From a virus (Duplodnaviria; Caudoviricetes): a stretch of DNA of 64,000 nucleotides. Positions 1-64,000 of this stretch are shown one piece after another (positions within the stretch are counted from its first letter, which is position 1; each line of letters opens with the position of its first letter). The position numbers and the translations under genes are program-made. A model generated the notes under the pieces. It did not search any database, was not told the origin of the DNA, and saw only the letters and a program-made list of their open reading frames with translations. The stretch is from positions 32,001-96,000 of IMG/VR virus record IMGVR_UViG_3300031867_000021. The stretch is one strand, 5' to 3'.

Positions 1-1283
1 AGCACCTCGGTCAGGCTCTTCTCAGGCGTCCGGCCTCCGTCCAGATAATTGAACACTTTTTCAATGTCCTGAAGCTTTTCCCGGACATTGTACGCATGGA
101 ATTCAGGCGCAAACCGTGAACCCCAGTCGGTATAGGCCCGCAGCGGGATAATCACTTTGCGATTGACCGCGAAGGCGTCATTCGTGCGCCAGCCGTCGAA
201 ATAGTGTCTGTTCTGCGCATTTTCGTCCCAGTGATATTTCCGCGTCCAGTCATCGAAAAGGTCCATGATCGTACTTTCCACACCTTTGGTCACCTGAGCA
301 TTCATCTGCGCCATGATTTCCCTGATGTTGAAATAAGAAAACTCGTAGTTTTCCAGCTCCCCGACACGGTTGTACATCTGCGTCCGCAGGTTGGTCGTCA
401 ATTGATCCATGAACTGCGGCGCGGCGAAGAGCGTTGACCAATACTTCCGGCGCACCTGCTTCACCCATTCGTTTTCAGAAACCCCATCCTTTCCGATACT
501 CAGAGTCATTGAAGTGCTCAGAACGTTCGAAACGGCCAGATATTCCCGAATCAGCCGGATTCCGCTTTCCACCTCGTAGTTGTAACGATCAATGATCGCC
601 TCCACAAAATCGGCCTTGGTCAGCCCGGCAACCTGCTCGGCCTCCATCTCCGCATACCTGTGCGCCGGCCGGAGCTTTTCCAGAATCAGGCTGTCCTCAA
701 GCTCTTCCGCAGGCGCCTGATAGCGAATCATGGCGATTTCCACGTTTGTCTTCCGATCCGCATCAACGAACTCATCCTGCAGAAAATCAATCTGCGCATC
801 GCCCAGGAGCCGGAGCAGAAGGCTTCTGTCGTTGGTATAAGGATTCCGAATGGTCTCTGCATTGCACAGGGCCACAAGCTGTCCTTTGCCCTGCAGCAGA
901 GAAATCGCCTTCAGGATATGCCTTGCCCCATCCTCAAACGGAGGATTCATGACAATCAGGTCGTACCGTTTCATCGTCTGGTAGGTCAGGAAGTCATCAT
1001 GCACCACGCGAAGCCCCTGCGCCGTTAAAATAGCCCGCAGAGCCGGGTCGATCTCCACACAGTCCAAATCTACCTTTGACAGGCTGAAGTCGCCACGGTA
1101 ACCCCTGAAGGCCCTCTTTGCTGCAGCCATGGCAAGATCCCCACGCCCGGCGCTCGGTTCCAGGATTGAGCCCACCCGGTTCCAGTCAATCCCGGAAAGC
1201 ATCTTATCAATCAGGCGGACAGGAGTGGGATAAAACCCACTCTCTGCTTCCTTTGAACAGGTCATCAGCCGAACATCCGTCAT
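1..1283 (-). CDS. DUF4942-type N6-adenine DNA methyltransferase (runs off window edge)
   Basis: Not in ORF track; manual translation from ATG 1283 (GGAGG RBS) gives MTDVRLMTCSKEAESGFYPTP...ILEPSAGRGDL...DCVEID...HDDFL...YDLIVMNPPF (motifs I and IV). Confidence 0.8.
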   Translation of the reverse strand, partial: MTDVRLMTCSKEAESGFYPTPVRLIDKMLSGIDWNRVGSILEPSAGRGDLAMAAAKRAFRGYRGDFSLSKVDLDCVEIDPALRAILTAQGLRVVHDDFLTYQTMKRYDLIVMNPPFEDGARHILKAISLLQGKGQLVALCNAETIRNPYTNDRSLLLRLLGDAQIDFLQDEFVDADRKTNVEIAMIRYQAPAEELEDSLILEKLRPAHRYAEMEAEQVAGLTKADFVEAIIDRYNYEVESGIRLIREYLAVSNVLSTSMTLSIGKDGVSENEWVKQVRRKYWSTLFAAPQFMDQLTTNLRTQMYNRVGELENYEFSYFNIREIMAQMNAQVTKGVESTIMDLFDDWTRKYHWDENAQNRHYFDGWRTNDAFAVNRKVIIPLRAYTDWGSRFAPEFHAYNVREKLQDIEKVFNYLDGGRTPEKSLTEV

Positions 1284-1300
1284 CTTGTCATCCTCCCCTC

Positions 1301-2062
1301 TCAGGCATCCCGCCAATATGTCCAGGAGCGAACCTTGCTCAGCCCGTACCGCTTCAGGTAGGCATTCAGCCGCTTCTCAAACGCAGCCCGAACCCTCTGA
1401 TATCCCTCCAGGATTCGCTCCCGATCCTCTTCGGAAACCTCGGCAGGCTCTTTGCCCGCCGAATAAACCGAGCGATGATAGGTTACATAGTGAGCAACCC
1501 CGGGTTCCTCATTCTCCACAGCCGCAAAGCTGTTGTAAGCAATCTCACCATTCCGGTCACGGCTAAGGAAGGCGATGACGGCATCCAGCGCTTTCAGATT
1601 CTCTGCCCGGAAATAATCCTCACTGCTCAAGGCCTTCGTGACAGAGTTGTTTGCTTCCTCGGAATCGTACCCGGATTCGCCAAAGCAGAAGTTTGTCTCA
1701 ATCCTCGGCTTCCTGATGCAGACGATCCGCCCGTCCTCAAGCTTCACCAGCCCGCCGATATAATCCTCGTAATACTTCCGCCACCGCTCATCCTCACCGG
1801 CCATAACCCGGGCCATATACTCATCATGCAGAGCCTTTTCCTCGGCCTTGCTCATCACCGGCCGCTCGTGCACAACAACGGAATCGATCATTGCTCGTAT
1901 CTCGCTGTCGCTCATCCTGTCGAGCGCGACCCACGCCTTGCGCCACTCATCCCAGGAGAAGCCATGAGCAATCAGCTCGTTCCGAACCTCAACGGGCGCA
2001 TGATCCGCAAACTGCACAGTAACCATCTGAGCACCCTCATGCCGCTTGATCTCGTAAATCAT
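1301..2062 (-). CDS. Hypothetical phage protein (253 aa)
   Basis: ORF with GGAGG RBS, downstream of a sigma-A-like promoter. Confidence 0.75.
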   Translation of the reverse strand: MIYEIKRHEGAQMVTVQFADHAPVEVRNELIAHGFSWDEWRKAWVALDRMSDSEIRAMIDSVVVHERPVMSKAEEKALHDEYMARVMAGEDERWRKYYEDYIGGLVKLEDGRIVCIRKPRIETNFCFGESGYDSEEANNSVTKALSSEDYFRAENLKALDAVIAFLSRDRNGEIAYNSFAAVENEEPGVAHYVTYHRSVYSAGKEPAEVSEEDRERILEGYQRVRAAFEKRLNAYLKRYGLSKVRSWTYWRDA

Positions 2063-2117
2063 CTCACAACCTCCTCCCGATCATCACCCCGGAGGCCCAT
2101 CCCCCGGGGACAATTAT

Positions 2118-2146
2118 ATTATATACTATGCAATACTATTTTACAA
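2118..2146 (-). promoter_or_regulatory. Sigma-A-like promoter TTGTAA-N17-TATAAT
   Basis: -35 at 2146-2141, -10 at 2123-2118. Confidence 0.65.
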
Positions 2147-2178
2147 TGCCAAATGAGCAAAATAGAAGCCTCTATTCC

Positions 2179-2601
2179 TCAATCCTTGCCGGCTTTCCGC
2201 CGATAGCAGTAAGTATTTATAGCCACGATGGCTTTCACCCGCATCTGCGACATCAGAGTGTTAATCAAATCAGCTTCCCCGAAGTACAGCCATCTAAGGC
2301 TCGGACCGTCATCTGTCAACTCTTCACTCACAATCACCGCATTCCCAACAATCGGGTGCCCGTGCTTGTGCATCTCGTACAGATAGCTGCCATATACGTT
2401 CAGCTTCGGCTGACCTTTGAGCAGCCCTTCCTCATCGACAATCATCACATACCCTTCCGGCAGTCCATTCGGCCGAACAACTTCCAGATGTTCACATCCG
2501 ATCATTTCACGCAGCGCATCCATCGGTTCCGCATCCTCAGATATCTCCACAAGCTCCCAACCAACGCTGTCAGCCAGGAGTACGATTGCATACTTTCTCA
2601 T
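2179..2601 (-). CDS. DUF3846-like phage protein
   Basis: LREMIGCEHLEVV...MIVDEEGLLK...N...S.LY....HPIVGNAVI pattern. Confidence 0.7.
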   Translation of the reverse strand: MRKYAIVLLADSVGWELVEISEDAEPMDALREMIGCEHLEVVRPNGLPEGYVMIVDEEGLLKGQPKLNVYGSYLYEMHKHGHPIVGNAVIVSEELTDDGPSLRWLYFGEADLINTLMSQMRVKAIVAINTYCYRRKAGKD

Positions 2602-2615
2602 CTTTAAATCCCCTT

Positions 2616-2837
2616 TCAGCAGCGAGCCCTGAAAACCATATCTTCAGGAGCAGCACTTTCCGAATACTCCACCGCGGAAAAATAATCATACACACCATAG
2701 GATTCGCATTCGAGCAGGTCCTTCTGGTCATCGGTCAGGCCTGCATCGTTGCGGAAAGCCTCATTGATCTTCTTGAGCTCGTCCATACTTTCCGCCGCAT
2801 TGATCTTCGCCAGATACGTTTCGAACAGGTTTTTCAT
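2616..2837 (-). CDS. Hypothetical protein
   Basis: ATG 2837 with GGAGGTG RBS. Confidence 0.6.
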   Translation of the reverse strand: MKNLFETYLAKINAAESMDELKKINEAFRNDAGLTDDQKDLLECESYGVYDYFSAVEYSESAAPEDMVFRARC

Positions 2838-2878
2838 CTCAGCACCTCCTAATTCAGCCACCATCCGGGGACATTTTT

Positions 2879-2907
2879 ATTATATGTTACGTTCTTACGT
2901 ATTTCAA
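2879..2907 (-). promoter_or_regulatory. Sigma-A-like promoter TTGAAA-N17-TATAAT
   Basis: -35 at 2907-2902, -10 at 2884-2879. Confidence 0.65.
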
Positions 2908-3052
2908 TATCTTTTCAGAAAAATAAAAAAATATATTTCCATCGAGCCAGCAAAATACATGGCTTTTCGGCGTTTCTGTTGTCATTTATATCCTATTTAT
3001 TTATATGTACGAAGGCATTTTATAACCTATAGGTTATATTTTCAGGCAAAAT

Positions 3053-3082
3053 AAAAAAACCGCTCCCCGAAACAGGGAGCGG
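3053..3082 (-). terminator. Intrinsic terminator ending the lysis/late operon
   Basis: CCGCTCCC/GGGAGCGG stem followed by a T7 run on the minus strand. Confidence 0.8.
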
Positions 3083-3086
3083 ACAG

Positions 3087-3272
3087 TTAATGCCACTTGA
3101 CTTTTCGTCTCAGATTCTTTCGCAGAGCTTCACGCATCATGTGCTGTTCCATGGCAAGGAACTTTTTGTGCCTGACCTCTTTGCGCCACTCATCATATTC
3201 CTGATAGGCCGCGCACCGGCCATGGCATCCGACCTCTCGGTCCTTGCAGTCCCTGTCACAGGGGTTTTTCAC
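3087..3272 (-). CDS. Small Cys-rich hypothetical phage protein
   Basis: PCDRDCKDREVGCHGRC..Y motif; coupled to holin stop. Confidence 0.65.
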   Translation of the reverse strand: MKNPCDRDCKDREVGCHGRCAAYQEYDEWRKEVRHKKFLAMEQHMMREALRKNLRRKVKWH

Positions 3273-3604
3273 TTTTTGGCTTCTTCGATCTTAAGCTCTT
3301 TGACCATGGATTCTATCAGCGCATCCATGGTCGGTTCGATCTGCTCTGCGTCCACAATATACCCTTGCTTCTTCAGGAGCTCAATCACATATTTCTTTTT
3401 TTCCTGCCCCTGATCGCTGTTATAGAGCTGCCCGGCAGCATATACCGCCGTCTTGACGGCAATCCTCAGCACCTCAAGCTGATTGCTGTCGAGCTTGCTC
3501 TTCGCCCAGGGGATCAAATACCGGCTTATCAGACCGAAAATCAGGGTTATCACCGACAGAATGATCGGCGTAAGATCAATCTGTACTCCACCAACCTGCA
3601 ACAT
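3269..3604 (-). CDS. Phage holin, LL-H-like family
   Basis: N-terminal TM helix, AV.AA.QLY...G.EKK.YV...IES.V motif, next to endolysin. Confidence 0.8.
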   Translation of the reverse strand: MLQVGGVQIDLTPIILSVITLIFGLISRYLIPWAKSKLDSNQLEVLRIAVKTAVYAAGQLYNSDQGQEKKKYVIELLKKQGYIVDAEQIEPTMDALIESMVKELKIEEAKK

Positions 3605-3673
3605 GAAATTTCCTCCCTTTTTTCATCTTACACGAGATTAAATCCTCGGTTTACGCTTAAAAACGTCATGGAA

Positions 3674-4627
3674 TTACCCAACGCCAACGAACTTGGTCAT
3701 GATATACCACCCTTTCCGGGATCCATAGTTCACCCGGCACCAGTTTTCGGCAAAGCTGACCATCTCGACCTCCGTACCCACCGGCAGCTCATCATAGAGA
3801 TCGCATCCGGTTGACGGCCTCGCCCGAAGCTTGACGGGCTTCCCATTCTCCGCCCAGACCGTCACAACGGTTCCGGCCGGAATGCCGGCATCTGGATCTG
3901 GTTCAGGAGCAGGTTCAGGATCTGGAACAGGCTCAGGTTCAGGAATGGGCATATCCGCATCCACCAGGAACGCGCTCATCATCCATCCGGTCTGCTTTTT
4001 CCACGTTATTTTTGACCACCTTCCGCTGATTTGAGTGACGGTGACAAGCTCCCCGACCGGAACTTCGTCCAGGATTCTTTTGTTCAGCGAAGGCCCATAC
4101 CTCAGATTGACAGGCTTCCCGTTCTCCGCGAAAACCTTCTTTGTGACGATAATCGGCTCCGGCGAAGGTTCAGGATCCGGTCCAGGACCAGGGTCAACCC
4201 CGTAATCCACGGCCTTCAGCTTGCCCCAGTAAGCCCATTTCCCGATAGTGGAATCCGTCTTCGCGACAGGGCTTGTGCAGTGCGTAATCTCCAATGGATT
4301 GACGCTCGTGACGAATCCTATATGGCTCAAATTGCCGGGCTCTGTCCCGTACCACCTGTTGCCCTTGTCGGCATCCGTCCAGGGTTTGCACTTGAACACG
4401 GCCATACCGACCTGCAGATCCTTGGCGCTGGAGATCTTCCCGGTTTCCGAACAGTATTCCCGGAAGATCGTGTTGCTGCCATGGTAGATTTTCGCGCCTT
4501 GCTCGCGGTACATTTTGACGAACATGCCGGAACAGTCAATGCCGTCTTTGTTATTCGTCCCCGGTGACTCATACGGCCATCCGATGCACTCGTGCGCGGA
4601 ATCAATCATTTTTCTCAGATCCAGCAT
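3674..4627 (-). CDS. Endolysin: NlpC/P60 peptidase plus two SH3b domains
   Basis: GIDCSG, HIG, ITHC catalytic motifs; two ENGKPVNLR/VKLR...GW.M..F SH3b repeats joined by PE/PD linkers. Confidence 0.88.
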   Translation of the reverse strand: MLDLRKMIDSAHECIGWPYESPGTNNKDGIDCSGMFVKMYREQGAKIYHGSNTIFREYCSETGKISSAKDLQVGMAVFKCKPWTDADKGNRWYGTEPGNLSHIGFVTSVNPLEITHCTSPVAKTDSTIGKWAYWGKLKAVDYGVDPGPGPDPEPSPEPIIVTKKVFAENGKPVNLRYGPSLNKRILDEVPVGELVTVTQISGRWSKITWKKQTGWMMSAFLVDADMPIPEPEPVPDPEPAPEPDPDAGIPAGTVVTVWAENGKPVKLRARPSTGCDLYDELPVGTEVEMVSFAENWCRVNYGSRKGWYIMTKFVGVG

Positions 4628-4968
4628 CAGCCATTCCCCCCTTCGCCATCTTCCTTTTCAGACTTGTCCTTGTCCTTATCCTTATTCACGGACCCGTTGA
4701 TGGCTTTGGCAATCTCCGCGGCCCAGTAGAACCACTTCTCATCGATGGAGTTTTTCGTATAGGCAAGCACAGAGACGATCATGACGGCCGTCACCATGAT
4801 TCCAAGATAAACAACCGACAGCGCGGCCTCCGGCGCCACAACGATGGCCACAATCGTCAAAACCATATACAGGAACCAGTACCATTCAGTTCTTCCTGCC
4901 AGCCTTTTTGAGAATTGCTTCCTTGGATCAATCTTCCTCGGATCATCCTTTTTGGTAGCCGTAGCCAT
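4627..4968 (-). CDS. Two-TM membrane protein (holin-like)
   Basis: Two hydrophobic segments, charged C-terminus, lysis cassette position. Confidence 0.6.
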   Translation of the reverse strand: MATATKKDDPRKIDPRKQFSKRLAGRTEWYWFLYMVLTIVAIVVAPEAALSVVYLGIMVTAVMIVSVLAYTKNSIDEKWFYWAAEIAKAINGSVNKDKDKDKSEKEDGEGGNG

Positions 4969-4981
4969 AGCCTCACCTCAT

Positions 4982-5272
4982 TCACAGATGGGTCGGGAGC
5001 TGAAAATACTTCACATGGATATCATCCATGACGCCATTTGCGCCGAGCGTGTGATACTGCTGATACATGTTTTCAAAATTACTGCGGTCGTCAGGATCCG
5101 CATATCCTCTTCCCTCATGATACCTATAGTCCTGCAGCAGCCGGTCGCGCAGAATCGCCTGAAGTCCTTTCTTAAGAGCCTTGTTCTGTGCGACCTGAAT
5201 CTTTATGAATCCGATAAGAGCCAAGAAAAGGCTTGGAACACCAAACAGAGTCAGCCAATTGTAAACAGTCAT
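4982..5272 (-). CDS. Single-TM lysis-module protein (holin-like)
   Basis: N-terminal TM; GLQAILRDRL...Y..YH.LG.NG motif common in Firmicutes phage lysis modules. Confidence 0.65.
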   Translation of the reverse strand: MTVYNWLTLFGVPSLFLALIGFIKIQVAQNKALKKGLQAILRDRLLQDYRYHEGRGYADPDDRSNFENMYQQYHTLGANGVMDDIHVKYFQLPTHL

Positions 5273-5421
5273 ATTTCCTCAATCCTTTCAAAAGCAAAAA
5301 TGCACCTTCAGTCCGATTAACCGGGCGGACATCGCCCTATACAAAAGATCTTCATGCCAGCCCTCTGTTCCTCTGTTTTTCTTTTTCTGTCTCTTATCTC
5401 TCTGTCTATTGTCTTTTTCCA

Positions 5422-6132
5422 CTATCTCTCGCAGCAGTCATTTCTGACCTGAAGCCTCAGATGGTTCGCCAGAACGTAACCTTCCTGCCCCTCGTAGGTC
5501 ACTTTGTTCCAGACCGGAGTGCCACCTGTGACGAAGACTTCTGCACCTGCAGGAATCTGTCCGACTGCCTCAAACTTACGTCCGGGACCGGAGCGAAGAT
5601 TAACGGCTTTTCCGTCCTTCTCATCCAGGATGATTCTGGCCGCAACGGCTGCGGATTCTCTCTGCGGCGGCTCCACCTTCCGAAGCTGAGCATGATATCC
5701 CCATTTTTCGGTATCATGATCCAGCCTCATTCTGGCCTTGCTCATGCTGCGTATACGAAGCGGGTGGACGCTCACTACCACGCCCACCCGCCTGTAATCC
5801 TTCAGATCCCCATTGAAACAGTCGCCGAATCTTCCATAGCATTCTTCCAGTTCATACCCACCCTGATTGACTTCAAAGGCAGCCAGAACGATTTCTCCCG
5901 CACCGAGCGGAACATCCTTTTCAATCGGCCGAATGCGCCCGCGAATCTCGTTCCGGGCCAGATGATTGCAGGTCGCTGCTCCACGCCACTGTTCACCGTT
6001 CCTGCGCAGCGCACCGATGATCAATCCGGGATTGTCGCAGTATCCATGTTCTCCGTCGCAACCGACCCGGAATCCAGGATCCTCCGTCGCGATCTGCTCG
6101 ACCGCCATAATGAACTTCTGAATCGTGACCAT
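5422..6132 (-). CDS. NlpC/P60-like + SH3b protein with substituted catalytic residues
   Basis: Aligns by eye to the endolysin, but DCSG is DNPG and HIG...THC is RVG...RSM; C-terminal VNLRSGPG SH3b. Confidence 0.7.
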   Translation of the reverse strand: MVTIQKFIMAVEQIATEDPGFRVGCDGEHGYCDNPGLIIGALRRNGEQWRGAATCNHLARNEIRGRIRPIEKDVPLGAGEIVLAAFEVNQGGYELEECYGRFGDCFNGDLKDYRRVGVVVSVHPLRIRSMSKARMRLDHDTEKWGYHAQLRKVEPPQRESAAVAARIILDEKDGKAVNLRSGPGRKFEAVGQIPAGAEVFVTGGTPVWNKVTYEGQEGYVLANHLRLQVRNDCCER

Positions 6133-6155
6133 TTCCCTATCCTCATCCCCGGAGG

Positions 6156-6629
6156 TTACTTGTTATCAGTGCAATAGAAAACTCCGCCGATGTTGCCGAA
6201 GATTTCCTTTGCCAACTCCTGATACAGCGTGCTCCGGTTTCCGTGAGCGTCACCGAGATCATCGTTGAAATATTGCACGACTTCCTTTTCAAAAATCACA
6301 TAAGTGATCGGATTGCTCATGAAGGCTTCCGTGGTTGACCAGATTTCAGAAACGGCTCTGTTTCCGGCAAAAGCATCCCGGAACAGCTTCTCCGGGGTTT
6401 CATTTTCGTTCGCCGGAACAATGGTGATCGTCATCACGATATTGCCGAACACTTTCTCTTTCGGCAGCAGCTTGCTCAGAGCATCGGCCTTGCGCGTGTT
6501 AGCCACGAGCAGCTTTATCTCGTAGGTATCCTCGTCATACTTGACGGTCACTTCGGGATCTTTCTCGAACATGGCTTTCAGGGCGCCGGAGAATTCAAAC
6601 CAGGGCGGCGATAATTTGGTTTTATTCAT
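6156..6629 (-). CDS. Hypothetical phage protein (157 aa)
   Basis: Clean ORF with GGAGG RBS; KLSPPW...VVQYFNDDLGD motif. Confidence 0.75.
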   Translation of the reverse strand: MNKTKLSPPWFEFSGALKAMFEKDPEVTVKYDEDTYEIKLLVANTRKADALSKLLPKEKVFGNIVMTITIVPANENETPEKLFRDAFAGNRAVSEIWSTTEAFMSNPITYVIFEKEVVQYFNDDLGDAHGNRSTLYQELAKEIFGNIGGVFYCTDNK

Positions 6630-6832
6630 TCTTCCTACCTCCTATAAAATTATTTTATTAAACCACTTGACAATCGTATTTTTTGGGTTCAGAATAAAAG
6701 ACGAAAAAAAGAGCGTTGGTGTCTTGCACGCACCATCGCTCTGCGGAAGATGTGGGTTGGGCACATCATCCATGGAAATAATGATACCACACTCTTTCGC
6801 TATAATCAACAAAGAAAGGGTGTGTTTTGTTT

Positions 6833-7816
6833 ATGGCAACGCAGGATAAGGTTTTACTCATAAACCAGATCGAAGGAACTCTCAAACCAAGGATGTTCGC
6901 CAACCTTCTCGAGGAAGCCGTTACTGAAATCCAGGAGCACCTTGACGAATACGATGTAACACATCTCGCAGCGGAGTCCACCGGATCCGACGATATGCTG
7001 GACACCTACATCAATGCAAAGAAGGTCAGCGGCAGATCCGAAAAGACGCTTGTGCGTTATCGGTATGTGATAGAAAGGTTTCTGAAGGCAGTGAACGTGA
7101 AAACAAAAGATATCACTACCGAACATATCCGAAATTATTTTGCTAAAGAAATGACGCGCGGTGTGGCTGAAAGTACAGTTGACGGGATTCGCCAGATCTT
7201 GTGCGGGTACTTCGGTTGGCTGGAACATGAGAAGATGATCCGTGCGAACCCTATTTCCAGCATCGAAGCAATCAAGTTTCAAAAGAAAGAACGAACATCA
7301 ATGTCTGATGCGGATATGGAACTTTTGAAACGGCACTGCCAAAATATCCGTGACCGCGCCATCTTCCATTTTCTGCTGGCCACTGGTTGCCGAATCAGTG
7401 AAGTCACCAGTCTGAACCGCACTGACGTTGATCTGGACAACGGAGAATGCATTGTCCTCGGAAAAGGAAATAAGGAACGCACCGCGTTTCTGGATGACGT
7501 AGCGATTTTGACATTGCGCGAATATCTATCCAGCCGGAACGATACGTGCGAAGCACTGTTTGTAAATAAAAATGGCGGTCGGCTCCAGCCCGGTGGTGTC
7601 CGTGCAATGCTTAAGGTACTTTCGGAGAAAGCGGGAGTAGATAATGTGCATCCGCATCGGTTTCGCAGGACAATGGTTACCCGGTTGCTTAATCGCGGAA
7701 TGCCTATCCAAGAAGTCGCTATCATTGTCGGGCACGAAAAAGTTGACACAACCATGCGGTACTATTCATCGAATAAAAACCGGATCAGGAATTCATATCG
7801 AATCTATATGGCTTGA
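6833..7816 (+). CDS. Tyrosine recombinase (XerC/D-like, with N-terminal SAM-like domain)
   Basis: TGCRISE (R), GKGNKER (K), HPHRFR (HxxR), VGH, TTMRY (Y). Confidence 0.93.
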   Translation: MATQDKVLLINQIEGTLKPRMFANLLEEAVTEIQEHLDEYDVTHLAAESTGSDDMLDTYINAKKVSGRSEKTLVRYRYVIERFLKAVNVKTKDITTEHIRNYFAKEMTRGVAESTVDGIRQILCGYFGWLEHEKMIRANPISSIEAIKFQKKERTSMSDADMELLKRHCQNIRDRAIFHFLLATGCRISEVTSLNRTDVDLDNGECIVLGKGNKERTAFLDDVAILTLREYLSSRNDTCEALFVNKNGGRLQPGGVRAMLKVLSEKAGVDNVHPHRFRRTMVTRLLNRGMPIQEVAIIVGHEKVDTTMRYYSSNKNRIRNSYRIYMA

Positions 7817-7822
7817 CAAAGG

Positions 7823-7856
7823 AACCGGGATGCAATCGCACCCCGGTTTTTCTTTG
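7823..7856 (+). terminator. Intrinsic terminator after recombinase
   Basis: AACCGGG..CCCGGTT stem followed by T-rich tract. Confidence 0.7.
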
Positions 7857-7911
7857 CCTTTTGCCTTACGTTTGACCCCGACTAATTGATTTAAAGTCCT
7901 ATTTAACGAAC

Positions 7912-8097
7912 TTAACTTATTGCATTGGGATAATGTTGTTTCATCTTGCTCCAGATGTAGTTTGCACTCTGCTTCGCTCCAAGTGCATTCGGATGAATGT
8001 TGTCAATGAAATACTGCGGAGTATTCTCGCTAATCTGACTTCCGGCATATTCCTTAATAACAGGGATGCCAAGAAACGCATCACAAAAACTTATCAA
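7912..8097 (-). pseudogene. Orphan C-terminal fragment of an SGNH/GDSL hydrolase module
   Basis: IPVI...YFIDNIHPNALG (SGNH block V DxxHPNxxG); no RBS or N-terminal blocks. Confidence 0.6.
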
Positions 8098-8107
8098 AGA
8101 CCTTCAA

Positions 8108-10786
8108 TTATACAGTGTTCAGCAATAACGGTAAATTGTTGAAATTATATTCGCCAAGAAGATTGTTGTTCGGGTCTTGCAGACTTACATCCGCTCCGTT
8201 GTTTCCAAACGCACCGAAATTCTGGAAATTATAATTATATGTGCCGCCTGTATATCCACTGATGACTGCAAATCTTGCTCCATACTGTTGGTGTGGTGCG
8301 TATGATATGCTATTGCGAACGGTAAGTCCTTGATTTGTTTGATTGTCCGCCAACCCGGTATGTACAAACAATCCGCCATGCCCAACGTCTCCGAATGTAC
8401 CGTCACATTCGCTTATAAAAGTGCAATTTTCAAACGTAAAGTCGCAATCCTTACATGTACCAATGCCAACAGCCGCACCTGCATTGCTAACAAATTTGCA
8501 ATTTATGAATTTAACTTTGCAGGAACCGAAATCAACGTGAACGGCATAGGCAAATGTTCTGCCTTGTGTCTGCGTGTGGTGTTCCTCATCTGTCATGTTT
8601 ATAAAACTGATTCCTTGAATTGTTCCGTTTGTCTGTATTTCTGCGGGTGGATATGAATAATCACCCAAATTGTCAAAAACTATCGTGGTGTTTGAATCAT
8701 ATCCAAACAGCGAAATCCATCGTGGCGTTTGATAAGTTGCACCACGCAGTTTGAACCGTTCATAATTGCCGGGTAGTATGACAATCGTATATGGTTTAGA
8801 TGGGCTATCATCTTTAATACTGTCAATGGCGTCCTGTATGGTTGTATAATCACACCCATTCTGATTCCCGACATATATTATTGTTGGTATATTGTGTTTT
8901 AATTCACGTCCATTCCTGTATAGGATAACATCAAGACAATAATTGTTACCGCAATAAGACCAAATGTCTGTGCTTTCGGACGATGGAATATATTTGTTTG
9001 TGTCAGTTGACCCGGAAGGCATCGCAGTACAATTTGATGTTGTTTCGTTCGGCGTTGATGCGACGTTGCCTGTTGCGGCTTTAATGCTCACATAAAAATT
9101 TCCGGACAATTGTACAGGTGAATCGAAAACGGCATCAACCCATTGCATTGCGCTGTTTGATTGTACTGCAACCGTTTTTGATGCAAGCACACTTGTAAAT
9201 GATCCATCCCAAATTGCAATTTCAACATTAATCGTTGCTGAAGCACCAGAGCATCTGGCATAAACCGATACTTTATCAACTTCACCAGTAAAAGAATATC
9301 GTGTTGCAAATGCCCGAAACGTAGTAGAACCAACACCTTCAACGCTTGTATCAAATCCTTTGAATTCATTAACAAATGCGTTATTTGATATATCATCAAA
9401 AGCAGATTCTGTTCTATCGCTTAATTGATTTATTTCTGTATCAATTGTATTTATCGCACCGTTAATTTCTGCATCAATGGTTCTTTTCAAATTTGCAAGT
9501 GCACCATTGATGTAGTTAATTACGACATAAGCATTAGGTGAAAACTGTGTGCGTGTGCTAAAACGAACATAACACGTTCCCTGCGGAATAGTAACGCTGT
9601 CAGAGCTGAAATGCCCGTCAAAATCTCCATTCCCACTATCTGGAATCATTTCTTTATTTTCATCATAGAAAGCATAACCATAACAGTACGCTTTCCATGA
9701 CGAATTATTAAAATCAAAAAGCTCAAATTTATCATTTTGTGAAAACGGACATAATTCAGATATGGAAAAACTGTCAGATGGCCCGGTCGGATTCCCCGTC
9801 ATACCTATATAGTAACCAACAGCCAAAGGAACGGTTAGCGTGTTTATTGCACCGTTAATTTCTGCATCAATGGTTCTTTTCAAATTTGCAAGTGCACCAT
9901 TGATGTAGTTAATTACGACATAAGCATTAGGTGAAAACTGTGTGCGTGTGCTAAAACGAACATAACACGTTCCCTGCGGAATAGTAACGCTGTCAGAGCT
10001 GAAATGCCCGTCAAAATCTCCATTCCCACTATCTGGAATCATTTCTTTATTTTCATCATAGAAAGCATAACCATAACAGTACGCTTTCCATGACGAATTA
10101 TTAAAATCAAAAAGCTCAAATTTATCATTTTGTGAAAACGGACATAATTCAGATATGGAAAAACTGTCAGATGGCCCGGTCGGATTCCCCGTCATACCTA
10201 TATAGTAACCAACAGCCAAAGGAACGGTTAGCGTGTTTATTGCGCTCTTTAAATCAGTAACCGCCTCCCCCATTTCGGTGTAATCTTCCGGGATTGATTC
10301 GAGAACTTCCTCTGCCGCGGTTGCCGAAGCTGCGGCCGCAGAGGCAGAACCGGCCGCAGCAGTCGCACTTCCAGCCGCCGCAGTCTCATGAGAAGCCGCC
10401 TGCTCAGCATAATACTTCGCGTTGTTGTGATACGCCACATCTGTTGATCCTACATCCGCGCCGTGGCGTCTCCCGATCGCATAGGCTTCCGCATCGGCAA
10501 CCCTGTCAGCCGCGTCTTCCGCATGTCCTTCGGCATCATCAACGCACTGCTGAGCATCCGCCAGGGCGTCAGCGGCTTCCTGAGCACTGGCCGCCGCCGC
10601 CTGAGCCGCCGTTTCGGCTGAAGTCTTTGACCCTGAAGCCTGATCCGCATACTGCGCAACCAGTCTCGCGTTCTGGGCAAACTCCGCCTGATCCTGACAA
10701 AACTGGGCATAAGTTCCCGCATAGCCGCCCCGCACAGCAGCGCCGTAAGCAGTTACGATCCCGGCTGAATATCTTCTGTCTGCCAT
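8108..10786 (-). CDS. Tail fibre / receptor-binding protein with Ala-rich coiled N-terminus and beta-helix (pectin-lyase-like) C-terminus
   Basis: Ala-rich stalk; DYTTIQDAID...ILPGNY and repeated xFxNC beta-helix motifs; position after baseplate. Confidence 0.75.
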   Translation of the reverse strand: MADRRYSAGIVTAYGAAVRGGYAGTYAQFCQDQAEFAQNARLVAQYADQASGSKTSAETAAQAAAASAQEAADALADAQQCVDDAEGHAEDAADRVADAEAYAIGRRHGADVGSTDVAYHNNAKYYAEQAASHETAAAGSATAAAGSASAAAASATAAEEVLESIPEDYTEMGEAVTDLKSAINTLTVPLAVGYYIGMTGNPTGPSDSFSISELCPFSQNDKFELFDFNNSSWKAYCYGYAFYDENKEMIPDSGNGDFDGHFSSDSVTIPQGTCYVRFSTRTQFSPNAYVVINYINGALANLKRTIDAEINGAINTLTVPLAVGYYIGMTGNPTGPSDSFSISELCPFSQNDKFELFDFNNSSWKAYCYGYAFYDENKEMIPDSGNGDFDGHFSSDSVTIPQGTCYVRFSTRTQFSPNAYVVINYINGALANLKRTIDAEINGAINTIDTEINQLSDRTESAFDDISNNAFVNEFKGFDTSVEGVGSTTFRAFATRYSFTGEVDKVSVYARCSGASATINVEIAIWDGSFTSVLASKTVAVQSNSAMQWVDAVFDSPVQLSGNFYVSIKAATGNVASTPNETTSNCTAMPSGSTDTNKYIPSSESTDIWSYCGNNYCLDVILYRNGRELKHNIPTIIYVGNQNGCDYTTIQDAIDSIKDDSPSKPYTIVILPGNYERFKLRGATYQTPRWISLFGYDSNTTIVFDNLGDYSYPPAEIQTNGTIQGISFINMTDEEHHTQTQGRTFAYAVHVDFGSCKVKFINCKFVSNAGAAVGIGTCKDCDFTFENCTFISECDGTFGDVGHGGLFVHTGLADNQTNQGLTVRNSISYAPHQQYGARFAVISGYTGGTYNYNFQNFGAFGNNGADVSLQDPNNNLLGEYNFNNLPLLLNTV
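9456..10243. repeat. Tandem duplication, 2 x 393 bp (131 aa, in frame)
   Basis: Sequence from 9456 recurs at 9849 with no differences seen; protein repeat AINTLTVPL...DAEING. Confidence 0.93.
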
Positions 10787-10820
10787 AGAGCTTCCTCCCC
10801 ACAAAAAAGCAATTTTAAAG

Positions 10821-11291
10821 TCACTGCTGATGAATCGTTACAATAAGTTCGCCGGTGTTTTCATTCACAGAAAACGAAACATCATCATCAATCGCCTGAA
10901 TCACAGTCACATACATGTTTCCGTCATTTTGATCCACGTCGAACCAGGCATATCCGGCTTCCTTTTCCAGATTTTCAATCGCCTCATCCGCCCGGTCGAT
11001 CGCGTCCTGAATGTCATCAAGCTGAGCATTAATCATGCTGGCGCAATTATCAGCAAAATATTTCGCATTGTAATGGAAATATGTTCCCGATTCTACAGCC
11101 GTCCCATCCTGCTCTCCTACTGCGTATCCTTCCGCTTTCAAGGCGCTTGCTGCGGCCTCTGCTGCTTTTTGTATAGCCAGGGCCGTCACGTCAGCCCCTA
11201 CCGCCGTGCTGATTCTCTCAAGAGCCTGAGCGATCCTCAGGAACTCCGGGTCAGCCAGCGGCAAATAACCGAACTCTCTGTTGACCGACAC
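10821..11291 (-). CDS. Tail-fibre-associated protein
   Basis: Shares AEGYAVG...T...YNAKY motif with the fibre N-terminus (AEAYAIG...YHNNAKYY). Confidence 0.6.
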   Translation of the reverse strand: MSVNREFGYLPLADPEFLRIAQALERISTAVGADVTALAIQKAAEAAASALKAEGYAVGEQDGTAVESGTYFHYNAKYFADNCASMINAQLDDIQDAIDRADEAIENLEKEAGYAWFDVDQNDGNMYVTVIQAIDDDVSFSVNENTGELIVTIHQQ

Positions 11292-11306
11292 GATATCACC
11301 CCTCTC

Positions 11307-12098
11307 TTACTCAAATCTGGCCCCGCGCACCACACCATTGACCGTCAGACTGGCGAACGTCGGGGAGGAAGTCATATTCAGCTCCTGATTGACCCTGTCA
11401 TGCAGCGTGTCGAGCCATTCCTTGTCGGTCGTCGACATATAGCCGTGCTTTGCGGTCGTCGCGTCGTCATGATCATGGTCGGCCGTCGCGAAGAAATCGG
11501 CATCGTGCCCGTCCAGTGTGTTCGCGTCTCCCGTGATATCCACATCGAACTTTCCATTAGCATTCAGCCGCAGGAGCTTACCGGCTTCTTTTTCGTCCTC
11601 GCTGGAAAGCACATCATCATTTGTGATCATTCCAGACTGAGAAATCATCACGGTAATGTTCGCAGAACCATTGAACACATACGGAATATCGTAAACCCGC
11701 TGCACCGTTGCGGTCGCCTCTGACAGAATCAGGTCCGGTGTGCCCCCGAAAGTCATATAACTGAACAGGCACTCTGAATTCGCGATATCGTTCCCCTGCG
11801 CGTCCACGAGCTTTGCAAAAACACCAATTTCGTCCACATAAGTCGCGGCCTCCAGATTGGAATTCAGATACTGCACCGTCACAATCATGACTCCGTTGCT
11901 CCGGGTTATTTTTCGGGCAATCACAGCATCCCTGAACTTCGCGATCAATTGAGTATAGTTCTCCAGGATCGCCGCATCGGCAGCAACTCCGGTTCCGAGT
12001 TCCGCCCGGGTAAAAACAACCCTGGCATCCGTGCCAAGCGCAGTGGCCAGAAGGTTTCGACCCACAGCCGTAATAACGTTTTCAACCGCTCTACTCAT
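11307..12098 (-). CDS. Tail fibre/collar protein
   Basis: ITAVGRNLLA...FTRAELGTG...EIGVFA N-terminal fibre-anchoring pattern; ANTLDGHDA motif. Confidence 0.7.
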   Translation of the reverse strand: MSRAVENVITAVGRNLLATALGTDARVVFTRAELGTGVAADAAILENYTQLIAKFRDAVIARKITRSNGVMIVTVQYLNSNLEAATYVDEIGVFAKLVDAQGNDIANSECLFSYMTFGGTPDLILSEATATVQRVYDIPYVFNGSANITVMISQSGMITNDDVLSSEDEKEAGKLLRLNANGKFDVDITGDANTLDGHDADFFATADHDHDDATTAKHGYMSTTDKEWLDTLHDRVNQELNMTSSPTFASLTVNGVVRGARFE

Positions 12099-12101
12099 CG
12101 C

Positions 12102-13070
12102 TTATTCCTCCTGTTCTGCAGCTCCCTGAAGCCCGACCTGCATAAAGTCGGATCCAAGCCGTGTATCTGTCGTAATATTTGTATTAGCCACAGTATCAAT
12201 GATTTCATAAACGACATCAACTCCGGCGGGCCGTGGCGCAATCAGGTCGCCACGAACCATCTGCTTCTGAATATCTGACAACTTTCCACGAATCTGGTAT
12301 TTCATGGTCATCAGTCCTGTTTCCGGATCAACGCCGCCATCTGTAAAAGAAAAACCGTAGTTGGAGAAAACTGCTCTCAAGATGTTCGTAAGCCCTTGGT
12401 TGGTTCCGTCCCACATGTTTGAGGCGATCCGCGCCTGAATCAGCAGCCTGAAATCGTCATCGTTCAAAAGTCCGTCCGAGCCTTCTATTGCAAACGGAAG
12501 CTGACGTTCCGCTCCGACAATGGCGCCAATGAAATCAAGCTGCCTGCCGACAGCAGAAGTCAGGTCAAAATCCAGGAGCGTCTGTTCGAGCATGTTTCCG
12601 ATTTCGATCCCCTGCACGCAGCACAAAAGCACGAACTCCGCGAACCGGCTCCGCTCAGGCGTGTAGGATTCTACGATGTAGAAATATGTAAAAGGCAGGG
12701 CTGAATCTTCAACCCCGCTGACCACAATTCTGCTAAATCTGCTGAAATTCTGCCCGGAAGCGGTTTCCTCCGGAAGGTCGAACGTTTTGCCGTTCAATCC
12801 TTCATTGCCGGCGGCCACTGTGGCAATGAGCCTTTCCTCTTCCTGTCCTCCGGTTCTGACCCTGTAATAAACCCGAAGTTCCGCATTTGAATTCTTGCTT
12901 GTTGTGCTGATGTAAACTTCGTTTCCAATCAACTGATTCAGATAGGCGATACTGGCTGTTTTTTCCGGCCCTTCGCCTGAATATGTGACATCAAAAATCG
13001 TCCAGATTTCGCCCTCTCTCGGAATCCGATGCGCCGGCGGAATCATTTCCTCGTATCTCTGATAATCCAT
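12102..13070 (-). CDS. Baseplate wedge protein (DUF2612-like)
   Basis: FDLTSAVGRQLDFIGAIVG...DDDFRLLIQARI...WDGT...PRPAGV. Confidence 0.8.
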   Translation of the reverse strand: MDYQRYEEMIPPAHRIPREGEIWTIFDVTYSGEGPEKTASIAYLNQLIGNEVYISTTSKNSNAELRVYYRVRTGGQEEERLIATVAAGNEGLNGKTFDLPEETASGQNFSRFSRIVVSGVEDSALPFTYFYIVESYTPERSRFAEFVLLCCVQGIEIGNMLEQTLLDFDLTSAVGRQLDFIGAIVGAERQLPFAIEGSDGLLNDDDFRLLIQARIASNMWDGTNQGLTNILRAVFSNYGFSFTDGGVDPETGLMTMKYQIRGKLSDIQKQMVRGDLIAPRPAGVDVVYEIIDTVANTNITTDTRLGSDFMQVGLQGAAEQEE

Positions 13071-13072
13071 TC

Positions 13073-14275
13073 TTATTCCACCTCAATTACCCAGACATTC
13101 GGTGAAGTCTCCGTCAGCGTTGTCACGGTTCCGGCATTTTTCCACATATAATCATAAGGCGCCACAAGCGTATCGCTCTGGACGCTTTCGCCATGCCCCG
13201 CCACATACAGGTTTGAGATAGAGAAAATCGGATAAGCGGCCTTATTTGCGCTGAATATAATCCCATGCAGCAGACCGACAATCAGGTTTTCCCCGACACC
13301 CAGCGAATTGATATACTCGGAAACGACCCGTGGAATATCTTCTGAAAGCAGCGTAGGCTCAAACTCCGCAAATATTCGCAGCGTCATCGATACTTTGACG
13401 TTTTCCTTTGTCGGCCGGCTGAATCGAATCTCATTCTCGTGATTGTATTCATCTACATAAATCACGGCTTCTGTTCCGCTAAGCCCACACCCAGGAGCTT
13501 TTTTTAACCACAAAACCTCCGCAATATCAGCATCTTCTCCGCCATCTACAACAGCGCAGATGGAATGGGCCGGAATATCCCCCGGCGTGGATGTCCTGTT
13601 TTCGACCACATTGACCGAGTTGACTCCGCTCACATTTACCAGGGCACCCACAATCCCGCTCATGATGGATCTTGACGGAAGCGAAACACTTGCACTCCTG
13701 CGCTTGCGCAACTGCGCGTCCGTCTCAATCTCGTTACCAAGAATCGCCGGTGCTTCGTTTGTCACGCCGTACCAGTGAACAACAGCCGTATTGATCTCAT
13801 TGATTGCACCAATACCTGCGGCAATGGCCCCTGTCTCTGTGCAGTATGCGGTCGCTGTGGCTTTACCTTCATTGTTAAAAGTCACAGGCTCCTGAATCTG
13901 CCAGACATGAGAATCTATGTCAATTGCCTGTAGTCCAGCCGGAAGGGTTACGCCCGCCGTCCCGGTCAGCGTGAGAACCGCAGAGGAGCTTGTGGCCTGT
14001 TTGCGGACAATACCGTTGAGTGGCACCAGAAGGTCAAGGGCTGAATCCGTCGCATAATTCGGATTTCTGGAGTTGTAGTTATCCAGGAGCACCGAACCCA
14101 GATCATCCCAGCACTTCGCCACAATCGAAAGCAGCTGATAATCCATGGTATCCGGCTCAATATACACATCTGAGCCGAAAATCTTCCGATATCCGGCAAT
14201 CAGATCCTCCAGTCTCTCCGCATAACTCGGAAGGTGGATCCCACCCTCATCGAGATAAGGCGCGAAGTAGCTCAT
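13073..14275 (-). CDS. Baseplate J / Mu gp47-like protein
   Basis: G..RKQAT, ETDAQLRKRR, ENRT...PAHSI..VVDGG motifs. Confidence 0.88.
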   Translation of the reverse strand: MSYFAPYLDEGGIHLPSYAERLEDLIAGYRKIFGSDVYIEPDTMDYQLLSIVAKCWDDLGSVLLDNYNSRNPNYATDSALDLLVPLNGIVRKQATSSSAVLTLTGTAGVTLPAGLQAIDIDSHVWQIQEPVTFNNEGKATATAYCTETGAIAAGIGAINEINTAVVHWYGVTNEAPAILGNEIETDAQLRKRRSASVSLPSRSIMSGIVGALVNVSGVNSVNVVENRTSTPGDIPAHSICAVVDGGEDADIAEVLWLKKAPGCGLSGTEAVIYVDEYNHENEIRFSRPTKENVKVSMTLRIFAEFEPTLLSEDIPRVVSEYINSLGVGENLIVGLLHGIIFSANKAAYPIFSISNLYVAGHGESVQSDTLVAPYDYMWKNAGTVTTLTETSPNVWVIEVE

Positions 14276-14633
14276 TCATGTCCACGCTCCTCTCTACATT
14301 TTCTCCAAATTCCGATCTGACGGTGATATCCGCCCGAATGCTGTGCTTATACCTTGTGGTGGAGGTCGAAACCAGTTCCTTTACCCCTCTCGTCTGCTTG
14401 ATATAGGCTGCTACATAGCCGATCATGGTATCAACGCCCTTTTCCGATCTCAGGCCGTTCACGAGGAACTGCGGAATTTCAAGCCCTATATCTCTGTCTT
14501 CCCACCAGTCCCCGCGGTGCAAGTCCATCCGGCTCTGCACCGCGGCCGCCACAGCATCCGTATCCACGAGCATCTGTGAGGAATTCTGAACCGGCCTCAT
14601 ATCTCCGTCTTCATCCACAGGTCTGTATCTCAT
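14247..14633 (-). CDS. Baseplate protein (gp46/gp25-like)
   Basis: MRYRPVDEDGD...AV.AAV.SR..L.RGDWWED..IG. Confidence 0.75.
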   Translation of the reverse strand: MRYRPVDEDGDMRPVQNSSQMLVDTDAVAAAVQSRMDLHRGDWWEDRDIGLEIPQFLVNGLRSEKGVDTMIGYVAAYIKQTRGVKELVSTSTTRYKHSIRADITVRSEFGENVERSVDMNELLRALSR

Positions 14634-14639
14634 TCCATA

Positions 14640-16955
14640 TCACGCTCCCGAAATCAGATTGCGAATCGCATTGATAACCGCCGCTGAAGGATACTGCGAA
14701 GAAACAGTCACCCGCGGCACTTCCTCACCAACTACGGTATAGCAGGCGCGAATCGCGGCAGCGAACCGTTCCATAATCGTTTTCCACTTCGCGAAGTACC
14801 CGTTTTCAGTCTCCTGATTCAGAACAATCTCCGCAAGGCCGTAGGCGGCCCTTTTCGCATTGATCATCTGCCACATCTCCGTGATATCCGCCTTGTGAGA
14901 AATGCTTTCGTTCGAAATGATATCTCCCGAAGCGATTTCTCTGAAAAACTCTGTCTCAGACAGAGTGATCGTCCAGGACGCATCCGCAAGGCAGTGTGCC
15001 AGCTCGTCACTGACCCGCGCGAAGAACTCATAGGTTCCGGCGGCCTGCAGCTCAGCCCTGAAATAGGCAATTCCGGCTGCAGAAGAAACGCTCTTTGAAC
15101 TGCTCCATACGGTTTGACCATCTTTGACCGCCCACATGGACACGGTCTGCGCCATTCCGTCCGGCTCCGCTGAATAACTCACCTTAAAGGCCGGAGTTAA
15201 TGTCGCCATGGTGTTCACAACCGGAAGCTGAATCACCGGAGTTTCCGGCAGCCGGTTTTTCCTGACCGTTGTCGTTTCTGCATAGGCGCTCATCGCGCCG
15301 ATGGTATCTCTGGCCGCCACCCGATACTTGATAAAGCTTCCGCGAGGCAGAACCATCAGCGTCGGCGCATGGTTGTAGCTGGTTCCGATGACCGTTGCAA
15401 GACTTGTCCAGCTGCCCCATGAGGATCCGTCGGATGAAACTGCGTACTGCAGAACATAATCGCTCAGATTTCCATCCGCATCCGTAGAAGCCTCCCATGA
15501 GAGAACGATATTTCCGCTCTCATATCTTGCCGGCGTCACTTCAAAGCTTCCCGGAACAGTCGGCAGCGAGTTTCTGGTTACGACGCTTGAGGCAATCCAG
15601 TCGGAAGCAACACCCAGAGCATCGATCGCCCGAACGTAGTATTTTATTTTCGCTCCACGAGAGAAAGACGGAGCATCGAATTGATAACTGGTTACATTTC
15701 CAACGTTCGTAGCCGTTCCGCGCGTCCCGTTGTTGCTTGCATCAAGCGCAACCTCATAATAACTGATGTTTGAGGTCGTTTTTGCCGCAGCGGTCCATGA
15801 AACGGTGATTTTCCCATTCTCCCAAACCGCCGGGCTTGCCGAGATCCCGGAAGGCGCTCCTGGAACAATATTCTTCTGCAGCGAAGAGAACTCCACATAT
15901 CCGCTTGCTACACCGAAGGCGTCCACCGCCCTGACCCGGTACTGGATTTGGTATCCTCTCGTCAGAGAAGGCGAGGCGGTATAGGTTCTGTTTGTGCCGT
16001 TGCTCCACTCGCTCGACCACGCACTCCAGCTCGACCCGTTGTACGTTCTGTAGCTCAGGTTGTACTGGCTTATGCTTGATGTTGAGGAAGAGGAAGCATT
16101 CCACGAAAGAGTAATCGCACCTTCAAAGACTGCAGGCGTAGCGCTCAGCCCGCTCGGATTTGTCGGTGCAATATCCCTCCGCAGGGTACCGCTCGCGACA
16201 TAGCCGGAATAATAGCTCTCTCCGGCGCTGCCCTCTGTTCTGACCCGGAACTGCCGATAATAGCCCCTCGTGCCAGAAGGCGCAACCGCGACACTGGTAG
16301 CGGTTGTTGTGGTGTAATCAGCCCACGCGCCCCATGAGCTTCCGTCGGAGGATTCTCGGTACTGTATACGATATCTCTGAATTGAGTTGCTGCTTCCGGC
16401 AGAGCCCGCGTTCCAGCTCAGCGTCACATTCCCTTCAGAAATGGCACTGCTCAGCCTGACATTGCTCGGCGCTCCGCAGGCGGTATACACAAGGGCTGTC
16501 GTGATTACGACGGTCGCCTGTTCCCACCAGCCGACACCGTAATCCGCGTAACCCGTTCCGCCGTACCCCTTCTTCAGGGCAATGGTCTTCCCCCGAAGAT
16601 TTGTCCACGACTGGCCTGACTTATTGAAGTTTCCGGCCCCGTAGGATTCGCCAGGAGAAAACGAATGCTTCCCAAGTGAATAGGCGTTTCCGCCGGAAGA
16701 ATCGCAGATGAATAATTCGATGGACTGATCCGTGTCATCATAATTGTAAAACGTTCCATTAATCGAAATGCCGGTCGGGTATTCATCCGGCCCAAGAGCG
16801 ATCGTTCCGCCGCTGTTAGGCCAAACAGAATCCGGCTGTGCGTATATACATCCCTTTGTCGCGCCAAGGCAAGAATAGCTGTTAAACCGATACCGCCACA
16901 AATCTTCATAGGTATGGCGCTCCGGGTTTCCGATATAGCCAGTCCTTGAACCCAT
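14640..16955 (-). CDS. Fibronectin type III repeat virion protein
   Basis: Repeated P..PS.LS...ITLSW.A......Y......YRVRA.D modules. Confidence 0.8.
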   Translation of the reverse strand: MGSRTGYIGNPERHTYEDLWRYRFNSYSCLGATKGCIYAQPDSVWPNSGGTIALGPDEYPTGISINGTFYNYDDTDQSIELFICDSSGGNAYSLGKHSFSPGESYGAGNFNKSGQSWTNLRGKTIALKKGYGGTGYADYGVGWWEQATVVITTALVYTACGAPSNVRLSSAISEGNVTLSWNAGSAGSSNSIQRYRIQYRESSDGSSWGAWADYTTTTATSVAVAPSGTRGYYRQFRVRTEGSAGESYYSGYVASGTLRRDIAPTNPSGLSATPAVFEGAITLSWNASSSSTSSISQYNLSYRTYNGSSWSAWSSEWSNGTNRTYTASPSLTRGYQIQYRVRAVDAFGVASGYVEFSSLQKNIVPGAPSGISASPAVWENGKITVSWTAAAKTTSNISYYEVALDASNNGTRGTATNVGNVTSYQFDAPSFSRGAKIKYYVRAIDALGVASDWIASSVVTRNSLPTVPGSFEVTPARYESGNIVLSWEASTDADGNLSDYVLQYAVSSDGSSWGSWTSLATVIGTSYNHAPTLMVLPRGSFIKYRVAARDTIGAMSAYAETTTVRKNRLPETPVIQLPVVNTMATLTPAFKVSYSAEPDGMAQTVSMWAVKDGQTVWSSSKSVSSAAGIAYFRAELQAAGTYEFFARVSDELAHCLADASWTITLSETEFFREIASGDIISNESISHKADITEMWQMINAKRAAYGLAEIVLNQETENGYFAKWKTIMERFAAAIRACYTVVGEEVPRVTVSSQYPSAAVINAIRNLISGA

Positions 16956-16984
16956 TAAACCACCCCTTTCTCCCCGGTGGGCAC

Positions 16985-17569
16985 TCAGCTAACCCTTGTC
17001 CAGCAGTACATCAGCATTTCCGGCATTTCTTCCCACACTCCGCCGAACAGCGTACCAGGATTGGTCTCAACTGTGCTGAAATAAACGGCGCCGACCGGAT
17101 AAATGAGATCCAGAACGACATTTTTGCTCAGCATTTCCGTCCCATTAAGGTTCTGGATCCTGTTTGGCTTGCTTCGGAATCCGACAAAGGCAAAACCGTC
17201 CGAAATATCATGTTTTCTTACAGAGATCGGCGAACTGGATCCCCCATTCTGGAACCATGCATCGATACAGCAGTCCGAGAAAACCACAAGGCACTCATCG
17301 CCCTGCGAAATCGGAAAGGTGAATCCGGCTCCCTTTCCTCCGGGAAAGAATACCGGCACATCAGAGAGAAGCGGCGGCCGCACGTTCTTGCCGTTCATCA
17401 AGCTTCGGATAGCCAGTTCCACGGTGACTGTCTGTTCCGCCTCGTTATATGATCGGACAATCCCCGGCTGCGCGCAGTGAATCTCCTGTTTAATCAGCTC
17501 TTTCAGCCTGTCAAACTCCGCGCCGGGTGCCTGTACAATTTCATCGACAGAAACCTTACTCATCAGCAC
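16985..17569 (-). CDS. Baseplate spike (Gp138/gpV-like)
   Basis: DVPVFFPGG...TFPI..GDECLVVF.D.CID.W...RKHDISDGFA. Confidence 0.8.
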   Translation of the reverse strand: MLMSKVSVDEIVQAPGAEFDRLKELIKQEIHCAQPGIVRSYNEAEQTVTVELAIRSLMNGKNVRPPLLSDVPVFFPGGKGAGFTFPISQGDECLVVFSDCCIDAWFQNGGSSSPISVRKHDISDGFAFVGFRSKPNRIQNLNGTEMLSKNVVLDLIYPVGAVYFSTVETNPGTLFGGVWEEMPEMLMYCWTRVS

Positions 17570-18357
17570 CCGCCTCCCCAGTCATTCCAGTTGTCGATCT
17601 GCGTTTCATCGACCAGAATCAGCTCGGTTTTCCAGAGTCCCTTCATGCTGTCCGCGTCAATCGTCTGACAGAGAAGCCTGTAGCTCGCCGCGGAATCCGG
17701 CAGTTTAATCGTCTGTCCGACAGGAAAACCCCGCATCCCGACAATCTGCACGATATACGCCCCTTCGGCCTGAGCAACCCGGTTCATGATATCCTGCGAG
17801 CCGAAGGTGATGGTGTCTGTTGATCTTCCCTTCTGGAAAATGAACAGGCCCCCGCGGGTGAAGTACGCGCGGGACTGCATGGATTTTGCCAGCTCGCTGA
17901 TATAAACGGCCGTTCTGCCATGAAAAGCCTGACCCCGGAACAGCGTGGCGTCATCCGCTCGAATCGCCACAATCGGGACCGGGCGGGAGCACTGCTCCAC
18001 CAGCGTCCGAATCGTCTTCTGAATGGAGTTTCCGGCTCGCAGGCTCAAAGAAACCGAGGACATCCAGAAATCCATCCCGTCCGAAATGACGATGGTCGTC
18101 ATATCCTTGTTGTTGTCCGTATGGGTGTAAATCTCTTCCACCTGACCGCGAACCAGCAGGCTTTCCTCCTGTCCCTTGACGTCCAGAACCTTCGCGTCAT
18201 GGATCCTTCCGGCGGCATCCTCCGGCAGCAGGTGAACCGTCAGCTCCCATAGGTCCGGCCGGAGACTCATCGTCGCCCTGCCCCGCAGCCGCATCCGGCA
18301 CCCTTCCGCGATCCGTACCCCATCCGCGAACAGGCTTAGTTCTCTCAGCTCGTCCAT
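17563..18357 (-). CDS. Baseplate hub protein
   Basis: Position and size between plug and spike. Confidence 0.6.
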   Translation of the reverse strand: MDELRELSLFADGVRIAEGCRMRLRGRATMSLRPDLWELTVHLLPEDAAGRIHDAKVLDVKGQEESLLVRGQVEEIYTHTDNNKDMTTIVISDGMDFWMSSVSLSLRAGNSIQKTIRTLVEQCSRPVPIVAIRADDATLFRGQAFHGRTAVYISELAKSMQSRAYFTRGGLFIFQKGRSTDTITFGSQDIMNRVAQAEGAYIVQIVGMRGFPVGQTIKLPDSAASYRLLCQTIDADSMKGLWKTELILVDETQIDNWNDWGGGC

Positions 18358-18698
18358 GGACTATCCCCCCAGACAAGCTCATACTCTTGGATGTTCGTCA
18401 CCATATTCGGCGTTTCGATCTTGTTAATCACAGGGAAACAGACAACCGCCCCACAGAGCTTGTAAGAAACCTGCTTCAGCAGGTCATTAAGCGAACCGTC
18501 TTCGGACGGCACAAGCGGGAAATTCCGCAGCACATCCTCGCCAGTGCTCACATCAATCACCGTGGCGAAATACTTCCCGACAAATTCCCGGTAATCCAGA
18601 ATCAGCCGGTATGTTCTGGCCTTCTCATTCGGCTGCACGTCCATCGTTTGAGACTGACTGACATAGTCAGGATTGATCTGCAGCATGATCTGTTCCAT
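18345..18698 (-). CDS. Baseplate plug-like protein
   Basis: Size, position and PLV...DLL.Q motif. Confidence 0.55.
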   Translation of the reverse strand: MEQIMLQINPDYVSQSQTMDVQPNEKARTYRLILDYREFVGKYFATVIDVSTGEDVLRNFPLVPSEDGSLNDLLKQVSYKLCGAVVCFPVINKIETPNMVTNIQEYELVWGDSPWTS

Positions 18699-18716
18699 TG
18701 CCCGTCACCCTCTTTC

Positions 18717-19661
18717 TCAGATGAAGTTCGCACCGACCCAGTTGACCCAGACCGAAGGAGTGCATCCGCTTGACTTTCCGGTATGCTTTGTGACTTCGGT
18801 GGATCTCTCTTCTCCGCCGCCGCCTCCACCGCCGCCTTCCGGCTTTTCCTGGAACGTAAGCTGCCCATACCAGCCGAAATGCGTGGTATCCGCATCCTGC
18901 GACAGGGAAAGCCCGGCCAGAAGCATATCCTTGTAGGTCATGAGGTTCGTGATCACATCCACAAGAACCCGGCTTCTTTTGATCTCATTCAGAACAATCA
19001 GAGCCGAAACCGACCGGGTTTTGTCCTTGTTGGTCAGGGCATTCCGGTCGGTGTAGACATCCGACATAATGACATCGAAAGTCACCTTGTTCGGCTCATT
19101 CAGGGCATTGTTGACATAGTCCGCGCCCTCTTTTGACGGCTCTTCCTCCAGCTTCAGCGTCATGGTGTGAGCAACTTTCAGAACGCCGTCCATCATGTAG
19201 GTTTCATTATTACTTTTGTTGTAGATATAGAAGGCCTGAGGAGTGATTGGGAATTCATTTGTGCCGGTGTAAGTGGAGGCCGGCATATTGCTTCCGCCGC
19301 CGCCTCCACCTCCGCCGCCACCTTCTCCACCGCCTCCGCCGCCTCCGCCTGAGCCGCCAGAACCGCCAGAGTTTCCATTCCAAATGCAGTTCATTCTCCG
19401 GCCACAGATACTACAGGTGGCATATTTCTTGTTTTCGGAGGCAACATGCACTGGCGTCCCGCTCGAATTGTGATCGCCAAATGCAGTTTGGGTGAATCTG
19501 CCATTCGTATAAGTGATCACTTTCCAATGTCTCGACGCATCATGCTGCCATGTTTCGCTGGAAACTTTAGCAACTACGTTTGCCGCAACCCTTTTGGCTG
19601 TAGTCACTGCCCTGCTCGCAGCATTTGCTGCAGCATTCACAATGTTCTGAATGGTTACCAT
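18717..19661 (-). CDS. Dit-like tail-tube initiator with extra N-terminal domain and poly-Gly linkers
   Basis: DGV....H......EP..EGA......NEP..V...VDVITNLMTYKDM motif directly after the tape measure gene. Confidence 0.65.
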   Translation of the reverse strand: MVTIQNIVNAAANAASRAVTTAKRVAANVVAKVSSETWQHDASRHWKVITYTNGRFTQTAFGDHNSSGTPVHVASENKKYATCSICGRRMNCIWNGNSGGSGGSGGGGGGGGEGGGGGGGGGGSNMPASTYTGTNEFPITPQAFYIYNKSNNETYMMDGVLKVAHTMTLKLEEEPSKEGADYVNNALNEPNKVTFDVIMSDVYTDRNALTNKDKTRSVSALIVLNEIKRSRVLVDVITNLMTYKDMLLAGLSLSQDADTTHFGWYGQLTFQEKPEGGGGGGGGEERSTEVTKHTGKSSGCTPSVWVNWVGANFI

Positions 19662-22600
19662 TACGCAAACACCCCCCTCAAAGTCCGAAGCAGATGGCGC
19701 TGCGCCGCATCATAAGCCCTTTCGCCGACATCCTCGGCTCCAACTCCGCTGGCCTGCACGTTGATATTGATCGGAGCGGTTACGGTATTGTTGTTGGTCA
19801 CAGAAGCGGAAGAACCCATCGCACTGGCAATGGAAGCATAATCCGCGCCAATCGTGTTTCCTCCGGCGCCGATTCCAAGGTCGCCGATGATTTTGCTTAC
19901 CGCAGAAGTGCCCATTTCACCGAACATCTGCTTGATGAGCTCCGCAGCCCGGCTCGGCTTCGTGATAGGAATGAGGTATTCAGGACCATCTTCGCCTGCT
20001 GTCAGGTTGTTAATTTCACGGCCGATACGACCGCCAAAGGCTCCGCGCGGTCCCGATTTCTTATATCCACTGCCGCCAGAGCCTTTGTCGCCATTTGGGA
20101 GCGAGCCTACGATGTTCCCCATTCGCATGTTGACCAAAATATTTATCTCGCCGGGGATCTCCTCCAGAGCGGGTGTAACCTCATCGTTTCCGACAAGAAG
20201 AGATGCTCTTGTTTCCGGCGTTCTGGATTCAAGCTCGTTGATCTTTTCCTCGGCTTCAGAGGTATCCATGGTCAGCTTGCCGACATTGGCTCCGGCCCCA
20301 CCTGGAGAGCCGCTGCTGCCAGAACCGGCAGGCGCGCTCGGCTGCGCATATTGACTATACGGTGAGAGCGGATCGTTTTTGAAATTGTACAGTCTGTTGT
20401 TTTGTACGTTTTCTGTACCCAATGGGGTCCAACCCCAAGGATCTCCACTGTAATCCCAATTATGTTCGATCCCTGTGTTCAAATATGGAATAAAGAATTC
20501 ATCAAACTTTTGGTTCCCGGTAAGTTCTCCAGAGGACATGAATTTGCCGTTTCGTATTGTAGTGTATTTAAAGAACGGTTCAAACTCATCATAAACACTT
20601 TTGGGAACAGTTGCTGTTTCCCCGCTGGATGATACGATTTCTACGGTCTGATTTCCTTTATCGTCTGTTCCTACGATTACATTCCCTTGCGCATCTTTTT
20701 TAGCGGAAGAGGAGCTTGGATCATCGCCAAAGAGTCTCAGAAAATCCTGGAAAACAGGGCTGGCTGCACTGAACAGATTCTGCATGATTGTTTGACTCCA
20801 CTCGGAAGCCAGTTGGGCTATTTTCCCAAAGATATCTCCAAAAATGGAATCTATGTCCAAATCTTCAAAGAGGAAATTCTTAAGTCCTCCGGTCTTTCCC
20901 CCATGTCCATCATCAACGCCGTTCAAGAACTCATCAAGCTTGTTGCTGAGCCGATTTTTAAATCCATCCTGCCCATTGGCTCCGTTCCACCACTCATCAA
21001 GCCCCTGCGTCAGACTCTGCCAGAGCGGTTCAAGAGCTTTGCGCAGACCATTATCACTCCGCATGGTGTGAGCTTCGTCGGCCCATGTTCCCATCCAGAT
21101 GGTTTCAAAAGCATCTCGAATGGTATTTATGTCATCCTGAAGGGTCTGCATTCCCTCTGCCGAGCTGTAATACTTGAACGCCTCAGCAAGTCCGGCAAAG
21201 ATTCCGAGAGCATCGCTCCCGGTGGCGGTTTTAACCGTCATGCCAGTAAAAAACGATTTCCAGAAACCGGTCTTTGTGATTTCCTCAGATACAGTTCTTG
21301 CTATCTGGTCTTCATTGCTTCCTTCAGAGAAAATCTTTGAAATAATACTCTGAAGCAATCCGCCGACAAGGTCACTGCCCGCCTCCAGAGCGTTGAATGC
21401 TGCCTTTAAACCTTCAAAAATGAGAGTTGCGATTGAGGTAAAGTCAACTCCCATGTTGGTTAGCATCTGCTCCGTTACTTTTTGACCATATTCATCGTCC
21501 GTCCAGTTCGGATCTCTTATGACCTGTTTCATCGCGTCTTCCCGCGCTTCGGTGAACATGGTCACAATGCCGCCGATGATCGAACCGACATCAGACACGC
21601 CGAGGAGCTTGAGTATCAGCCCGGCGCCAATACCAGAACTTACGCTGTTCCCGTGAGCAGCTTCTTCAATCGCCTGAGTCAGGGCTGGATTGTTTCCGGC
21701 AAACATCGTCGCAATCAACCCGCCGAGTTCTGCGGTAAGCCGGCCTCCGGCGCCAAGCGCGCCCGTCAGGGTTCCGATGATGTTCCTTGCAAGATCGATG
21801 ATTTTACTCTGTCCATCAGTTGAACCAATATATGATGTTACGGCACCGAAAATGCCTCCTACGCCCTCTGCGTCACCGATGAACAGATCCCAAATACTGA
21901 AATCGCTGAGTGTCTGTCTGATTTCCCCAAGCTTATTATTGACAGCCTCAAGCACCATCTCGAAAACGCCGGATACCCGCTCGCTGACGCTTCGGCCTTC
22001 GTTTTGCGGTCCCAGCAGGAAATCCCACATTCCAGTGAAGGCTGTTTCGGTATACTGATAGGTCTGTCCATTGACCACAGTGGTCGGATTATCAGGGGTC
22101 AGCCCGAGCCGCTGATTCCTCTGATAGTTGTTCATATCGTCGATGACGCCGCCGATAGCCGTAATCAGGAACAGGATCTGCCCTATCGGCCCGGATTTTA
22201 TCAGCCCCATAACGAATATAATGGCTTCACCGATCTTCCGAATCGCCGGGTCAATCTCATTCACGGTTTCCAGGATCCCGGTAAAGCCCTCCACGATTCC
22301 CTCCACGCCCTTGATGAATCCGGTGATGTAAGAGGAGATTTTCATCGTGATAGAATCCAGATTGTTCTGCAGCCACTTGGCAACGCCTCTGAGCTTGTCC
22401 GTAATCCTCTTGACCGGTTCCTCAATCTGCGTCAGAACCCTCGCACCGATCCAGTCCAGGACATTCTTGGCAGTCGCCCGAAGCTCCCAGAATGCACCAC
22501 GCAGACTTTTGAGTCCTTCAATGGTGTTGTTGATGTTGGGCATCGCCATCTGCTCGTTGATTTTGACAAGTTCCTGATAAGTCTTGTTCAGCTCTTTATC

Positions 22601-23008
22601 CGCTTTGACTTCCTTCAGGGTTTTGCCCATGGCCTGCAGCGCGTTTTCGGAAGCCCGAACCGCCTCCGTGGTCTTTTTCTGCTGCTTTGCCATCTTCTGG
22701 AGACTGAGCTCCGTATCGAAAATGCCCTTCGCGAACTTATAAATCGCGGTCGTCGCGGCGGCAAAAATACCCGCCAGAAGCATCGCGCGCTGTCTGGCGG
22801 CCTCGCTTGAATTCCCGAGCTTCTGCAGTTGGGATTCCGCGCCCTCAACGCTGTTCGCGAAACCCTCAACCGCAGCAGCGGATTCGGACACGGAAGAGGC
22901 CATTTCCATGGCTTTCGACTTCATCGAATCCATGAGTCCGAGCATCGAATTGAAACTTTGATCAATCTGCGCGGACAGCTTTATGGTTTGTTCGTTCTCG
23001 TTCGCCAC
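19661..23008 (-). CDS. Tape measure protein
   Basis: 1115 aa helical/amphipathic; AGEDGPEYLIP C-terminal motif; follows tail chaperones. Confidence 0.88.
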   Translation of the reverse strand: MANENEQTIKLSAQIDQSFNSMLGLMDSMKSKAMEMASSVSESAAAVEGFANSVEGAESQLQKLGNSSEAARQRAMLLAGIFAAATTAIYKFAKGIFDTELSLQKMAKQQKKTTEAVRASENALQAMGKTLKEVKADKELNKTYQELVKINEQMAMPNINNTIEGLKSLRGAFWELRATAKNVLDWIGARVLTQIEEPVKRITDKLRGVAKWLQNNLDSITMKISSYITGFIKGVEGIVEGFTGILETVNEIDPAIRKIGEAIIFVMGLIKSGPIGQILFLITAIGGVIDDMNNYQRNQRLGLTPDNPTTVVNGQTYQYTETAFTGMWDFLLGPQNEGRSVSERVSGVFEMVLEAVNNKLGEIRQTLSDFSIWDLFIGDAEGVGGIFGAVTSYIGSTDGQSKIIDLARNIIGTLTGALGAGGRLTAELGGLIATMFAGNNPALTQAIEEAAHGNSVSSGIGAGLILKLLGVSDVGSIIGGIVTMFTEAREDAMKQVIRDPNWTDDEYGQKVTEQMLTNMGVDFTSIATLIFEGLKAAFNALEAGSDLVGGLLQSIISKIFSEGSNEDQIARTVSEEITKTGFWKSFFTGMTVKTATGSDALGIFAGLAEAFKYYSSAEGMQTLQDDINTIRDAFETIWMGTWADEAHTMRSDNGLRKALEPLWQSLTQGLDEWWNGANGQDGFKNRLSNKLDEFLNGVDDGHGGKTGGLKNFLFEDLDIDSIFGDIFGKIAQLASEWSQTIMQNLFSAASPVFQDFLRLFGDDPSSSSAKKDAQGNVIVGTDDKGNQTVEIVSSSGETATVPKSVYDEFEPFFKYTTIRNGKFMSSGELTGNQKFDEFFIPYLNTGIEHNWDYSGDPWGWTPLGTENVQNNRLYNFKNDPLSPYSQYAQPSAPAGSGSSGSPGGAGANVGKLTMDTSEAEEKINELESRTPETRASLLVGNDEVTPALEEIPGEINILVNMRMGNIVGSLPNGDKGSGGSGYKKSGPRGAFGGRIGREINNLTAGEDGPEYLIPITKPSRAAELIKQMFGEMGTSAVSKIIGDLGIGAGGNTIGADYASIASAMGSSASVTNNNTVTAPININVQASGVGAEDVGERAYDAAQRHLLRTLRGVFA

Positions 23009-23019
23009 TTCAATTCACC

Positions 23020-23256
23020 TCAATTCTTTGCCGCGTCCATACTCCGCTTTTCGTTCTCATGCTGGACGTTTAATAGTTCAATCGCGTCCCACAGGTCATC
23101 CAGATTGTAGGTTCCGTCCCACAGCTCATGCTGCTTCCACATTCCGGCGGCTACGGGAGCGAAAAGTGTCTCATCTATGTTTTCGGCTCTTGCCGGGAGC
23201 CAATTTTGCGGCCGAGGAGAGAAGTCAAGCCGCTTTCTTCGAAAAAATCGGAACAA
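23020..23256 (-). CDS. Tail assembly chaperone, frameshift-extended (gpT-like) portion
   Basis: HELWDGTYNLDDL.DA.E motif; overlaps upstream chaperone in the -1 frame with no own RBS. Confidence 0.7.
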   Translation of the reverse strand: MFRFFRRKRLDFSPRPQNWLPARAENIDETLFAPVAAGMWKQHELWDGTYNLDDLWDAIELLNVQHENEKRSMDAAKN

Positions 23257-23666
23257 TTCAGCGCGACAACCTCATAAACCAGCCGCAGGCAGGCCATGAC
23301 GTTATACTCCAGCTCCTCCACCCCGAAATTTCCCCTCTCGTCCACAACCTGCTGATACCCGGCCGGAAGAGACATCTGCACCGTCTTCAGGCACAGGATG
23401 GTCAGCTTTTTCAGCTCTTCCTGCGACAGAGAAGCGAACATTTCAGGCAGCTGATTCGCAATCATATTGATATTGACAGTGAAGTTGTCTTTTTCCTCGT
23501 CCTCATTCTCAACGTTGAACTTGACCGCCGCCTGCAGCAGCGGCATCACCTTTTCCGAAACGACCTTCAGCAGGTACATTCCGTCATAGGCATTCATTTT
23601 CTTGATGTAGAACTTCCTAAGTTCCCCATCCACTTCAAACTCCACGTTTTTGGTGATTTCACGCAT
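23175..23666 (-). CDS. Tail assembly chaperone (gpG-like)
   Basis: Between tube and tape measure; ends ...N.SDFF. Confidence 0.75.
   Translation of the reverse strand: MREITKNVEFEVDGELRKFYIKKMNAYDGMYLLKVVSEKVMPLLQAAVKFNVENEDEEKDNFTVNINMIANQLPEMFASLSQEELKKLTILCLKTVQMSLPAGYQQVVDERGNFGVEELEYNVMACLRLVYEVVALNCSDFFEESGLTSLLGRKIGSRQEPKT
23241..23247 (-). other. -1 programmed ribosomal frameshift site T TTT TTC
   Basis: GAT TTT TTC GAA; -1 slip enters FRRKRLD of ORF 23020-23256. Confidence 0.75.
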
Positions 23667-23755
23667 GGTTTTGCCTCCTGTTTGATGGATCTCGACAGAA
23701 AAGCATCCGGCCGGGAGTTTGATTCCCGGCCGGATACTGGTGTGGTGATAAAAAT

Positions 23756-24190
23756 TTAGGTCTCGCTGATTTCCGCTGCCAGGAACGTATAGTTCCGGGT
23801 GGAGGAAGTCTGGTCGTAGTTCTCATCGGGCCACTTCTGCGGGGTCAGACCAACCAGAGTTGTGACTTTGCCACCCGCCGGGTCATTCAGCGTCATCTTG
23901 GTCAGCGCGAAACGATCCGTCGCCGCCGTGGTCAGATACTTGATGAGCTTGCGCAGATACTTATCCGCGGGAGAATTCTGCGGCAGCTCCAGAGCCACAG
24001 AGCCGTTCACGCTCCGCAGCTTATTCACGACTACATAGCCCGTGGCCGTCACAGTGTGGGAAGACAGGTCGCCCTGACGGGTAATCACCACCCGGCCGCC
24101 GCCTTCCTCGGAAATGACACACTGACCCACGTTGGGGTTGTTGATGGTCACTACGACATCCGCAAGGGAATATACAGAGAATTTATCCAT
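23756..24190 (-). CDS. Tail tube protein
   Basis: 144 aa after sheath; YS..DV.V.I...G.V.L.L.QNSP pattern. Confidence 0.75.
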   Translation of the reverse strand: MDKFSVYSLADVVVTINNPNVGQCVISEEGGGRVVITRQGDLSSHTVTATGYVVVNKLRSVNGSVALELPQNSPADKYLRKLIKYLTTAATDRFALTKMTLNDPAGGKVTTLVGLTPQKWPDENYDQTSSTRNYTFLAAEISET

Positions 24191-24204
24191 CCTGTCTCAC
24201 CTCC

Positions 24205-25299
24205 TTATTCCTGAACAGTCACATTGATCTCAATGGACTCGACAGAACCGCAGAAGCAGATCGCAACCTGAATCGGCATACCCTTCCGGGCGCGGCGGTT
24301 CGTTTCAGACTGATTGTCGAAGCTGTCCGCATACAGCGAATAACCCTTTTCCAGGGCATCCCCGGTCGCGATATTGCCGAAGGAGGCTCCACGCCAGATC
24401 CCGGGCTGAATATACCCGGCAGCCACGAAATTTTCCAGAACGCCGGTGATGACAGACATGAACCGGGTGGAGGTTGTGTCATTCTGCGGCAGTTTCCGCT
24501 CGCTGCTGCGCATAAGTGCCAGACAGGCTTCCTGAATTTCGGCGCTGAGCCGGTCCAGAGCGATGACTTCGTCCACGCGCAGAGAGCTTGCGGTCGCACC
24601 GAACTCCAGCATCGTGTGAGAATACCCGCGCACGACATAGACGCTGCAGTTGGCCCCGTGAAGGGTATCCACTTCGGCCTGCGTCAGCGTCGCGGGAGTC
24701 AGTCCGTTGACTTCCTTATACGCGAGCTGCCATGTGGTATCCGCATACTGAGAAGCACAGCCCATGGCCTCGCCCATGACCGCAGCAGCCTCGTTCGCGG
24801 CCGCGCTGTAATGGACATGAGTCCGGCGGCTGAGCCTGGAATCCAGCGTAGACAGAAGCCCGGAGGAAACCACGGTCGCCACGGCTCCGGTCACAGTCGC
24901 GAACTGCATACCGCGATTGATGGTATTCAGATACTCATCGATATCGCCCTGCTGCGCGGCGCTCGCGCCGTCCCAGTAAACGCCATACCACTCATTGCGA
25001 ACATTCCGAATCGCATCCAGAGCGGCGGAAACGCTTTCGCCCTCGCCGGCAGCACCGATAACCAGCATCGCCGGAGTGGGAGTCACGCCGAAATACTTCT
25101 GAGCCGCCAGATAAACACTGCTCGTTGCCGCAAAGTCTTCAGCGACCTTGGCCAGACTTTCATAAGCTTTGGCCCGAATTGCCGTCGTAAACGTCTCCGT
25201 CGCGGCGGTCACAATCAGTCCCACATCATAGTTGGAAGAAGAAGCTGTGGCCGCGGTAACGGATACGTTTACCTTTACTACAGGATCAAGTGTAAGCAT
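24205..25299 (-). CDS. Tail sheath protein (DUF3383-like)
   Basis: VV.VNV, Y.AA.KYF..TPTP, LAYK...G, KLPQND, YI.PG.W motifs. Confidence 0.85.
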   Translation of the reverse strand: MLTLDPVVKVNVSVTAATASSSNYDVGLIVTAATETFTTAIRAKAYESLAKVAEDFAATSSVYLAAQKYFGVTPTPAMLVIGAAGEGESVSAALDAIRNVRNEWYGVYWDGASAAQQGDIDEYLNTINRGMQFATVTGAVATVVSSGLLSTLDSRLSRRTHVHYSAAANEAAAVMGEAMGCASQYADTTWQLAYKEVNGLTPATLTQAEVDTLHGANCSVYVVRGYSHTMLEFGATASSLRVDEVIALDRLSAEIQEACLALMRSSERKLPQNDTTSTRFMSVITGVLENFVAAGYIQPGIWRGASFGNIATGDALEKGYSLYADSFDNQSETNRRARKGMPIQVAICFCGSVESIEINVTVQE

Positions 25300-25322
25300 T
25301 GATTCTTATCCTTTCCGGCGGT

Positions 25323-25883
25323 TTATTCCGCCACGTTAATTCCGACCTCCGGCACCTCTTCCACCGGGGTCATGCCCATCGTCTCGACAGACAGATAGGA
25401 CATTGAGAGCCTGAGATCACACCGCCTGCGCCACAAAGTTCCTTCCAGCTCCGGAACGGAAACTGGCCGGGGCGGCATCATACCGAGCCCATAATTGAGC
25501 ACGATCTTGTTTCTCCTGAGAATCTCTCTCGGGCATCCGTACCCGGTATCGATCATCAGGCGCGACCTGAAATCTTCCACCCGGTCCTCCGCGTTCGGCC
25601 CGTAAAAGGTGAACAGAACGGATACAGGAATCACCTTGGTCACCTCCAGCGCCTCTTCTGCCCCTTTTATAAAAACGCTGTTCAGATCCTCGCTGGTTTC
25701 TTCCTCGACCGCAAAAAAGATTACATCATCGTCGCTGTTGTACTGAGGCGTGGTTACGTCCGGCTCATAGGCAGGCACAATCCGATCCGCTGTGGACTGC
25801 GCATCAGGATCCATGCCAAACGCCGCTGCAGTCGCTTCGTAAACCGCATCCTTAACAACCTTAATCCATCCCAAAGGTACCAC
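25323..25883 (-). CDS. Neck/tail terminator protein
   Basis: FYGPNA...PEL....W.RR.DL motif; position. Confidence 0.7.
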   Translation of the reverse strand: MVPLGWIKVVKDAVYEATAAAFGMDPDAQSTADRIVPAYEPDVTTPQYNSDDDVIFFAVEEETSEDLNSVFIKGAEEALEVTKVIPVSVLFTFYGPNAEDRVEDFRSRLMIDTGYGCPREILRRNKIVLNYGLGMMPPRPVSVPELEGTLWRRRCDLRLSMSYLSVETMGMTPVEEVPEVGINVAE

Positions 25884-26247
25884 TCCTCACTCTGGTCGCG
25901 TAGGCCACAACGAAGCCCCAGTCTTCCCAATTGTCAACCCGCGTCACACGCCACCAGGAATTCTTGTAGAACACTTCATCCGCTCCGGTCGCTCCGGTTT
26001 CGTCTCTTGTGCCGGCCTGAAGCGTCGTCGTGGTTCGAATCACGATCTGCTCCGAAAGCTTGTCCTCGCTGGAATCCTGACTGGCTGATTTATCCACCGG
26101 CTGAATGTTGCCTGTGGCCTCGATGGGCACGAAACTCTTCTCGACAGTGGCGCGGCTTCGCACCAGTCTGGGCCTGCGAATCGTGAAAGATACGCCTCCA
26201 CCCAGCTCCGGGTCGTCCAGGATTTCGGTTACATCCGGGTTCAGCAT
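25861..26247 (-). CDS. Head-tail adaptor/stopper
   Basis: G.IQP...D.V.Y....WRV..V..W..WGF motif. Confidence 0.7.
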   Translation of the reverse strand: MLNPDVTEILDDPELGGGVSFTIRRPRLVRSRATVEKSFVPIEATGNIQPVDKSASQDSSEDKLSEQIVIRTTTTLQAGTRDETGATGADEVFYKNSWWRVTRVDNWEDWGFVVAYATRVRSGTFGMD

Positions 26248-26265
26248 GGGAACACCTCCCCTCCG

Positions 26266-26736
26266 TTATTTTCTCCGCACCTCATAGGAAATGGAGTTCA
26301 TCAGGGATCCGGTTTCAATCAGCGGCGAATTGAAACCCTTCTTTCTGACCGTTGACGGCGCGTTGGGCGGCGGGATCTTCCCGAACTGCTCTTTGACGGC
26401 CGCCACGCCGATCATTCCAGCCTTTTCGTAATACGGCTGAGCCGCTTCCGGCCCGCTGAGCAGGGCTTTCATCATGCCCTTCCGAATCAGCTGGTTCATC
26501 TGCTTTTTTGTTTCCTTCTCTTCAAGCCCGGCTTTCAGCACATTCCGGGGAGGAATGTTCCGGGCCGGACAGCCATTGCAGTGAAGGTACAGCAGATTCG
26601 CATTCTTGCCGCTGCCTCCGCCTCCGTCAAAAACGCCGATCGCAACTTCCGTGTTCGCGATGAAATCAACCTTTTTCGCGATGTTCAGGAACTCTTTCAT
26701 CTTGTCAAAGGTCATTTTCAGGGTCAGCAGAGTCAT
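26266..26736 (-). CDS. Neck/tail completion protein
   Basis: NIPPR...PPNAPST.RKKG.N.PLIETG.L.NSISY. Confidence 0.8.
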   Translation of the reverse strand: MTLLTLKMTFDKMKEFLNIAKKVDFIANTEVAIGVFDGGGGSGKNANLLYLHCNGCPARNIPPRNVLKAGLEEKETKKQMNQLIRKGMMKALLSGPEAAQPYYEKAGMIGVAAVKEQFGKIPPPNAPSTVRKKGFNSPLIETGSLMNSISYEVRRK

Positions 26737-26747
26737 CGGGCTTCACC

Positions 26748-27029
26748 TCATTTTTTACGAGTGGTTGTTTTCTTCACAACCGGCACTTCCTCGGCCTCTT
26801 CAGAGACTGTCGGAACAGGCCCTTCCCCGGCAGGTTTCAGATAGGGATCTTCCTCCGGCTGCACCTTAACCTCTACCAGCGCACCGGAACTGAGCGCCAG
26901 CCTGAAATACGGGTCTCTCTGGAACTCTTCCGGCACATCCTCCGTCTGCCAAGGATAGATATACATGAACTGACGGTCGTTCCGAAGCTTGATGGCATTC
27001 GGCGTTGTGTTCTTTACGAGCATGGTCAC
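26748..27029 (-). CDS. Hypothetical virion protein
   Basis: ORF in head-neck block; basic C-terminal tail. Confidence 0.6.
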   Translation of the reverse strand: MTMLVKNTTPNAIKLRNDRQFMYIYPWQTEDVPEEFQRDPYFRLALSSGALVEVKVQPEEDPYLKPAGEGPVPTVSEEAEEVPVVKKTTTRKK

Positions 27030-27038
27030 ACCTCTTCC

Positions 27039-27443
27039 TTACGGTACATATCTGCCGCCGGCAGTCGCGATCTTCAGGAGCTGAATGAGCTGCAACCCGA
27101 AAGCGGTCTGTTTCAGATCCCCGTATCCGGTGATAGAACCGACCGCAGAACCTTCGGATTTGGAAACGCTGACCCCGCCGACAGACTTGCTGAGCGCCTG
27201 CGCCGCAACTCCAGCCCCGGAAAGCTTCTTCATCGCCACGCCATCGGCAAGCCCACTCGGCACTTCCACGAACGTCTGCGCCCACAGCGTGAGCTTATGA
27301 GCCGTGTACAGCCTCCGGGCCTCCTCGGCCGCATCCAGACAATCCATAAAGCGCAGATTAGACTGGTCAATGTACTCATTGATCACCACATCGCTCACGG
27401 TGCTGAACTGCGGATAGAAGGCGAGAAAGTTTTCAAGCGTCAT
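27039..27443 (-). CDS. Head-tail connector (DUF4054-like)
   Basis: F...YPQF...LYTAH.L...SKSVGGVSVS...T.FG.Q. Confidence 0.82.
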   Translation of the reverse strand: MTLENFLAFYPQFSTVSDVVINEYIDQSNLRFMDCLDAAEEARRLYTAHKLTLWAQTFVEVPSGLADGVAMKKLSGAGVAAQALSKSVGGVSVSKSEGSAVGSITGYGDLKQTAFGLQLIQLLKIATAGGRYVP

Positions 27444-27805
27444 GCTTCATCTTTCCCCTCTGTTTTAGGCTCTGTGGCCTCTTCAGCGTTCTGGACGGGC
27501 TCCGCTTCATTCTTCTTCCGGGAAGCACGTTTGGGGGCATTCTGAGCCTTTTTCTCGGCAGTGTGGATTTCCTTGCCGTCCGCACCCAGCCCGAGCAGCG
27601 GCTCATTCTCCGCCTGGATCTTGTTATGCGGGGTCACAAACTTCAGCGAGCCATCAGCGGCCAGAAGATCGAACATTCTGGTTTTCTGGATCCACGCGGG
27701 CGCAGAGAGAACGCACCCGAGTTCTTTGGGCTTCACAGCATACACTTCCCCGCCATTTCCCTTGAACTCAGCGGCCACGGCGCAAATGATTGTGATAGTT
27801 TCCAT
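27440..27805 (-). CDS. Hypothetical virion protein
   Basis: AP.W......F.L...DG motif, after capsid gene. Confidence 0.65.
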   Translation of the reverse strand: METITIICAVAAEFKGNGGEVYAVKPKELGCVLSAPAWIQKTRMFDLLAADGSLKFVTPHNKIQAENEPLLGLGADGKEIHTAEKKAQNAPKRASRKKNEAEPVQNAEEATEPKTEGKDEA

Positions 27806-27878
27806 TTTTTGCCTCCTGTTTTCTGATAAGCCACGGGGCGCAGAGGAAAGCCCCTGCGCCCCATGGAAAGTCCGGTGA

Positions 27879-28841
27879 TTAGATACCGTCGGCGTAACGG
27901 ACGGTCGTGGGATAAACGAACTGAACCTCGGAGAACTGAGACACGAAGGGCGTATGGAAGCCCATGTTGTGGATCTCAGTCTGCAGGCGCTGCAGCGGGA
28001 CAGACTGGGTGAACCGCACCCGGTCTTCCTCGTTGATATAGCCGACCATGCGGTCGGTATTGCCGGCGCCGATACCCTTGCACCACTTGCTGGGCGAAAT
28101 CACCAGATTGCCGCCCTGCTGATTGGTCAGGTTGTTCTCAAGGATATAGGTCAGGATAGACCGCTCGGAGTCGCTGGAAACCTTCCGGGTCACCAGAGCG
28201 CCGAACTGCTCAACGGGAACCAGAATATGGTTCGGCAGAGCATCGGAAGCGCAGTCGTTGGCCGTCCAGATGGCCGCCAGCAGATCGTTGACATCCGCCA
28301 GGATTTCATCAGCGGTCTTGGTCGCCCAGGTCGCGGTGCCGCCGGCGCCATTCGCCACGGTGCTGCGAACGATCGCGGCATTGTTCAGCAGACCGGTCGT
28401 GTTCGCCTTGCCGAAGCCGACATACACGTTGCGGTCGATGGTCTTATCCAGATGAAGCCGGATACCCTTGTTCATGGTGTCCTCAAGGTTCAGGGCCAGC
28501 TTGCGGAACTTCTGCTGCTCGACATAGCCGATCCGCATGTATTCCTGGAAGTTGAACACCTTGCTGACATCCTTATTGAAGTCAGCCTGCATGACCGGGA
28601 TATCATTGCCGTTCTCCACGAACAGGGCATCATCCTCGCCGCCAGTGGAGGCATAGCTGACATCGATCACAGATACATTCTCGACAAAGCCGCCGCCGGT
28701 GCGGACAGGCATGTCACGGGGCCAGTCTACGCCGGCCAGAGGCTCCATAATCTTGGGATCCAGAAGCTCAAGCTGTTTCTGGAGGAAGGCATAGGAGTCA
28801 GAAACAAAGCGCTTGGAGCGCAGGTTTGCAGTTTTCGTCAT
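27879..28841 (-). CDS. Major capsid protein (DUF2184-like, HK97 fold)
   Basis: AFL..QLE.LDP.I.EPL...WPRD.P...GGG; GLLN; W..KT..EIL.D; P..ILVP; Y.DGI. Confidence 0.9.
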   Translation of the reverse strand: MTKTANLRSKRFVSDSYAFLQKQLELLDPKIMEPLAGVDWPRDMPVRTGGGFVENVSVIDVSYASTGGEDDALFVENGNDIPVMQADFNKDVSKVFNFQEYMRIGYVEQQKFRKLALNLEDTMNKGIRLHLDKTIDRNVYVGFGKANTTGLLNNAAIVRSTVANGAGGTATWATKTADEILADVNDLLAAIWTANDCASDALPNHILVPVEQFGALVTRKVSSDSERSILTYILENNLTNQQGGNLVISPSKWCKGIGAGNTDRMVGYINEEDRVRFTQSVPLQRLQTEIHNMGFHTPFVSQFSEVQFVYPTTVRYADGI

Positions 28842-28861
28842 TGCTCAATCACCCTCTCTTA

Positions 28862-29332
28862 TTACTGAATGTTCCGGTTAGTGATAACGATTTCAGCGAC
28901 GCCATTCGCGCCAACAGCCGCGCGGAACTTGCAGTTGGTCAGCTCGGTGTTGTCCGTGGAAACCGCGGAGAACTTGCCGTTGGAATCCAGATACACCTTG
29001 CCGCCGACCACGGGAGTGCCGCTCTCGACCTTCACGCAGACAGACCCGCGAACGATGATGGACATGATTTCGCTGTTGCCGTACGCGGCTTCACTTGAGC
29101 CATAGGTTTCGGGGGTCTTGACGCCGATCCGGGTCGCCACACCAAGGAAGGTCGCCATTCCGGCGCCAGAGGCGTATCCGACAGCGCCCTTGTTGGCCGC
29201 ATCCAGGAAAACAGGCGCGCCGAACGGGATGGCATTATTTCCGACATTGGTCATGGAGATGACAATGTCGTCAACGCTCCGGGAAATCGCACCGGGGAAG
29301 GTGTTGATGAAAGTAGACTGTACTTTACCCAT
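28862..29332 (-). CDS. Capsid cement/decoration protein
   Basis: FPG.ISR...IPFG.PV...RG.V.V pattern; between scaffold and capsid. Confidence 0.75.
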   Translation of the reverse strand: MGKVQSTFINTFPGAISRSVDDIVISMTNVGNNAIPFGAPVFLDAANKGAVGYASGAGMATFLGVATRIGVKTPETYGSSEAAYGNSEIMSIIVRGSVCVKVESGTPVVGGKVYLDSNGKFSAVSTDNTELTNCKFRAAVGANGVAEIVITNRNIQ

Positions 29333-29365
29333 TTAGATCACTACTCCTTCTTAATCGTCGTCGAA

Positions 29366-30775
29366 TTACTTCTTGTAATTCGCATTGCGGGCAGCCATGA
29401 TCCGCTTGCCCAGATCGGCTTCAGCCTTCCGCTGAGCAGCAGCCTTGTCAGAAGCCTTCTTGCGCTGCTTCAGGGCCAGATAATCATTCCGCTTGGCCTT
29501 AGCGGTCATGCCGCAGCTCTTCCGAATGGAAGCGGCAGCAGCATCGGCAGCAGCCTTGCGCTCGGAGGGAGGCAGCTTGGCAATCAGAGGTTTCACCGCC
29601 TTGACGGCAGCACGCATCGCATCACGGGCACGCTTGTCGGTCACGGGGGCGGTTTTGTTCTCGGCCGCCAGAGCCTCTTCCTCGTCCTCATCCTCTTCGT
29701 TGATTTCTTCGGGATCAACGAAATGGGATTCGGGCTCTTCGGGATCCTCGTCGGGAGCAACCAGCTCTTCCTCGTCGGGATCGGCTTCCTCGTCGGCGTC
29801 GGTTTCGGCCTCTTCGGTCTTTTCCTCGCCCTCGGCCAGTTCGTCCTCCAGCTTCTGCAGAGGATCCTCTTCTGGAGCTTCGTCCAGCAGCTGCTTCGCC
29901 ACCAGCTTCTCCAGCAGACTGATCACCTTGTCCAGCTTGTCCTCATCCACAGCGGGCTTCGCGGCGGGATCCTGAGCTTCCTCTTCATCCTCATCCTCAT
30001 CCTCTTCGGTAGCCGCCTTCTGGGTGGGCATCTTCTGCAGCAGATCGGTGATGGTGTCCAGCTTCTCGGTCACTTCCGCGTCCATCGCCTTCGGCTCTTC
30101 CTTCTCGGGCTCAGAAACGATCTCATCAATCGCCTCTACCGCCTCGGCAACTTCTTCGGGCTCAGCGTCCTTCGCAAAGGAAGCCAGCATCTTAGCCAGG
30201 ATTCCATGTTTGTTCTTGCGCATTCTGTGATTTCTCCTTTCGTTGTTTGGGGCAGAGTCTTTTATGCAAACGCGGTGACCGGCTCGCCCTTTGTCCACAA
30301 TGGCGATATGGTTACCACGGATTTGCCGTTGAACCAGCTTTCCGTCTTCCTCGCAAAGCTCGTAGTTGTATCCGCAGGAAATCTCCCGCTTTCCGTCCAG
30401 AACCTTCTGGATGGTGTCAGGGTCGGTGATGAACAGATCGGCAATCAGCATGTTCTTTTCATCCCCGGTTCCCCGGTGAACATTCTGCACATGCCCGCGA
30501 GAAAGCCATTTGGCATTCTCGGCGGTTACACCCTCATCACCGTCCGGGTGGTCATCCGTGACCGGCAGTCCCTCGAATGAGGCCATCGTCGTTTCAGAGA
30601 AAACCTCTTCCTCCGGGCGATATACGGTGACCATCTCGTCCCCGTCCTGATCCACCTCTTCCGGCAGATACTTTTGCGTTCCTGACCGCGCAATCGGAAC
30701 ATTCACGCAGATGAGATAGCCTTCCGGCTCTCGCTTGCGGATGTTGTCAGATATCCGAGTCGCGTAGTACAGCAT
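29366..30775 (-). CDS. Prohead protease/scaffold (DUF2213)
   Basis: PEGYLIC.NVPIARSG.Q.Y, VYRPEEEVF, SFEG.PVT.DHP, REISCGY, IRGNHIAIV.KGRAG; acidic scaffold tail. Confidence 0.9.
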   Translation of the reverse strand: MLYYATRISDNIRKREPEGYLICVNVPIARSGTQKYLPEEVDQDGDEMVTVYRPEEEVFSETTMASFEGLPVTDDHPDGDEGVTAENAKWLSRGHVQNVHRGTGDEKNMLIADLFITDPDTIQKVLDGKREISCGYNYELCEEDGKLVQRQIRGNHIAIVDKGRAGHRVCIKDSAPNNERRNHRMRKNKHGILAKMLASFAKDAEPEEVAEAVEAIDEIVSEPEKEEPKAMDAEVTEKLDTITDLLQKMPTQKAATEEDEDEDEEEAQDPAAKPAVDEDKLDKVISLLEKLVAKQLLDEAPEEDPLQKLEDELAEGEEKTEEAETDADEEADPDEEELVAPDEDPEEPESHFVDPEEINEEDEDEEEALAAENKTAPVTDKRARDAMRAAVKAVKPLIAKLPPSERKAAADAAAASIRKSCGMTAKAKRNDYLALKQRKKASDKAAAQRKAEADLGKRIMAARNANYKK

Positions 30776-30801
30776 TTGCATCACCTTCCTTTCTGGCCAC
30801 A

Positions 30802-30838
30802 ATAAAAGCGCGCCGGTTAAATTCCGGTGCGCTTTATT
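30802..30838 (-). terminator. Hairpin/terminator after HD gene
   Basis: AAAGCGCGCCGG...CCGGTGCGCTTT inverted repeat. Confidence 0.6.
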
Positions 30839-30873
30839 CCTGTGTATAATCTTAATGGAGTCCTGTTTTTGCT

Positions 30874-31311
30874 TTATTCGCCATCTACATCCATCAGGAA
30901 GTACAACGCCCTGTTGTACTTTGCCTGACGTCTCACGTCCCGCTCCGTGACTTCAGCAAAGCGGGCCAGATTGCTGTTATCAATCAGGTCGGATATCTTG
31001 ACCGCCCGAGCGATCGGATTCCTTTTGACCCGACACAGATAATCAGACCACATTTCACCCTTCCGATGCGTCAAAGCATCAACCGCATCTGCTATTTCGG
31101 CCCCGAATCCATCTCTGATTTCGTCAAGAGATACTTCCGTGTCCTCGACAACATCGTGCAGCCACCCGACAATCTTTTCCTCAGGATTTTTCAGCCTCTC
31201 CGCAACCCTTGCCGGATGGTTGATATACGGTTTCCCGGCCTTGTCGACCGCCCCGGCGTGAACCTTCCTTGCCAAAGCCTCGGCACCATCCAGAAGCTCA
31301 ACGCAGCCCAT
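30874..31311 (-). CDS. HD-domain (p)ppNpp hydrolase (Mesh1/Aph1-like), candidate detoxifying immunity
   Basis: H.G.VDKAG.PYI.HP...LHDVVEDT...VK..D..DN. Confidence 0.88.
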   Translation of the reverse strand: MGCVELLDGAEALARKVHAGAVDKAGKPYINHPARVAERLKNPEEKIVGWLHDVVEDTEVSLDEIRDGFGAEIADAVDALTHRKGEMWSDYLCRVKRNPIARAVKISDLIDNSNLARFAEVTERDVRRQAKYNRALYFLMDVDGE

Positions 31312-31317
31312 CCTGCA

Positions 31318-31569
31318 TCAACCTTTCTTTTCGGCCTTTTTGTAGACATCCCGGATCTTTTCCATCCAGTATTCCACATCTTCCTCTGGAACGTCGTCGT
31401 ACCACGTCCAGTCTCCGTTCCCTTCAGCAATACTGTCCTTTACCGGAGTGCGTTCCCATTCTCCCGGAACATCCGGCCGGAAAGTATAGCATTTTCCGCC
31501 GTCAAACCGGATCAACGTCATAAATCCATTGCTTTTGTTGATCATGTAGACATAATCAGTCTTTGCCAT
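31318..31569 (-). CDS. Candidate immunity protein for the RelA/SpoT-like toxin (IapK-like position)
   Basis: 83 aa acidic ORF between synthetase and HD hydrolase; ATG 31569 with RBS. Confidence 0.65.
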   Translation of the reverse strand: MAKTDYVYMINKSNGFMTLIRFDGGKCYTFRPDVPGEWERTPVKDSIAEGNGDWTWYDDVPEEDVEYWMEKIRDVYKKAEKKG

Positions 31570-31612
31570 CGATTCCGCCCTCCTCTCCGGGCCCTCTTCC
31601 GGGCCCATATAC

Positions 31613-31641
31613 ATTATAACCTATTTTATAATTCCTGTCAC
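31613..31641 (-). promoter_or_regulatory. Internal promoter GTGACA-N17-TATAAT for the immunity + HD genes
   Basis: -35 at 31641-31636, -10 at 31618-31613, just after the toxin stop. Confidence 0.65.
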
Positions 31642-31649
31642 CTGCTTTT

Positions 31650-33254
31650 TCAGGGGAAATTCTTAATTCTTTCAATGTTTCTGGGCCTTTTTAAACCTGA
31701 CATATTATTATACATAATATTGCCAAGCTCGTCCTTCCGCTTCTGTGCCGTTTCCGGCTTTCTCTGCTCTTCGTACTGAGGATGCTGCACTTCCTTGCCG
31801 ACCAAGCTCTCCGGCGTATGGAACTGAAGCTCGAATCTCGTGCCGGTCGGTGATTCGAATACGCAGTTAACACCACGATAAGCTTTTTTGATGGAATAAC
31901 TGTCCCACGTATTCTTGACTTTTACGGTTTTGTACCCCTTGGCTTCGAGCGCCTTTTGAGTCTTCTCGAAATGCTCCACCAGATTGTCAGTCGTACATGC
32001 CTGCGTGTAACGAACCAGATCGCTCAGATTGTCCGCAGCTTCTTCGTATGTCGGATAAGTTCCATCCGCCCTTCTTTCGGACATTGTTTCAGCGATCTTA
32101 TCCGCCACACGGCAACCGCCATCGCTGCTGTCGGAAGCTTTCTTCAGCCGATATTCAAGTCCGAACATTTCAGTGCCAAGATCATCGGCAATATCACACA
32201 GATCATTTGTGATTTTCGGCTCGTTGGCAAGATCCTTTTTGTATTTTTCAACGGCGTAAGGTTTCAGCTTGGATGAGATATTTCCCAGGAACTTTTTGGT
32301 CAATGCCTTGCTTTCGGCTTCGGTCGGCCGCCCGGCCTGCGGTTTGCTCATGATTCCTTCATATCTCTCATAGATTTCGCGTTCCTCAGAGCCGGCAGGC
32401 CACTGCTTCGCTTTTTCCTTGCACATCACGGACGCTTCACGACACGCACTGGCAACTTTATCAAGATTCTGCTTTGCGGCCTTGCTCAGCTTGCGCGGCG
32501 TCTCGGAACCAGTTCTCTGCGGATCGTAGGCCACTGAAGCCGGTTCCTTCATTGTTTCGGCATTCTTGGTTTTGGTTCCTTTTTCAAGCAGCCACGGGCC
32601 GTCGTGCTGCTCGACAAGCAGGTCACTGCTGATTCCGTTCTGTTTTGCGAACTTTTCGATGATCTTGCTTTCGCTGTACGTCTTTGAATAAGGCATCGTA
32701 ACAGATTCGCGCCCAGGAGCGGATATTGTGCAATACGGCTTTGACCTGCCAGACTTTCCGCGGCTTTCCCAATTGAGCCGGATCTTCGCTTCCTCTACAT
32801 CAAAATTGGAAACATCCGGCTTCGTGCCACCCCATCTGCCATACCAATTTTCTGGAACACCGGTTTTTGTCGGCTTTGAACTTTTTCCGTTTCCCACGAA
32901 AAAAGTGGTGTAATTTCCAAACTCACTCTTGGCCGGTTTCACTGCAGCAGGCTTTGCGGCCGCTTTCGCCGCTCTTCTCGCAGCAGTCTGGGCTTTTCCT
33001 TCGGCCTTGACCTCGCCCATGGTCTTGCCCTTCATGTTGGAGGGTCCTTTGTCGATCTTTCCCTTGGTTCCTCCACCGCCGCCTTCGGAAAAATGAACCT
33101 TGGTTCCGCCCTCCAGCGTCCGCCAGCCGCTGTCCTCGTCATCTTTGGCGATTTTCTGCATGCAGGCATCGGCTTCCATCAGGCTTTCGATTTCCTCAGC
33201 TTTCAGCGAATCCAGGGCTTTCATTTTAGCCACGAGCTTCAGCAGTTTTCCCAT
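31650..33254 (-). CDS. Tagged effector 5: C-terminal RelA/SpoT-type (p)ppApp synthetase-like toxin (Tas1/Apk2-like)
   Basis: EPKIT, GLEYRLK, D.VRYT, KVKNTW, YRGVN, FELQFHTPES, H..YE..R; N-terminal DSGWRTLEGG.KVH tag variant. Confidence 0.85.
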   Translation of the reverse strand: MGKLLKLVAKMKALDSLKAEEIESLMEADACMQKIAKDDEDSGWRTLEGGTKVHFSEGGGGGTKGKIDKGPSNMKGKTMGEVKAEGKAQTAARRAAKAAAKPAAVKPAKSEFGNYTTFFVGNGKSSKPTKTGVPENWYGRWGGTKPDVSNFDVEEAKIRLNWESRGKSGRSKPYCTISAPGRESVTMPYSKTYSESKIIEKFAKQNGISSDLLVEQHDGPWLLEKGTKTKNAETMKEPASVAYDPQRTGSETPRKLSKAAKQNLDKVASACREASVMCKEKAKQWPAGSEEREIYERYEGIMSKPQAGRPTEAESKALTKKFLGNISSKLKPYAVEKYKKDLANEPKITNDLCDIADDLGTEMFGLEYRLKKASDSSDGGCRVADKIAETMSERRADGTYPTYEEAADNLSDLVRYTQACTTDNLVEHFEKTQKALEAKGYKTVKVKNTWDSYSIKKAYRGVNCVFESPTGTRFELQFHTPESLVGKEVQHPQYEEQRKPETAQKRKDELGNIMYNNMSGLKRPRNIERIKNFP

Positions 33255-33278
33255 GATCTCATCTCCTCGTTTTTTCGC

Positions 33279-33311
33279 ATAATAAAAGCCCGGCGCTTTT
33301 CGCGTCAGGCT
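33279..33311 (-). terminator. Repeated terminator-like hairpin (copy 1 of 3)
   Basis: ATAATAAAAGCCCGGCG...CGTCAGGCT. Confidence 0.65.
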
Positions 33312-33417
33312 GTGGAGTTATATATAAATCCCTGATATAATAATCAGGTCGTATTTGACATGGGCTAAAACGCCCGGAGCTGCCTGCTGGAATGACTCAG
33401 CAGGAGGTGATGCACAA

Positions 33418-33495
33418 ATGACGAACTATGAGTTATTCATGGCCATCATTGCTGTTGCAAGCCTCGTCTTGGCCGCTTTTGCGCTAAGACGCTAA
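33418..33495 (+). CDS. Type I toxin-antitoxin small membrane toxin (holin-like toxin), MTNYELFMAIIAVASLVLAAFALRR
   Basis: 25-aa single-TM peptide with basic end; AGGAGGTG RBS sequestered in a CCTGCTG/CAGCAGG hairpin; upstream TGaTATAAT. Confidence 0.8.
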   Translation: MTNYELFMAIIAVASLVLAAFALRR

Positions 33496-33572
33496 CAAAA
33501 AGCACCGGGTAGTAGCAGCTACTCGGTGCCAGGTCTTCCCGGTTACACCATAACCAGCAAGTCTCCATCGCA
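33496..33572 (-). ncRNA. Putative type I antitoxin antisense RNA
   Basis: Driven by a consensus promoter at 33578-33607; ends at GCACCG..CGGTGC hairpin + T run, convergent with the toxin 3' end. Confidence 0.65.
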
Positions 33573-33577
33573 GTGTC

Positions 33578-33607
33578 ATTATACGGCGCCGGGCGGTTCT
33601 GTGTCAA
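33578..33607 (-). promoter_or_regulatory. Promoter TTGACA-N18-TATAAT (antitoxin RNA)
   Basis: Perfect consensus hexamers at 33607-33602 and 33583-33578. Confidence 0.75.
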
Positions 33608-33626
33608 GCAGGGCCACCCTTTCTTA

Positions 33627-33905
33627 CTACACCATGATCGGTTCAAACTCTTCGTCGTTTTCCTCTTCTTCGCTGTTTTGCGCATTGACATAATCCATAT
33701 ACGCAAAAGACAGGTTTTCGTCTGTCACAACAGGCTTGCCTCCCATGAAAACGATGAACACAGGAATGCCTATGCAAAGAGGCGGTTCGTCAGGATTCTG
33801 GAAATACATTCCATAAACCACGCATCCTTTCCAATCCGGCTTGCGCAGCAGATAAACGGCACCATTTTGTTTTCCGATCTTTATCGCTTCTTTTTCATAA
33901 TCCAT
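33627..33905 (-). CDS. Candidate immunity protein for the papain-fold effector
   Basis: ~92 aa with acidic tail, directly after the toxin gene; W.G..VY...P...G.P.FI pattern. Confidence 0.6.
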   Translation of the reverse strand: MDYEKEAIKIGKQNGAVYLLRKPDWKGCVVYGMYFQNPDEPPLCIGIPVFIVFMGGKPVVTDENLSFAYMDYVNAQNSEEEENDEEFEPIMV

Positions 33906-33950
33906 TTTACCCCCCCCTCTCTCTTGCTTCTGCATGAGGAAACCGTTCTG

Positions 33951-36332
33951 TTAAGTCCAGGACAGACGTATCTCCGGGAACTGAACATTCATTCCGTTAA
34001 GCTCGGAATTGTCGTTCCGATTTACCGGAGCTTGTGCTTTATCCAGAATTTTATCGCAATATTCGAGATTTGGCAACGCGTTGTCTATGCGAAGAAGCTT
34101 TGGCCTCCAGTTTCCTCCAGTCTCGGAATTAAGAGAGATTCTATCTAAGTATTTCTCAATCTCTTCCCCTCTGTGTTCCACAGCCATCTTCGTCGGATTT
34201 GGCTGAGGATCGAACAGGACAAGCTCATCTCCACGCTTTTCGGCAATAATGACATGAGCACCAGCTCTGCGGCCTTTCCAGCAGAATGAGAATGTGAACA
34301 TCTGCCCCGGCTTTATACTGTCATTCAGCCATTCTTTGGCACTCTTTGCGTTTAGTTTCTTTTCTGGAACAACATATTCAGGCATCTCACCGGTATCTGG
34401 ATCCATCCACGCGACAGCCTGATTGGCCGCGATTGCGAGCTGGGTTTGATCTGCATCTCCAGCTCTCAATTTGGCACTTACATCATAACCGCGTCGTCTT
34501 AATGCATACGCAATTACGCAAGTCTGACAATTTCCTCTTTGCTTCTTTGTGGCCACATCCCTAAGCGGATTGGCTTTCCCCTGATCCGCTTCTTCATGAG
34601 ACATATCTCCGCTTGCTCTTCTTGCAACCCCTGCCACCTCTCTCGGATGATACATCTCCTCAATTTCTTCGGGAGTATGAGTCTCATGCCATGCCTCAAT
34701 CAGGTTTCTTCTGGCTTCCGCATGCATTTGACGCTCTTCTTCAGCTCGGGCTTTTTCGGCGGCTTTTTTCTGCTTTTCGAGTTCTTTTGCTTCTTTATTT
34801 TTTTGCTCCTGAGCTTCCGCGCTGCTTGGCTCTGCACCAACCATCATTTTTTCCTGCAACAAAATATAATCGCGAAGCGGTTTCTGAGCGTCCTTTCCGC
34901 GAATCAGGTTTCCATTGAGGCTTTGCATGATATCTTCCGCAGCATAAAAGTGATCATGAGTGAGCTCGGAAACGCTTGAAGGCTTCTGAAGCATGGCATA
35001 ATCGCGATTCCACAAATAAGCGTTCCTGCTTCTGCGGCCTATATCAATATACTTATTGACTGTATCCAGCAAAAGCTCTTTTTCCTGGTCTGTGAGCCTG
35101 TCAAGCTCTTCCTGCCTGACAGGCCCTCCCATCATCGACCCGGCATCGCCATAGATCCTGCTTCTGAGCTGCCAGACAGCCCTCATTCCGTAATAGCTGA
35201 GTTCGTTCGGATTCATCTTGTCGTAGGCAACCTTGTCGATGAAATCCTGATTCAGCTTGGCAAACTTCTCTGCTGTATACGCAGATGTATTCTCTGGCTG
35301 CCTTCCAAGCGCACTGGAAAGATAGCTTTCCATCATGCCGCGTCTGGTCGGCTGATACCAGCTGTAATCTCCGTTTTTCGGAGTTTCAGGAGCAACAGGC
35401 TCCGGCGGCGGCGCTGGCCGTTCCTTAGCTCCGGCATTGTACAATATTTCATCTGGAACTTCGTTTCCTGAAGTCGGACAATTCAGCGCCTTGGCCTTTA
35501 TGTCCATCCAGACAAAAGCATCATCTTTCTCCCATCTGGTGAACCCTTCTCCGTCATCTGGAACTTCAGAGCCGTTCGCCTCAATCATGCCATATTTGTT
35601 TTTCAGATAATCGACAACCTTCTTGTCGGAATCCGAAAGCTTTTCATCCATGTACTCCTTGGCATTTTCCGGCCACCCACGCCCTTCGGCTATGAAGTCG
35701 GTAAGCTCTTTTCGTTTTTCGAGCGGCTGGCACTTCATGACGAAGTCTTCCGGGGTCATATCTTCCGTGAACTTCTCGAGCCCGGAATCCCGCAGCACAT
35801 CGTCACGCTCTGTGGCGGTCAGCATTCCACTTGTCCACAGTTTATTCAGCCTGTTCACAACTTCCTTGCTGTGGTTCATGTCTCTTTTAATGTCGCCGAT
35901 CGCCTTTACCGCTTCGATCTGCCGTTCCCCGGAAAGGTTCTGAAGCCAGTCCTTTTTCTTCGCTCCGGAAGCCCCACCGGAACCGGAAGAACCGCCAGAA
36001 GAACTCCACGGGCTGCCAGACGTACCGCCCGAGCCCGGTAGAGCAACCTTCGGATGCTTCGGCCGCATAGGTTCTCCACTCTTTTTGACGCCCCAGGATT
36101 CTCCGATCCGCTTCCCATTGAATCTTCCGCCGAATCCAGCCTTGATCTCCCCTGTAGAAGTCTCAAGCCGGAAATGCTTTCCCTCTTCAGAAGTCCGCCA
36201 AACCTCTTCGTCGCTGGCAACCTCTTCAATGGCTTCCGCATCCAGTCCAAGCAATTTGAGGGCGAAAGGCAGATACTCACTCTTCGGATTAGCCTCTGCA
36301 AAACCCAGGAACATCTTTCCGATTGCACTCAC
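33951..36332 (-). CDS. Tagged effector 4: C-terminal papain-fold Tox-PL (protease/glutamine deamidase) toxin
   Basis: NCQTCVIAYALRRRGYDV.A (Cys), W......HV (His), FDPQ (Asp), RIDN; N-terminal WRTSEEGKHFRLETSTGEIKAGFGGRFNG; GTG start with GGAGGTG RBS. Confidence 0.82.
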   Translation of the reverse strand: MSAIGKMFLGFAEANPKSEYLPFALKLLGLDAEAIEEVASDEEVWRTSEEGKHFRLETSTGEIKAGFGGRFNGKRIGESWGVKKSGEPMRPKHPKVALPGSGGTSGSPWSSSGGSSGSGGASGAKKKDWLQNLSGERQIEAVKAIGDIKRDMNHSKEVVNRLNKLWTSGMLTATERDDVLRDSGLEKFTEDMTPEDFVMKCQPLEKRKELTDFIAEGRGWPENAKEYMDEKLSDSDKKVVDYLKNKYGMIEANGSEVPDDGEGFTRWEKDDAFVWMDIKAKALNCPTSGNEVPDEILYNAGAKERPAPPPEPVAPETPKNGDYSWYQPTRRGMMESYLSSALGRQPENTSAYTAEKFAKLNQDFIDKVAYDKMNPNELSYYGMRAVWQLRSRIYGDAGSMMGGPVRQEELDRLTDQEKELLLDTVNKYIDIGRRSRNAYLWNRDYAMLQKPSSVSELTHDHFYAAEDIMQSLNGNLIRGKDAQKPLRDYILLQEKMMVGAEPSSAEAQEQKNKEAKELEKQKKAAEKARAEEERQMHAEARRNLIEAWHETHTPEEIEEMYHPREVAGVARRASGDMSHEEADQGKANPLRDVATKKQRGNCQTCVIAYALRRRGYDVSAKLRAGDADQTQLAIAANQAVAWMDPDTGEMPEYVVPEKKLNAKSAKEWLNDSIKPGQMFTFSFCWKGRRAGAHVIIAEKRGDELVLFDPQPNPTKMAVEHRGEEIEKYLDRISLNSETGGNWRPKLLRIDNALPNLEYCDKILDKAQAPVNRNDNSELNGMNVQFPEIRLSWT

Positions 36333-36353
36333 TGCTTTCACCTCCGTTTTGCC

Positions 36354-36385
36354 ATAAGAAAAGCCCGGCACTCTCGTGTCGAGCT
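36354..36385 (-). terminator. Repeated terminator-like hairpin (copy 2 of 3)
   Basis: ATAAGAAAAGCCCGGCA...TGTCGAGCT. Confidence 0.65.
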
Positions 36386-36403
36386 ATGGTTAAATTCCTC
36401 TGC

Positions 36404-36619
36404 TTAAGCGTTTTTCTCTATCCAGTCTTTTGCAGCATCTGGAACTTCAACATTTTGGTCTTCAACATAGTCCATATATGGATCAAAACGAAGAAACTGG
36501 TTCGGTGCAACACCGAAGCCACCAAATGTTTTTCCGTTCCCGTAATAATATCTTCCATCTGGCAATGATACAAGCACTACGCCACGGTCGTCTTTGTAGA
36601 GCACCTTTAATCCTTCCAT
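36404..36619 (-). CDS. Candidate immunity protein for effector 3
   Basis: 71 aa, start overlaps the effector stop codon region. Confidence 0.6.
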   Translation of the reverse strand: MEGLKVLYKDDRGVVLVSLPDGRYYYGNGKTFGGFGVAPNQFLRFDPYMDYVEDQNVEVPDAAKDWIEKNA

Positions 36620-38790
36620 CTGATTTCGACCCCCCGTTGCTTTGCTAAACTCTCAATTTGTGCCCTGTCTTGGGAATTCTTGGGAATTTCTAAATATTCG
36701 ATATCAGATGTTTGGATTCCTCCGTGAAACTGCAACTCTACATAATCCGTTGCGGTTTTTCCACTCTGGGCTATTTCGCTAAAAGTCCTTTCTGTGCGCT
36801 CAAGAACCTCTTTTGGTAGGCTTGCTCCAGAAAACGGATTCATTCCAAGAGAGTATATCTTTGGATCCGTCACAAGTGTTGGGACTTGCGAATTTCCAAG
36901 CTGCTTCTGCTGCAGGCTATCCCCAACGGTGAATGTCGTCCGGGTTTTTACATTGTCTTTTTTAAAGACTATTCTACAGTCGCCGTACATCTTGGCGCGT
37001 TCTGCGTGATCAAGAAAACCATATAGCTCATATTGATCATCGCCGATTTCGAGAGCATCCCCGCCATTGAAGAGATCCACGGCCAACGATTTCCGCATTT
37101 GAATATCTTTGTGCCCATTCGATTCTCCGGTTTCAATCTGTGACTTCATTCTCCCATCTTGAAGGATCCCTAAAATGGCATTCGACTTTGTTCTGGCAGA
37201 AAAATCATGCTTATCCAGGGCATCCTTCAGGATTCGCTCATACTCCGGCGTCCGCTTTGAGTATGTATCGATTGCTGCTGCCTGTTCAGGGCTCGTTGAG
37301 GAATATCCTCGTTTCACTTCATCGATATAATTATCATACGATTCTTTGTAAATGGGCATCAGCTCATCGTAAGCCTTCATCGTTGGAGTTTCCCGATAGC
37401 TTGGAGCCGTAACAGCAGTTTCACTGGCGCTTGCACTTTCTGTTCCCGCCGATTCATTTTGGCTTTCAGTCTCAGATTCCAACTTTGGCTGCTCTGCCTG
37501 CGTCTCTTTTTTCCCTTTGGAATTTTCCGGCGTGAAAGTATACTCAAACCCATACTCAGCGGCATGCTGCTTATAAAACTCATGGAACGGCTCGGTTTCC
37601 AGCCTTCGGATCTCGTCTTTCCGCTCCTGCGCAGCCTTTTTAGAAAGCTCATCATAACCAGATTTATCGAAATATGCCTGCAGGATCTCATTTGAGGCTC
37701 CGGCGTCCTTCATCTTGACCCATGTTTGAGCAATTTCTTCAAGCTTTCGGCGAGTTTCGTTCCCCTTCAGGTTTGCATCTGCTTGTTTCATCAGATCCAG
37801 GACTGAAACCTCGGCGGGAACGGCTTTCTCCAAAGCATCCCTCATCCCGAGCCATCCACCGTTCACTTCTCCCCTGCCATACCTCTGATTCCTCAGCGTA
37901 TAAGTCCCTTCAGGCGTGCTGACACGAATTTCAGTCGCTCCGTAGCCGAAATCATCCAGATCGTCATAGGAGAATGTCCCTCCGGCCGGATGATTGTGAA
38001 GCGAAATCGCTCCCGGCAGATGTTCTCGATTGGTTCCAACCGTCATGCCGACAGAATGCTTATCGCCCTTGGCCTGCGCCCTGATTTCACCATCTGGGCC
38101 AACGATGAAAGACTGCTCGTTCTTGAGATTGGCGATCCTCTTTTCAATCTTCCTGAGCGCCTTGTCCTGCTGCGGGGTATTAGTGGGAAAAGGCTTTGCG
38201 TCCTGATGCTCTTCATCCCACAAACCGCGCTTTTTAAGCTCTTCCCGGCAAGCTTCCATCTTGGCCTGCGTCTCCGCCATCGAATCAAGATAGCTCTTTC
38301 TCACGCCAGCATATTCCTGCTTTTTGGTCTCAGGAAAGGTTTCGTATTCCTTCAGAAATTTTTTGGCCTTTTGCAGGTCTTCGTTGTGTCTTCCGAACGC
38401 TCTGCCAACACCCGTATCTCCAAAGCCTTGAACCTTTTGCCGCAATGATTCCACGTTAGCTTTCTGACTTTCGGTCAGCGCCGGAGCCTTCGGCGTTTCC
38501 ACGGTTTTTGGAGCCGCTGCAGCCTGTTTTCTGCCGGCGGCGCTATTTTTGAAGACTGAACCAAGCTTTTCACCGTTGAACTTTCCACCGAACCCGGCTT
38601 TAATCTCTCCGGTCGTGGTTTCCAACTTAAAATGGCGCCCCTCTTCTGAAGTGCGCCATACTTCCTCGTCGGCAGTTGTTTCTTTTTGACTATTGGCATC
38701 AAAGCCAAGCATTTTTAAGGCAAGATGTAGCGATGCGGTTCTGGGGCTTGTCTTTGAATACTCATAAAACAATCGTCCAATGGTTTTCAT
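36607..38790 (-). CDS. Tagged effector 3: central JAB/MPN-like domain + C-terminal DUF3626-like (ART-like) domain
   Basis: E.S.IV..DG...HNHP.GGTFS..DL; R.KSQ.ETG.S.G...YG.L...YG...K..RTTFT.GDSL...YVELQFHG; N-terminal tag. Confidence 0.72.
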   Translation of the reverse strand: MKTIGRLFYEYSKTSPRTASLHLALKMLGFDANSQKETTADEEVWRTSEEGRHFKLETTTGEIKAGFGGKFNGEKLGSVFKNSAAGRKQAAAAPKTVETPKAPALTESQKANVESLRQKVQGFGDTGVGRAFGRHNEDLQKAKKFLKEYETFPETKKQEYAGVRKSYLDSMAETQAKMEACREELKKRGLWDEEHQDAKPFPTNTPQQDKALRKIEKRIANLKNEQSFIVGPDGEIRAQAKGDKHSVGMTVGTNREHLPGAISLHNHPAGGTFSYDDLDDFGYGATEIRVSTPEGTYTLRNQRYGRGEVNGGWLGMRDALEKAVPAEVSVLDLMKQADANLKGNETRRKLEEIAQTWVKMKDAGASNEILQAYFDKSGYDELSKKAAQERKDEIRRLETEPFHEFYKQHAAEYGFEYTFTPENSKGKKETQAEQPKLESETESQNESAGTESASASETAVTAPSYRETPTMKAYDELMPIYKESYDNYIDEVKRGYSSTSPEQAAAIDTYSKRTPEYERILKDALDKHDFSARTKSNAILGILQDGRMKSQIETGESNGHKDIQMRKSLAVDLFNGGDALEIGDDQYELYGFLDHAERAKMYGDCRIVFKKDNVKTRTTFTVGDSLQQKQLGNSQVPTLVTDPKIYSLGMNPFSGASLPKEVLERTERTFSEIAQSGKTATDYVELQFHGGIQTSDIEYLEIPKNSQDRAQIESLAKQRGVEIRWKD

Positions 38791-38815
38791 CGTTATCACC
38801 TCCCCACAAAAACGC

Positions 38816-38844
38816 TTTACGCAATTTTGTCTATGTGCTATACT
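38816..38844 (+). promoter_or_regulatory. Promoter TTTACG-N17-TATACT with extended -10 (TGn)
   Basis: -35 38816-38821, TG 38836-38837, -10 38839-38844; faces the 3' end of effector 2. Confidence 0.7.
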
Positions 38845-38846
38845 TT

Positions 38847-38945
38847 AGGCATCAAGGGGAAACCCTGCAGGCCGTAACAGGCCCCCGACCAAACGGCACG
38901 GTCGAGGGAACGAGTTACGGCTGAAGCTGACGCCATGCCTCTTGC
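38847..38945 (+). ncRNA. Putative ~95-nt structured small RNA convergent with the nuclease effector
   Basis: Nested stems AGGCAT/ATGCCT, GCCGTAAC/GTTACGGC, CGACC/GGTCG and a GGG-GAAA-CCC hairpin; no credible ORF. Confidence 0.55.
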
Positions 38946-38955
38946 CAAGGATGGC

Positions 38956-40530
38956 TCAGCGTGAAAGCTCCGATTGTTTCGGAGCTTTTCTTGCTTTATA
39001 TTCAAGGCATTTATATGCCCCGTCTTTGTCGATTATTAAAACGCTCAAGTCCTGTTTTGAGCGTTTCGTGAGAGCCTTTTCGATTTTATTTTCTGCTTCT
39101 TCGATAGTGGCGCCACACGCACTTATATCAAAAATCAAGCCTCTGCTGTTTGGGGCAATTTGATTTAAGCCACTCCGAATCCTCAAGTCGAACGCATTTT
39201 GTGAATTGCTTTCCGGCGTTTTCAGATCCCAAAGTCCACCGCGCCAGAAATAATCAGGGTTGCTTTCATCTCTCAAAAAGTTTTCAGACAGAACAATCAA
39301 ATTCCCGCCGAATAGCTGATGCAATCTTTTCCCCATTTTTATCTCTGCGGCACTATGTTTTTTATCAACCCTGGTCATAACATAGAATGCGCCGGAACCT
39401 GGTTCTGCTTCCTTCTCGAACTCTTCCGTTTTGTCTCTTATTTGTTTTTCGGCTTTTGTGCCAGATTCTTTTCCCTGAGTATCGTATGTGGTTTCCGTCT
39501 CCCGCATGGTTGCATCAGCCGGCGCAACCTGCCGGCCTATAATCGCGACTGGAATAGTCTCGACCCCGTTCATCATGGCAGCCAGAGCCCTGTGCCGACC
39601 TTCCTGATTTTCTGTCGCATAGTCCAGATAAGGAATCGGGAATTTCTCCCCGTTTTCCATCAGATCGGCGTATTTATTGACCTTATAGGCTTCGGTTCCC
39701 GCAACAGTGTTTTCCAAGGTGCTGTTCGTGAAAATCTCGAAAGCGCATCTTTCCAGATATTCTTTCGGGCTCATCTCGACAACCTTGGCGCTTCCGTTCT
39801 TCAATTTTTCCCGCAGAGCCGGAACATCCGATTCCAGCGTGAAGCCCTCGAAATCTTTCCTTGTCGTTTCCTTAAGCTCCGGGTTGCCCCACTCGGCGAT
39901 TTCATCAGAACGCTTCTGACGCTTCAGCTCATCCATTTTCCCGCCGTACTCTTCGGCCTCCTGCCCGGCCTTCTGAGACTCAGCAAAGCAGTCATCATAT
40001 TCCTTCTTGAGCTGTTTGCCCTTCTCGGTATACCAGCCGAAGAGCCCGGCATATTGCGGCCCCATTGACTTCGCGTCGTCATCCGGGTACTCGATTTCAT
40101 TCTTCAGCTCTCTGCTGATTTCCAGGAACCTCTTTGAGGCAGCGTCTTTCCTCTTCGTGGCATCAGCCCACTTGGTTCTTGCCGCTTCAAAATCCGGGTC
40201 ATTGATGAGGTTCTTCTCTCCCACGACAGAGGAAATCATTTTCGCTGTGCTTTCAGGCCGGATCCTCTTCGGCTTAGCTGCAGCTGGTTTCTTCGCAGAC
40301 TGGCCGCCGCTGAAAGCTTCCTTCAGCGTCTCGCCGTTGTGCTTCCCTCCAAAACCAGCCTTGATCTCACCGGTACCAGATTCGAGCTTTATATGATGGC
40401 CTTCCTCGGTTGTTCTCCAGACTTCTGCATCATGTCCGAAAAGCTTCACCAGGAACTGAAGGGCCTTGTTCTTCCCTTCCCTATGCGCATAGGCTTTGTA
40501 CAGCTCAGCTCTGATTCCCATGCGCATCAC
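38956..40530 (-). CDS. Tagged effector 2: ParB/Srx-like domain + C-terminal CdiA-type PD-(D/E)xK (tRNase-like) nuclease
   Basis: MSPKEYL...KFP.P.L...QEGRHRALAA...IPV; E...G..L....GG...L.E....PDY.W.G.LWDLKTP...G..QI...GLIFD; N-terminal tag. Confidence 0.75.
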   Translation of the reverse strand: MMRMGIRAELYKAYAHREGKNKALQFLVKLFGHDAEVWRTTEEGHHIKLESGTGEIKAGFGGKHNGETLKEAFSGGQSAKKPAAAKPKRIRPESTAKMISSVVGEKNLINDPDFEAARTKWADATKRKDAASKRFLEISRELKNEIEYPDDDAKSMGPQYAGLFGWYTEKGKQLKKEYDDCFAESQKAGQEAEEYGGKMDELKRQKRSDEIAEWGNPELKETTRKDFEGFTLESDVPALREKLKNGSAKVVEMSPKEYLERCAFEIFTNSTLENTVAGTEAYKVNKYADLMENGEKFPIPYLDYATENQEGRHRALAAMMNGVETIPVAIIGRQVAPADATMRETETTYDTQGKESGTKAEKQIRDKTEEFEKEAEPGSGAFYVMTRVDKKHSAAEIKMGKRLHQLFGGNLIVLSENFLRDESNPDYFWRGGLWDLKTPESNSQNAFDLRIRSGLNQIAPNSRGLIFDISACGATIEEAENKIEKALTKRSKQDLSVLIIDKDGAYKCLEYKARKAPKQSELSR

Positions 40531-40534
40531 CCCT

Positions 40535-41374
40535 TTACGAAATCTTCCCGAACTTCTTTTTAATCTGGTTCTTCGTCCAGTAACCTACTTTTCCGTGATA
40601 ATGCAGCCTGACCGAATCCGGCAGGTTCCTGATATCAACAACCGGCTCCTGATAGCACCGGCAGTTGAAGGTATTTCCCGCGTGATACCGTCCATAAGAA
40701 CTCTGACCCGCACCCGGAAACAGAGCTTCAGGGTTTGGCGGATCATCATAGAACACGAGAATTCCATCCATTGAGCCGTGGGAATGTCTCGTGCGCTCAT
40801 CATGGCAGGAATGCCAGATATAAGCCTTGATTCCAAGGTTCTCGGCTCTGGCCTGCGTGAGTGCCGCATTTGCTTTGCCGCACTCTGTCCGCGCGATGCA
40901 CTTCAGATTTCTGGCAATCTTCTCCGGCATGATCTTCCGAAGCTCTTCCTCAATCTCTTCCGGCCGCCGGCCCTTCTGCGTCTCCCGCTCGGTGTAGGCG
41001 GTTATATAAGCGGCCCATTCCATCGGGACTGTCTTGATGTACTTTGAGTTTTCGGCAATCAGCTCTTCAACCCGCCTGCCGACAGGCCCTTTCATCTCTT
41101 CCATCAGGGCTTTGTACATCTCCCGGCCGTAGGTGTTGCGGAGAACGGCTTCCCGCCAGGAATGAACAGACTCATCTCTCTCCCGCTTGACCATGTTTCC
41201 GACAACCTCATCCACCCGCTGCCCAAGGGTCAGCCGATGAACCCACTCTTTCATCTTCTGGGTAACGTTGCCTGAATTGATGGCCCCGGATCTTGTCTGC
41301 TGCGAGATCCCGGAAAAGATTTTGCACAGGTTCTTCCAGAATGATCGTTCCGTCGAACGTTTCACGGCAATCAT
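40535..41374 (-). CDS. MuF / SPP1 gp7-type head morphogenesis protein (short form, no toxin extension)
   Basis: IARTE..KA, YIW....DERTR.SH, HAG..FNCRC..EP. Confidence 0.9.
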   Translation of the reverse strand: MIAVKRSTERSFWKNLCKIFSGISQQTRSGAINSGNVTQKMKEWVHRLTLGQRVDEVVGNMVKRERDESVHSWREAVLRNTYGREMYKALMEEMKGPVGRRVEELIAENSKYIKTVPMEWAAYITAYTERETQKGRRPEEIEEELRKIMPEKIARNLKCIARTECGKANAALTQARAENLGIKAYIWHSCHDERTRHSHGSMDGILVFYDDPPNPEALFPGAGQSSYGRYHAGNTFNCRCYQEPVVDIRNLPDSVRLHYHGKVGYWTKNQIKKKFGKIS

Positions 41375-41669
41375 CTTTCATCACCTGCCATCTGAAGGTA
41401 AAATTAAGCGGCTGGCGGCATCGACGGAATGCCGCCATTTAAGCGAATCTATATTCAGGAGGGAAATCCGGAATGAAGAAAAGGAGATTACTTCATGAAA
41501 AAGAAGAGTGAGGGGATTCCGTCTATCGCACCGCTTTGAGATCCGGACAGGCGAACCGGACTCGCGGACGTCCGGCCACCACCCCTTTCGTCCGCTTCCC
41601 CCGCTAACGCATCAGAACCCTCCAGCTGGAGGCCCTTCTGGAGGAAACGGATTGGGGCTGTTTTAAGGT

Positions 41670-41701
41670 ATAAGAAAAGCCCGGCGGCAATCCGTCAGGC
41701 T
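41670..41701 (-). terminator. Repeated terminator-like hairpin (copy 3 of 3)
   Basis: ATAAGAAAAGCCCGGCG...CGTCAGGCT. Confidence 0.65.
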
Positions 41702-41727
41702 TCTCCCTGGAACTCTATTTATACTTT

Positions 41728-41961
41728 TTAAGCGGGTGAGGATTTGCACCTCACATGATCCATTCGTTATTGCTCTATAGTGCCAACTTAAGGTTTGTTT
41801 TGCTCTTCAGCTTGCCGCCCTTGCCTCTTTTAGTTTATAAAACTATACCAGTCTCATTGGTTCTGGAAGGTCTTATCAGTTGGATCACATCACGCAACTC
41901 CATGCAGGGAGCGACCCTTGAATGTCTTTACACTACGTCTACCTGTTCCGCCACCGCTCAA
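41728..41961 (-). ncRNA. tRNA-like RNA with ~180-nt insert between D-arm and T-arm
   Basis: 5' UGAGCGG-UGGCGGAACAGGUAGACG (tRNA-Leu-like D-arm); 3' GUGAGG-UGCAAAU-CCUCAC-CCGCUUA (T-arm + acceptor); internal helix UGAUCCA/UGGAUCA. Confidence 0.6.
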
Positions 41962-41977
41962 TAAAGTATTATTGAAT

Positions 41978-42172
41978 TTAAAGAAGCATGTCCACCGATG
42001 AACATGCTTTTTCGACCGGGTCAAATAATTCTCCCCGGCTCTGGCATAGCTTTTCAACCCTGCACAGGTCTTCGTAGCCGCTTCGGCCTATTGCAAGATC
42101 GAACTCCCTGCGGAGTTCTTCCAAACTCATATTGCGCCCGCAGCCGAATTCATCCTGATACTTATGAACCAC
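41978..42172 (-). CDS. Small hypothetical protein
   Basis: 64-aa ORF, weak support. Confidence 0.4.
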   Translation of the reverse strand: MVHKYQDEFGCGRNMSLEELRREFDLAIGRSGYEDLCRVEKLCQSRGELFDPVEKACSSVDMLL

Positions 42173-42234
42173 TTCATCCCTGAACTCTGCGTATGATTTC
42201 GTGGCTCATCACCCCCCCCATGACCGGCAGCCGC

Positions 42235-42480
42235 TTATTCGAAACACATCTCAAGGCAATAAGAAGTGCTGGCCACGCAGGCTTTATAGAAGGCTTCGTC
42301 GCTCAGATCATCATCTTTTCCCTTGCCTTCTTCGTAGCCTTTATATCGCCCATCGATCGTTTCCATCTCTGAGTTGATATAAGCTTCAAAATCCTCTTCG
42401 GACAGGTCATAACAGGCAAGCGCTTTTTTCAGATCGGCCTTTACATCATTGACGAACTGGTCTCGACTGATTTTTCCCAC
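42235..42480 (-). CDS. Candidate immunity protein for the portal-fused effector
   Basis: 81 aa acidic, starts 3 nt after the portal stop with GGAGG RBS. Confidence 0.55.
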   Translation of the reverse strand: MGKISRDQFVNDVKADLKKALACYDLSEEDFEAYINSEMETIDGRYKGYEEGKGKDDDLSDEAFYKACVASTSYCLEMCFE

Positions 42481-42483
42481 CGC

Positions 42484-45400
42484 TTACACCTCCATGCTGT
42501 CGTCCCGAATCTTTTTCGCCTTGGAATAATCTTCCTCAGGTTTGTGAGAAGCCACATATTCATCACAGTTCTTTCCGTGCGCTTTCCATATTTCTTCCCT
42601 GCTGCGCCCGGTATACTTGAAGAATACAACCGGCTCTTTCTGGTCTCTGGTTCTGTCCCAATCCGGCGGCCTTATCCCTTCGATATCAGCAAACTCGCAA
42701 TAGCTTGTCGGCTCGAATCCGTTCTTTGTGTAAAACTCGTACAAACCGCCAAACGCATCAAGTTTATTTCCGCCCTTCATTCTTGCGAACTCAAGGAGCT
42801 GACTTCCTGTGACTCCACGATCTCCGGGATGTTTGCACACGCTCACGATATCGCCATCGTGAACCGCAACAGCAGAACCGCCCTTTGTCGTGAAGCACTG
42901 CATTTTCGCATAATCCTCCACGGAATAGGTTCCATCCACACGCCAGGATTTATCTGGCTGCACGTCCTGCACCGCTTTCTTTGCCGCATGGAAAGTATCG
43001 TAAAACTTCTGCGGCTCAGTTTGCTGGAAATTATCCGGGTTCAGCGGGGCTTTCGTTCGTCCGCTCCCGGTTCCACTTCCATTATACGCCGAATTATTCT
43101 GATTTACAATACTTTCGGACGTATTTTCTCCACCCGCATTATACTGCGTTTCCGGCTCTCTGGCAACGGGCGCCATCGGAACGTTTTCGCCCCAGAACAT
43201 GGACTGCTGTCCAGGAACCTCCACCCGTTTCTCGACTCCCGCATACTTTTCAAGCAGATCGTCCGAGAAGTTCGTTTCAATCTCCGCGCCCAGGAGCTTT
43301 GCCTGGAGCTGAATTCTGGCGATTACCGCTTCCGGGTGATCGCTTTCCCATTTTTCTTCCTGAGCGAACGGGACATCACTGTACTCTTCAGTGATGTTTG
43401 CCAGAATGTCCTGTTCTCTCGGAGTCAGACGCTCTGCCCACTGGGCAGGTACTGACTTAAGCCCGAACTCATTCGTAGCTCGAATTTCACCATTTCTGGC
43501 CTGATTCCATTCATCGGAATACTGAACTGAATTGGCCAGATTGTTGAGCGCATTATCCGCTTCGTCCAGATCAACAGCAGGATTCTCAAGAACCTTTTTG
43601 GCATTTTTTCGGGCATTTTCATAATCCCGAAGCTCCGTCTTTATGGTTGCTGCCTTTTTCTCGCTTCCATCTGAATACTTGCTGAAACTTACGGGAATAT
43701 CCGGCATCTTTGCCTTGGGAGGCGTGACCTTCGGCGGAGCGGCGACCTTTGTCCCCTTCGCTCTGGCCTTGGATCCGCTGCCGGATCCCCACTGCTCACC
43801 AAGCTTCTTACCATTGAACTTGCCGCCGAAACCAGCTTTGATTTCGCCGGTTGAAGTTTCCAGCTTGAAGTGCCGGCCTTCCTCGCTCGTCCTCCACGCT
43901 TCAGCATCAATGCTGAACAGATTCTGAACAAACTTGGCCGTCTGCTCCCGGCTGTGGTCGGCAGCGTACTGCTTAATCAGCCTGACCCTCTGGTCCGAAA
44001 AACCGGAATAATCCGGCTTATCCCGACCGATGAGAGACTTGACCTTTTTGCGCACCCAATCAATGACCCCACTGTTGGGCTCTTTGCCCTCTCTGGCCTC
44101 TTCGGGCTTTCGGGCGGGAGTTTGGTCATTCTCCTGCTCTGCCTGCTCTTTGGGCTCATTCTGGGCTTCCGCAGGCACGCTCTTCTGCGTGGCCTTCGGC
44201 TCCTCTTCCGGCTTCTCCGCTGGCTCGGCTTCAGGTTTTGAGACTGGCTTCTGTTCCGGCTTCATTTCCGGTTTTTCCGGCCTTTCCTCCGGCTTTACTT
44301 CCGGCTTTTCCTCCGTGGCTTCAGGCTTCTCTTCCTCTGGCCCTTCTTCAGGCGGCATCATACCGCCCATGGCGGCCATCGGATCCATTCCTCCGCCGGG
44401 ACCACCATCTGGCCCCTCAGGTCCTTCAGGACCGCCCGGCCCCATGCCGCCCATCATGCCGCCCATGGGGTCGCCCATGCCTTCGCCTTGATCAACCTCG
44501 GTTTCGGCGCTTTCAACAATTTCATCCGTAATGGATCCCCATGCGCCGACATCCTTGCCGCTCTTCTGCAGTTCTATCAGAGCGGTCTGCTGCGAGATCA
44601 ACCCGGCAGAGAACGCATTAATCACGGTTCCGGTCACCTGCGAGATAATATTCGCCCTTTCGGAAGGCGTAGTCACCTGCAGAGGCTCGAACACGACATG
44701 CATGCCATCCGGGATCTTCCCCCAAAGACTCATGCACATGACCGGCAGCAGCTTCTCAATCGCCGGGCGCAGGTTGCGCTCCTGCAGCTGAGCCAGCATT
44801 TCATAATAGTTCTTCATGTCCGATTCTCCGGTGGCATTCATGCCCTGCGGAGAACGTCCATACAGCTTGGTCGCCGGAATTTCGGCGGCACCTGCCATAT
44901 CCATCATGAAGGACTCATAGATTTCAGACAGACCGGAGAAGGAATAGGGATGCTGTTCGTACCCGTCCTGCGATCCCATGATCATCATGCCGAAAGAATT
45001 CCGGTAACGGTTTTCTTCCTCAATGCTCTCAATGATCGCCTGCTTCTGCTTCTCCGTGCCCATGCCCATGATTTCACCAAAATCGGCCATTTTAAGCACG
45101 CCGACATTGGCCTGAAACACGAGCTGAGCAATATTCGCGCTGGTCGCATTTCTCTTCTGAAGCTCTTCATAAACGTGCTCCAGCTCAGATGCTCCCCAGT
45201 AGCTTTCCGAAACCTCTTCCATGATCGGAAGCATCCGTCCCCGGAACATCAGGAGCCGGGAATGATGAATCCGCATGGTCTGGTTTGTCTCGTTATTCAG
45301 CCGGACTGTGTAATATTTCGGATATCCGAACTCGATATCGTCCATATCCTCTTCCAGCTCAACAGAAGGATCCAGTCCGCTCGTCCGATCTACGACAATC

Positions 45401-45894
45401 AGGCCCCGGAAGCAACCCGGCACCAGATCGTCATAATCCAGCGGTTCATCCAGCATATCCTCCTGCCCCTTGATCACGATCACGGCAGCAGCACCGCCAT
45501 AAAGCCTCGCCCAGCGCAGCGCATTGGTGATTTCCTGCTTCACGCTGTGCTTGGATTCCAGCTCAGCCAGCTCATCCAGCTTATCCTGATCAAGATTGGA
45601 GGAAATCGTATACCAGGAGCGGGTCATATCTTCACAGGGGGTGTCAATAATCCGCTTCGCGATCCAGTTTTCACGGTAAGCCACGGTCAGCGTCTCGTAA
45701 TCCCGGCTGATATAATTCCGCTCGAAATCGTTCGCCTGACTTAGTAATGAAGCTTCACCGAGATAGGCCAACCTGTTAATGAACCCGTCATTGGCAGACA
45801 GGATTTTCAGAGGCAACGCGCCACGCTTGGTCGCATCCGCGCCCTGATTCTGAATCTGTCTCGCACGAATGTTGCGTCTTTTTTTGCTCGACAT
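42484..45894 (-). CDS. Portal protein (DUF1073-type) fused to linker, tag and C-terminal GNAT-like effector (tagged effector 1)
   Basis: Y..NWIA.RIID.P.EDM.R, WARLYGG, IHHSR, AGAAEIP.TKL.GRSP.GMNATGESD..NYY; then WRTSEEGRHFKLETSTGEIKAGFGGKFNG; then DGDIVSV...GGNKLDAF..L..FY...GF.P. Confidence 0.88.
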   Translation of the reverse strand: MSSKKRRNIRARQIQNQGADATKRGALPLKILSANDGFINRLAYLGEASLLSQANDFERNYISRDYETLTVAYRENWIAKRIIDTPCEDMTRSWYTISSNLDQDKLDELAELESKHSVKQEITNALRWARLYGGAAAVIVIKGQEDMLDEPLDYDDLVPGCFRGLIVVDRTSGLDPSVELEEDMDDIEFGYPKYYTVRLNNETNQTMRIHHSRLLMFRGRMLPIMEEVSESYWGASELEHVYEELQKRNATSANIAQLVFQANVGVLKMADFGEIMGMGTEKQKQAIIESIEEENRYRNSFGMMIMGSQDGYEQHPYSFSGLSEIYESFMMDMAGAAEIPATKLYGRSPQGMNATGESDMKNYYEMLAQLQERNLRPAIEKLLPVMCMSLWGKIPDGMHVVFEPLQVTTPSERANIISQVTGTVINAFSAGLISQQTALIELQKSGKDVGAWGSITDEIVESAETEVDQGEGMGDPMGGMMGGMGPGGPEGPEGPDGGPGGGMDPMAAMGGMMPPEEGPEEEKPEATEEKPEVKPEERPEKPEMKPEQKPVSKPEAEPAEKPEEEPKATQKSVPAEAQNEPKEQAEQENDQTPARKPEEAREGKEPNSGVIDWVRKKVKSLIGRDKPDYSGFSDQRVRLIKQYAADHSREQTAKFVQNLFSIDAEAWRTSEEGRHFKLETSTGEIKAGFGGKFNGKKLGEQWGSGSGSKARAKGTKVAAPPKVTPPKAKMPDIPVSFSKYSDGSEKKAATIKTELRDYENARKNAKKVLENPAVDLDEADNALNNLANSVQYSDEWNQARNGEIRATNEFGLKSVPAQWAERLTPREQDILANITEEYSDVPFAQEEKWESDHPEAVIARIQLQAKLLGAEIETNFSDDLLEKYAGVEKRVEVPGQQSMFWGENVPMAPVAREPETQYNAGGENTSESIVNQNNSAYNGSGTGSGRTKAPLNPDNFQQTEPQKFYDTFHAAKKAVQDVQPDKSWRVDGTYSVEDYAKMQCFTTKGGSAVAVHDGDIVSVCKHPGDRGVTGSQLLEFARMKGGNKLDAFGGLYEFYTKNGFEPTSYCEFADIEGIRPPDWDRTRDQKEPVVFFKYTGRSREEIWKAHGKNCDEYVASHKPEEDYSKAKKIRDDSMEV

Positions 45895-45912
45895 CGCGCA
45901 TCACCTCCGTTT

Positions 45913-47160
45913 TTACTTGAAATATCCTGCCTTATCCACCAACCGGGCACAACAGGCCGCCGAGTCCGGCGCGTCATCATGCTCCGCATCCTCGGTATAA
46001 TCCAGAATCTGCGCCAGATATTCCGGGTCGGTTCCATCCAGCCATTTGATATTCGGCCACCATTTCCGCAGGTAGCTCGAAATCTTCACGTACTTATTGT
46101 CGGACTCATGATATCCATGGGGATATCTCTCTCTCCGGCGAATTTCCTTTCTCAGGAAACCCTTATCGGAGTTATCCTCCACGTGAATCGGGTAACATCT
46201 GAGCCGGTCGCATTCCGCAATGATCGCATCCAGCACGGTGTCCACATGCTTCTGCCAGAGCCGGCCATACATATAAACCGTATCGCCAACTCTTCTGGCA
46301 CAGGTCAGCGCTGTGTAGTCCTCGCCGCCGTAGGCCGCATCCACATGGGCAAAGCCATCGAACAGATTCTGCTCATCCTTGAAGAACTCCGGTGACTGAG
46401 TGAACAGAGCGTTCTCGGAAGCGATATGCCGCAGCTCGTAGTTCGCCGCAAACAGAGAAGGGGTCATGTCCCGGCGGAGCTGAGCGATTTTCTCTTCCGT
46501 CAGCATCCCCGTCCGGCGATAATCCCAAATCTCCGGCTTCGGCATGATCGTGAAGGCATCTTCCTTATGCCAGGGCGTTCCGGTATTGATAATCCGGCCG
46601 CCAGGATTCCGCACATTCTGCAGTTCCTGATAAACGGCTTTCGTATGTTCCCGTTCGGCCTTGGAGACTCGGTCTTTCAGGTTGACAATATCGTCCGTGA
46701 TGACGATATCCGCATGCTTACCGGTCAGAGAACCGGAAATACCCATGCCGAGGAGCTGCGAAGCCCCTCTCGGCGCAGAATAGCAGGAAGTCGTGATTTC
46801 GTTCGCGGTCGCCCGCAGGACTACCAGCGGAAATCCGGTCAGAGCCATGTAAATCTGCTGAAAGATATCTGAATTCAGGATCCGGTTCACGTTCTTGATG
46901 ACTTCCGTCACGTCCGTGTCCGTCTTCCTCAAGAAGATGACGTTCCTGTCCCGGTTCCGAATGATAATCAGCGAAATCGCAATGCACAGGCAGGTCGTTT
47001 TATATGAACCACGGTGCGCCTGCAGCGTGAAATCTTCCTCCCCGGCAACCATATGCCGAATCCATCGGTCATGCATCTCATTCAGGTTGGAATAACCGAG
47101 CGCCTTGCCAAGGGCCATCGGGTGAGCGATAAACCACGCCGCTTTTTCCCTCTGCGTCAC
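45913..47160 (-). CDS. terL: Terminase large subunit
   Basis: AHRGSYKT Walker A, TGKHAD..ITDD Walker B, GTPWH..D, HVDAAYGGEDYTA, HDDAPDS nuclease motifs. Confidence 0.92.
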   Translation of the reverse strand: MTQREKAAWFIAHPMALGKALGYSNLNEMHDRWIRHMVAGEEDFTLQAHRGSYKTTCLCIAISLIIIRNRDRNVIFLRKTDTDVTEVIKNVNRILNSDIFQQIYMALTGFPLVVLRATANEITTSCYSAPRGASQLLGMGISGSLTGKHADIVITDDIVNLKDRVSKAEREHTKAVYQELQNVRNPGGRIINTGTPWHKEDAFTIMPKPEIWDYRRTGMLTEEKIAQLRRDMTPSLFAANYELRHIASENALFTQSPEFFKDEQNLFDGFAHVDAAYGGEDYTALTCARRVGDTVYMYGRLWQKHVDTVLDAIIAECDRLRCYPIHVEDNSDKGFLRKEIRRRERYPHGYHESDNKYVKISSYLRKWWPNIKWLDGTDPEYLAQILDYTEDAEHDDAPDSAACCARLVDKAGYFK

Positions 47161-47672
47161 TTGGCATCGCTCCCGTCTTGGCTGCTGAGCTGTGCAAAGG
47201 CATCATCCAGGGCAGAATAACCGCTGATGCCCTGCTTCAGGCTCTCTTTTTCGACCTCCAGCTTCTGCTGTTCGATGAGCATCTTCGGATCCTGTCCAAG
47301 AACCTCAAGAACCTTTTCAGCCGCCCGGGTATCCCCTTTCTGCGCCTTCTGCGACAGAGCAACAGCGGTCACTACGGCATTGGTGATGTTGTCCGTCTCC
47401 GGGTTCATTCCGTAATGAATCAACTGGTCTCTGACGGCGTTGGACAGTTGGGGCTTGCTTCCCCAAACCATTTCCAGAATGCTTCGGAAGCTTCTTTCTT
47501 CCCTGCGAACCTGCTGTGACCTTTTGCCACCCTTGGATTGAGCTTTTCTCGCCTCCGGGTCGCCACTCTTGAACTGAGTCTTGACGCCCTTCTTCAGGTT
47601 TTCATTGCTCTTCTTCCGGCTCGCTGCCACCACTTCCGGGGGCTTCTTCTTAGTCGCGCCCACGATGATCAC
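47157..47672 (-). CDS. terS: Terminase small subunit
   Basis: ENLK....F......R....KGG..S...R; KA.KGDTRAA; coupled to terL. Confidence 0.75.
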   Translation of the reverse strand: MIIVGATKKKPPEVVAASRKKSNENLKKGVKTQFKSGDPEARKAQSKGGKRSQQVRREERSFRSILEMVWGSKPQLSNAVRDQLIHYGMNPETDNITNAVVTAVALSQKAQKGDTRAAEKVLEVLGQDPKMLIEQQKLEVEKESLKQGISGYSALDDAFAQLSSQDGSDAK

Positions 47673-48702
47673 CCGGCCTTAACCACTGCCGCTCAACCTC
47701 ATGAGCAACCCTCGCCATCATGAGGGGCGGAACGCTCATTCCGCAGACATACTGAACAGGTTGGTCGATGAAGTCATAATCCTGCGGGAAAGTCTGCACA
47801 TTCACAAAATCCTGAGCGCTCAGCCCTTCGCCATCAGCCATCCGGTAATAGCTTCCTCCGCTGGCAATGGTTCCACATACCTGCTCATCATGCCAGATGT
47901 AATTGGTGAAGCCCTTATTCTTTCCGAACAGCCGTTCGTTGATATCGGACAGCCTGTAGTCCGTTGGCTTTCTCGCATCCAGGAGCGCCTTGATGCGAGA
48001 TCCTTCCTTCAGCGGGATCCCATGTTCTGAGCGAACCTCCCTGAACTTAATGGGGCGCTCGTTGAAGGAAAGCTTAATCCTCGGATAATCCAGATCATCC
48101 CTGTGCGCCACAAAGAACACTCTCTCCCGCCTCTGGGGAACTCCCATGGTCGCGCCATTCAGCAGGAACATCTGCGGCTCGTACCCGGCCGCCCGAAACG
48201 CCTTGAAGATTTCGTTGACATAACCCCGGGCATTCCCGGTGGTCAGCCCCTTCACATTCTCGGCGATGACAACCTTCGGCTTCAGCTTCTGAGCGATCTT
48301 AATGAACCAGAAGAACAGATCGTCAAGCCGCTGCATCTTCTGGCCTTCGCGGAACTGCTTCTCTGTGTTCCAGCCTTTCTCGCGCTCTCCAGCAGAGCTG
48401 AACACAGAGCAAGGCGGACTTCCATCCAGGATATCCAGATTGAACAGTTCGGGCGGGAGCTTGTCGTCTTCAATCGCTCCGAAATCCCGAACGTCCATGT
48501 TGTAGTTGAACTTCGGATGATGATTTGCGACATAGATTTTGTTCATGGCATGGTCTATCTCGCAATTTCCAATCACCGTGTATCCCGCGAGCTTATATCC
48601 CATGGAACTACCGCCGCCGCAGGAGAAACACGAAAAAACGTTGAGGCCGTTTTTCTCTACGTCAGGCAGATCCTTGAGATACCATTTCCAGTTAAGCTTC
48701 AC
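47650..48702 (-). CDS. DNA (cytosine-5) methyltransferase
   Basis: FSCGGG (I), GSPPCS (IV), ENVKG (VI), PQRRERVF (VIII), FPQDY.F, GMSVPP (X). Confidence 0.92.
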   Translation of the reverse strand: MKLNWKWYLKDLPDVEKNGLNVFSCFSCGGGSSMGYKLAGYTVIGNCEIDHAMNKIYVANHHPKFNYNMDVRDFGAIEDDKLPPELFNLDILDGSPPCSVFSSAGEREKGWNTEKQFREGQKMQRLDDLFFWFIKIAQKLKPKVVIAENVKGLTTGNARGYVNEIFKAFRAAGYEPQMFLLNGATMGVPQRRERVFFVAHRDDLDYPRIKLSFNERPIKFREVRSEHGIPLKEGSRIKALLDARKPTDYRLSDINERLFGKNKGFTNYIWHDEQVCGTIASGGSYYRMADGEGLSAQDFVNVQTFPQDYDFIDQPVQYVCGMSVPPLMMARVAHEVERQWLRPGDHRGRD

Positions 48703-49174
48703 TGAAATGGAACCCGCATTCCGGACACTCATATTCGAAGGCCTCATCTCCGAAATCGTCCTCGTTGAATTCCATGCTGGTATCAATGCGCTCGTTACGC
48801 TCGGCTTTCTCGTTCTCGAAACCGAACTGCAGCATATCGATATCATCACCGATAAAGTCCATGGCTTCGGTCAGCAGCGGCTCATCCCAGACAGCCATCT
48901 CAGCCACCCGGTTATCAACGAGCCGGAACGCCCTGATTTCGTCCTCCGTGAGATCGTCCGCTGTGACCGTCGGCACTTCCTTGAGTCCCAGCTTCCGGGC
49001 CGCCAGAGCTCTGGTGTGACCCGCCACAATGACGTTGTCCTTATCCAGGATGATCGGATTCAGGAAGCCGAACATCTGAATACTGGCAGCCACCTTATCC
49101 ACAGCCTTCTCCACGTCTCTCGGATTGCGGATATATGGCGTGATTTCATCCAGCGATCTGTAAACGATATTCAT
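48692..49174 (-). CDS. ParB N-terminal-domain protein with C-terminal Zn ribbon
   Basis: PY.RNPR...SI..FGF..PI...IVAGHTR..AA..LG...DN; CPECG. Confidence 0.85.
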   Translation of the reverse strand: MNIVYRSLDEITPYIRNPRDVEKAVDKVAASIQMFGFLNPIILDKDNVIVAGHTRALAARKLGLKEVPTVTADDLTEDEIRAFRLVDNRVAEMAVWDEPLLTEAMDFIGDDIDMLQFGFENEKAERNERIDTSMEFNEDDFGDEAFEYECPECGFHFSEA

Positions 49175-49710
49175 TCCAGATCACCTTCCTCTTCATCCTG
49201 CCAGCCGTCTTCCTCAAAATCGGCCACGTTATACTCCACGGCTTTCTTCCGGGGAATTCTGGCGCCGCACTTCGGGCAGATCACCCACTGGGGATCCTTG
49301 GTCTGCTTCTTGTCCTTGTCTTTCTTTGCCTTGACATCAAAGCCGAAAACAGACATATCGAAGGATCCCATGAGGCTGTCCAGCTCGGAAATCAGAAGCC
49401 CGGTATCCCATGAGGCGAACTCGCCCGTCTTGTTATCAGCGAGCTGGAACGCTTTCAGCTGCTTCTCGGTCAGTTGGTCGGCCACCACGCACGGAACTTC
49501 ATCCATGCCCAGCTCAATCGCGGCCATTAAACGGGTATGCCCCGCGGCCACATGCCCTTCCGCATCGATCACAATCGGCACCCTGAACCCGAACGCTTCA
49601 ATAGAAGCCTTGACCCCCGGAACAGCCGCGTCATTTTTTCGCGGATTGTTTGGGTCTGGAATCAGGTCCGTCACGTGCCAGTTCGTGACCTCAATCCTTT
49701 CCTGTCTCAT
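49171..49710 (-). CDS. ParB N-terminal-domain protein with Zn ribbon
   Basis: NPRKND.AV...SI..FGF.VPI...AGHTR...ADNK; CPKCG. Confidence 0.85.
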   Translation of the reverse strand: MRQERIEVTNWHVTDLIPDPNNPRKNDAAVPGVKASIEAFGFRVPIVIDAEGHVAAGHTRLMAAIELGMDEVPCVVADQLTEKQLKAFQLADNKTGEFASWDTGLLISELDSLMGSFDMSVFGFDVKAKKDKDKKQTKDPQWVICPKCGARIPRKKAVEYNVADFEEDGWQDEEEGDLE

Positions 49711-49795
49711 TTTTGCCTCCTAACAGTCCTTTTGGATAACAAAAAACTCCGCGATTGGTGAATCCGCGGAGTGCGTCGCCGGAAATCCGGCATCA

Positions 49796-50686
49796 TCAGT
49801 GATTATCGATTGAGATTACGGTCAGAACAGTGTACCCGGCTCCAATCAGCAGCTCGCGCATTGCCTTAACCGTCTGGCCCGTCGTCAGGATATCATCATA
49901 AAGGATGACGTTCTTTTCCTTGGGCCATTTCTGGATGGTGAAAGTTGGATCAATCCGCATCCGGTTTTTGCAGGTCGCCGCATCGGCATAGAATGGAATT
50001 CTAAGCTCCTGCGCTATATATTCACAGACAGCGGTCGCGAAGTGAAAGCCTTCCGCGTGCCGCCGTCTCGGAGAAGTCATCAGACACCAGCCGGATTCTG
50101 ACAGGTTGCCGCCGATTGACGCCCGGATAAAATCCAGGGCGCCTTCCGCAATGAACGGGACGTTGTTCTCAACCTTGATTGCCTCAAGCGGAACACCCTT
50201 ATTGCCTGTCTTCATCAGGCATTGGTAATATTCGCCGTTTGATTTTCTGACCGCCACTCTATCCGACAGGTCGCAGCGCTTTTTGGTTTCGGCCCATTTC
50301 TTTTCCTTCTTGATATCGCCAGAGAAGTCAAAGTCAAAATCAAGCTCTCCCAGATCCAGATCCATCAGCTCTCCAGCCAACAGATCCTTATCCCATGCCG
50401 CATACTCGGAAGTCTTATTATCAATTAGCCTGTATTCCCGAATCTGTTCTTCCGTCAGGTTCTCCACGACAACACACGGAACTTCTTTCAGGCCAAGCTT
50501 TTTCGCCGCCTGATAACGAGTGTGCCCATTGATGATTGTGCCATCTTTTGTAACCTGAATAGGCGAACGAAACCCATATTCCTTGATTGAGGCCGCTACC
50601 GGGTCAACCGCATCTTTGTTTTTACGAGGATTGTGCTTATAGGGGTGTATCTCATCAATCTTTCTGTAGACGATTTTTTCCGGCAT
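49796..50686 (-). CDS. ParB N-terminal domain fused to a phosphoribosyltransferase-like domain
   Basis: NPRKN...GHTR...DNK, then VILYDDILTTGQT PRPP-binding motif. Confidence 0.8.
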   Translation of the reverse strand: MPEKIVYRKIDEIHPYKHNPRKNKDAVDPVAASIKEYGFRSPIQVTKDGTIINGHTRYQAAKKLGLKEVPCVVVENLTEEQIREYRLIDNKTSEYAAWDKDLLAGELMDLDLGELDFDFDFSGDIKKEKKWAETKKRCDLSDRVAVRKSNGEYYQCLMKTGNKGVPLEAIKVENNVPFIAEGALDFIRASIGGNLSESGWCLMTSPRRRHAEGFHFATAVCEYIAQELRIPFYADAATCKNRMRIDPTFTIQKWPKEKNVILYDDILTTGQTVKAMRELLIGAGYTVLTVISIDNH

Positions 50687-50773
50687 TATCAGCCCACCCC
50701 CACAGAAGAAAACAGACAATGAAAAACCGCAGGAACTTCATCCTGCGGCCTCCCTACACTTCTTGCCGATTAT

Positions 50774-50802
50774 ATTTTAGCACAAGGTTTCCAGCCCGTC
50801 AA
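50774..50802 (-). promoter_or_regulatory. Late-operon promoter TTGACG-N17-TAAAAT (extended -10)
   Basis: -35 50802-50797, -10 50779-50774. Confidence 0.65.
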
Positions 50803-50866
50803 TACGCCATTTTCATGCCAAATTCGTGCCAGAATCGTGCCAAAAACGTGCCAAATTTGTGCCAAG
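50803..50866. repeat. Six 11-bp-phased direct repeats with core (T/C)GCCA, candidate late-activator sites
   Basis: Cores at 50805, 50816, 50827, 50838, 50849, 50860. Confidence 0.8.
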
Positions 50867-50867
50867 C

Positions 50868-51035
50868 TTATTTTTTTGAAAGTTCTTGAACTAAATCCAG
50901 CTTTTCAAGCCCACCGTTTTTTAAGGTCTCCCGAACCAGAACAATTTTGCCATAGGCGTTCAGCGTGCTCACAATGATCATGTCCAGTGTTACGCCACCT
51001 ACCACGATTGTCATCAGAATCTGCCACCATTCCAT
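50868..51035 (-). CDS. Small membrane protein
   Basis: MEWWQILMTIVVGG... single TM, AGGAGG RBS. Confidence 0.55.
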   Translation of the reverse strand: MEWWQILMTIVVGGVTLDMIIVSTLNAYGKIVLVRETLKNGGLEKLDLVQELSKK

Positions 51036-51157
51036 TTTTTGTTCCCTCCTGATTTTTGTGGGAAACCAGCGTCCCTTCCCAAGCTCGCTTTCGCTCACGC
51101 AACTACCGCCGATTTTACGTCAGTGCTCGAACAGGCTCACCGCAACCCATGAATTAC

Positions 51158-51661
51158 TTAAGCAGCCATTGCATATATCTTTTCCATGGCCCGATCATAA
51201 ATCCGTTGAACAGACCTCTTGGAACAGGCTTCCTCCCCGTACTGGCTTTTGAACGCAAAAACGATTTTCGCCCAGGGTTGATCATCAAAAACCTTCTGCT
51301 CCACAGCCAGCTTCTCCCGCTCTGACAGGCCTTCCAGCCACTTGCCCACGCAGGAAACAAGAATCTCCGTCCTCTGCATTTCACCCTGAATTTTGGCGAT
51401 TTCCTCTTCCACCTGCTTCACAAAGGGCGTGACCTTGCCCATCGCGATATCCAGCGCGAGATTTCCGACCGGATCCCCGACGGAGGTTCCATGAGGCATC
51501 CCCGTGATGGCCTGACTCATAGACACCCGGTCGCTTATCATCTCCCGCTTGTTTTCATCCAGGGCTTTTTTCAGGATATCAACCTGCGCCTGCAGATACT
51601 CATGCCTTGCGAGCGTCTGTTTATAATTCTTCAGCATTTCATCAACGGCTTCCCGGGTCAT
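51158..51661 (-). CDS. ArpU/RinA-family late transcriptional activator
   Basis: L..Y......coiled coil...S..ITGMP.G...DP; C-terminal sigma-r4-like HTH; position before packaging genes. Confidence 0.75.
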   Translation of the reverse strand: MTREAVDEMLKNYKQTLARHEYLQAQVDILKKALDENKREMISDRVSMSQAITGMPHGTSVGDPVGNLALDIAMGKVTPFVKQVEEEIAKIQGEMQRTEILVSCVGKWLEGLSEREKLAVEQKVFDDQPWAKIVFAFKSQYGEEACSKRSVQRIYDRAMEKIYAMAA

Positions 51662-51683
51662 GCTTGCTTTCCTCCCCTACGCC

Positions 51684-52160
51684 TTAAAAAGGCAGTTCAT
51701 CATCAGGTATCTGAACTTCCTGGAATCCTACCTGTTTCGGCTGAGCAGCCGGCGCAGGATTCTGAGAAGCCGGCATCTGAGTGGTCTGCACAGCTGTGGG
51801 AGCAGCACTCTGAGGAACCGTCTGCGACTGCCCATCCCCCTGATCCCTTGAAGAAAGGAACTCCACCTCATTGGCCAGAACCTCCAAACTTGCCGCTGCC
51901 TTGTGATCCTGAGTCTCATAAGCTCTCGCGCTCACCGGACCAACAACACACACCTTTCTCCCCTTTGACAGATATTTCGCGCAATTTTCACCGAGCTGGC
52001 CCCATGCGGCCACCCGAAAGAAGTCCGCATCATGCGACCCGTCTTGATTGACCTTCCGGCGGCTGACCGCCACAGAGAAGTTGCAAACCGTATCTCCGCT
52101 TGTCAAAGTCCTAACTTCAGGATCTCTCGTAAGATTTCCGATAATCATCAATCGATTCAC
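51684..52160 (-). CDS. ssb: Single-stranded DNA-binding protein
   Basis: IGNLTRDPE, F.VAV.R, YL.KG.KV.V.G, DDELPF tail. Confidence 0.95.
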   Translation of the reverse strand: MNRLMIIGNLTRDPEVRTLTSGDTVCNFSVAVSRRKVNQDGSHDADFFRVAAWGQLGENCAKYLSKGRKVCVVGPVSARAYETQDHKAAASLEVLANEVEFLSSRDQGDGQSQTVPQSAAPTAVQTTQMPASQNPAPAAQPKQVGFQEVQIPDDELPF

Positions 52161-52208
52161 GAATCATTCCTCCGTTTTTCATTGAGTTTTGCCGAAACAA
52201 CAAGCTGC

Positions 52209-52520
52209 TTAAATACTGTGCATTTCATCACAATCTTGCTTCATGCCGCAACGGATGCACAGCATTCCGTCAAACGATCCGATTGCCCGACACCTGTTGA
52301 ACAGCACTCTGCATAAATCTTTGAGCTTGTCAGTCTCACTCGGCGCTTCTTTCCGTTCCTCCACCGGCTTCAGAGGACAATTCGGAAAGCGCTTTGTGCT
52401 TCGGTCGAATGAATAACCCCTGTCCTGATGAAGCGCCCAGCAATACGGATAATCCCTACCGTCATCAGAGAACGGGCAATCAAAACAGCTTTGAGGCATC
52501 TGAATGTTTATCTGAATCAT
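52209..52520 (-). CDS. Hypothetical Cys-rich phage protein
   Basis: MP.SC.DCPF...CPL motif. Confidence 0.65.
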   Translation of the reverse strand: MIQINIQMPQSCFDCPFSDDGRDYPYCWALHQDRGYSFDRSTKRFPNCPLKPVEERKEAPSETDKLKDLCRVLFNRCRAIGSFDGMLCIRCGMKQDCDEMHSI

Positions 52521-52538
52521 TCCGCTTTTCTCCTTCGC

Positions 52539-52793
52539 TTAACCATCGCTTGCCACAGTCTTTGATTCATGGGCTTCACAGTTTTCCCTCTCCGCGCCCT
52601 CAATGGCCCAGCCCAGATATACAAGAGCCTTTTTCAGATCCTGTATTCCGTCTTTTTTCCGCCACCTGCTGATATACTTGATCACATTCCCGACGCAATA
52701 TTCCGTGAAACCTTCCGCCGTGAGTTTATCCCGAATATAGTCAATACATTCAATTTTCCCGGCATAATGTCCAGGATGATTTACTGCATCCAT
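52539..52793 (-). CDS. DUF3310 protein
   Basis: VNHP.HY...IECIDYI...GNVIKY..R...K...QDL.KA..YL. Confidence 0.85.
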   Translation of the reverse strand: MDAVNHPGHYAGKIECIDYIRDKLTAEGFTEYCVGNVIKYISRWRKKDGIQDLKKALVYLGWAIEGAERENCEAHESKTVASDG

Positions 52794-52794
52794 A

Positions 52795-53247
52795 TCAATC
52801 TTCCTCCCTGATGAACTGACCAAACTTTTTACGATAAACCGCGATCATGTTTGGGAACGGCGCGTTGTATTTCGCTCCGCCGAACTTCAACCGTCCCTTG
52901 ATGAACCTGATTTCCGCTTTCCCGATCACATAATCATGAAACCATCTTGTATCTGTTCTGGCCGGAATCAGCATCACAATCACTTCCGCATTGTTCCGCT
53001 CTTCGTAGGCCTTCCTGACCCACTCATCCAAAGCGGGACCATAAGGCGGATTCACGAATACCCGGTACCCTCCCCACGGCTGCTTCAAACCGTCTTCCTT
53101 GCTCGTGTAATGATTCCTGCACAGAGCATTCGAGTCCGTGGAAGCCGGATCCAGATCAAAATGGAATTCCTTATCGAGCTGACTGAACAGTCCAGCCGGA
53201 GTGCTCCACTCAGACGTTTTGCTCGCCGCCATATAACCGCCGCTCAA
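52795..53247 (-). CDS. Phage DNA N6-adenine methyltransferase (Dam family)
   Basis: W.TP...F.LDP...DGL.Q.W...VFVNPPY...LIPARTDT.WFH...IRF.KGRLKF. Confidence 0.9.
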   Translation of the reverse strand: MSGGYMAASKTSEWSTPAGLFSQLDKEFHFDLDPASTDSNALCRNHYTSKEDGLKQPWGGYRVFVNPPYGPALDEWVRKAYEERNNAEVIVMLIPARTDTRWFHDYVIGKAEIRFIKGRLKFGGAKYNAPFPNMIAVYRKKFGQFIREED

Positions 53248-53260
53248 TCGCTCTTCCCTC

Positions 53261-53674
53261 CTACCGTCCGGTGCTGCCGAACCCTCTGTCCCCTCTGGCA
53301 GTCTCCGTATCGAACTTATCCACGACCTCAACGCCGTCCAGCAGAACCGGAAAAACCACAAGCTGGCTAATTTTGTCCTTTTTCCGAATCAGGTATCCTT
53401 CTTTTCCGTGGTTGTACAGCTTGACCCGAATGCTCCCCTGATATCCGGCATCAATCACGCCCTCGCTGGTAATGCAATGATTCACATTCAGGCCGCTCTT
53501 ACTCTTCAGGAAACCTACAAAACCTTCCGGGATCTCAACATGCACCCCGGTGTCAATCGTCCTGCTGTCCCCGGCCGGAATCAGCAGATCCCTCGGTGAC
53601 AGAATATCCAATCCCGCGTCCAATTCATGCGCCCTCACCGGAAGAAATGCGCCCTCATCCAGCACAACTCTCAT
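53261..53674 (-). CDS. dut: dUTPase (trimeric)
   Basis: DAGLD, KSGL, GVIDAGY.G, QLV, RG..GFGSTG. Confidence 0.93.
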   Translation of the reverse strand: MRVVLDEGAFLPVRAHELDAGLDILSPRDLLIPAGDSRTIDTGVHVEIPEGFVGFLKSKSGLNVNHCITSEGVIDAGYQGSIRVKLYNHGKEGYLIRKKDKISQLVVFPVLLDGVEVVDKFDTETARGDRGFGSTGR

Positions 53675-54006
53675 TTTGCACTTCCTCCCGTCAATTCATT
53701 TACGAGCTTCTGCTTCTGCTCTTCCGTCCATCCATCCTTGAGCATCCCAACCGTGTTCAGGAACCTCTGGAACTCTTTGCCAAGATTATCGTCTGTTCCA
53801 TACAGATAATCACTGCAAATTCCAAGCGCTTCCGCAATTTTCTGAATCGCGTCACTTCTCGGAACCCGAACACCCTGCGAGTAACGGCTGACCGTCTGTG
53901 ATGATGTTTCTATGATGTCCGCAAGCTCCCATTGCTTTATGCCGGCCTTCTTCAAGGCTTTCTTGAATCGCGCTCTGTTGATGATCATTTGTCTTTCTTC
54001 CTCCAC
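53671..54006 (-). CDS. XRE-family HTH protein
   Basis: Q.ELA.....S..TVSRY..G.R.P....I.KIA.AL....DYL.G. Confidence 0.85.
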   Translation of the reverse strand: MEEERQMIINRARFKKALKKAGIKQWELADIIETSSQTVSRYSQGVRVPRSDAIQKIAEALGICSDYLYGTDDNLGKEFQRFLNTVGMLKDGWTEEQKQKLVNELTGGSAK

Positions 54007-54377
54007 TCACACTTTGGGATCGGCTCATCGGTTATCTGTATCGGCGGATAACTGTCAACGCCTTTTCCTTCAGGATTCTCAGCGAGATGAATCTGATAGC
54101 GGATTGCCTGATACAGGTTATAAAGCCTGTACCATTCGTCATCCTTCACAATTTGCTCCCTGTACGGGAAGATCGCATTAAAGGCCATTCGCAGGTACCC
54201 ATTGGCAACATCCCGCCGCTTGCAGAACTCGTCGCATCCGATCATCCCATAGATCCCATCCAGGACAGCCCTGCTTATTTCTTCCGGTTGGTCGATTTTC
54301 AGACGCATCAGCAGCTCGACCGCTTTCAGAACCTCCCTTGCCTGAGCGCTGTTCAGCGTCAACGTATACTCAAACAT
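53985..54377 (-). CDS. Hypothetical phage protein
   Basis: ORF in operon with overlapping neighbours. Confidence 0.65.
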   Translation of the reverse strand: MFEYTLTLNSAQAREVLKAVELLMRLKIDQPEEISRAVLDGIYGMIGCDEFCKRRDVANGYLRMAFNAIFPYREQIVKDDEWYRLYNLYQAIRYQIHLAENPEGKGVDSYPPIQITDEPIPKCEWRKKDK

Positions 54378-54435
54378 AAATGCACTCAGCTTCCTTTCTC
54401 TTCGTCTTCGTCCGGCTTTTTAGCTGTTCTCGCTT

Positions 54436-55071
54436 TCAACTCCACTCTCCAGCCTTTCTCGGCTTTCCGCATGGCTTCAGTTCCGGGCAATGCCCCCTCA
54501 CGCATCCAGGGCCCGCATTCTTGAAAATCTCCGGCGCTTTCTTGAGACAGATTTTCAGCATCTTGTCCGCCATCTTCCGAATCTCCCACTGCGCCCGGTT
54601 GCAGGTTCGCAGACTGAAGAAGTGCAGCAGCTCTCTGGCATTCATCGTCATGATCAGCTTTGTCGGCACCGCCTGAGGCGTGACATATCTCGCGTCCTCC
54701 GCGGGAACTCCGGCATCCAGCAGTTTCCGGTAAAGTTCCATGCTTCGGTTCATGCCCTCGATAGCTTCTTCTGCCATTTCTGACTGACGAATGCTTTCAG
54801 GAATCACAAGCTCGACATTATCCAGCTTTACGTATCTCTGGCTCTGGACATCAAACGAGGCCAGCCTGTGCCGCGTCAGCTGAGCCAATGCGGCTCTGCT
54901 GAGCCCTTCCACCTGAAAACTGAAAACGGCATGTTCCAGAACGCTCGTGTGACCCGCATCAACCGCATGATTCAGAGCCTTCTGCAAGTTCCCGGAATCA
55001 TAACAGATCGCCGCTGCCTGTCCACATAGCTCGGCCGGAAAAGCAGTTGCCCGAATCAGCTCAACCTTCAC
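54436..55071 (-). CDS. thyX: FAD-dependent thymidylate synthase
   Basis: GH.SVLEH, RHR.ASF...SQRYV, EDARY, N.REL.HF..LR....AQWEIR. Confidence 0.95.
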   Translation of the reverse strand: MKVELIRATAFPAELCGQAAAICYDSGNLQKALNHAVDAGHTSVLEHAVFSFQVEGLSRAALAQLTRHRLASFDVQSQRYVKLDNVELVIPESIRQSEMAEEAIEGMNRSMELYRKLLDAGVPAEDARYVTPQAVPTKLIMTMNARELLHFFSLRTCNRAQWEIRKMADKMLKICLKKAPEIFKNAGPGCVRGHCPELKPCGKPRKAGEWS

Positions 55072-55258
55072 TCTTCTCCGCCTCCCCGCCAAGAATTTCG
55101 ATCGCTTCCTCCACGGCCTGCGTTAGGCACTTATATCGCTCTCTTTGCCGCTTGAGGTAATATTCTCTGGCATCGCGCCGAAATTCATCTCTGGCTTCCC
55201 CGAGCCAGTGCAGCATGGTTTCCCGATCCATATCCATCCCTCCCGTTTTAAATTGCAT
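55061..55258 (-). CDS. Hypothetical protein
   Basis: Short coupled ORF. Confidence 0.55.
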   Translation of the reverse strand: MQFKTGGMDMDRETMLHWLGEARDEFRRDAREYYLKRQRERYKCLTQAVEEAIEILGGEAEKSEG

Positions 55259-55472
55259 AATCCCTTATCTGCCCAACGATTGGATTGAACAGCATCAGCG
55301 TCCCTCCGCATTTTTGCGCGACTTTCTCGGCCTTTTCTCTGTCACGCGTCCGCCATGCGTCATAATAGTCACGGCTCCAGTTCAGATCCCGGATTAAGTA
55401 ATTCCAGCCCACCAGATATTTCCCGTCTTTTGTGACAATCAGGCAGGTTTTCTTCCGCAAATCAACTTGCAT
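55248..55472 (-). CDS. Hypothetical protein
   Basis: Short coupled ORF with RBS. Confidence 0.6.
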   Translation of the reverse strand: MQVDLRKKTCLIVTKDGKYLVGWNYLIRDLNWSRDYYDAWRTRDREKAEKVAQKCGGTLMLFNPIVGQIRDYAI

Positions 55473-55535
55473 CTCTTCCTCTCTTCCTCCAACAGGTCGG
55501 ATAGCGCATCGCCGTGCCGCCTTAATCCGAACCGA

Positions 55536-55892
55536 TCACCCAAAATAAAGCGTATTTTTGACCCCTTTATGGATCTCGATCCTGACCGGCTTATCATCCC
55601 CGGTACAAATCTTTGTGTCGCTGTGAAAATAGCTCAGAAGGTTGGTGACGTCCTCTATCTTCTCCGCGCTCCACTGAGCGTCTTCCTCCCAGAGCTTTTC
55701 ATATGCAGCAGCCTCTTCCTCCGTCTCCGCGTCCGGGCTGATAATCTGCTGAATTGCCCTCATCAGCTCTCTGACATACTCCTGTGCCACTTCCCGCGTC
55801 TCAGCCTGGACGATGACGGACATATTTTCGATCTGGACCGGATCCTCCTCATTCTCCGGGAGGCTCCTGACCGCAATCCTGAATGGTCTCAT
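55536..55892 (-). CDS. Hypothetical protein
   Basis: ORF with GAGG RBS. Confidence 0.6.
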   Translation of the reverse strand: MRPFRIAVRSLPENEEDPVQIENMSVIVQAETREVAQEYVRELMRAIQQIISPDAETEEEAAAYEKLWEEDAQWSAEKIEDVTNLLSYFHSDTKICTGDDKPVRIEIHKGVKNTLYFG

Positions 55893-55895
55893 CTC

Positions 55896-56231
55896 TTACA
55901 CCTCAATGATCCGAAAACCATACCTGAAAAGCATGAGCTTCCGTTTCAAAACATACTCGCGGGTACAAAATCCTTTCGCGTCTTCAATGACCGTGTCCCC
56001 GTTTTTGTCTTTGTAAACAAAATCGGCAACATACTTCACGGCACACTCGACCACTTTTCCGCGCTCATCTGTCTGCGCCGGAATCAGCTCGAACCCAACC
56101 TGCGTTTTCAGATCGCTGATTTCCCCGGCCCGCTCCAGCCACTTAAGTTCCATATACCGGCGAGCTTCGCGTCTGGAATCAAACACCTGTCCGTCAAGTA
56201 TCGTTTTCTTGCTGCCGTACTTTGTCCTCAC
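55896..56231 (-). CDS. DUF1064 putative endonuclease
   Basis: KYG.KK...DG..FDS..EA.RY..L...Q..FELIP...YVADFVY...IEDAKG. Confidence 0.85.
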   Translation of the reverse strand: MRTKYGSKKTILDGQVFDSRREARRYMELKWLERAGEISDLKTQVGFELIPAQTDERGKVVECAVKYVADFVYKDKNGDTVIEDAKGFCTREYVLKRKLMLFRYGFRIIEV

Positions 56232-56839
56232 TCCCGCTGCACCTCCAACAAGTCTGTCTTGATATAACCGACCGAAGTCACACTCCACTTCAGATTTTCG
56301 GCGTAAACCGTGACCATGGTTCCTTTCTTCAGCCTCCGCTTGACCTCTCCGTCAATGCATCCTCTGGCCCTCGTCTGCGATTTCAGGATCTTCGCCGGCA
56401 TATTGATCAGCTGCGGCTCGGAATAATCCAGATAACCTTTGCTGACCCACCCGTCACCCTGTTCCGTTGACAGATCAACCAAATGTATCCACTTGCCTTT
56501 TGTCGCTCCGTCTGTCCAGACAGCATCGCCCATGTAGAGATATCCGCCGAGCGTCCCGTTTCTGCTCGGCGTTTCCCGAATCACCACATAGCTTTCCGGG
56601 TTGCAGAGCACCCACATTTGCTCCGGCTCGTCCGCTCTGGCCGCGCCCATCGGCAAAACAGACATCAAGATCGCCAGAATCACCGCAAGCCCCGAAAGGC
56701 TCTTCCTGAGCCTTTTCAGGTACTTCCGATAGTCCCTTTTCAGAAACTCGCTCCCGCTTTTCTGAATCGCTTCCTCAACCCGGCGAATCTCAGCGAGAGT
56801 CTTTGCCCTTTCTTTTGTTTTGTTGACATCAGCGCCCAT
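56228..56839 (-). CDS. Membrane-anchored/exported tandem SH3b-like protein
   Basis: Hydrophobic segment + AxA site, then V.IR..P...GWVS..YL and R.....GYIK...L repeats. Confidence 0.65.
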   Translation of the reverse strand: MGADVNKTKERAKTLAEIRRVEEAIQKSGSEFLKRDYRKYLKRLRKSLSGLAVILAILMSVLPMGAARADEPEQMWVLCNPESYVVIRETPSRNGTLGGYLYMGDAVWTDGATKGKWIHLVDLSTEQGDGWVSKGYLDYSEPQLINMPAKILKSQTRARGCIDGEVKRRLKKGTMVTVYAENLKWSVTSVGYIKTDLLEVQRE

Positions 56840-56842
56840 CTT

Positions 56843-58156
56843 TTACTCCTCTTTCTGTATTGTCGTGAACCTCATATGCGGCTGGTCGAACATCAGAGGC
56901 ACCATGCCGCACCGTCCCTGTCGGTTTTTCTCAATCGTCAGAATCTGAAACTCCGCGTTGCGCTCCTGACATATCTGCCAGAATGCGTGAGCGTCGGTCC
57001 CGGCCTTTGGCTCATCCGGCGCATAAAGCGTGAGGTAAATATTCGCGTCCTGTTCGATAGCTCCAGAATCCCTGGAATCAGCCATGCTCGGCTTTCTTTT
57101 TGCACTTCCGTTTCCTCCCTCACTTCCGCGGTTAAGCTGCGTCAGAGCCAGAATCGGAACTTTCAGTTCCATCGCCAAAAGCTTCAGATCCCGCGATATC
57201 TGCGTGATTTCCTCATACTTGCTGCTCGTCTTCTCATCGGCTTTCAGAAGCTGCAGATAATCGACCACAATCATCTTCAGGCCATCCTCTCTGAGCATAG
57301 AGAGCGCTTCGCGGCGAATCTGCATCGGTGTGCCGAGGCTCGTGGAGATCCTCATCGGAATCTCCGTCATCAAAGGCGCCTGTCCCCAGATTGTCCCAAA
57401 TTCCTCCGGCGAAATGCTCCGGTTATCAATCCGCTGCACGTCAATATTGGTGTACTCCGCAACGATTCTGGCAGCGAGCTCTTCGCCCTCCATTTCTCTC
57501 GACACAACCAGCACCGGCCCGGATTTAGCCGCCACATTGGCCGCCATATAGAGAGCCAGAGCAGATTTGCCAACACCCGGCCTTGCGCCGAGATAAATGA
57601 GCTGGCCCGGTTTGAATCCTCCCGTCAGCCGATCAAGCCCCGCAACCCCGGTCATCACGCCACCTTCGACCTTTTGATCCAGCCTGAGCAGCAGATTCAG
57701 AATCGCGTCCTTCAGCGTCATGGATTGCGGCTGCTCGACCGTATCATTCACGGCGGCGGCCATTTTGCTGACCTGCTCTTCCGTCTTGACCGACAGATCG
57801 CTGATATGTGAGGCAACATCCACACAGGCTTTCAGGAGCTTTCTGCGTTTCCGCAGATCCATCAGGATCGTCTCATACTGGCCGTAGTTCGCCGCCGTGA
57901 TAGCGAGTCGATTCGCTTCCATCAGTTCCGTTCCGACACTGAATCCAAGCTCATGCATCGCCATGGTTACCGTAAGCAGATCGGGTTTCCCCCGCTGCTC
58001 AATCACCTTGCGAATGCCCTTATAGGCATTAACCGTCTCTTCGTAGGAAAAGACATCCTCCGGGAGGGCGGCAACCTTCTCAGCGGCCTGCTGGTCGATG
58101 AAGGCCATGCCGAGAATCATCAGTTCTGCTTCACGATTTTGTGGAACCTGAAGCAT
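56843..58156 (-). CDS. Replicative DNA helicase, DnaB family
   Basis: GARPGVGKS, VVDYLQL, ALTQLNR, RDSGAIEQDA, KNRQG. Confidence 0.93.
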   Translation of the reverse strand: MLQVPQNREAELMILGMAFIDQQAAEKVAALPEDVFSYEETVNAYKGIRKVIEQRGKPDLLTVTMAMHELGFSVGTELMEANRLAITAANYGQYETILMDLRKRRKLLKACVDVASHISDLSVKTEEQVSKMAAAVNDTVEQPQSMTLKDAILNLLLRLDQKVEGGVMTGVAGLDRLTGGFKPGQLIYLGARPGVGKSALALYMAANVAAKSGPVLVVSREMEGEELAARIVAEYTNIDVQRIDNRSISPEEFGTIWGQAPLMTEIPMRISTSLGTPMQIRREALSMLREDGLKMIVVDYLQLLKADEKTSSKYEEITQISRDLKLLAMELKVPILALTQLNRGSEGGNGSAKRKPSMADSRDSGAIEQDANIYLTLYAPDEPKAGTDAHAFWQICQERNAEFQILTIEKNRQGRCGMVPLMFDQPHMRFTTIQKEE

Positions 58157-58171
58157 TTTCCGTCACCTCTC

Positions 58172-58933
58172 TCAGATGAAATTGAACTCTTCCTCGCCCG
58201 CTTTCGGTTTTCCAAGGTTCTGGAGGATCTTGCTCAGATACCGCATCTTGTTGCCGGAAGCTCCGGCACATTCCTCAATCGCGGACAGCAGAACCCCTTT
58301 TCCATGCTCCGCATATAAAGCCACGGCATCATCCATTACCTTCTGGTTTAACGTGAATCCGCAATACCTCATCTTGTCGAAAATCTCATTGTGATCATTG
58401 GCAAGCTTTTCGGCTTCGTCATCAGGAATGAATGATGTTGTCGATGGCGGTGATGAATCCTCGCGCGCGCGCGCGTTCTCCTTCATCGTACTCTTATTCT
58501 TACTCTTATTCTTATTCGGGAGCATTTGTCCGTCATCTGTCGGACAAATGTCGGACGCTGGTATGTCATCAGTCCGAACTATTCCGCAATCCGCACCTTC
58601 GGCTTCATCGATTCCTGGAAATTTGCTTGTCGCAGCACGAGTCCTCTGATGCTTTGACCACGTCGTGATTTGAAGATACCGTTCGTCGGAAACCCAGTAG
58701 CACTTGATCAGCGAAACACGTTCAAGAGTTTCAAACGCGTCGTCGATAGACTTGGCTGTCAGATTCCCCTTTCTCGGAAACAGCTCATTTTTCAAAATCA
58801 CCGGATCGCGATAAAACCGCCCAAAGTCATCAGCAGTCACAAGCAAACGATAGAAGCAAACTTCCTCGAACCAGTTCAGGCCATCAATCGTCTTGCTGTA
58901 CTTGATAGAGTCCTTAATCGTCCTCCACGGCAT
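58172..58933 (-). CDS. Phage replication initiator (DnaD-like C-terminus)
   Basis: R.IK.SI..S...ADD.GR...W.KHQ; Y...IL.N C-terminus; upstream of helicase. Confidence 0.75.
   Translation of the reverse strand: MPWRTIKDSIKYSKTIDGLNWFEEVCFYRLLVTADDFGRFYRDPVILKNELFPRKGNLTAKSIDDAFETLERVSLIKCYWVSDERYLQITTWSKHQRTRAATSKFPGIDEAEGADCGIVRTDDIPASDICPTDDGQMLPNKNKSKNKSTMKENARAREDSSPPSTTSFIPDDEAEKLANDHNEIFDKMRYCGFTLNQKVMDDAVALYAEHGKGVLLSAIEECAGASGNKMRYLSKILQNLGKPKAGEEEFNFI
58460..58580. repeat. Candidate replication origin inside the initiator gene
   Basis: (CG)n run, TACTCTTATTCT tandem repeats, TGTCGGAC direct repeats and TTTGTCCG/CGGACAAA inverted repeat. Confidence 0.45.
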
Positions 58934-59157
58934 TACCCCTTCACCGCCCTTTGATTCCAGCAGTTTATTGACCGCTCAGCCGCCGGATTATTCCACTCGT
59001 CTTCACGGTCTCTGACCAAAATCGCCTCGCCCCTCGTTCTCGCGCCACACATGTCACAAGATACGTAGTAATAGAACTTGTCATATCGGCTTGAGTTATA
59101 ATTCAGGGAAACGCTTTCACTGCCGCAAAAAGGACACTCTTTGATTTTTCTTTCCAT
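58933..59157 (-). CDS. Lar-family restriction alleviation protein
   Basis: K.CPFCG...V.C..CGA....A...WN.R. Confidence 0.78.
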   Translation of the reverse strand: MERKIKECPFCGSESVSLNYNSSRYDKFYYYVSCDMCGARTRGEAILVRDREDEWNNPAAERSINCWNQRAVKG

Positions 59158-59181
59158 TTTCTTCTCTCTCTTTCTCCGGTC

Positions 59182-59463
59182 TTACAGCCAGCTCTTCTTG
59201 AAAACCCGCATGAAGGTTTTATGATCATACTTGGCTTCAAAAGCTCGCTGACAATCCTGTTTCAACCGCAAATCAATGCTTTTATCGCGATCATGAAGAT
59301 CCATATGAATGCTGTGTTTCAGCCATACCCAGCAGCCCCATTCATCGGACAACTTCCGATTCGCTACACCCCCATACACATGGTGGATATCAAGTTGACT
59401 CTGGCAGCCGGTCAGATAACATTCCGCCGGACCGTCACCCTGCAGCAGACTTGGTGCTCTCAT
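59182..59463 (-). CDS. HNH-like small phage protein
   Basis: CYL.G....HHVYGG..NRK.S...G..VWL....H...H...Q..FE. Confidence 0.7.
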   Translation of the reverse strand: MRAPSLLQGDGPAECYLTGCQSQLDIHHVYGGVANRKLSDEWGCWVWLKHSIHMDLHDRDKSIDLRLKQDCQRAFEAKYDHKTFMRVFKKSWL

Positions 59464-60019
59464 ACCTTTTCCCCCACATCTCAACGATCTTTTGCTCTTC
59501 CTGCGGCGTAATGGTCGGAATCCCGAGCGCTTCAGCATCCTGAATCAAGCTGTTGATGAACCGCGCCATCTGCTCAGAATTAAAATCGCTGCTGCCGTAG
59601 TAAATCTTGACATTTGACCATCCGGGCTTATCGCTGGCCTGATCTCCGTCCAGGACAACAACCTGCCGGCCAACGTGCCCACGCTCCCACTGGCGCTTGA
59701 AATACTCCACCGCAACAGTCTTCATGCCCAGGAATTCACTGACCCCTCCAATGTCCCGTATCGCGTTCCGGTAAACCATCGTCGGCGTCCACTTGACCCA
59801 TGGTTCCTTCTGCTGCATCTTGGCCGTGATCTGGTCTATGAGCTCCCACGCGTACCGATTGGCGCGAAGGCTCCGCGGGCTGCTGAATTTCCTGATTGTC
59901 ACATCCAGAAAAAACTCTTTCAGCTCATCCAGCAGCTCCCGCGGATCTTCGGTCAGGGCCAGCGAGAGAATCCACTTTCCGTCCATGCTCTTCGTGAGAT
60001 CATGAAACTTCGCTCTCAT
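59435..60019 (-). CDS. NinB/Orf-like recombination accessory protein
   Basis: RSL.AN.Y.W.L...I...GSS.F...QM.R.I..L..DA..LGI.T. Confidence 0.65.
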   Translation of the reverse strand: MRAKFHDLTKSMDGKWILSLALTEDPRELLDELKEFFLDVTIRKFSSPRSLRANRYAWELIDQITAKMQQKEPWVKWTPTMVYRNAIRDIGGVSEFLGMKTVAVEYFKRQWERGHVGRQVVVLDGDQASDKPGWSNVKIYYGSSDFNSEQMARFINSLIQDAEALGIPTITPQEEQKIVEMWGKRYESTKSAAG

Positions 60020-60668
60020 CCTCTTGCCCTCCCCTGTCACGGTGCTTATGCATGTAAATCAGCTCACTCGTGGGACCAAGATTCCGGTAAAAGAAGTCGT
60101 CACACTTCTGCTTGCTCAAATGAGTACCTAAAACCCGGTATTCGTAGGCGTATTGACCATTTGCACGCTTATCCGCGATCCGCTGCTGAATCTCTTGATC
60201 CTCATAATTCGATTCCACCATGTAGAGATCGTAGTTCGGCGCAGAGATCCCATTCAGATTATTGGTGTCTGTCGCGTAAAGCATCTTTCCACCCGGAAGA
60301 TGAAGCTTGTATCCGCAATTTGGCACATCGTGCACGAGCGGTACCGGAACAACCTTGGCAATCCCGTAGTCATAGAGGCTTCCAACCTTCAGAAGGTCAA
60401 TCTGCCTTGTCCTGACCCCTGCATCCACCAGAGGAGCCATGAGCCACTCACAGGCCGCAAACCGCACCAGCGGCCGCTCGAAAGCAAGCCTGCGAATCGT
60501 AGAAGCCTTGAAATGGTCTCCGTGAATGTGCGTCAGAAGAACCAACCTCAGCTCTTTAATAAAGGGCTCCAGGGCCCTGAAGGAAACCCCGCAGTCGATC
60601 AATATGGCCCGGTTGATCAAAACCGCATTTCCTTCAGAGCCCGTGGAGATAACCTGATACTCAATCAC
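60000..60668 (-). CDS. Metallo-beta-lactamase-fold hydrolase (exonuclease partner of RecT)
   Basis: STGS.GN, IDCG, THIHGDH, HDV, YATDT, ESNY, HLS. Confidence 0.88.
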   Translation of the reverse strand: MIEYQVISTGSEGNAVLINRAILIDCGVSFRALEPFIKELRLVLLTHIHGDHFKASTIRRLAFERPLVRFAACEWLMAPLVDAGVRTRQIDLLKVGSLYDYGIAKVVPVPLVHDVPNCGYKLHLPGGKMLYATDTNNLNGISAPNYDLYMVESNYEDQEIQQRIADKRANGQYAYEYRVLGTHLSKQKCDDFFYRNLGPTSELIYMHKHRDRGGQEDESEVS

Positions 60669-61666
60669 AGGTCAGCCAGATTCACCTGCTGCCCTGCCGG
60701 AGCTTCAGGTGGGACGGATTCGCCCTGCACCACGCTCGCGGTCTGACCGGGCATCTGACCGCCATCATTATTCGGTTCTGGTTCAGAGTTGAAGTTGCCG
60801 TTATCAATCCGAATAAAACCATTATCGTTATTGAGTGCACTCTGCATTTGCACGCTTACGGGATTGTCAATGCTCATAATGCCCCACTTTGAAATCAGCT
60901 GGCGGAGCATCGTCTTTTTCGCCATGCCGTCGAAATCCTTGTACCAGTATGAGGAATATTTCCACATCTCGTTATCCGGGATTTCGTGGTTCAGGATCCT
61001 TCTGTAGGCTTCCGCACTGAAGGCCGCAGAATATTGATCGGCGTGAGCCATCATCTTTTCGCGGCTCCAGTACATCACCTTACGGAAGCCGTTCAGATAC
61101 TCGAAATAAGCCACATAACCAATCACGGGAAGCTTTTCCCGAGCATCGTCATCCTCAACAAACTGGAATTTCGGCTGACCCGTCTGTGAGTCCTTGCCGA
61201 GATACTCACCCTCTCGCAGTTCAAAGGAATCAATGTCACGATACTGACCACTTCTGATCGCGAGCTGCAGGTACCCTTTATAACCAAGCACGAACTGCGC
61301 CCGCTTCTCGCAAACTGGAATCCAGCGGCCGTTTTCACCTTTTAGGGGCTTTCCGTCAGGCCCTGTCTGCCAGATGTTTTTGCCATTGGCATCCTTGAGT
61401 TGGCAACTGAAAGGCACGAGATAATACTGACCGAGCTGCGGCGAAGGAGAAAGATTCAGGCTTTCTCCCAGGAGCGCGCCAGACAGAATTGTTCCGGGTG
61501 TACATTCCTGCAGAGCCGGATTGACCGCCACAGCAGAGGAGATTGCACTGGTGAACCGCTGCACCCGCTGTGGATCCTGAAGAGTGTTATTGATCAACTT
61601 GCGATAAACATCCGTTGTAATGGCAACAGAAAACTTCTGCTTCTGCGGAATAACATTAGCACTCAT
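60665..61666 (-). CDS. recT: RecT-family recombinase
   Basis: L.L.PSPQLG..YLVPF...AQF.LGYKG..QLA.RSGQY...MAKKT.LRQL.SKW. Confidence 0.9.
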   Translation of the reverse strand: MSANVIPQKQKFSVAITTDVYRKLINNTLQDPQRVQRFTSAISSAVAVNPALQECTPGTILSGALLGESLNLSPSPQLGQYYLVPFSCQLKDANGKNIWQTGPDGKPLKGENGRWIPVCEKRAQFVLGYKGYLQLAIRSGQYRDIDSFELREGEYLGKDSQTGQPKFQFVEDDDAREKLPVIGYVAYFEYLNGFRKVMYWSREKMMAHADQYSAAFSAEAYRRILNHEIPDNEMWKYSSYWYKDFDGMAKKTMLRQLISKWGIMSIDNPVSVQMQSALNNDNGFIRIDNGNFNSEPEPNNDGGQMPGQTASVVQGESVPPEAPAGQQVNLADL

Positions 61667-62549
61667 ACTTATATCCTCCCTCTACCAGAAATTTCTTCAG
61701 AGCCCTGAGCTGGTCCAGAGTCCCAGTCACGGTGAATGTTGTGGTGTAGAACTGCGGGGCTTCCTGAGCCACTTCAGCAGCCGGAGTTTCCACCGGCGCA
61801 GCCATTTCCACCGGAGCCGCCAGAGCGCCATTCTGCGCTTCCTGCGGGGCCGTCTCGACCACTACGGAAGCAATCTCAGCTTCCCGAGCCTTCTCAGCCG
61901 CCCGCCGGGCTTCAGCCTCTTCCCTCGCCTTTCTTGCGGCCTCAATCTCCGCATGCCGCCGGTTCACAATGTTCATGGCTTCAGCCAAGTTGTAGCTCTT
62001 CCGGTACTCCGTCAGAATCTCGTCCTTATCCTCGCTCGCACTGATTGTTTCGAGCTCAGAATGAATCCGGTCAAGGAACTCGGCCGCTTTTTTCTTGAGC
62101 CCGGTCAGGCTGTCAGAGAGCCCGACCCTGATTCCCATATTGGAAAGATCCACGAACCCAGGAACAAGCCCAAGGCTGTCCCGATATTCGTTGAAGTAAG
62201 TCTGCAGAGCTTCAGCTTTCTTACCCTTCATGCCATCCTCAACCTCTGCAATCTTCTGCTTCAGAGCAGCATCCGCTTTGGTGTACATATCGCCGGCGTA
62301 TTCCTTGTAAACCCGTTCTAAATGCTCATAAGGAGCCATAATTTCGGATTTGACTTCCTTGCGCCGCCTCTCAAGCTCCTGATATTCCTTATTCAGGTCA
62401 CTCCTGACCTTTTTGACATCTTTGTAATTCTCTTCGGTGCAAGCAAGAGACATTGCTTCCGATACACGCTTTTCGATGCTCGCTTTCACGGCCTGAAGCT
62501 GGTCTTCAATGACCGGAAGCTGTTTTATGACAATCAGTTCCTGTTCCAT
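61656..62549 (-). CDS. DUF1351-like protein
   Basis: QLPVI...KK.R..LNK....E..RK.VK...PY; coiled coil; upstream of recT. Confidence 0.72.
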   Translation of the reverse strand: MEQELIVIKQLPVIEDQLQAVKASIEKRVSEAMSLACTEENYKDVKKVRSDLNKEYQELERRRKEVKSEIMAPYEHLERVYKEYAGDMYTKADAALKQKIAEVEDGMKGKKAEALQTYFNEYRDSLGLVPGFVDLSNMGIRVGLSDSLTGLKKKAAEFLDRIHSELETISASEDKDEILTEYRKSYNLAEAMNIVNRRHAEIEAARKAREEAEARRAAEKAREAEIASVVVETAPQEAQNGALAAPVEMAAPVETPAAEVAQEAPQFYTTTFTVTGTLDQLRALKKFLVEGGYKYEC

Positions 62550-62615
62550 AATGTTACCTCCGTTTTTGTTTGCATATTCCAGAAGAACATGCTATAATCA
62601 CCCTGTTGATTGACA

Positions 62616-62855
62616 TCAGCACCTGTTTTGCCTGTGAGCACGCCCATGCTTGCAGGCATCTTTTTTGTCTTCGCCCATCCACCACTGGAGCTGCGGCGCC
62701 CGGCTGAAATCGGCCTTATCCTTTTTCTGCTGAATCGGAACATACTTGGGATAATATCCGACCGCATTCACCGCAGGCACAAACTGCGTCTTTTCGTTGA
62801 TTCCACCCTGGGGAGCCTCCCACCGTCCGAGCCAGTCCCAAATCGCTTTAAGCAT
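62616..62855 (-). CDS. Hypothetical protein
   Basis: Coupled ORF. Confidence 0.5.
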   Translation of the reverse strand: MLKAIWDWLGRWEAPQGGINEKTQFVPAVNAVGYYPKYVPIQQKKDKADFSRAPQLQWWMGEDKKDACKHGRAHRQNRC

Positions 62856-63168
62856 CTTTCCTGACCTTCCTTTCCAGCAGTTTTCCTTTTGCTTTCAGAT
62901 CGCGGTTGAGGTCTTCACTAAGATCCTCATTCCACTCACTTTTTCCGGTCTTTTTGTTCACGCTCAGCAGATATCTCAGAATCTTTCTGTCCGCCCGGCC
63001 GTTCTTATCGATCCCGAATTCCACCAGTGAAACGTGAGATCCATTCGGATCAATGAGAATGCCAATTTCCATTGCGTCCGGCACCAAATGCATGATTGAT
63101 TTCTCAAGCATCTCGACCTGCTGTTCAACCCGCCGAAGCACCATCTCGCTGCACTCCACTTTTCGCAC
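62848..63168 (-). CDS. Hypothetical protein
   Basis: ORF with GGAGG RBS. Confidence 0.6.
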   Translation of the reverse strand: MRKVECSEMVLRRVEQQVEMLEKSIMHLVPDAMEIGILIDPNGSHVSLVEFGIDKNGRADRKILRYLLSVNKKTGKSEWNEDLSEDLNRDLKAKGKLLERKVRKDA

Positions 63169-63176
63169 CTCCCTTC

Positions 63177-63404
63177 TCAGTCATATTGCAGTTCGAACCA
63201 GCCGTGCCGGTCGGCATAGTCGAAAGCATCCACACTCTTGAGGCAGCAGTCGCAGGCGAACACTTCGCCGTCCGGTCCTTTGTAGAAGGTATCCGCTGCC
63301 TGTCCACAGATGGGGCAATGAACTTCAGGAGCTTCAGGTACCCCGAACATTTCAGCCTCCCGAATCCTCGGGTCATCCATGATCTCAAACAGCGACATCT
63401 GCAA
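63177..63404 (-). CDS. Zn-finger hypothetical protein
   Basis: CPICG...CDCC. Confidence 0.65.
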   Translation of the reverse strand: MQMSLFEIMDDPRIREAEMFGVPEAPEVHCPICGQAADTFYKGPDGEVFACDCCLKSVDAFDYADRHGWFELQYD

Positions 63405-63645
63405 CCCTCCTCTTCTGTGCTTTTGCTCTGACCTTCAGTCTCGCTTCTCTCGCGGCATCCATCCTCTTCCTGACCACATCCGGCGAATCAACCGTCCGCC
63501 TGTTTTCCCACTCTCGCAGATCCTCTTCCCGAACTCTCAGAGGGCTTTCCATATGCCGCATCTTCCGCATGTACCGCCGGGCAGTGCATTCGCTCGTCCC
63601 GTACCGCTCAGCGATCTCGGCCGCGCAATATAGCTTCTGCAGCAT
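63385..63645 (-). CDS. Excisionase-like HTH protein
   Basis: LY...EIAERYG.S..TAR...V.E.DL..W. Confidence 0.6.
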   Translation of the reverse strand: MLQKLYCAAEIAERYGTSECTARRYMRKMRHMESPLRVREEDLREWENRRTVDSPDVVRKRMDAAREARLKVRAKAQKRRVADVAV

Positions 63646-63669
63646 CCCATTCCCTCCAATCTGCCATTA

Positions 63670-63888
63670 TTAGCCAACTTCTGTTTCCTTCTCCAACTCG
63701 GATTCGCTGAACAAATCGTTCACAGAACAGTTGAGTGCTTCTGCGATTTTCAAGGCCGTTCTCAAGCTCGGCTGTTTGCGCCCAGTTTCAATTTCGCAAA
63801 CAAACGCTTGAGACAAAGAAACTTTCTGAGCGAGCATCGCTTGGCTCATGCCGAGCTTTTCCCTTACTCCCTTTATTCTCACGGGCAT
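63670..63888 (-). CDS. Cro-like XRE repressor
   Basis: R...GMSQ..LA..V..SQ.....IE.G...PS.....KIA.AL......LF; first early gene. Confidence 0.88.
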   Translation of the reverse strand: MPVRIKGVREKLGMSQAMLAQKVSLSQAFVCEIETGRKQPSLRTALKIAEALNCSVNDLFSESELEKETEVG

Positions 63889-63908
63889 CGACCTCCTTTC
63901 CGTAGCTA

Positions 63909-63984
63909 ATTATAGCTTTCTGCTATTCTTTTGTCAATAGCTTACTGCTAATTATTTGTCCTTGATTTTATTCGCTAATAGCTA
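63909..63984 (-). promoter_or_regulatory. Early (cro) promoter TTGACA-N17-TATAAT with three TAGC-N5-GCTA operators
   Basis: -35 63937-63932, -10 63914-63909; operators at 63913-63925, 63938-63950, 63972-63984 (last imperfect). Confidence 0.8.
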
Positions 63985-64000
63985 TATTTTAAATTCAAGG

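Follow-up and report, generated by a model that had tools for sequence, protein, structure and literature searches.

The usual description of polymorphic toxins has each of them neutralised by a cognate immunity protein, an account to which no published exception was found in the literature that we searched. That nuclease toxins can have RNA antidotes is illustrated by RalR/RalA and SymE/SymR. In type III toxin-antitoxin systems the antitoxin RNA is made of tandem repeats, lies upstream of the toxin gene on the same strand and is processed by an RNase of the ToxN/AbiQ fold; among type I systems, whose toxins are mostly small membrane peptides, txpA/RatA and bsrG/SR4 of Bacillus prophage regions have antisense RNAs that overlap the toxin gene at its 3' end. 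Type I antitoxin RNAs are not known to keep a common motif of sequence and structure between loci when toxin identity has fallen to only 27-40%.

The polymorphic toxin closest in fold to the one considered here, the CdiA-CT of Burkholderia pseudomallei 1026b, is a nuclease of the tRNA-Ala acceptor stem whose active site is blocked by the immunity protein CdiI (PMC9086364). According to two articles on phage toxins, such domains are borne by MuF or minor-capsid proteins of the head and packaging module, and cd13442, the 1026b-like domain, is among the frequent MuF toxin domains (Jamet et al. 2017, PMC5576092; Zhang et al. 2012, PMC3482391). The same articles lead one to expect a small immunity ORF downstream, reported after 89% of MuF toxin genes, and term searches of their text turned up no mention of an RNA partner (PMC5576092; PMC3482391). 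The literature searched for RNA partners of MuF or CdiA-type toxins yielded nothing specific, nor did it yield a published description of the small RNA reported below.

The window, that is, the whole stretch of 64,000 nucleotides of Caudoviricetes DNA that was analysed, contains a toxin gene that invites comparison with all of these systems. Its nuclease domain has the PD-(D/E)xK core in common with the 1026b CdiA-CT/CdiI pair (PDB 4G6V), its best structural match; however, whereas the protein CdiI is encoded directly downstream of its toxin, the phage family has an RNA in that slot. The likeness to type III systems (ToxIN, CptIN, TenpIN) is that a structured RNA beside a nuclease toxin is the only candidate antidote, in a phage-related setting and with no protein antitoxin, direct inhibition of the protein by the RNA being for the phage RNA a proposal. 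A type III-like arrangement had indeed been suggested in an earlier sequence-only reading of this DNA, but strict membership of that class does not stand: Tandem Repeats Finder returned no tandem repeats over 38600-39200, the RNA is single-copy, downstream and convergent with a promoter and a terminator of its own, and the toxin is not ToxN-like, being instead a polymorphic-toxin domain on virion proteins. As in the 3'-overlapping type I systems, a small RNA runs convergently from a sigma-A promoter of its own and overlaps the toxin gene 3' end to 3' end; the locus differs from them in that a nuclease-bearing effector of 524 aa takes the place of a small hydrophobic peptide as toxin, that the RNA family keeps a common motif at 27-40% toxin identity, and that the RNA of one locus (L086) is sense-oriented.

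The toxin gene and the adjoining small RNA gene

The effector gene occupies 38956..40530 on the minus strand and has 524 codons (521 from the ATG at 40521). In its product a shared N-terminal tag of ~90 aa and a middle domain precede the nuclease, a C-terminal PD-(D/E)xK domain that belongs to the CdiA_C (PF18451) type. The Pfam PF18451 score is 39.7 bits against a gathering cut-off of 26.6, the core of the nuclease domain matched by relatives extends over ~38980-39440, and in the PDY..W..LWDLK stretch, compared over 20 relatives, P, D, both W and L are invariant and Y and K nearly so. A profile search of the PDB gave no relative, which was found by fold search only: the AF2 model (pLDDT 89.8) has 4g6v_A as its best PDB match in Foldseek (E 1.3e-5, probability 1.00, TM 0.68 by target), at a sequence identity to the 1026b CdiA-CT of only ~16%. 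As modelled, the domain is thus one that folds like the CdiA-CT of B. pseudomallei 1026b, and by analogy with this relative we infer that it may act as a tRNase.

Between this gene and the next effector gene (36607..38799, minus strand; 730 aa, DUF3626) lies a gap of 156 bp that encodes a small RNA of ~147 nt on the plus strand (38849-38998), convergent to the toxin gene. Its sigma-A-type promoter (38816-38844) comprises a -35 box TTTACG, a 17-nt spacer and an extended -10 box TGcTATACT, the -35 box abutting the RBS of the 730-aa gene (38803-38812) on the opposite strand. Taken alone the promoter match is at chance level (1 found against 0.9 expected); the -35 box, the spacing and TGnTATAAT are kept at the homologous loci L003, L048, L240 and L242, with a different spacer sequence. 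At the other end an intrinsic terminator (38963-38998), formed by an 11-bp stem with a 5-nt loop (38963-38989) and a U-rich tail running to ~38998, sits opposite the last 12 toxin codons (513-524). Such signals would be expected of an antisense RNA gene that is transcribed from a promoter of its own and runs into the end of the toxin coding sequence, and a constitutively promoted, terminator-ended RNA is their best explanation.

The plus strand between 38850 and 38995 is predicted to fold with -71.2 kcal/mol (z = -5.9), which none of 200 shuffles equalled. From its 5' GC onward the RNA, which belongs to what we call the large class, is composed of P1, a GCAG linker, a two-part P2, a UGAA junction, P3 and the terminator. 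The P1 hairpin, GGGG-AAA-CCCU (38856..38866), is supported by both the fold and the consensus structure. In P2 (38870..38921) an outer helix of 8-9 bp (GGCCGUAAC/GUUACGGCU) is followed by an inner 9-bp C-rich/G-rich helix that pairs 38882-38890 with 38900-38908 (CCCCCGACC/GGTCGAGGG, one C-A mismatch), and the apical loop holds a conserved GGCA. The conserved junction UGAA (38922..38925) leads to the P3 hairpin (38926..38960), which carries the conserved 7-nt loop CUUGCCA at 38941-38947 and whose 3' base overlaps the toxin stop codon (38956-38958). P1, P2 and P3 fit the consensus, and the closing helix P0 has only 2 pairs in the window RNA.

Much of this architecture had been anticipated by the sequence-only reading, in which a TTTACG-N17-TATACT promoter with an upstream TG was proposed, found as described above, together with a helix of GCCGTAAC with GTTACGGC, present at 38871-38878 and 38914-38921, a CGACC/GGTCG pairing around a 9-nt loop, present at 38886-38890 and 38900-38904, and a GAAA hairpin, which can be read as GGG-GAAA-CCC at 38857-38866. 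An outer AGGCAT/ATGCCT helix fared less well: the letters do occur on the plus strand, at 38847-38852 and 38935-38940, but the helix has no counterpart in relatives and ATGCCT belongs instead to the conserved hairpin P3; moreover, with a predicted RNA start at ~38849-38851, most of AGGCAT would be left untranscribed. The extent then given to the RNA, ~95 nt ending by 38956, has to be lengthened, since the RNA continues through P3 and the terminator inside the toxin ORF. The claim that this effector has no small ORF downstream is upheld, as the gap contains no credible ORF (the sole ATG-started frame has 33 codons and no usable RBS), whereas the other effector cassettes of the window have small ORFs and no such RNA. 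The central suggestion, a structured and separately promoted RNA in the immunity slot, agrees with the gene signals, the fold and the homologous loci.

Conservation of the RNA and its linkage to the nuclease domain

A homologous RNA occupies the same place at seven further distinct loci (L003, L237, L240, L242, L047, L048 and L005), all members of the large class being antisense RNAs that lie in the gap behind the toxin and adjoin the stop codon that ends the nuclease domain; the RNAs of the window and of L003 have 81% column identity in a pairwise alignment that includes the promoter. Covarying structure beside homologous nuclease domains, which the sequence-only reading had named as the test of its own proposal, was found: in an alignment of seven distinct loci, window included, the consensus is a four-helix junction with compensatory changes in 26 of its 36 pairs. 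Paired cells amount to 87.8%, against 27-44% when the partners are slid, and 0 of 500 shuffles reached the observed values. Both sides have changed in 7 of the 8 pairs of helix 3, for which, as for helix 4 (both within P2), 91% of cells are paired, and in 11 of the 12 pairs of helix 5 (P3), whose GCCA loop motif is invariant. The pairing of P1 is kept in L003, L237, L240, L242 and L047 despite differing stem sequence, and all homologs have equivalent terminators with different stem sequences. Compensatory base changes of this kind indicate selection on the pairing of the RNA.

Conservation extends beyond pairing, in that the unpaired motifs GCAG, GGCA, UGAA and GCCA and the core helix are retained whereas the flanking stems are completely different. 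Within the junction, GAA is invariant in all seven aligned RNAs and is preceded by U in six and by C in one; UGAA is present too in L005, which was left out of the training of covariance model R2 and scores 48.6 bits with it, the window RNA, a member of the training set, scoring 113.5 bits. Motifs and junction persist although the toxin genes of these loci share only 27-40% identity, and they appear too specific for plain antisense action.

Beside more distant relatives of the toxin domain stands a hairpin RNA of smaller size (model R1), whose C-rich/G-rich core resembles that of the large class. The 8-bp core of this short class is paired in 26 of 26 sequences, with U-G at one position in 24 of them and more wobbles elsewhere; on the opposite strand these U-G wobbles would be A-C mismatches, which assigns the strand. 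Matches to R1 were obtained at 66 of 80 viral loci and numbered 74 over 98 genome and metagenome loci, every one of them adjoining the toxin stop, and a short-class locus is present in two cultured strains, Lachnospiraceae bacterium NK3A20 and Megasphaera lornae UPII 199-6. R1 does not match the window at E up to 10, and the two classes appear related by their shared core motif, CCNCCG(A)CC / GG(U)CGNGG, and by their position rather than by score.

The nuclease domain itself is present in well over 100 Clostridia phages from gut and rumen, and its association with the RNA is close. An antisense terminator is present at the toxin stop in 94% (112) of 119 distinct loci, in each of which it overlaps the last toxin codons, and 90% also have a -10 box; among 150 other gene ends that served as controls the corresponding figures are 15% and 3%. 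The overlap of RNA and coding sequence is only ~10-40 nt. The RNA accompanies the toxin domain whatever the carrier, be it Phage_Mu_F, Phage_min_cap2, a stand-alone gene or a tagged effector, and whatever the next gene, and scans of five whole genomes returned four copies, three beside the toxin domain or a weak C-terminal remnant of it and the fourth at a contig end. It is antisense to the toxin in every covariance-model match except L086, where the RNA next to an intact toxin is sense-oriented and has a promoter of its own, suggesting that antisense pairing may not be obligatory. Judged from sequence, it is very probable that we are dealing with a real small RNA gene and a dedicated partner of the toxin domain.

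Both RNA families appear to be uncatalogued, with no published description found and no match to Rfam 15, whether at gathering score for the window and 15 homologous loci or at E up to 1 for six loci, the gap itself giving only chance-level matches. ARAGORN found no tRNA or tmRNA; mimicry of a tRNA was also considered, by looking for an NGC that might resemble an anticodon in the loops of P2 and P3 and for a G-U placed like G3-U70 of tRNA-Ala, and was set aside, for helix order and register do not fit a tRNA. No match was obtained by blastn of the gap against the phage collection or by searching viral contigs with the 524-aa protein and the helix pattern, a two-sequence nhmmer profile added no further members among 80 toxin loci, and the 41 matches in viral contigs to a 15-mer from the core were all discarded as due to chance.

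Candidate roles of the RNA

A conserved RNA follows the nuclease domain in ~90% of more than 100 phages, and no conserved immunity protein is recognisable, from which we conclude that the RNA is probably the toxin's antidote, a reading in which we have somewhat better than even confidence as long as the mechanism is left unspecified. According to this proposal, the conserved RNA family that is very probably the dedicated genetic partner of one phage-borne PD-(D/E)xK nuclease domain, whose carriers are MuF or minor-capsid proteins or else tagged head proteins, would take the place of the immunity protein as its antidote. Folded into a four-helix junction, the RNA would bind the nuclease as an inhibitor or as a substrate decoy; neutralisation through such direct RNA-protein binding is a tentative suggestion, and more tentative still is the full picture of a single-copy, cloverleaf-like four-helix RNA that binds a virion-delivered tRNase as a new form of polymorphic-toxin immunity. 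Because an RNA antidote needs transcription only, a lysogen or a freshly injected phage genome could by this means neutralise a translation-blocking tRNase despite impaired protein synthesis.

Immunity by a protein was sought in several places. The homologous gaps that were read (75-200 nt) have no common frame, and no conserved immunity ORF was recognised in them; the small ORFs lying between the portal and MuF genes show no conservation from one locus to the next. Some frame of at least 50 codons starts within 60 nt after the toxin stop in 27 of 119 loci, a count to which the next large head gene and frames arising by chance contribute; a minority of loci may have a protein immunity gene. 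That the window's immunity factor should be a short peptide, whether encoded within the gap or on the strand opposite the toxin gene, seems to us scarcely credible: candidate frames exist, of 33 and 55 codons on the minus strand and of 73 and 249 codons on the plus strand, yet the gap frames have no usable RBS, the two plus-strand frames scanned have no Pfam match, the homologous gaps are without a common frame, and the compensatory changes point to selected RNA pairing. All four frames were rejected as coding, the 249-codon one being antisense to a region whose minus-strand product has homologs.

An RNA antidote might alternatively act without touching the protein, in the manner of type I systems, the small RNA base-pairing with late mRNA along the 3' end of the toxin gene and the adjoining intergenic stretch and thereby bringing about RNase III cleavage and decay, or a block on toxin expression leaking from the prophage. 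The convergent gene with its own promoter, the terminator over the last toxin codons at 112 of the 119 distinct loci and the antisense orientation of all covariance-model matches but L086 speak for such a mechanism, the RNA would be fully complementary to any read-through late transcript, and the window even holds a classical-looking type I pair elsewhere (33255-33626). We nevertheless consider this mechanism unlikely, if worth keeping in mind: pure antisense action needs neither the sequence motifs nor the complex junction that persist while the toxin genes diverge, the overlap with coding sequence is short, the sense-oriented RNA of L086 goes with an intact toxin, and a lysogen could not be protected in this way against toxin protein injected by a superinfecting phage.

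It is also conceivable, though we hold it rather unlikely, that the small RNA is real and no antidote at all, but tunes or processes the late head operon, insulates the cassettes from one another or acts in trans on host transcripts, the toxin needing no immunity because it is made only in cells about to lyse. The position of the element inside an essential late operon, between head genes, would suit such a role, and Shine-Dalgarno sequences are possible pairing partners for C-rich stretches such as CCUCC; yet the RNA tracks the toxin domain irrespective of carrier and next gene, is missing from the window's other effector cassettes with their small ORFs, and occurs genome-wide only beside toxin domains, bar the copy at a contig end. 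The linkage and the conserved architecture that favour an antidote would serve equally well for an RNA that is a cofactor, substrate or co-packaged partner of the nuclease, for instance one that keeps the enzyme folded or inactive until delivery, or that guides it, and the related tRNase does form 1:1 complexes with structured RNA (PMC9086364). Such a ribonucleoprotein strikes us as improbable, there being no precedent for guide RNAs of this fold and the strong constitutive promoter fitting expression in the lysogen rather than in late infection only.

Should the RNA indeed be the antidote, a nuclease domain present in well over 100 Clostridia phages of gut and rumen would form an exception to protein immunity. 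Polymorphic toxins would then be connected to toxin-antitoxin biology based on RNA, the lack of an immunity gene for one of the commonest MuF toxin domains would be accounted for, and two uncatalogued RNA families would gain a concrete protein partner.

Finally, a cis-antisense mechanism would predict the convergent orientation and the 3' overlap, from which only one locus departs; alternatively, the convergent orientation may be maintained because a terminator on the sense strand would have polar effects within the late operon.

A structured RNA opposite the nuclease gene

Comparison across loci indicates that the small RNA convergent to the nuclease gene is real, conserved, uncatalogued and a dedicated partner of the phage-delivered nuclease domain. 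The 156-bp gap after the nuclease gene (38800-38955) lacks a small ORF, the sole such case among the effector cassettes examined, and every element that the sequence-only reading had listed there was found where it had been placed. On the plus strand, a sigma-A-type promoter (TTTACG-17-TGcTATACT, 38816-38844) precedes the RNA, whose terminator (38963-38998; an 11-bp hairpin and a U-rich tail) faces the last 12 nuclease codons. The plus-strand RNA folds far better than its shuffles (z = -5.9); since its complement does so too (z = -5.2), the strand cannot be told from folding energy alone. The window RNA matched no Rfam family, and ARAGORN found no tRNA or tmRNA in it.

An exhaustive profile search with the C-terminal 185 residues of the 524-aa effector found these residues in about 500 representative proteins; in the best 150 listed, the matched segment always sits at the C-terminal end or very close to it. 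Among relatives with genomic context, the closest (P0019, P0021, P0023 and P0036) are stand-alone genes directly after MuF, each separated by a 170-195-nt gap from a large head gene downstream. All four gaps carry, on the antisense strand, a clear homolog of the window RNA that keeps its promoter elements (-35, 17-nt spacing, extended -10) and its helix order and has a terminator overlapping the toxin stop; RNAs of this large class also accompany the MuF-fused toxins of two viral contigs, L047 and L048.

For seven distinct large-class sequences (alignment A6), the RNAalifold consensus is a four-way junction that is closed by helix P0 and holds a short P1 hairpin, a long P2 in two parts and a P3 hairpin; the terminator follows. 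Both sides change at 26 of the 36 pairs, and 87.8% of cells are paired, versus 27-44% once the 3' partners are shifted by 1-3 columns; none of 500 shuffles attained the observed values. The same architecture emerges from separate MFE folds of four members (L237, L240, L047 and L048), and R2, a covariance model built from the seven aligned sequences, scores 48.6 bits on a truncated copy, that of L005, left out of model building. Four unpaired motifs are conserved: GCAG/GCAA 3' of P1, UGAA joining P2 to P3, and GGCA and GCCA in the loops of P2 and P3, respectively. The window RNA fits P1, P2 and P3 well and forms only two pairs of P0. The outer helix proposed from the sequence, AGGCAT (38847-38852) with ATGCCT (38935-38940), does not survive this comparison: it has no counterpart in other loci, its 3' arm falls within P3 and its 5' arm lies mostly upstream of the likely RNA start.

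A shorter class and linkage to the toxin domain

Scans with the toxin-domain alignment yielded 80 loci from viral contigs, 26 from genomes and 80 from metagenomes; most of the named genome hosts are Clostridia (Lachnospiraceae, Oscillospiraceae, Ruminococcus), along with Veillonellaceae (including Megasphaera), one Erysipelotrichaceae MAG and one MAG labelled Tenericutes. In most of these loci the gap after the toxin is only 75-200 nt and holds, on the antisense strand, a near-consensus promoter and a single 45-60-nt hairpin ending in a U tract. The outer stem of this short-class RNA is completely different from locus to locus; the 8-bp helix inside it, CCUYYGCY with GGYGGRGG, hardly varies and is paired in 26 of 26 distinct sequences, with U-G at one position in 24 of them and more wobbles elsewhere. 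Because these wobbles would be A-C mismatches on the toxin-sense strand, the strand antisense to the toxin is the functional one. R1, the covariance model of the short class, matched at 66 of the 80 viral loci and gave 74 matches over 98 other loci, every match abutting the toxin stop.

The window RNA is not detected by R1. Nevertheless, common descent of the two classes is plausible, since the apex of window P2, CCCCCGACC with GGUCGAGGG, resembles the short-class core and intermediates exist (L130 and L122, short hairpins with a GACC-type core); the proposal draws on this likeness and these intermediates, not on a score. One core position (window 38885 with 38905; column pair 23:41 of alignment A4) is a non-Watson-Crick or weak pair throughout: by hand reading, the window, L242 and L048 have C-A there and L003 and L237 have U-A; among the 26 short-class RNAs, 24 have U-G and two have U-A. 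As C-A+ and U-G wobbles are isosteric, the weak pair hints at a recognition site.

A generic detector, applied to 119 distinct loci with at least 200 nt downstream of the toxin, found an antisense terminator ending within 45 nt of the toxin stop in 112 (94%), versus 23 of 150 other long-ORF ends in the same loci (15%); when an upstream -10 box was also demanded, the counts were 107 (90%) versus 5 (3%). Whole-genome scans of five genomes with R1 returned four matches, three adjoining a toxin domain or a weak C-terminal remnant and the fourth at a contig end. The RNA persists whether the domain is carried on Phage_Mu_F, on Phage_min_cap2 or on the tagged effector of the window, or stands alone, and small ORFs elsewhere in the module show no conservation between loci. 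RNA class follows toxin clade on a quick toxin-domain tree (13 changes versus 42 with shuffled labels), an agreement that is evidence of co-inheritance, not of interaction.

L086 (IMGVR_UViG_3300021256_000438, 2975-3060) is the sole locus with a sense-oriented partner RNA after an intact toxin gene; the RNA has its own promoter, TTTACA-17-TGCTATTTT, and a second, sense-strand terminator lies ahead of the next gene. In a Candidatus Copromorpha sp. genome, a short-class copy (L235; G003 contig 1, about 738405-738455) neighbours a match, weak (E 1.2e-4), to the last ~40 residues alone of the toxin-domain profile, and may belong to a remnant cassette that retained its RNA. The toxin domains finish in Lys-rich tails (RYKKK, KKPR, RKK; window 38959-38995 and relatives, alignment A2) whose A-rich codons are, in most loci, the complement of the RNA terminator U tract; because L086 keeps RKK without any RNA overlap, the tail seems to be a protein feature exploited by the terminator.

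Possible roles of the RNA

The AF2 model of the toxin domain (pLDDT 89.8) has one clear PDB match, CdiA-CT of B. pseudomallei 1026b (4g6v_A; E 1.3e-5, TM 0.68 by target), and the PD..(D/E)xK motif is kept across the family. The 1026b toxin cuts the acceptor stem of tRNA-Ala and the related E479 toxin cuts the T-loop, both being neutralised by immunity proteins that fill the active site, according to a review (PMC9086364); from the resemblance to the former, the phage domain may be a tRNase.

The RNA is probably the antidote of the nuclease domain, a role other than antidote being unlikely. Both direct inhibition, whereby the RNA would act on the toxin protein as inhibitor or decoy, and cis-antisense control of the type I kind fit the layout. 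The almost universal convergent orientation and 3' overlap speak for antisense control; however, the orientation is otherwise explicable, given that a sense terminator within the late operon would stop transcription short of the head genes that follow. Antisense action does not require the sequence motifs and complex junction that are conserved across loci whose toxins are only 27-40% identical, a point in favour of direct inhibition. The sense-oriented RNA of L086, with its own promoter beside an intact toxin, likewise argues against antisense control, which we regard as somewhat unlikely, and favours direct inhibition, as does the consideration that protecting a lysogen from injected toxin would need an antidote at the protein level. 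With translation blocked, an RNA would be the sole kind of antidote that could be made. Of the two mechanisms, direct inhibition is our tentative preference, at somewhat less than even odds.

By analogy, the pair would work like an RNA-antitoxin system, but it lacks the defining repeats of type III and differs from that type in RNA position, RNA strand and toxin fold, while in classical type I systems, unlike here, the toxin is a small peptide. Published work on MuF toxins counts the 1026b-like domain among the frequent ones and anticipates small ORFs for immunity; searching these papers by term turned up no RNA partner (PMC5576092, PMC3482391). Rfam 15 holds no family matching the partner RNAs.

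The phage and its head module

The window belongs to a 107.6-kb virus record whose two tyrosine recombinase genes make a temperate phage probable. The head module of this phage lies on the minus strand and opens with terminase, portal (42484-45894) and MuF (40535-41374). Three effectors come next: the 524-aa protein (38956-40530), which carries the CdiA_C nuclease domain at its C-terminus; a 730-aa DUF3626 protein with a 71-aa ORF behind it; and an 806-aa glutamine deamidase-like protein with a 102-aa ORF behind it. The module goes on with a DUF2213 scaffold/protease protein, a cement protein and the major capsid protein. The first ~90 residues of the three effectors (window 36607-40530) are 40-53% identical, with nothing shared elsewhere, which would fit a common packaging tag on otherwise unrelated toxins.

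Antisense within the nuclease effector gene runs a 249-codon open frame (39319-40068, plus strand) with no Pfam match; we take it as a shadow frame, because the minus-strand product has homologs across the same region. The stretch of some 600 nt that separates MuF from the genes after the portal (41400-41990) contains no long ORF and appears structured, with no tRNA or tmRNA by ARAGORN and no Rfam match at gathering score. Finally, the stretch 33255-33626, between two effector cassettes, resembles in sequence a type I pair of the classical kind, a toxin peptide and an antisense RNA convergent to it: a 25-codon hydrophobic ORF (33419-33496, plus strand; MTNYELFMAIIAVASLVLAAFALRR) with the RBS GGAGGTG is faced by a perfect minus-strand promoter, TTGACA-18-TATAAT (33607..33578).

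Follow-up and report, generated by a model that had tools for sequence, protein, structure and literature searches.

Layout and continuity of the portal fusion

The window analysed here is a stretch of 64,000 nucleotides from a rumen phage, in which a portal protein and a divergent acetyltransferase-like domain are confirmed to form one polypeptide, with the gene of a predicted inhibitor downstream. The fusion ORF starts 19 nt past the large-terminase ORF (45913-47160) and ends with the stop codon TAA (42486-42484). The order of its parts is PF06381 portal, linker, leader and tag, helical domain, spacer and GNAT fold; it carries one enzyme-like domain (the GNAT) in addition to the helical domain. 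The genes for MuF, the DUF2213 protein and the major capsid protein all lie downstream of it. The features of the locus are as follows.

42484-45894, minus strand: fusion ORF of 1136 aa, uninterrupted in the ORF listing
44485-45894, minus strand: portal domain, residues 1-470, of PF06381 / TIGR01555 type (Pfam, PHROG, TIGR01555)
44008-44484, minus strand: low-complexity tether, residues 471-629, Gly/Met/Pro-rich and then Glu/Lys/Pro-rich (composition)
43711-44007, minus strand: leader and tag module, residues 630-728, aligning to the N-termini of free-standing effectors
43798-43902, minus strand: tag core, residues 665-699, within the leader and tag module
43228-43710, minus strand: helical domain of unknown function, residues ~729-889 (AF2 pLDDT 92-98)
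43033-43227, minus strand: predicted disordered spacer, residues 890-954 (pLDDT <50, model residues 271-331)
42487-43032, minus strand: divergent GNAT-fold domain, residues 955-1136 (AF2 fold and structural matches)
42235-42480, minus strand: 81-aa acidic partner with a GTG start, predicted inhibitor or immunity protein (HMM linkage and complex model)
40535-41374, minus strand: separate, cargo-free MuF / SPP1 gp7-type minor head protein (PF04233, E 2e-17; TIGR01641)
29366-30802, minus strand: DUF2213 protein (PF09979, E 2e-49)

Both the profile scores and the position after the large terminase in the head module place the N-terminal part among portals of the PF06381 / TIGR01555 type. Pfam PF06381 (Phage_portal_3) matches residues 69-421 with E 5e-108 and 361 bits against a curated cut-off of 33.8, covering profile positions 3-352 of 357, and TIGR01555 matches with E 3e-77 and 260 bits against a cut-off of 196. 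Since PF06381 covers residues 69-421 and the PHROG portal family phrog_146 residues 31-473, the portal domain ends at about residue 470. A slippery heptamer for a programmed frameshift to a plain portal was not found at the portal-linker border. The linker (residues 471-625, ~155 aa; E 32, P 26, G 22, K 16, M 11) is encoded in part by 12-nt tandem repeats at 44246-44315 and 44443-44487, and strain variants differ in it by -24 and +12 nt with the frame preserved. One relative (P0004) has the same architecture as the fusion and a linker that is longer than and unlike that of the window; its GNAT domain is 99% identical to that of the window, whereas the portals are only 79% identical.

The tag motif EAWRTSEEGRHFKLETSTGEIKAGFGG (residues 665-691 of the fusion) recurs in the ORFs 38956-40530, 36607-38799 and 33951-36371, with a diverged copy in ORF 31650-33254. 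By BLAST, three free-standing effectors align over their N-terminal ~95 aa to fusion residues 636-728 (E 1e-20 to 1e-21), and the tag alignment shows no variation at its W, R and H. The AF2 model of the module has two helices followed by three short strands, with the tag at low confidence; a search of the ESM Atlas with the module gave no usable match. The exact tag was found in only 11 proteins by a word-based search, and this version is therefore narrow; the motif class as a whole is broad. Comparison of the tag classes with DUF2213 and MuF in 10-kb flanks (jackhmmer, single seeds) gave matches in very few loci. Neighbouring tagged cargos are toxin domains, namely CdiA_C and a papain-fold glutamine deamidase. 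The helical domain that follows the tag in the fusion (pLDDT 92-98 over AF2 model residues ~100-260) is absent by BLAST from the other tagged effectors in the window, and Foldseek with the model of tag and helical domain returned only generic helical bundles among PDB folds (best E 0.2). The initial annotation had described a portal ending near residue 470, a Gly/Met/Pro and then Glu/Lys/Pro linker, and the same leader and tag as in the free-standing effectors; the profile matches, the composition and the alignment of the ~95-aa module bear it out on each.

The linker DNA is repetitive, and at four loci (L012, L016, L031 and L040) a plain portal is followed within ~15 nt by a tagged solo GNAT and its partner, as might be expected if the fusion were an artefact of assembly or gene calling, or the functionless product of a recent, accidental read-through from one gene into the next. 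However, run X2, which belongs to a different study, yields a contig of 4165 nt that covers 42200-44817 and with it the portal-to-GNAT junction. This contig differs from the window in indels of -24 and +1/+11 nt only, staying in frame across -24 and +12 nt. Contigs of runs X3-X5 have gaps over the linker, which are uninformative on continuity. Among the matches listed, every one of the 91 portals with at least 63.5% identity to that of the window carries a C-terminal extension (33-984 aa, median 430); in more distant portals the extension is <60 aa in 92 of 125. Of the relatives found in cultured phages, the nearest, from Agathobaculum phage AB434P2, shows only 42% identity. The same fusion also occurs on a distant portal (26% identity) and on a second portal family (PF04860). 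Because the X2 contig keeps the frame and 91 of 91 related portals are extended, we take the fusion to be real and selected; the artefact reading is already contradicted by the contig, the related portals and the other portal families, and is scarcely credible. The proposal of an in-frame fusion with no stop thus holds in the single ORF, at contig level and in the related portals, all 91 of which have kept an extension while its cargo has been exchanged among them.

The GNAT-fold domain, its partner and the exchange of cargo

The C-terminal domain had been likened, from its sequence pattern, to the GNAT-like domains of phage polyvalent proteins, and structure prediction agrees. The AF2 model has a pLDDT of 96.1 and the topology b1-a1-a2-b2-b3-b4-a3-b5-a4-b6-b7, which is the canonical GNAT order. 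In the VIA structural search, 50 of 50 matches listed are GNATs (rmsd 2.6-4.1 A, 115-131 residues aligned) with Z 8.2-9.9, where Z 8-10 is only moderately above the stated background of the tool; Foldseek against the PDB gave, among the matches listed, GNAT-family entries with a probability of 0.85-1.0. RimI, NatA and Ard1, all of them protein acetyltransferases, are among the top fold matches. The closest viral structural matches are uncultured-phage proteins of 990-1422 aa, one of which is, by name, 'large polyvalent protein associated domain-containing'. No match at E<=10 was obtained for the domain against Pfam or, with the single sequence and a profile, against PDB sequences; NCBIfam run on the full fusion matched the portal part and nothing in the GNAT domain. 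Because the Pfam, NCBIfam and PDB sequence searches were empty, the domain is named by its fold alone. The PHROGs entry for the family reads 'unknown function' only.

Relatives of the GNAT family form 728 clusters at E<=1e-3. The strong conservation of D92, Y101 (in the 'FY.KNGF' motif), C66 and E107 points to a working enzyme. Y101 is invariant within 'FY.KNGFEP' (59 sequences) and fits the Tyr of motif B in a4 ('..Y.k.GF'), where it may serve as the general acid in catalysis. Motif A (Q/R-x-x-G-x-G/A, the pyrophosphate-binding b4-a3 loop) was not found, and the family alignment is degenerate there; the family consensus of this loop, '[GN]D..[RT]G.[DE]L[LI]', has one conserved Gly (G76) and forms a short '[RT]-G-x-x-L' loop, below the canonical length. 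With motif A degenerate and no GNAT profile match, cofactor use is therefore only putative. This lowers the confidence in acetyl-CoA use without weakening the fold assignment, and the domain could bind instead of catalyse. The same domain also occurs on MuF, on two portal families, on free tagged proteins and beside Kinase-PolyVal, and two relatives (P0013 and P0105) add NUDIX to the GNAT-bearing protein.

The acidic 81-aa ORF, which had been noted 3 nt downstream as a likely immunity gene, is indeed present, with its GTG start at 42480, 3 nt beyond the fusion stop, and GGAGG at 42493-42489. It belongs to a family of acidic proteins (median pI 4.66). The family HMM matched 54 of 4111 small ORFs (59 phage loci), each of them at or overlapping the 3' end of a GNAT gene or match, with one second copy 326 nt downstream. 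The partner lies directly 3' of the GNAT in 48 loci under a strict rule, in ~53 by HMM and in ~58 of 59 by eye. It follows the GNAT whether the carrier is a portal, a MuF or none, frequently with an ATGA overlap between the two genes, and is present in an archaeal virus too. No partner ORF was found beside a related, partial C-terminal segment borne by MuF in Microbacterium phages, and the enzyme is therefore not always paired. The tRNA scan found no tRNA genes in the gap 41300-42300. Neither Pfam nor NCBIfam holds a family for the partner, and 39 partner sequences gave only scattered single matches against Pfam. A role as an acyl carrier was considered and dropped; the family has no conserved Ser or DSL-type motif. 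The model of the GNAT-partner complex scored 0.91 against 0.01 for the best control, with run agreement of at least 97% and partner pLDDT of at least 91; among solved complexes, 58 of 80 reached the mark that it passed, and among mismatched pairs 2 of 110. The modelled interface comprises GNAT residues 67-77, 96-103 and 127-133. Judged from residue numbers and GNAT topology, it is predicted to lie on the b4-a3 loop and the a4 helix, where the cofactor cleft is expected. In its linkage to the GNAT and its predicted binding to it, the partner behaves as the initial annotation had expected of an immunity gene.

The last 200 aa of 86 extended portals belong to at least five families, and 23 of the 86 are the present GNAT. 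One portal (P0282, 83% portal identity) matches the window to residue 723, just beyond the tag, and then diverges. Tags head the cargo modules in 86 of the 91 extended portals; all 23 portal-GNAT fusions carry one, and none of the 16 MuF-GNAT fusions does. Two other cargo types on portals are followed by ORFs of 92 and 78 aa, unrelated to the GNAT partner; downstream of a further cargo type (P0286), no ORF was called. As in polymorphic toxins, a constant N-terminal carrier is joined to exchangeable C-terminal domains, here on portals at least 63.5% identical, and the adjoining downstream small ORF differs with the cargo (the GNAT and two other cargo types). Overall, the portal clade behaves like a polymorphic effector system with a constant carrier, a tag, swappable cargo and, where checked, a cargo-specific small ORF. 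One source labels a related portal-DUF3626 fusion 'anti-CBASS protein Acb1 family', a name that found no support in the literature searched.

Proposed mechanism and alternative readings

We consider that the fusion is probably (at roughly 0.6) an effector that the portal carries and the capsid delivers, paired with its cognate inhibitor. This reading builds on the observed architecture, fold, gene linkage and cargo polymorphism, to which the complex model adds predicted binding of the inhibitor. The enzyme would be made late in infection together with the translationally coupled 81-aa acidic protein, an immunity-type inhibitor that would sit on the GNAT b4-a3 loop and a4 helix (the acetyl-CoA site of GNATs) and prevent the enzyme from acting in the producing cell. 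With the portal C-terminus facing the capsid interior, each subunit would hold in the head its tag module, helical domain and GNAT-fold enzyme on a flexible tether of ~155 residues, with up to twelve copies of the enzyme per virion, one per portal subunit. Twelve such bulky extensions might impede DNA packaging unless trimmed, and during head maturation the cargo may be detached from the portal by cleavage at the tag or close to it. A candidate for the cutting enzyme is the DUF2213 protein, whose family we take to be a prohead protease/scaffold. The cargo would then leave with the DNA and without the untagged inhibitor and, once inside the next host cell, would acylate a target there, presumably to the harm of that cell.

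It has to be asked whether the extension instead acts within the head and stays in the virion throughout, for example by organising DNA or the core or by modifying polyamines or phage proteins. Long portal C-terminal extensions serve structurally in other phages, as in the P22 barrel; the portal itself stays in the particle, cleavage of the cargo is our inference only, and the extension contains a helical domain of unknown role. A structural element is hard to square, however, with cargo-dependent partners, with the swapping of at least five unrelated cargo families in one portal clade and with the occurrence of the same GNAT on MuF carriers and free tagged proteins, and we regard it as very unlikely. 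Rather unlikely, in our estimate, is a cargo that acetylates a host defence or regulatory protein on entry, as an anti-defence or host-takeover enzyme whose partner is a chaperone or holding factor and not a kin immunity protein. The excerpts of PMC5512222 and PMC9503650 read portal and MuF fusions mainly as injected counter-defence enzymes (2H, Nudix, ART), and the abstract of an editorial (PMC13728456) mentions anti-CRISPR inactivation of Cas12a via acetylation. Likewise, the GNAT domain co-occurs with NUDIX and Kinase-PolyVal modules, and its top fold matches include the RimI, NatA and Ard1 protein acetyltransferases. Yet an enzyme harmless to its producer would need no near-obligatory, translationally coupled binder on its predicted cofactor cleft, and the tagged cargos nearby are classical toxin domains (CdiA_C, papain-fold glutamine deamidase). 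The anti-defence and toxin readings overlap, since all that separates them is what the cargo targets and what it is for.

The preferred reading, an effector delivered by the portal and held by its inhibitor, can be extended tentatively, at somewhat less than even odds, to a portal that serves a rumen-phage clade as the carrier of a polymorphic toxin-immunity system, with twelve exchangeable cargo copies per virion, interchangeable loading or cutting tags, and the GNAT and its partner as a new toxin-immunity pair in bacterial and archaeal viruses. In that case, tags in the sequence would make injected phage effectors recognisable; if the tags are loading or cleavage signals, virion-delivered effectors could be found by sequence alone. 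Phage proteins injected with the DNA act ahead of phage gene expression, and few have been studied experimentally, most being invisible to annotation. The locus offers several handles on them: an enzyme family with 728 clusters of relatives, unnamed in the sequence libraries searched; an unnamed partner family that is a near-constant companion of the GNAT and a predicted blocker of its cofactor site; a portal clade with exchangeable cargo on every member among the matches listed; and short tags that mark cargo on portals and free proteins and not on MuF fusions. A portal with tethered cargo could also provide a natural template for loading phage heads with proteins of choice.

Comparison with known systems

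The GNAT toxins of type II toxin-antitoxin systems (TacT, AtaT, KacT and ItaT) are neutralised by direct binding of a small protein, encoded upstream and carrying a DNA-binding domain. The present pair likewise combines a GNAT fold with a small binder, here a predicted one, but the partner lies downstream and is acidic, helical and without a known domain. None of TacT, AtaT, KacT and ItaT is among the 50 fold matches listed for the GNAT domain. In phage T4, the internal proteins IPI-III and Alt carry a capsid-targeting sequence that is cut off by the prohead protease. This short leading peptide on unrelated in-head proteins is the best available analogy to the tag classes, and by this analogy the tags may be head-targeting or cleavage signals. 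The two differ in that the sequences are unrelated and the tag here is also internal, standing between portal and cargo and between modules.

Head proteins (portal and MuF) that bear fused enzymatic domains, for which packaging and injection are predicted, have been described in the excerpts of PMC5512222 and PMC9503650, where the partners of portals are PBECR, 2H, InPase, Nudix and ART. The domain classes in the excerpted text of PMC5512222 include GNATs, in two families, one of which is possibly the present one. The present fusion resembles the portal and MuF polyvalent effectors of Iyer et al. (2017/2022) in having an enzymatic domain on a head protein, and its GNAT occurs with Kinase-PolyVal and NUDIX modules. 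Unlike the present locus, PMC5512222 and PMC9503650 contain, as far as their excerpts extend, no portal-GNAT fusion, no portal clade with swappable cargo, no linked inhibitor gene and no tags heading modules. Both the packaging of portal or MuF fusions and the placing of immunity genes downstream have precedents in the excerpts of PMC5512222, PMC9503650, PMC5576092 and PMC12226406. Earlier accounts of portal-effector fusions (PMC5512222, PMC9503650) and of MuF toxins lower the novelty of the portal-GNAT reading and leave its correctness untouched.

Jamet et al. (2017; PMC5576092) have described MuF polymorphic toxins of temperate phages, and Apk2 toxins have been described in PMC12226406. As at the present locus, a constant head-associated N-terminal carrier is joined to a variable C-terminal domain, with a small ORF directly downstream, and some of the immunity proteins act through direct binding (PMC5576092, PMC12226406). 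GNAT cargo has no mention in PMC5576092, and the present GNAT family is also found on MuF carriers. The MuF systems carry their cargo on MuF, whereas here the portal is the carrier and MuF (40535-41374) is separate and cargo-free; MuF-GNAT fusions have no tag (0 of 16), whereas the portal-borne cargo described here is preceded by one.

Portal domain, linker and integrity of the fusion

Sequence comparisons and structural models have identified a portal protein extended in the same reading frame by a linker, a leader and tag, a helical domain and a GNAT-fold domain. The features concerned are as follows.

45913-47160: terminase-like ORF, weak terminase match
42484-45894, minus strand: fusion ORF, 1136 aa, uninterrupted, beginning 19 nt after the terminase-like ORF
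42235-42480, minus strand: partner ORF, 81 aa, starting 3 nt past the portal stop codon, with GGAGG before it
38956-40530: tagged free-standing effector, CdiA_C domain
36607-38799: tagged free-standing effector, DUF3626
33951-36371: tagged free-standing effector, papain-fold glutamine deamidase
31650-33254: fifth tagged ORF, diverged copy of the tag core

Residues 69-421 form a complete PF06381 portal domain (Pfam, E 5e-108), TIGR01555 likewise identifies the portal part, and the match to PHROG portal family 146 reaches residue 473, in agreement with the domain end at about residue 470 proposed in the initial annotation. The linker, described there as Gly/Met/Pro-rich and then Glu/Lys/Pro-rich, corresponds to low-complexity residues 471-625 with the same order of composition. 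Part of it is encoded by 12-nt tandem repeats (44246-44315 and 44443-44487), and strain variants differ in linker length by -24 and +12 nt, which indicates that tether length evolves through in-frame slippage. Residues 636-728 align with the first ~95 residues of the three free-standing effectors (E about 1e-20), as had been claimed for the leader and tag, and the near-invariant core of this module is E[AV]WRTSEEGxHFKLETxTGEIKAGFGG. The portal ORF thus contains an embedded, complete effector N-terminal module.

In a run belonging to another study, a contig of 4165 nt spans 42200-44817, taking in the 81-aa ORF, the GNAT and tag, all of the linker and some of the portal domain. This contig differs from the window by 72 substitutions and by indels of only -24 nt and +1/+11 nt, and the reading frame is therefore kept. 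Every one of the 91 proteins that share 63.5% identity or more with the portal domain (the clade) has a C-terminal extension (33-984 aa, median 430); the extension is shorter than 60 aa in 92 of the 125 more distant portals listed. The same GNAT has also been found on P0141, a portal only 26% identical to that of the window, and on P0058, a portal of the PF04860 family. The in-frame contig, the extended relatives and the distant portal-GNAT fusions exclude an artefact for practical purposes, and the in-frame fusion first annotated is thus upheld.

Locus L003, from another sample, encodes P0004, whose portal is 79% identical to that of the window and whose linker is longer and different. The tag is the same, the middle regions are about 50% identical and the GNAT domains (42487-43032 in the window) 99% identical, and the same 81-aa ORF is present. 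Because the GNAT is near-identical while the portals differ by 21%, these sequences suggest a recent transfer of the GNAT-plus-partner cassette. In loci L012, L016, L031 and L040, a plain portal gene is followed within about 15 nt or less by a tagged solo GNAT and a partner ORF. These split loci suggest how the fusion arose, and the split arrangement is likely a precursor or a derivative of the fused form.

GNAT-fold domain and downstream partner

The last 182 residues were modelled from an alignment of 59 relatives. The model has a pLDDT of 96.1 and the secondary-structure order of a GNAT, and all 50 matches listed from ~48,000 PDB representatives are GNATs (Z 8.2-9.9, rmsd 2.6-4.1 A, 115-131 residues aligned). 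Foldseek also points to GNAT with modest E-values (2e-3 to 2e-2), and none of the sequence profiles searched recognised the domain. As modelled, the fold is that of a GNAT, as the initial annotation had suspected from sequence patterns. The top matches in a viral structure library are uncultured-phage proteins of 990-1422 aa (E 1e-10 to 1e-8), with ordinary phage N-acetyltransferases ranking after them; one is named as having a 'large polyvalent protein associated domain', in keeping with the proposed likeness to polyvalent-protein GNATs. The pyrophosphate-binding motif is shortened and retains one conserved glycine. Three other features are invariant or nearly so: the tyrosine-containing 'FY.KNGF' motif, an aspartate of strand 5 and a cysteine that ends strand 4. 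The domain is likely an enzyme, with acetyl-CoA as a putative, unproven cofactor. In an AlphaFold model of residues 630-960, the leader forms two helices and the tag three short strands of low confidence, followed by a confidently modelled helical domain (residues ~729-889, pLDDT 92-98), for which a structural search gave no significant match, and by a disordered spacer.

The acidic 81-aa ORF, whose position is as first reported, had been proposed as an immunity gene. A profile built from six ORFs and then iterated was searched against 4111 small ORFs from 59 GNAT-encoding IMG/VR loci. It matched 54 ORFs, each of which lies at or overlaps the 3' end of a GNAT gene or match, and in one locus there is an additional copy another 326 nt downstream. 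Adjacency under a strict rule was found in 48 of the 59 loci, and a related ORF is visible at the same position in five of six loci lacking a profile match. In total, the partner adjoins the GNAT in about 58 of 59 loci, a linkage that favours the immunity-type proposal. Frequently, the partner starts within the stop codon of the GNAT (ATGA). This pairing is independent of the carrier (portal, the minor head protein MuF, or free-standing) and reaches a Methanobrevibacter virus; in the two alternative portal cargo types examined, an unrelated ORF follows instead. Partner-family proteins are acidic, with a median pI of 4.66, and have a length of 59-151 aa (median 79); neither Pfam nor NCBIfam has a model for them. 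An exception is seen in Microbacterium phages, where locus L002 (UtzChips, gene 4) and its relatives encode a MuF-type 'minor capsid protein' with no partner ORF behind it; the C-terminal segment of this protein matches about 100 GNAT residues at 43% identity.

Complex prediction with both alignments gave a score of 0.91 for GNAT and partner and 0.01 for the best control; 58 of 80 solved complexes attain the mark used for this score, as do 2 of 110 mismatched pairs. Contacts agreed at 97% or more among three runs, with partner pLDDT of at least 91. As a prediction, the model supports binding of the partner to the GNAT. Predicted contacts involve GNAT residues 67-77 (b4-a3 loop and a3 start), 96-103 (a4) and 127-133, the tightest coming from the conserved C-terminus of the partner. 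Judging from residue numbers and GNAT topology, these would be the cofactor-holding elements, and the partner therefore fits a predicted inhibitor blocking the active cleft.

An 860-nt stretch (41375-42234) separates the partner ORF from a cargo-free MuF gene (40535-41374). It contains no minus-strand ORF of at least 65 aa, the largest (64 and 55 aa) lying at its upstream end, and is partly conserved with L003:10063-10824. It has tRNA-like 5' and T-arm/acceptor-like segments, and ARAGORN found no tRNA in it.

Tags, carriers and exchangeable cargo

The GNAT has been found in 208 carriers, comprising 148 short solo proteins, 17 portal fusions, 16 MuF fusions and 27 other long proteins. In many of them the GNAT is immediately preceded by a short motif, which belongs to one of a few classes.

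Tag classes, and tag frequencies counted with relaxed patterns
Class A: W[IR]T..G.H[IV]P[IL]..G (includes the window's tag)
Class B: [WF].E..HPR...G.F
Class B2: HD..GRF
Class C: DGG.GSGN.GH.GRPG..GGS
Extended clade portals: 86/91 (shuffled, 1%)
Plain portals: 3%
Clade portal-GNAT fusions: 23/23
Solo proteins: 47%
MuF-GNAT fusions: 0/16

Many portals of the clade begin this region with tag C, continue with a module of ~150 aa and then have tag B ahead of the GNAT; the tags therefore head modules. Two-tag portals including P0288, P0297 and P0289 have a class-C 'DGGPGSG..' tag first and then, adjoining the GNAT, one of the HPR type, with a conserved module (..ERAKFMANPT..NRHYWSNDPDSAQKVQSETLKRQKAV..) between them. 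MuF is thought to exit the head along with the DNA, and the portal remains in the particle. Tags on the portal fusions and none on the MuF-GNAT fusions is the pattern expected if tags mark sites that the head-maturation machinery recognises and cuts. On free proteins they might also act as loading signals, by analogy with the T4 capsid-targeting sequence. In the 10-kb flanks, with a search of limited sensitivity, no link of the tags to a particular protease-like protein or to MuF was established.

Exchange of the extension among related portals, raised in the initial annotation, is evident in the clade. When 86 extended portals are compared over their last 200 residues, they form at least five groups unrelated to one another (35, 23 with this GNAT, 14, 11 and 3 members), and P0282, with a portal 83% identical, matches the fusion to residue 723, just past the tag, and then continues into another domain. 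The fusions seen on more distant PF06381 portals are to ADP-ribosyltransferase, Zeta-toxin, NUDIX, DUF3626, topoisomerase-I-like and helicase domains. Such distant portals (P0354-P0359; P0353/P0355/P0358) have eukaryote-type topoisomerase I (PF01028/PF21338), SNF2-type helicase and Zeta-toxin/AAA kinase cargo, types not named in the accessible parts of PMC5512222 and PMC9503650. One source labels P0351, a portal-DUF3626 fusion, as 'anti-CBASS protein Acb1 family protein'; this name had no support in the literature searched and may have been transferred during annotation from a different fusion.

Overall reading and known systems

Overall, the portal would carry a GNAT-fold effector into the capsid for delivery, the effector would come with a cognate inhibitor, and the fusion would be part of a polymorphic system of portal-borne cargo in rumen phages, a reading to which we assign a probability of about 0.6. 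Runs with the window's DNA are from bovine, goat and sheep gut metagenomes, and the closest cultured portal among the matches is that of an Agathobaculum phage (42% identity).

The literature searched held no report of this GNAT family on a portal, of its obligate partner family, of a portal clade with swappable cargo and a co-changing downstream ORF, or of module-heading tags. Computational studies have described portals fused to PBECR, 2H, InPase, Nudix and ART domains, and also GNATs within polyvalent proteins (PMC5512222, PMC9503650). Downstream immunity genes are an established feature of MuF toxins, some of it supported by experiment (PMC5576092, PMC12226406).
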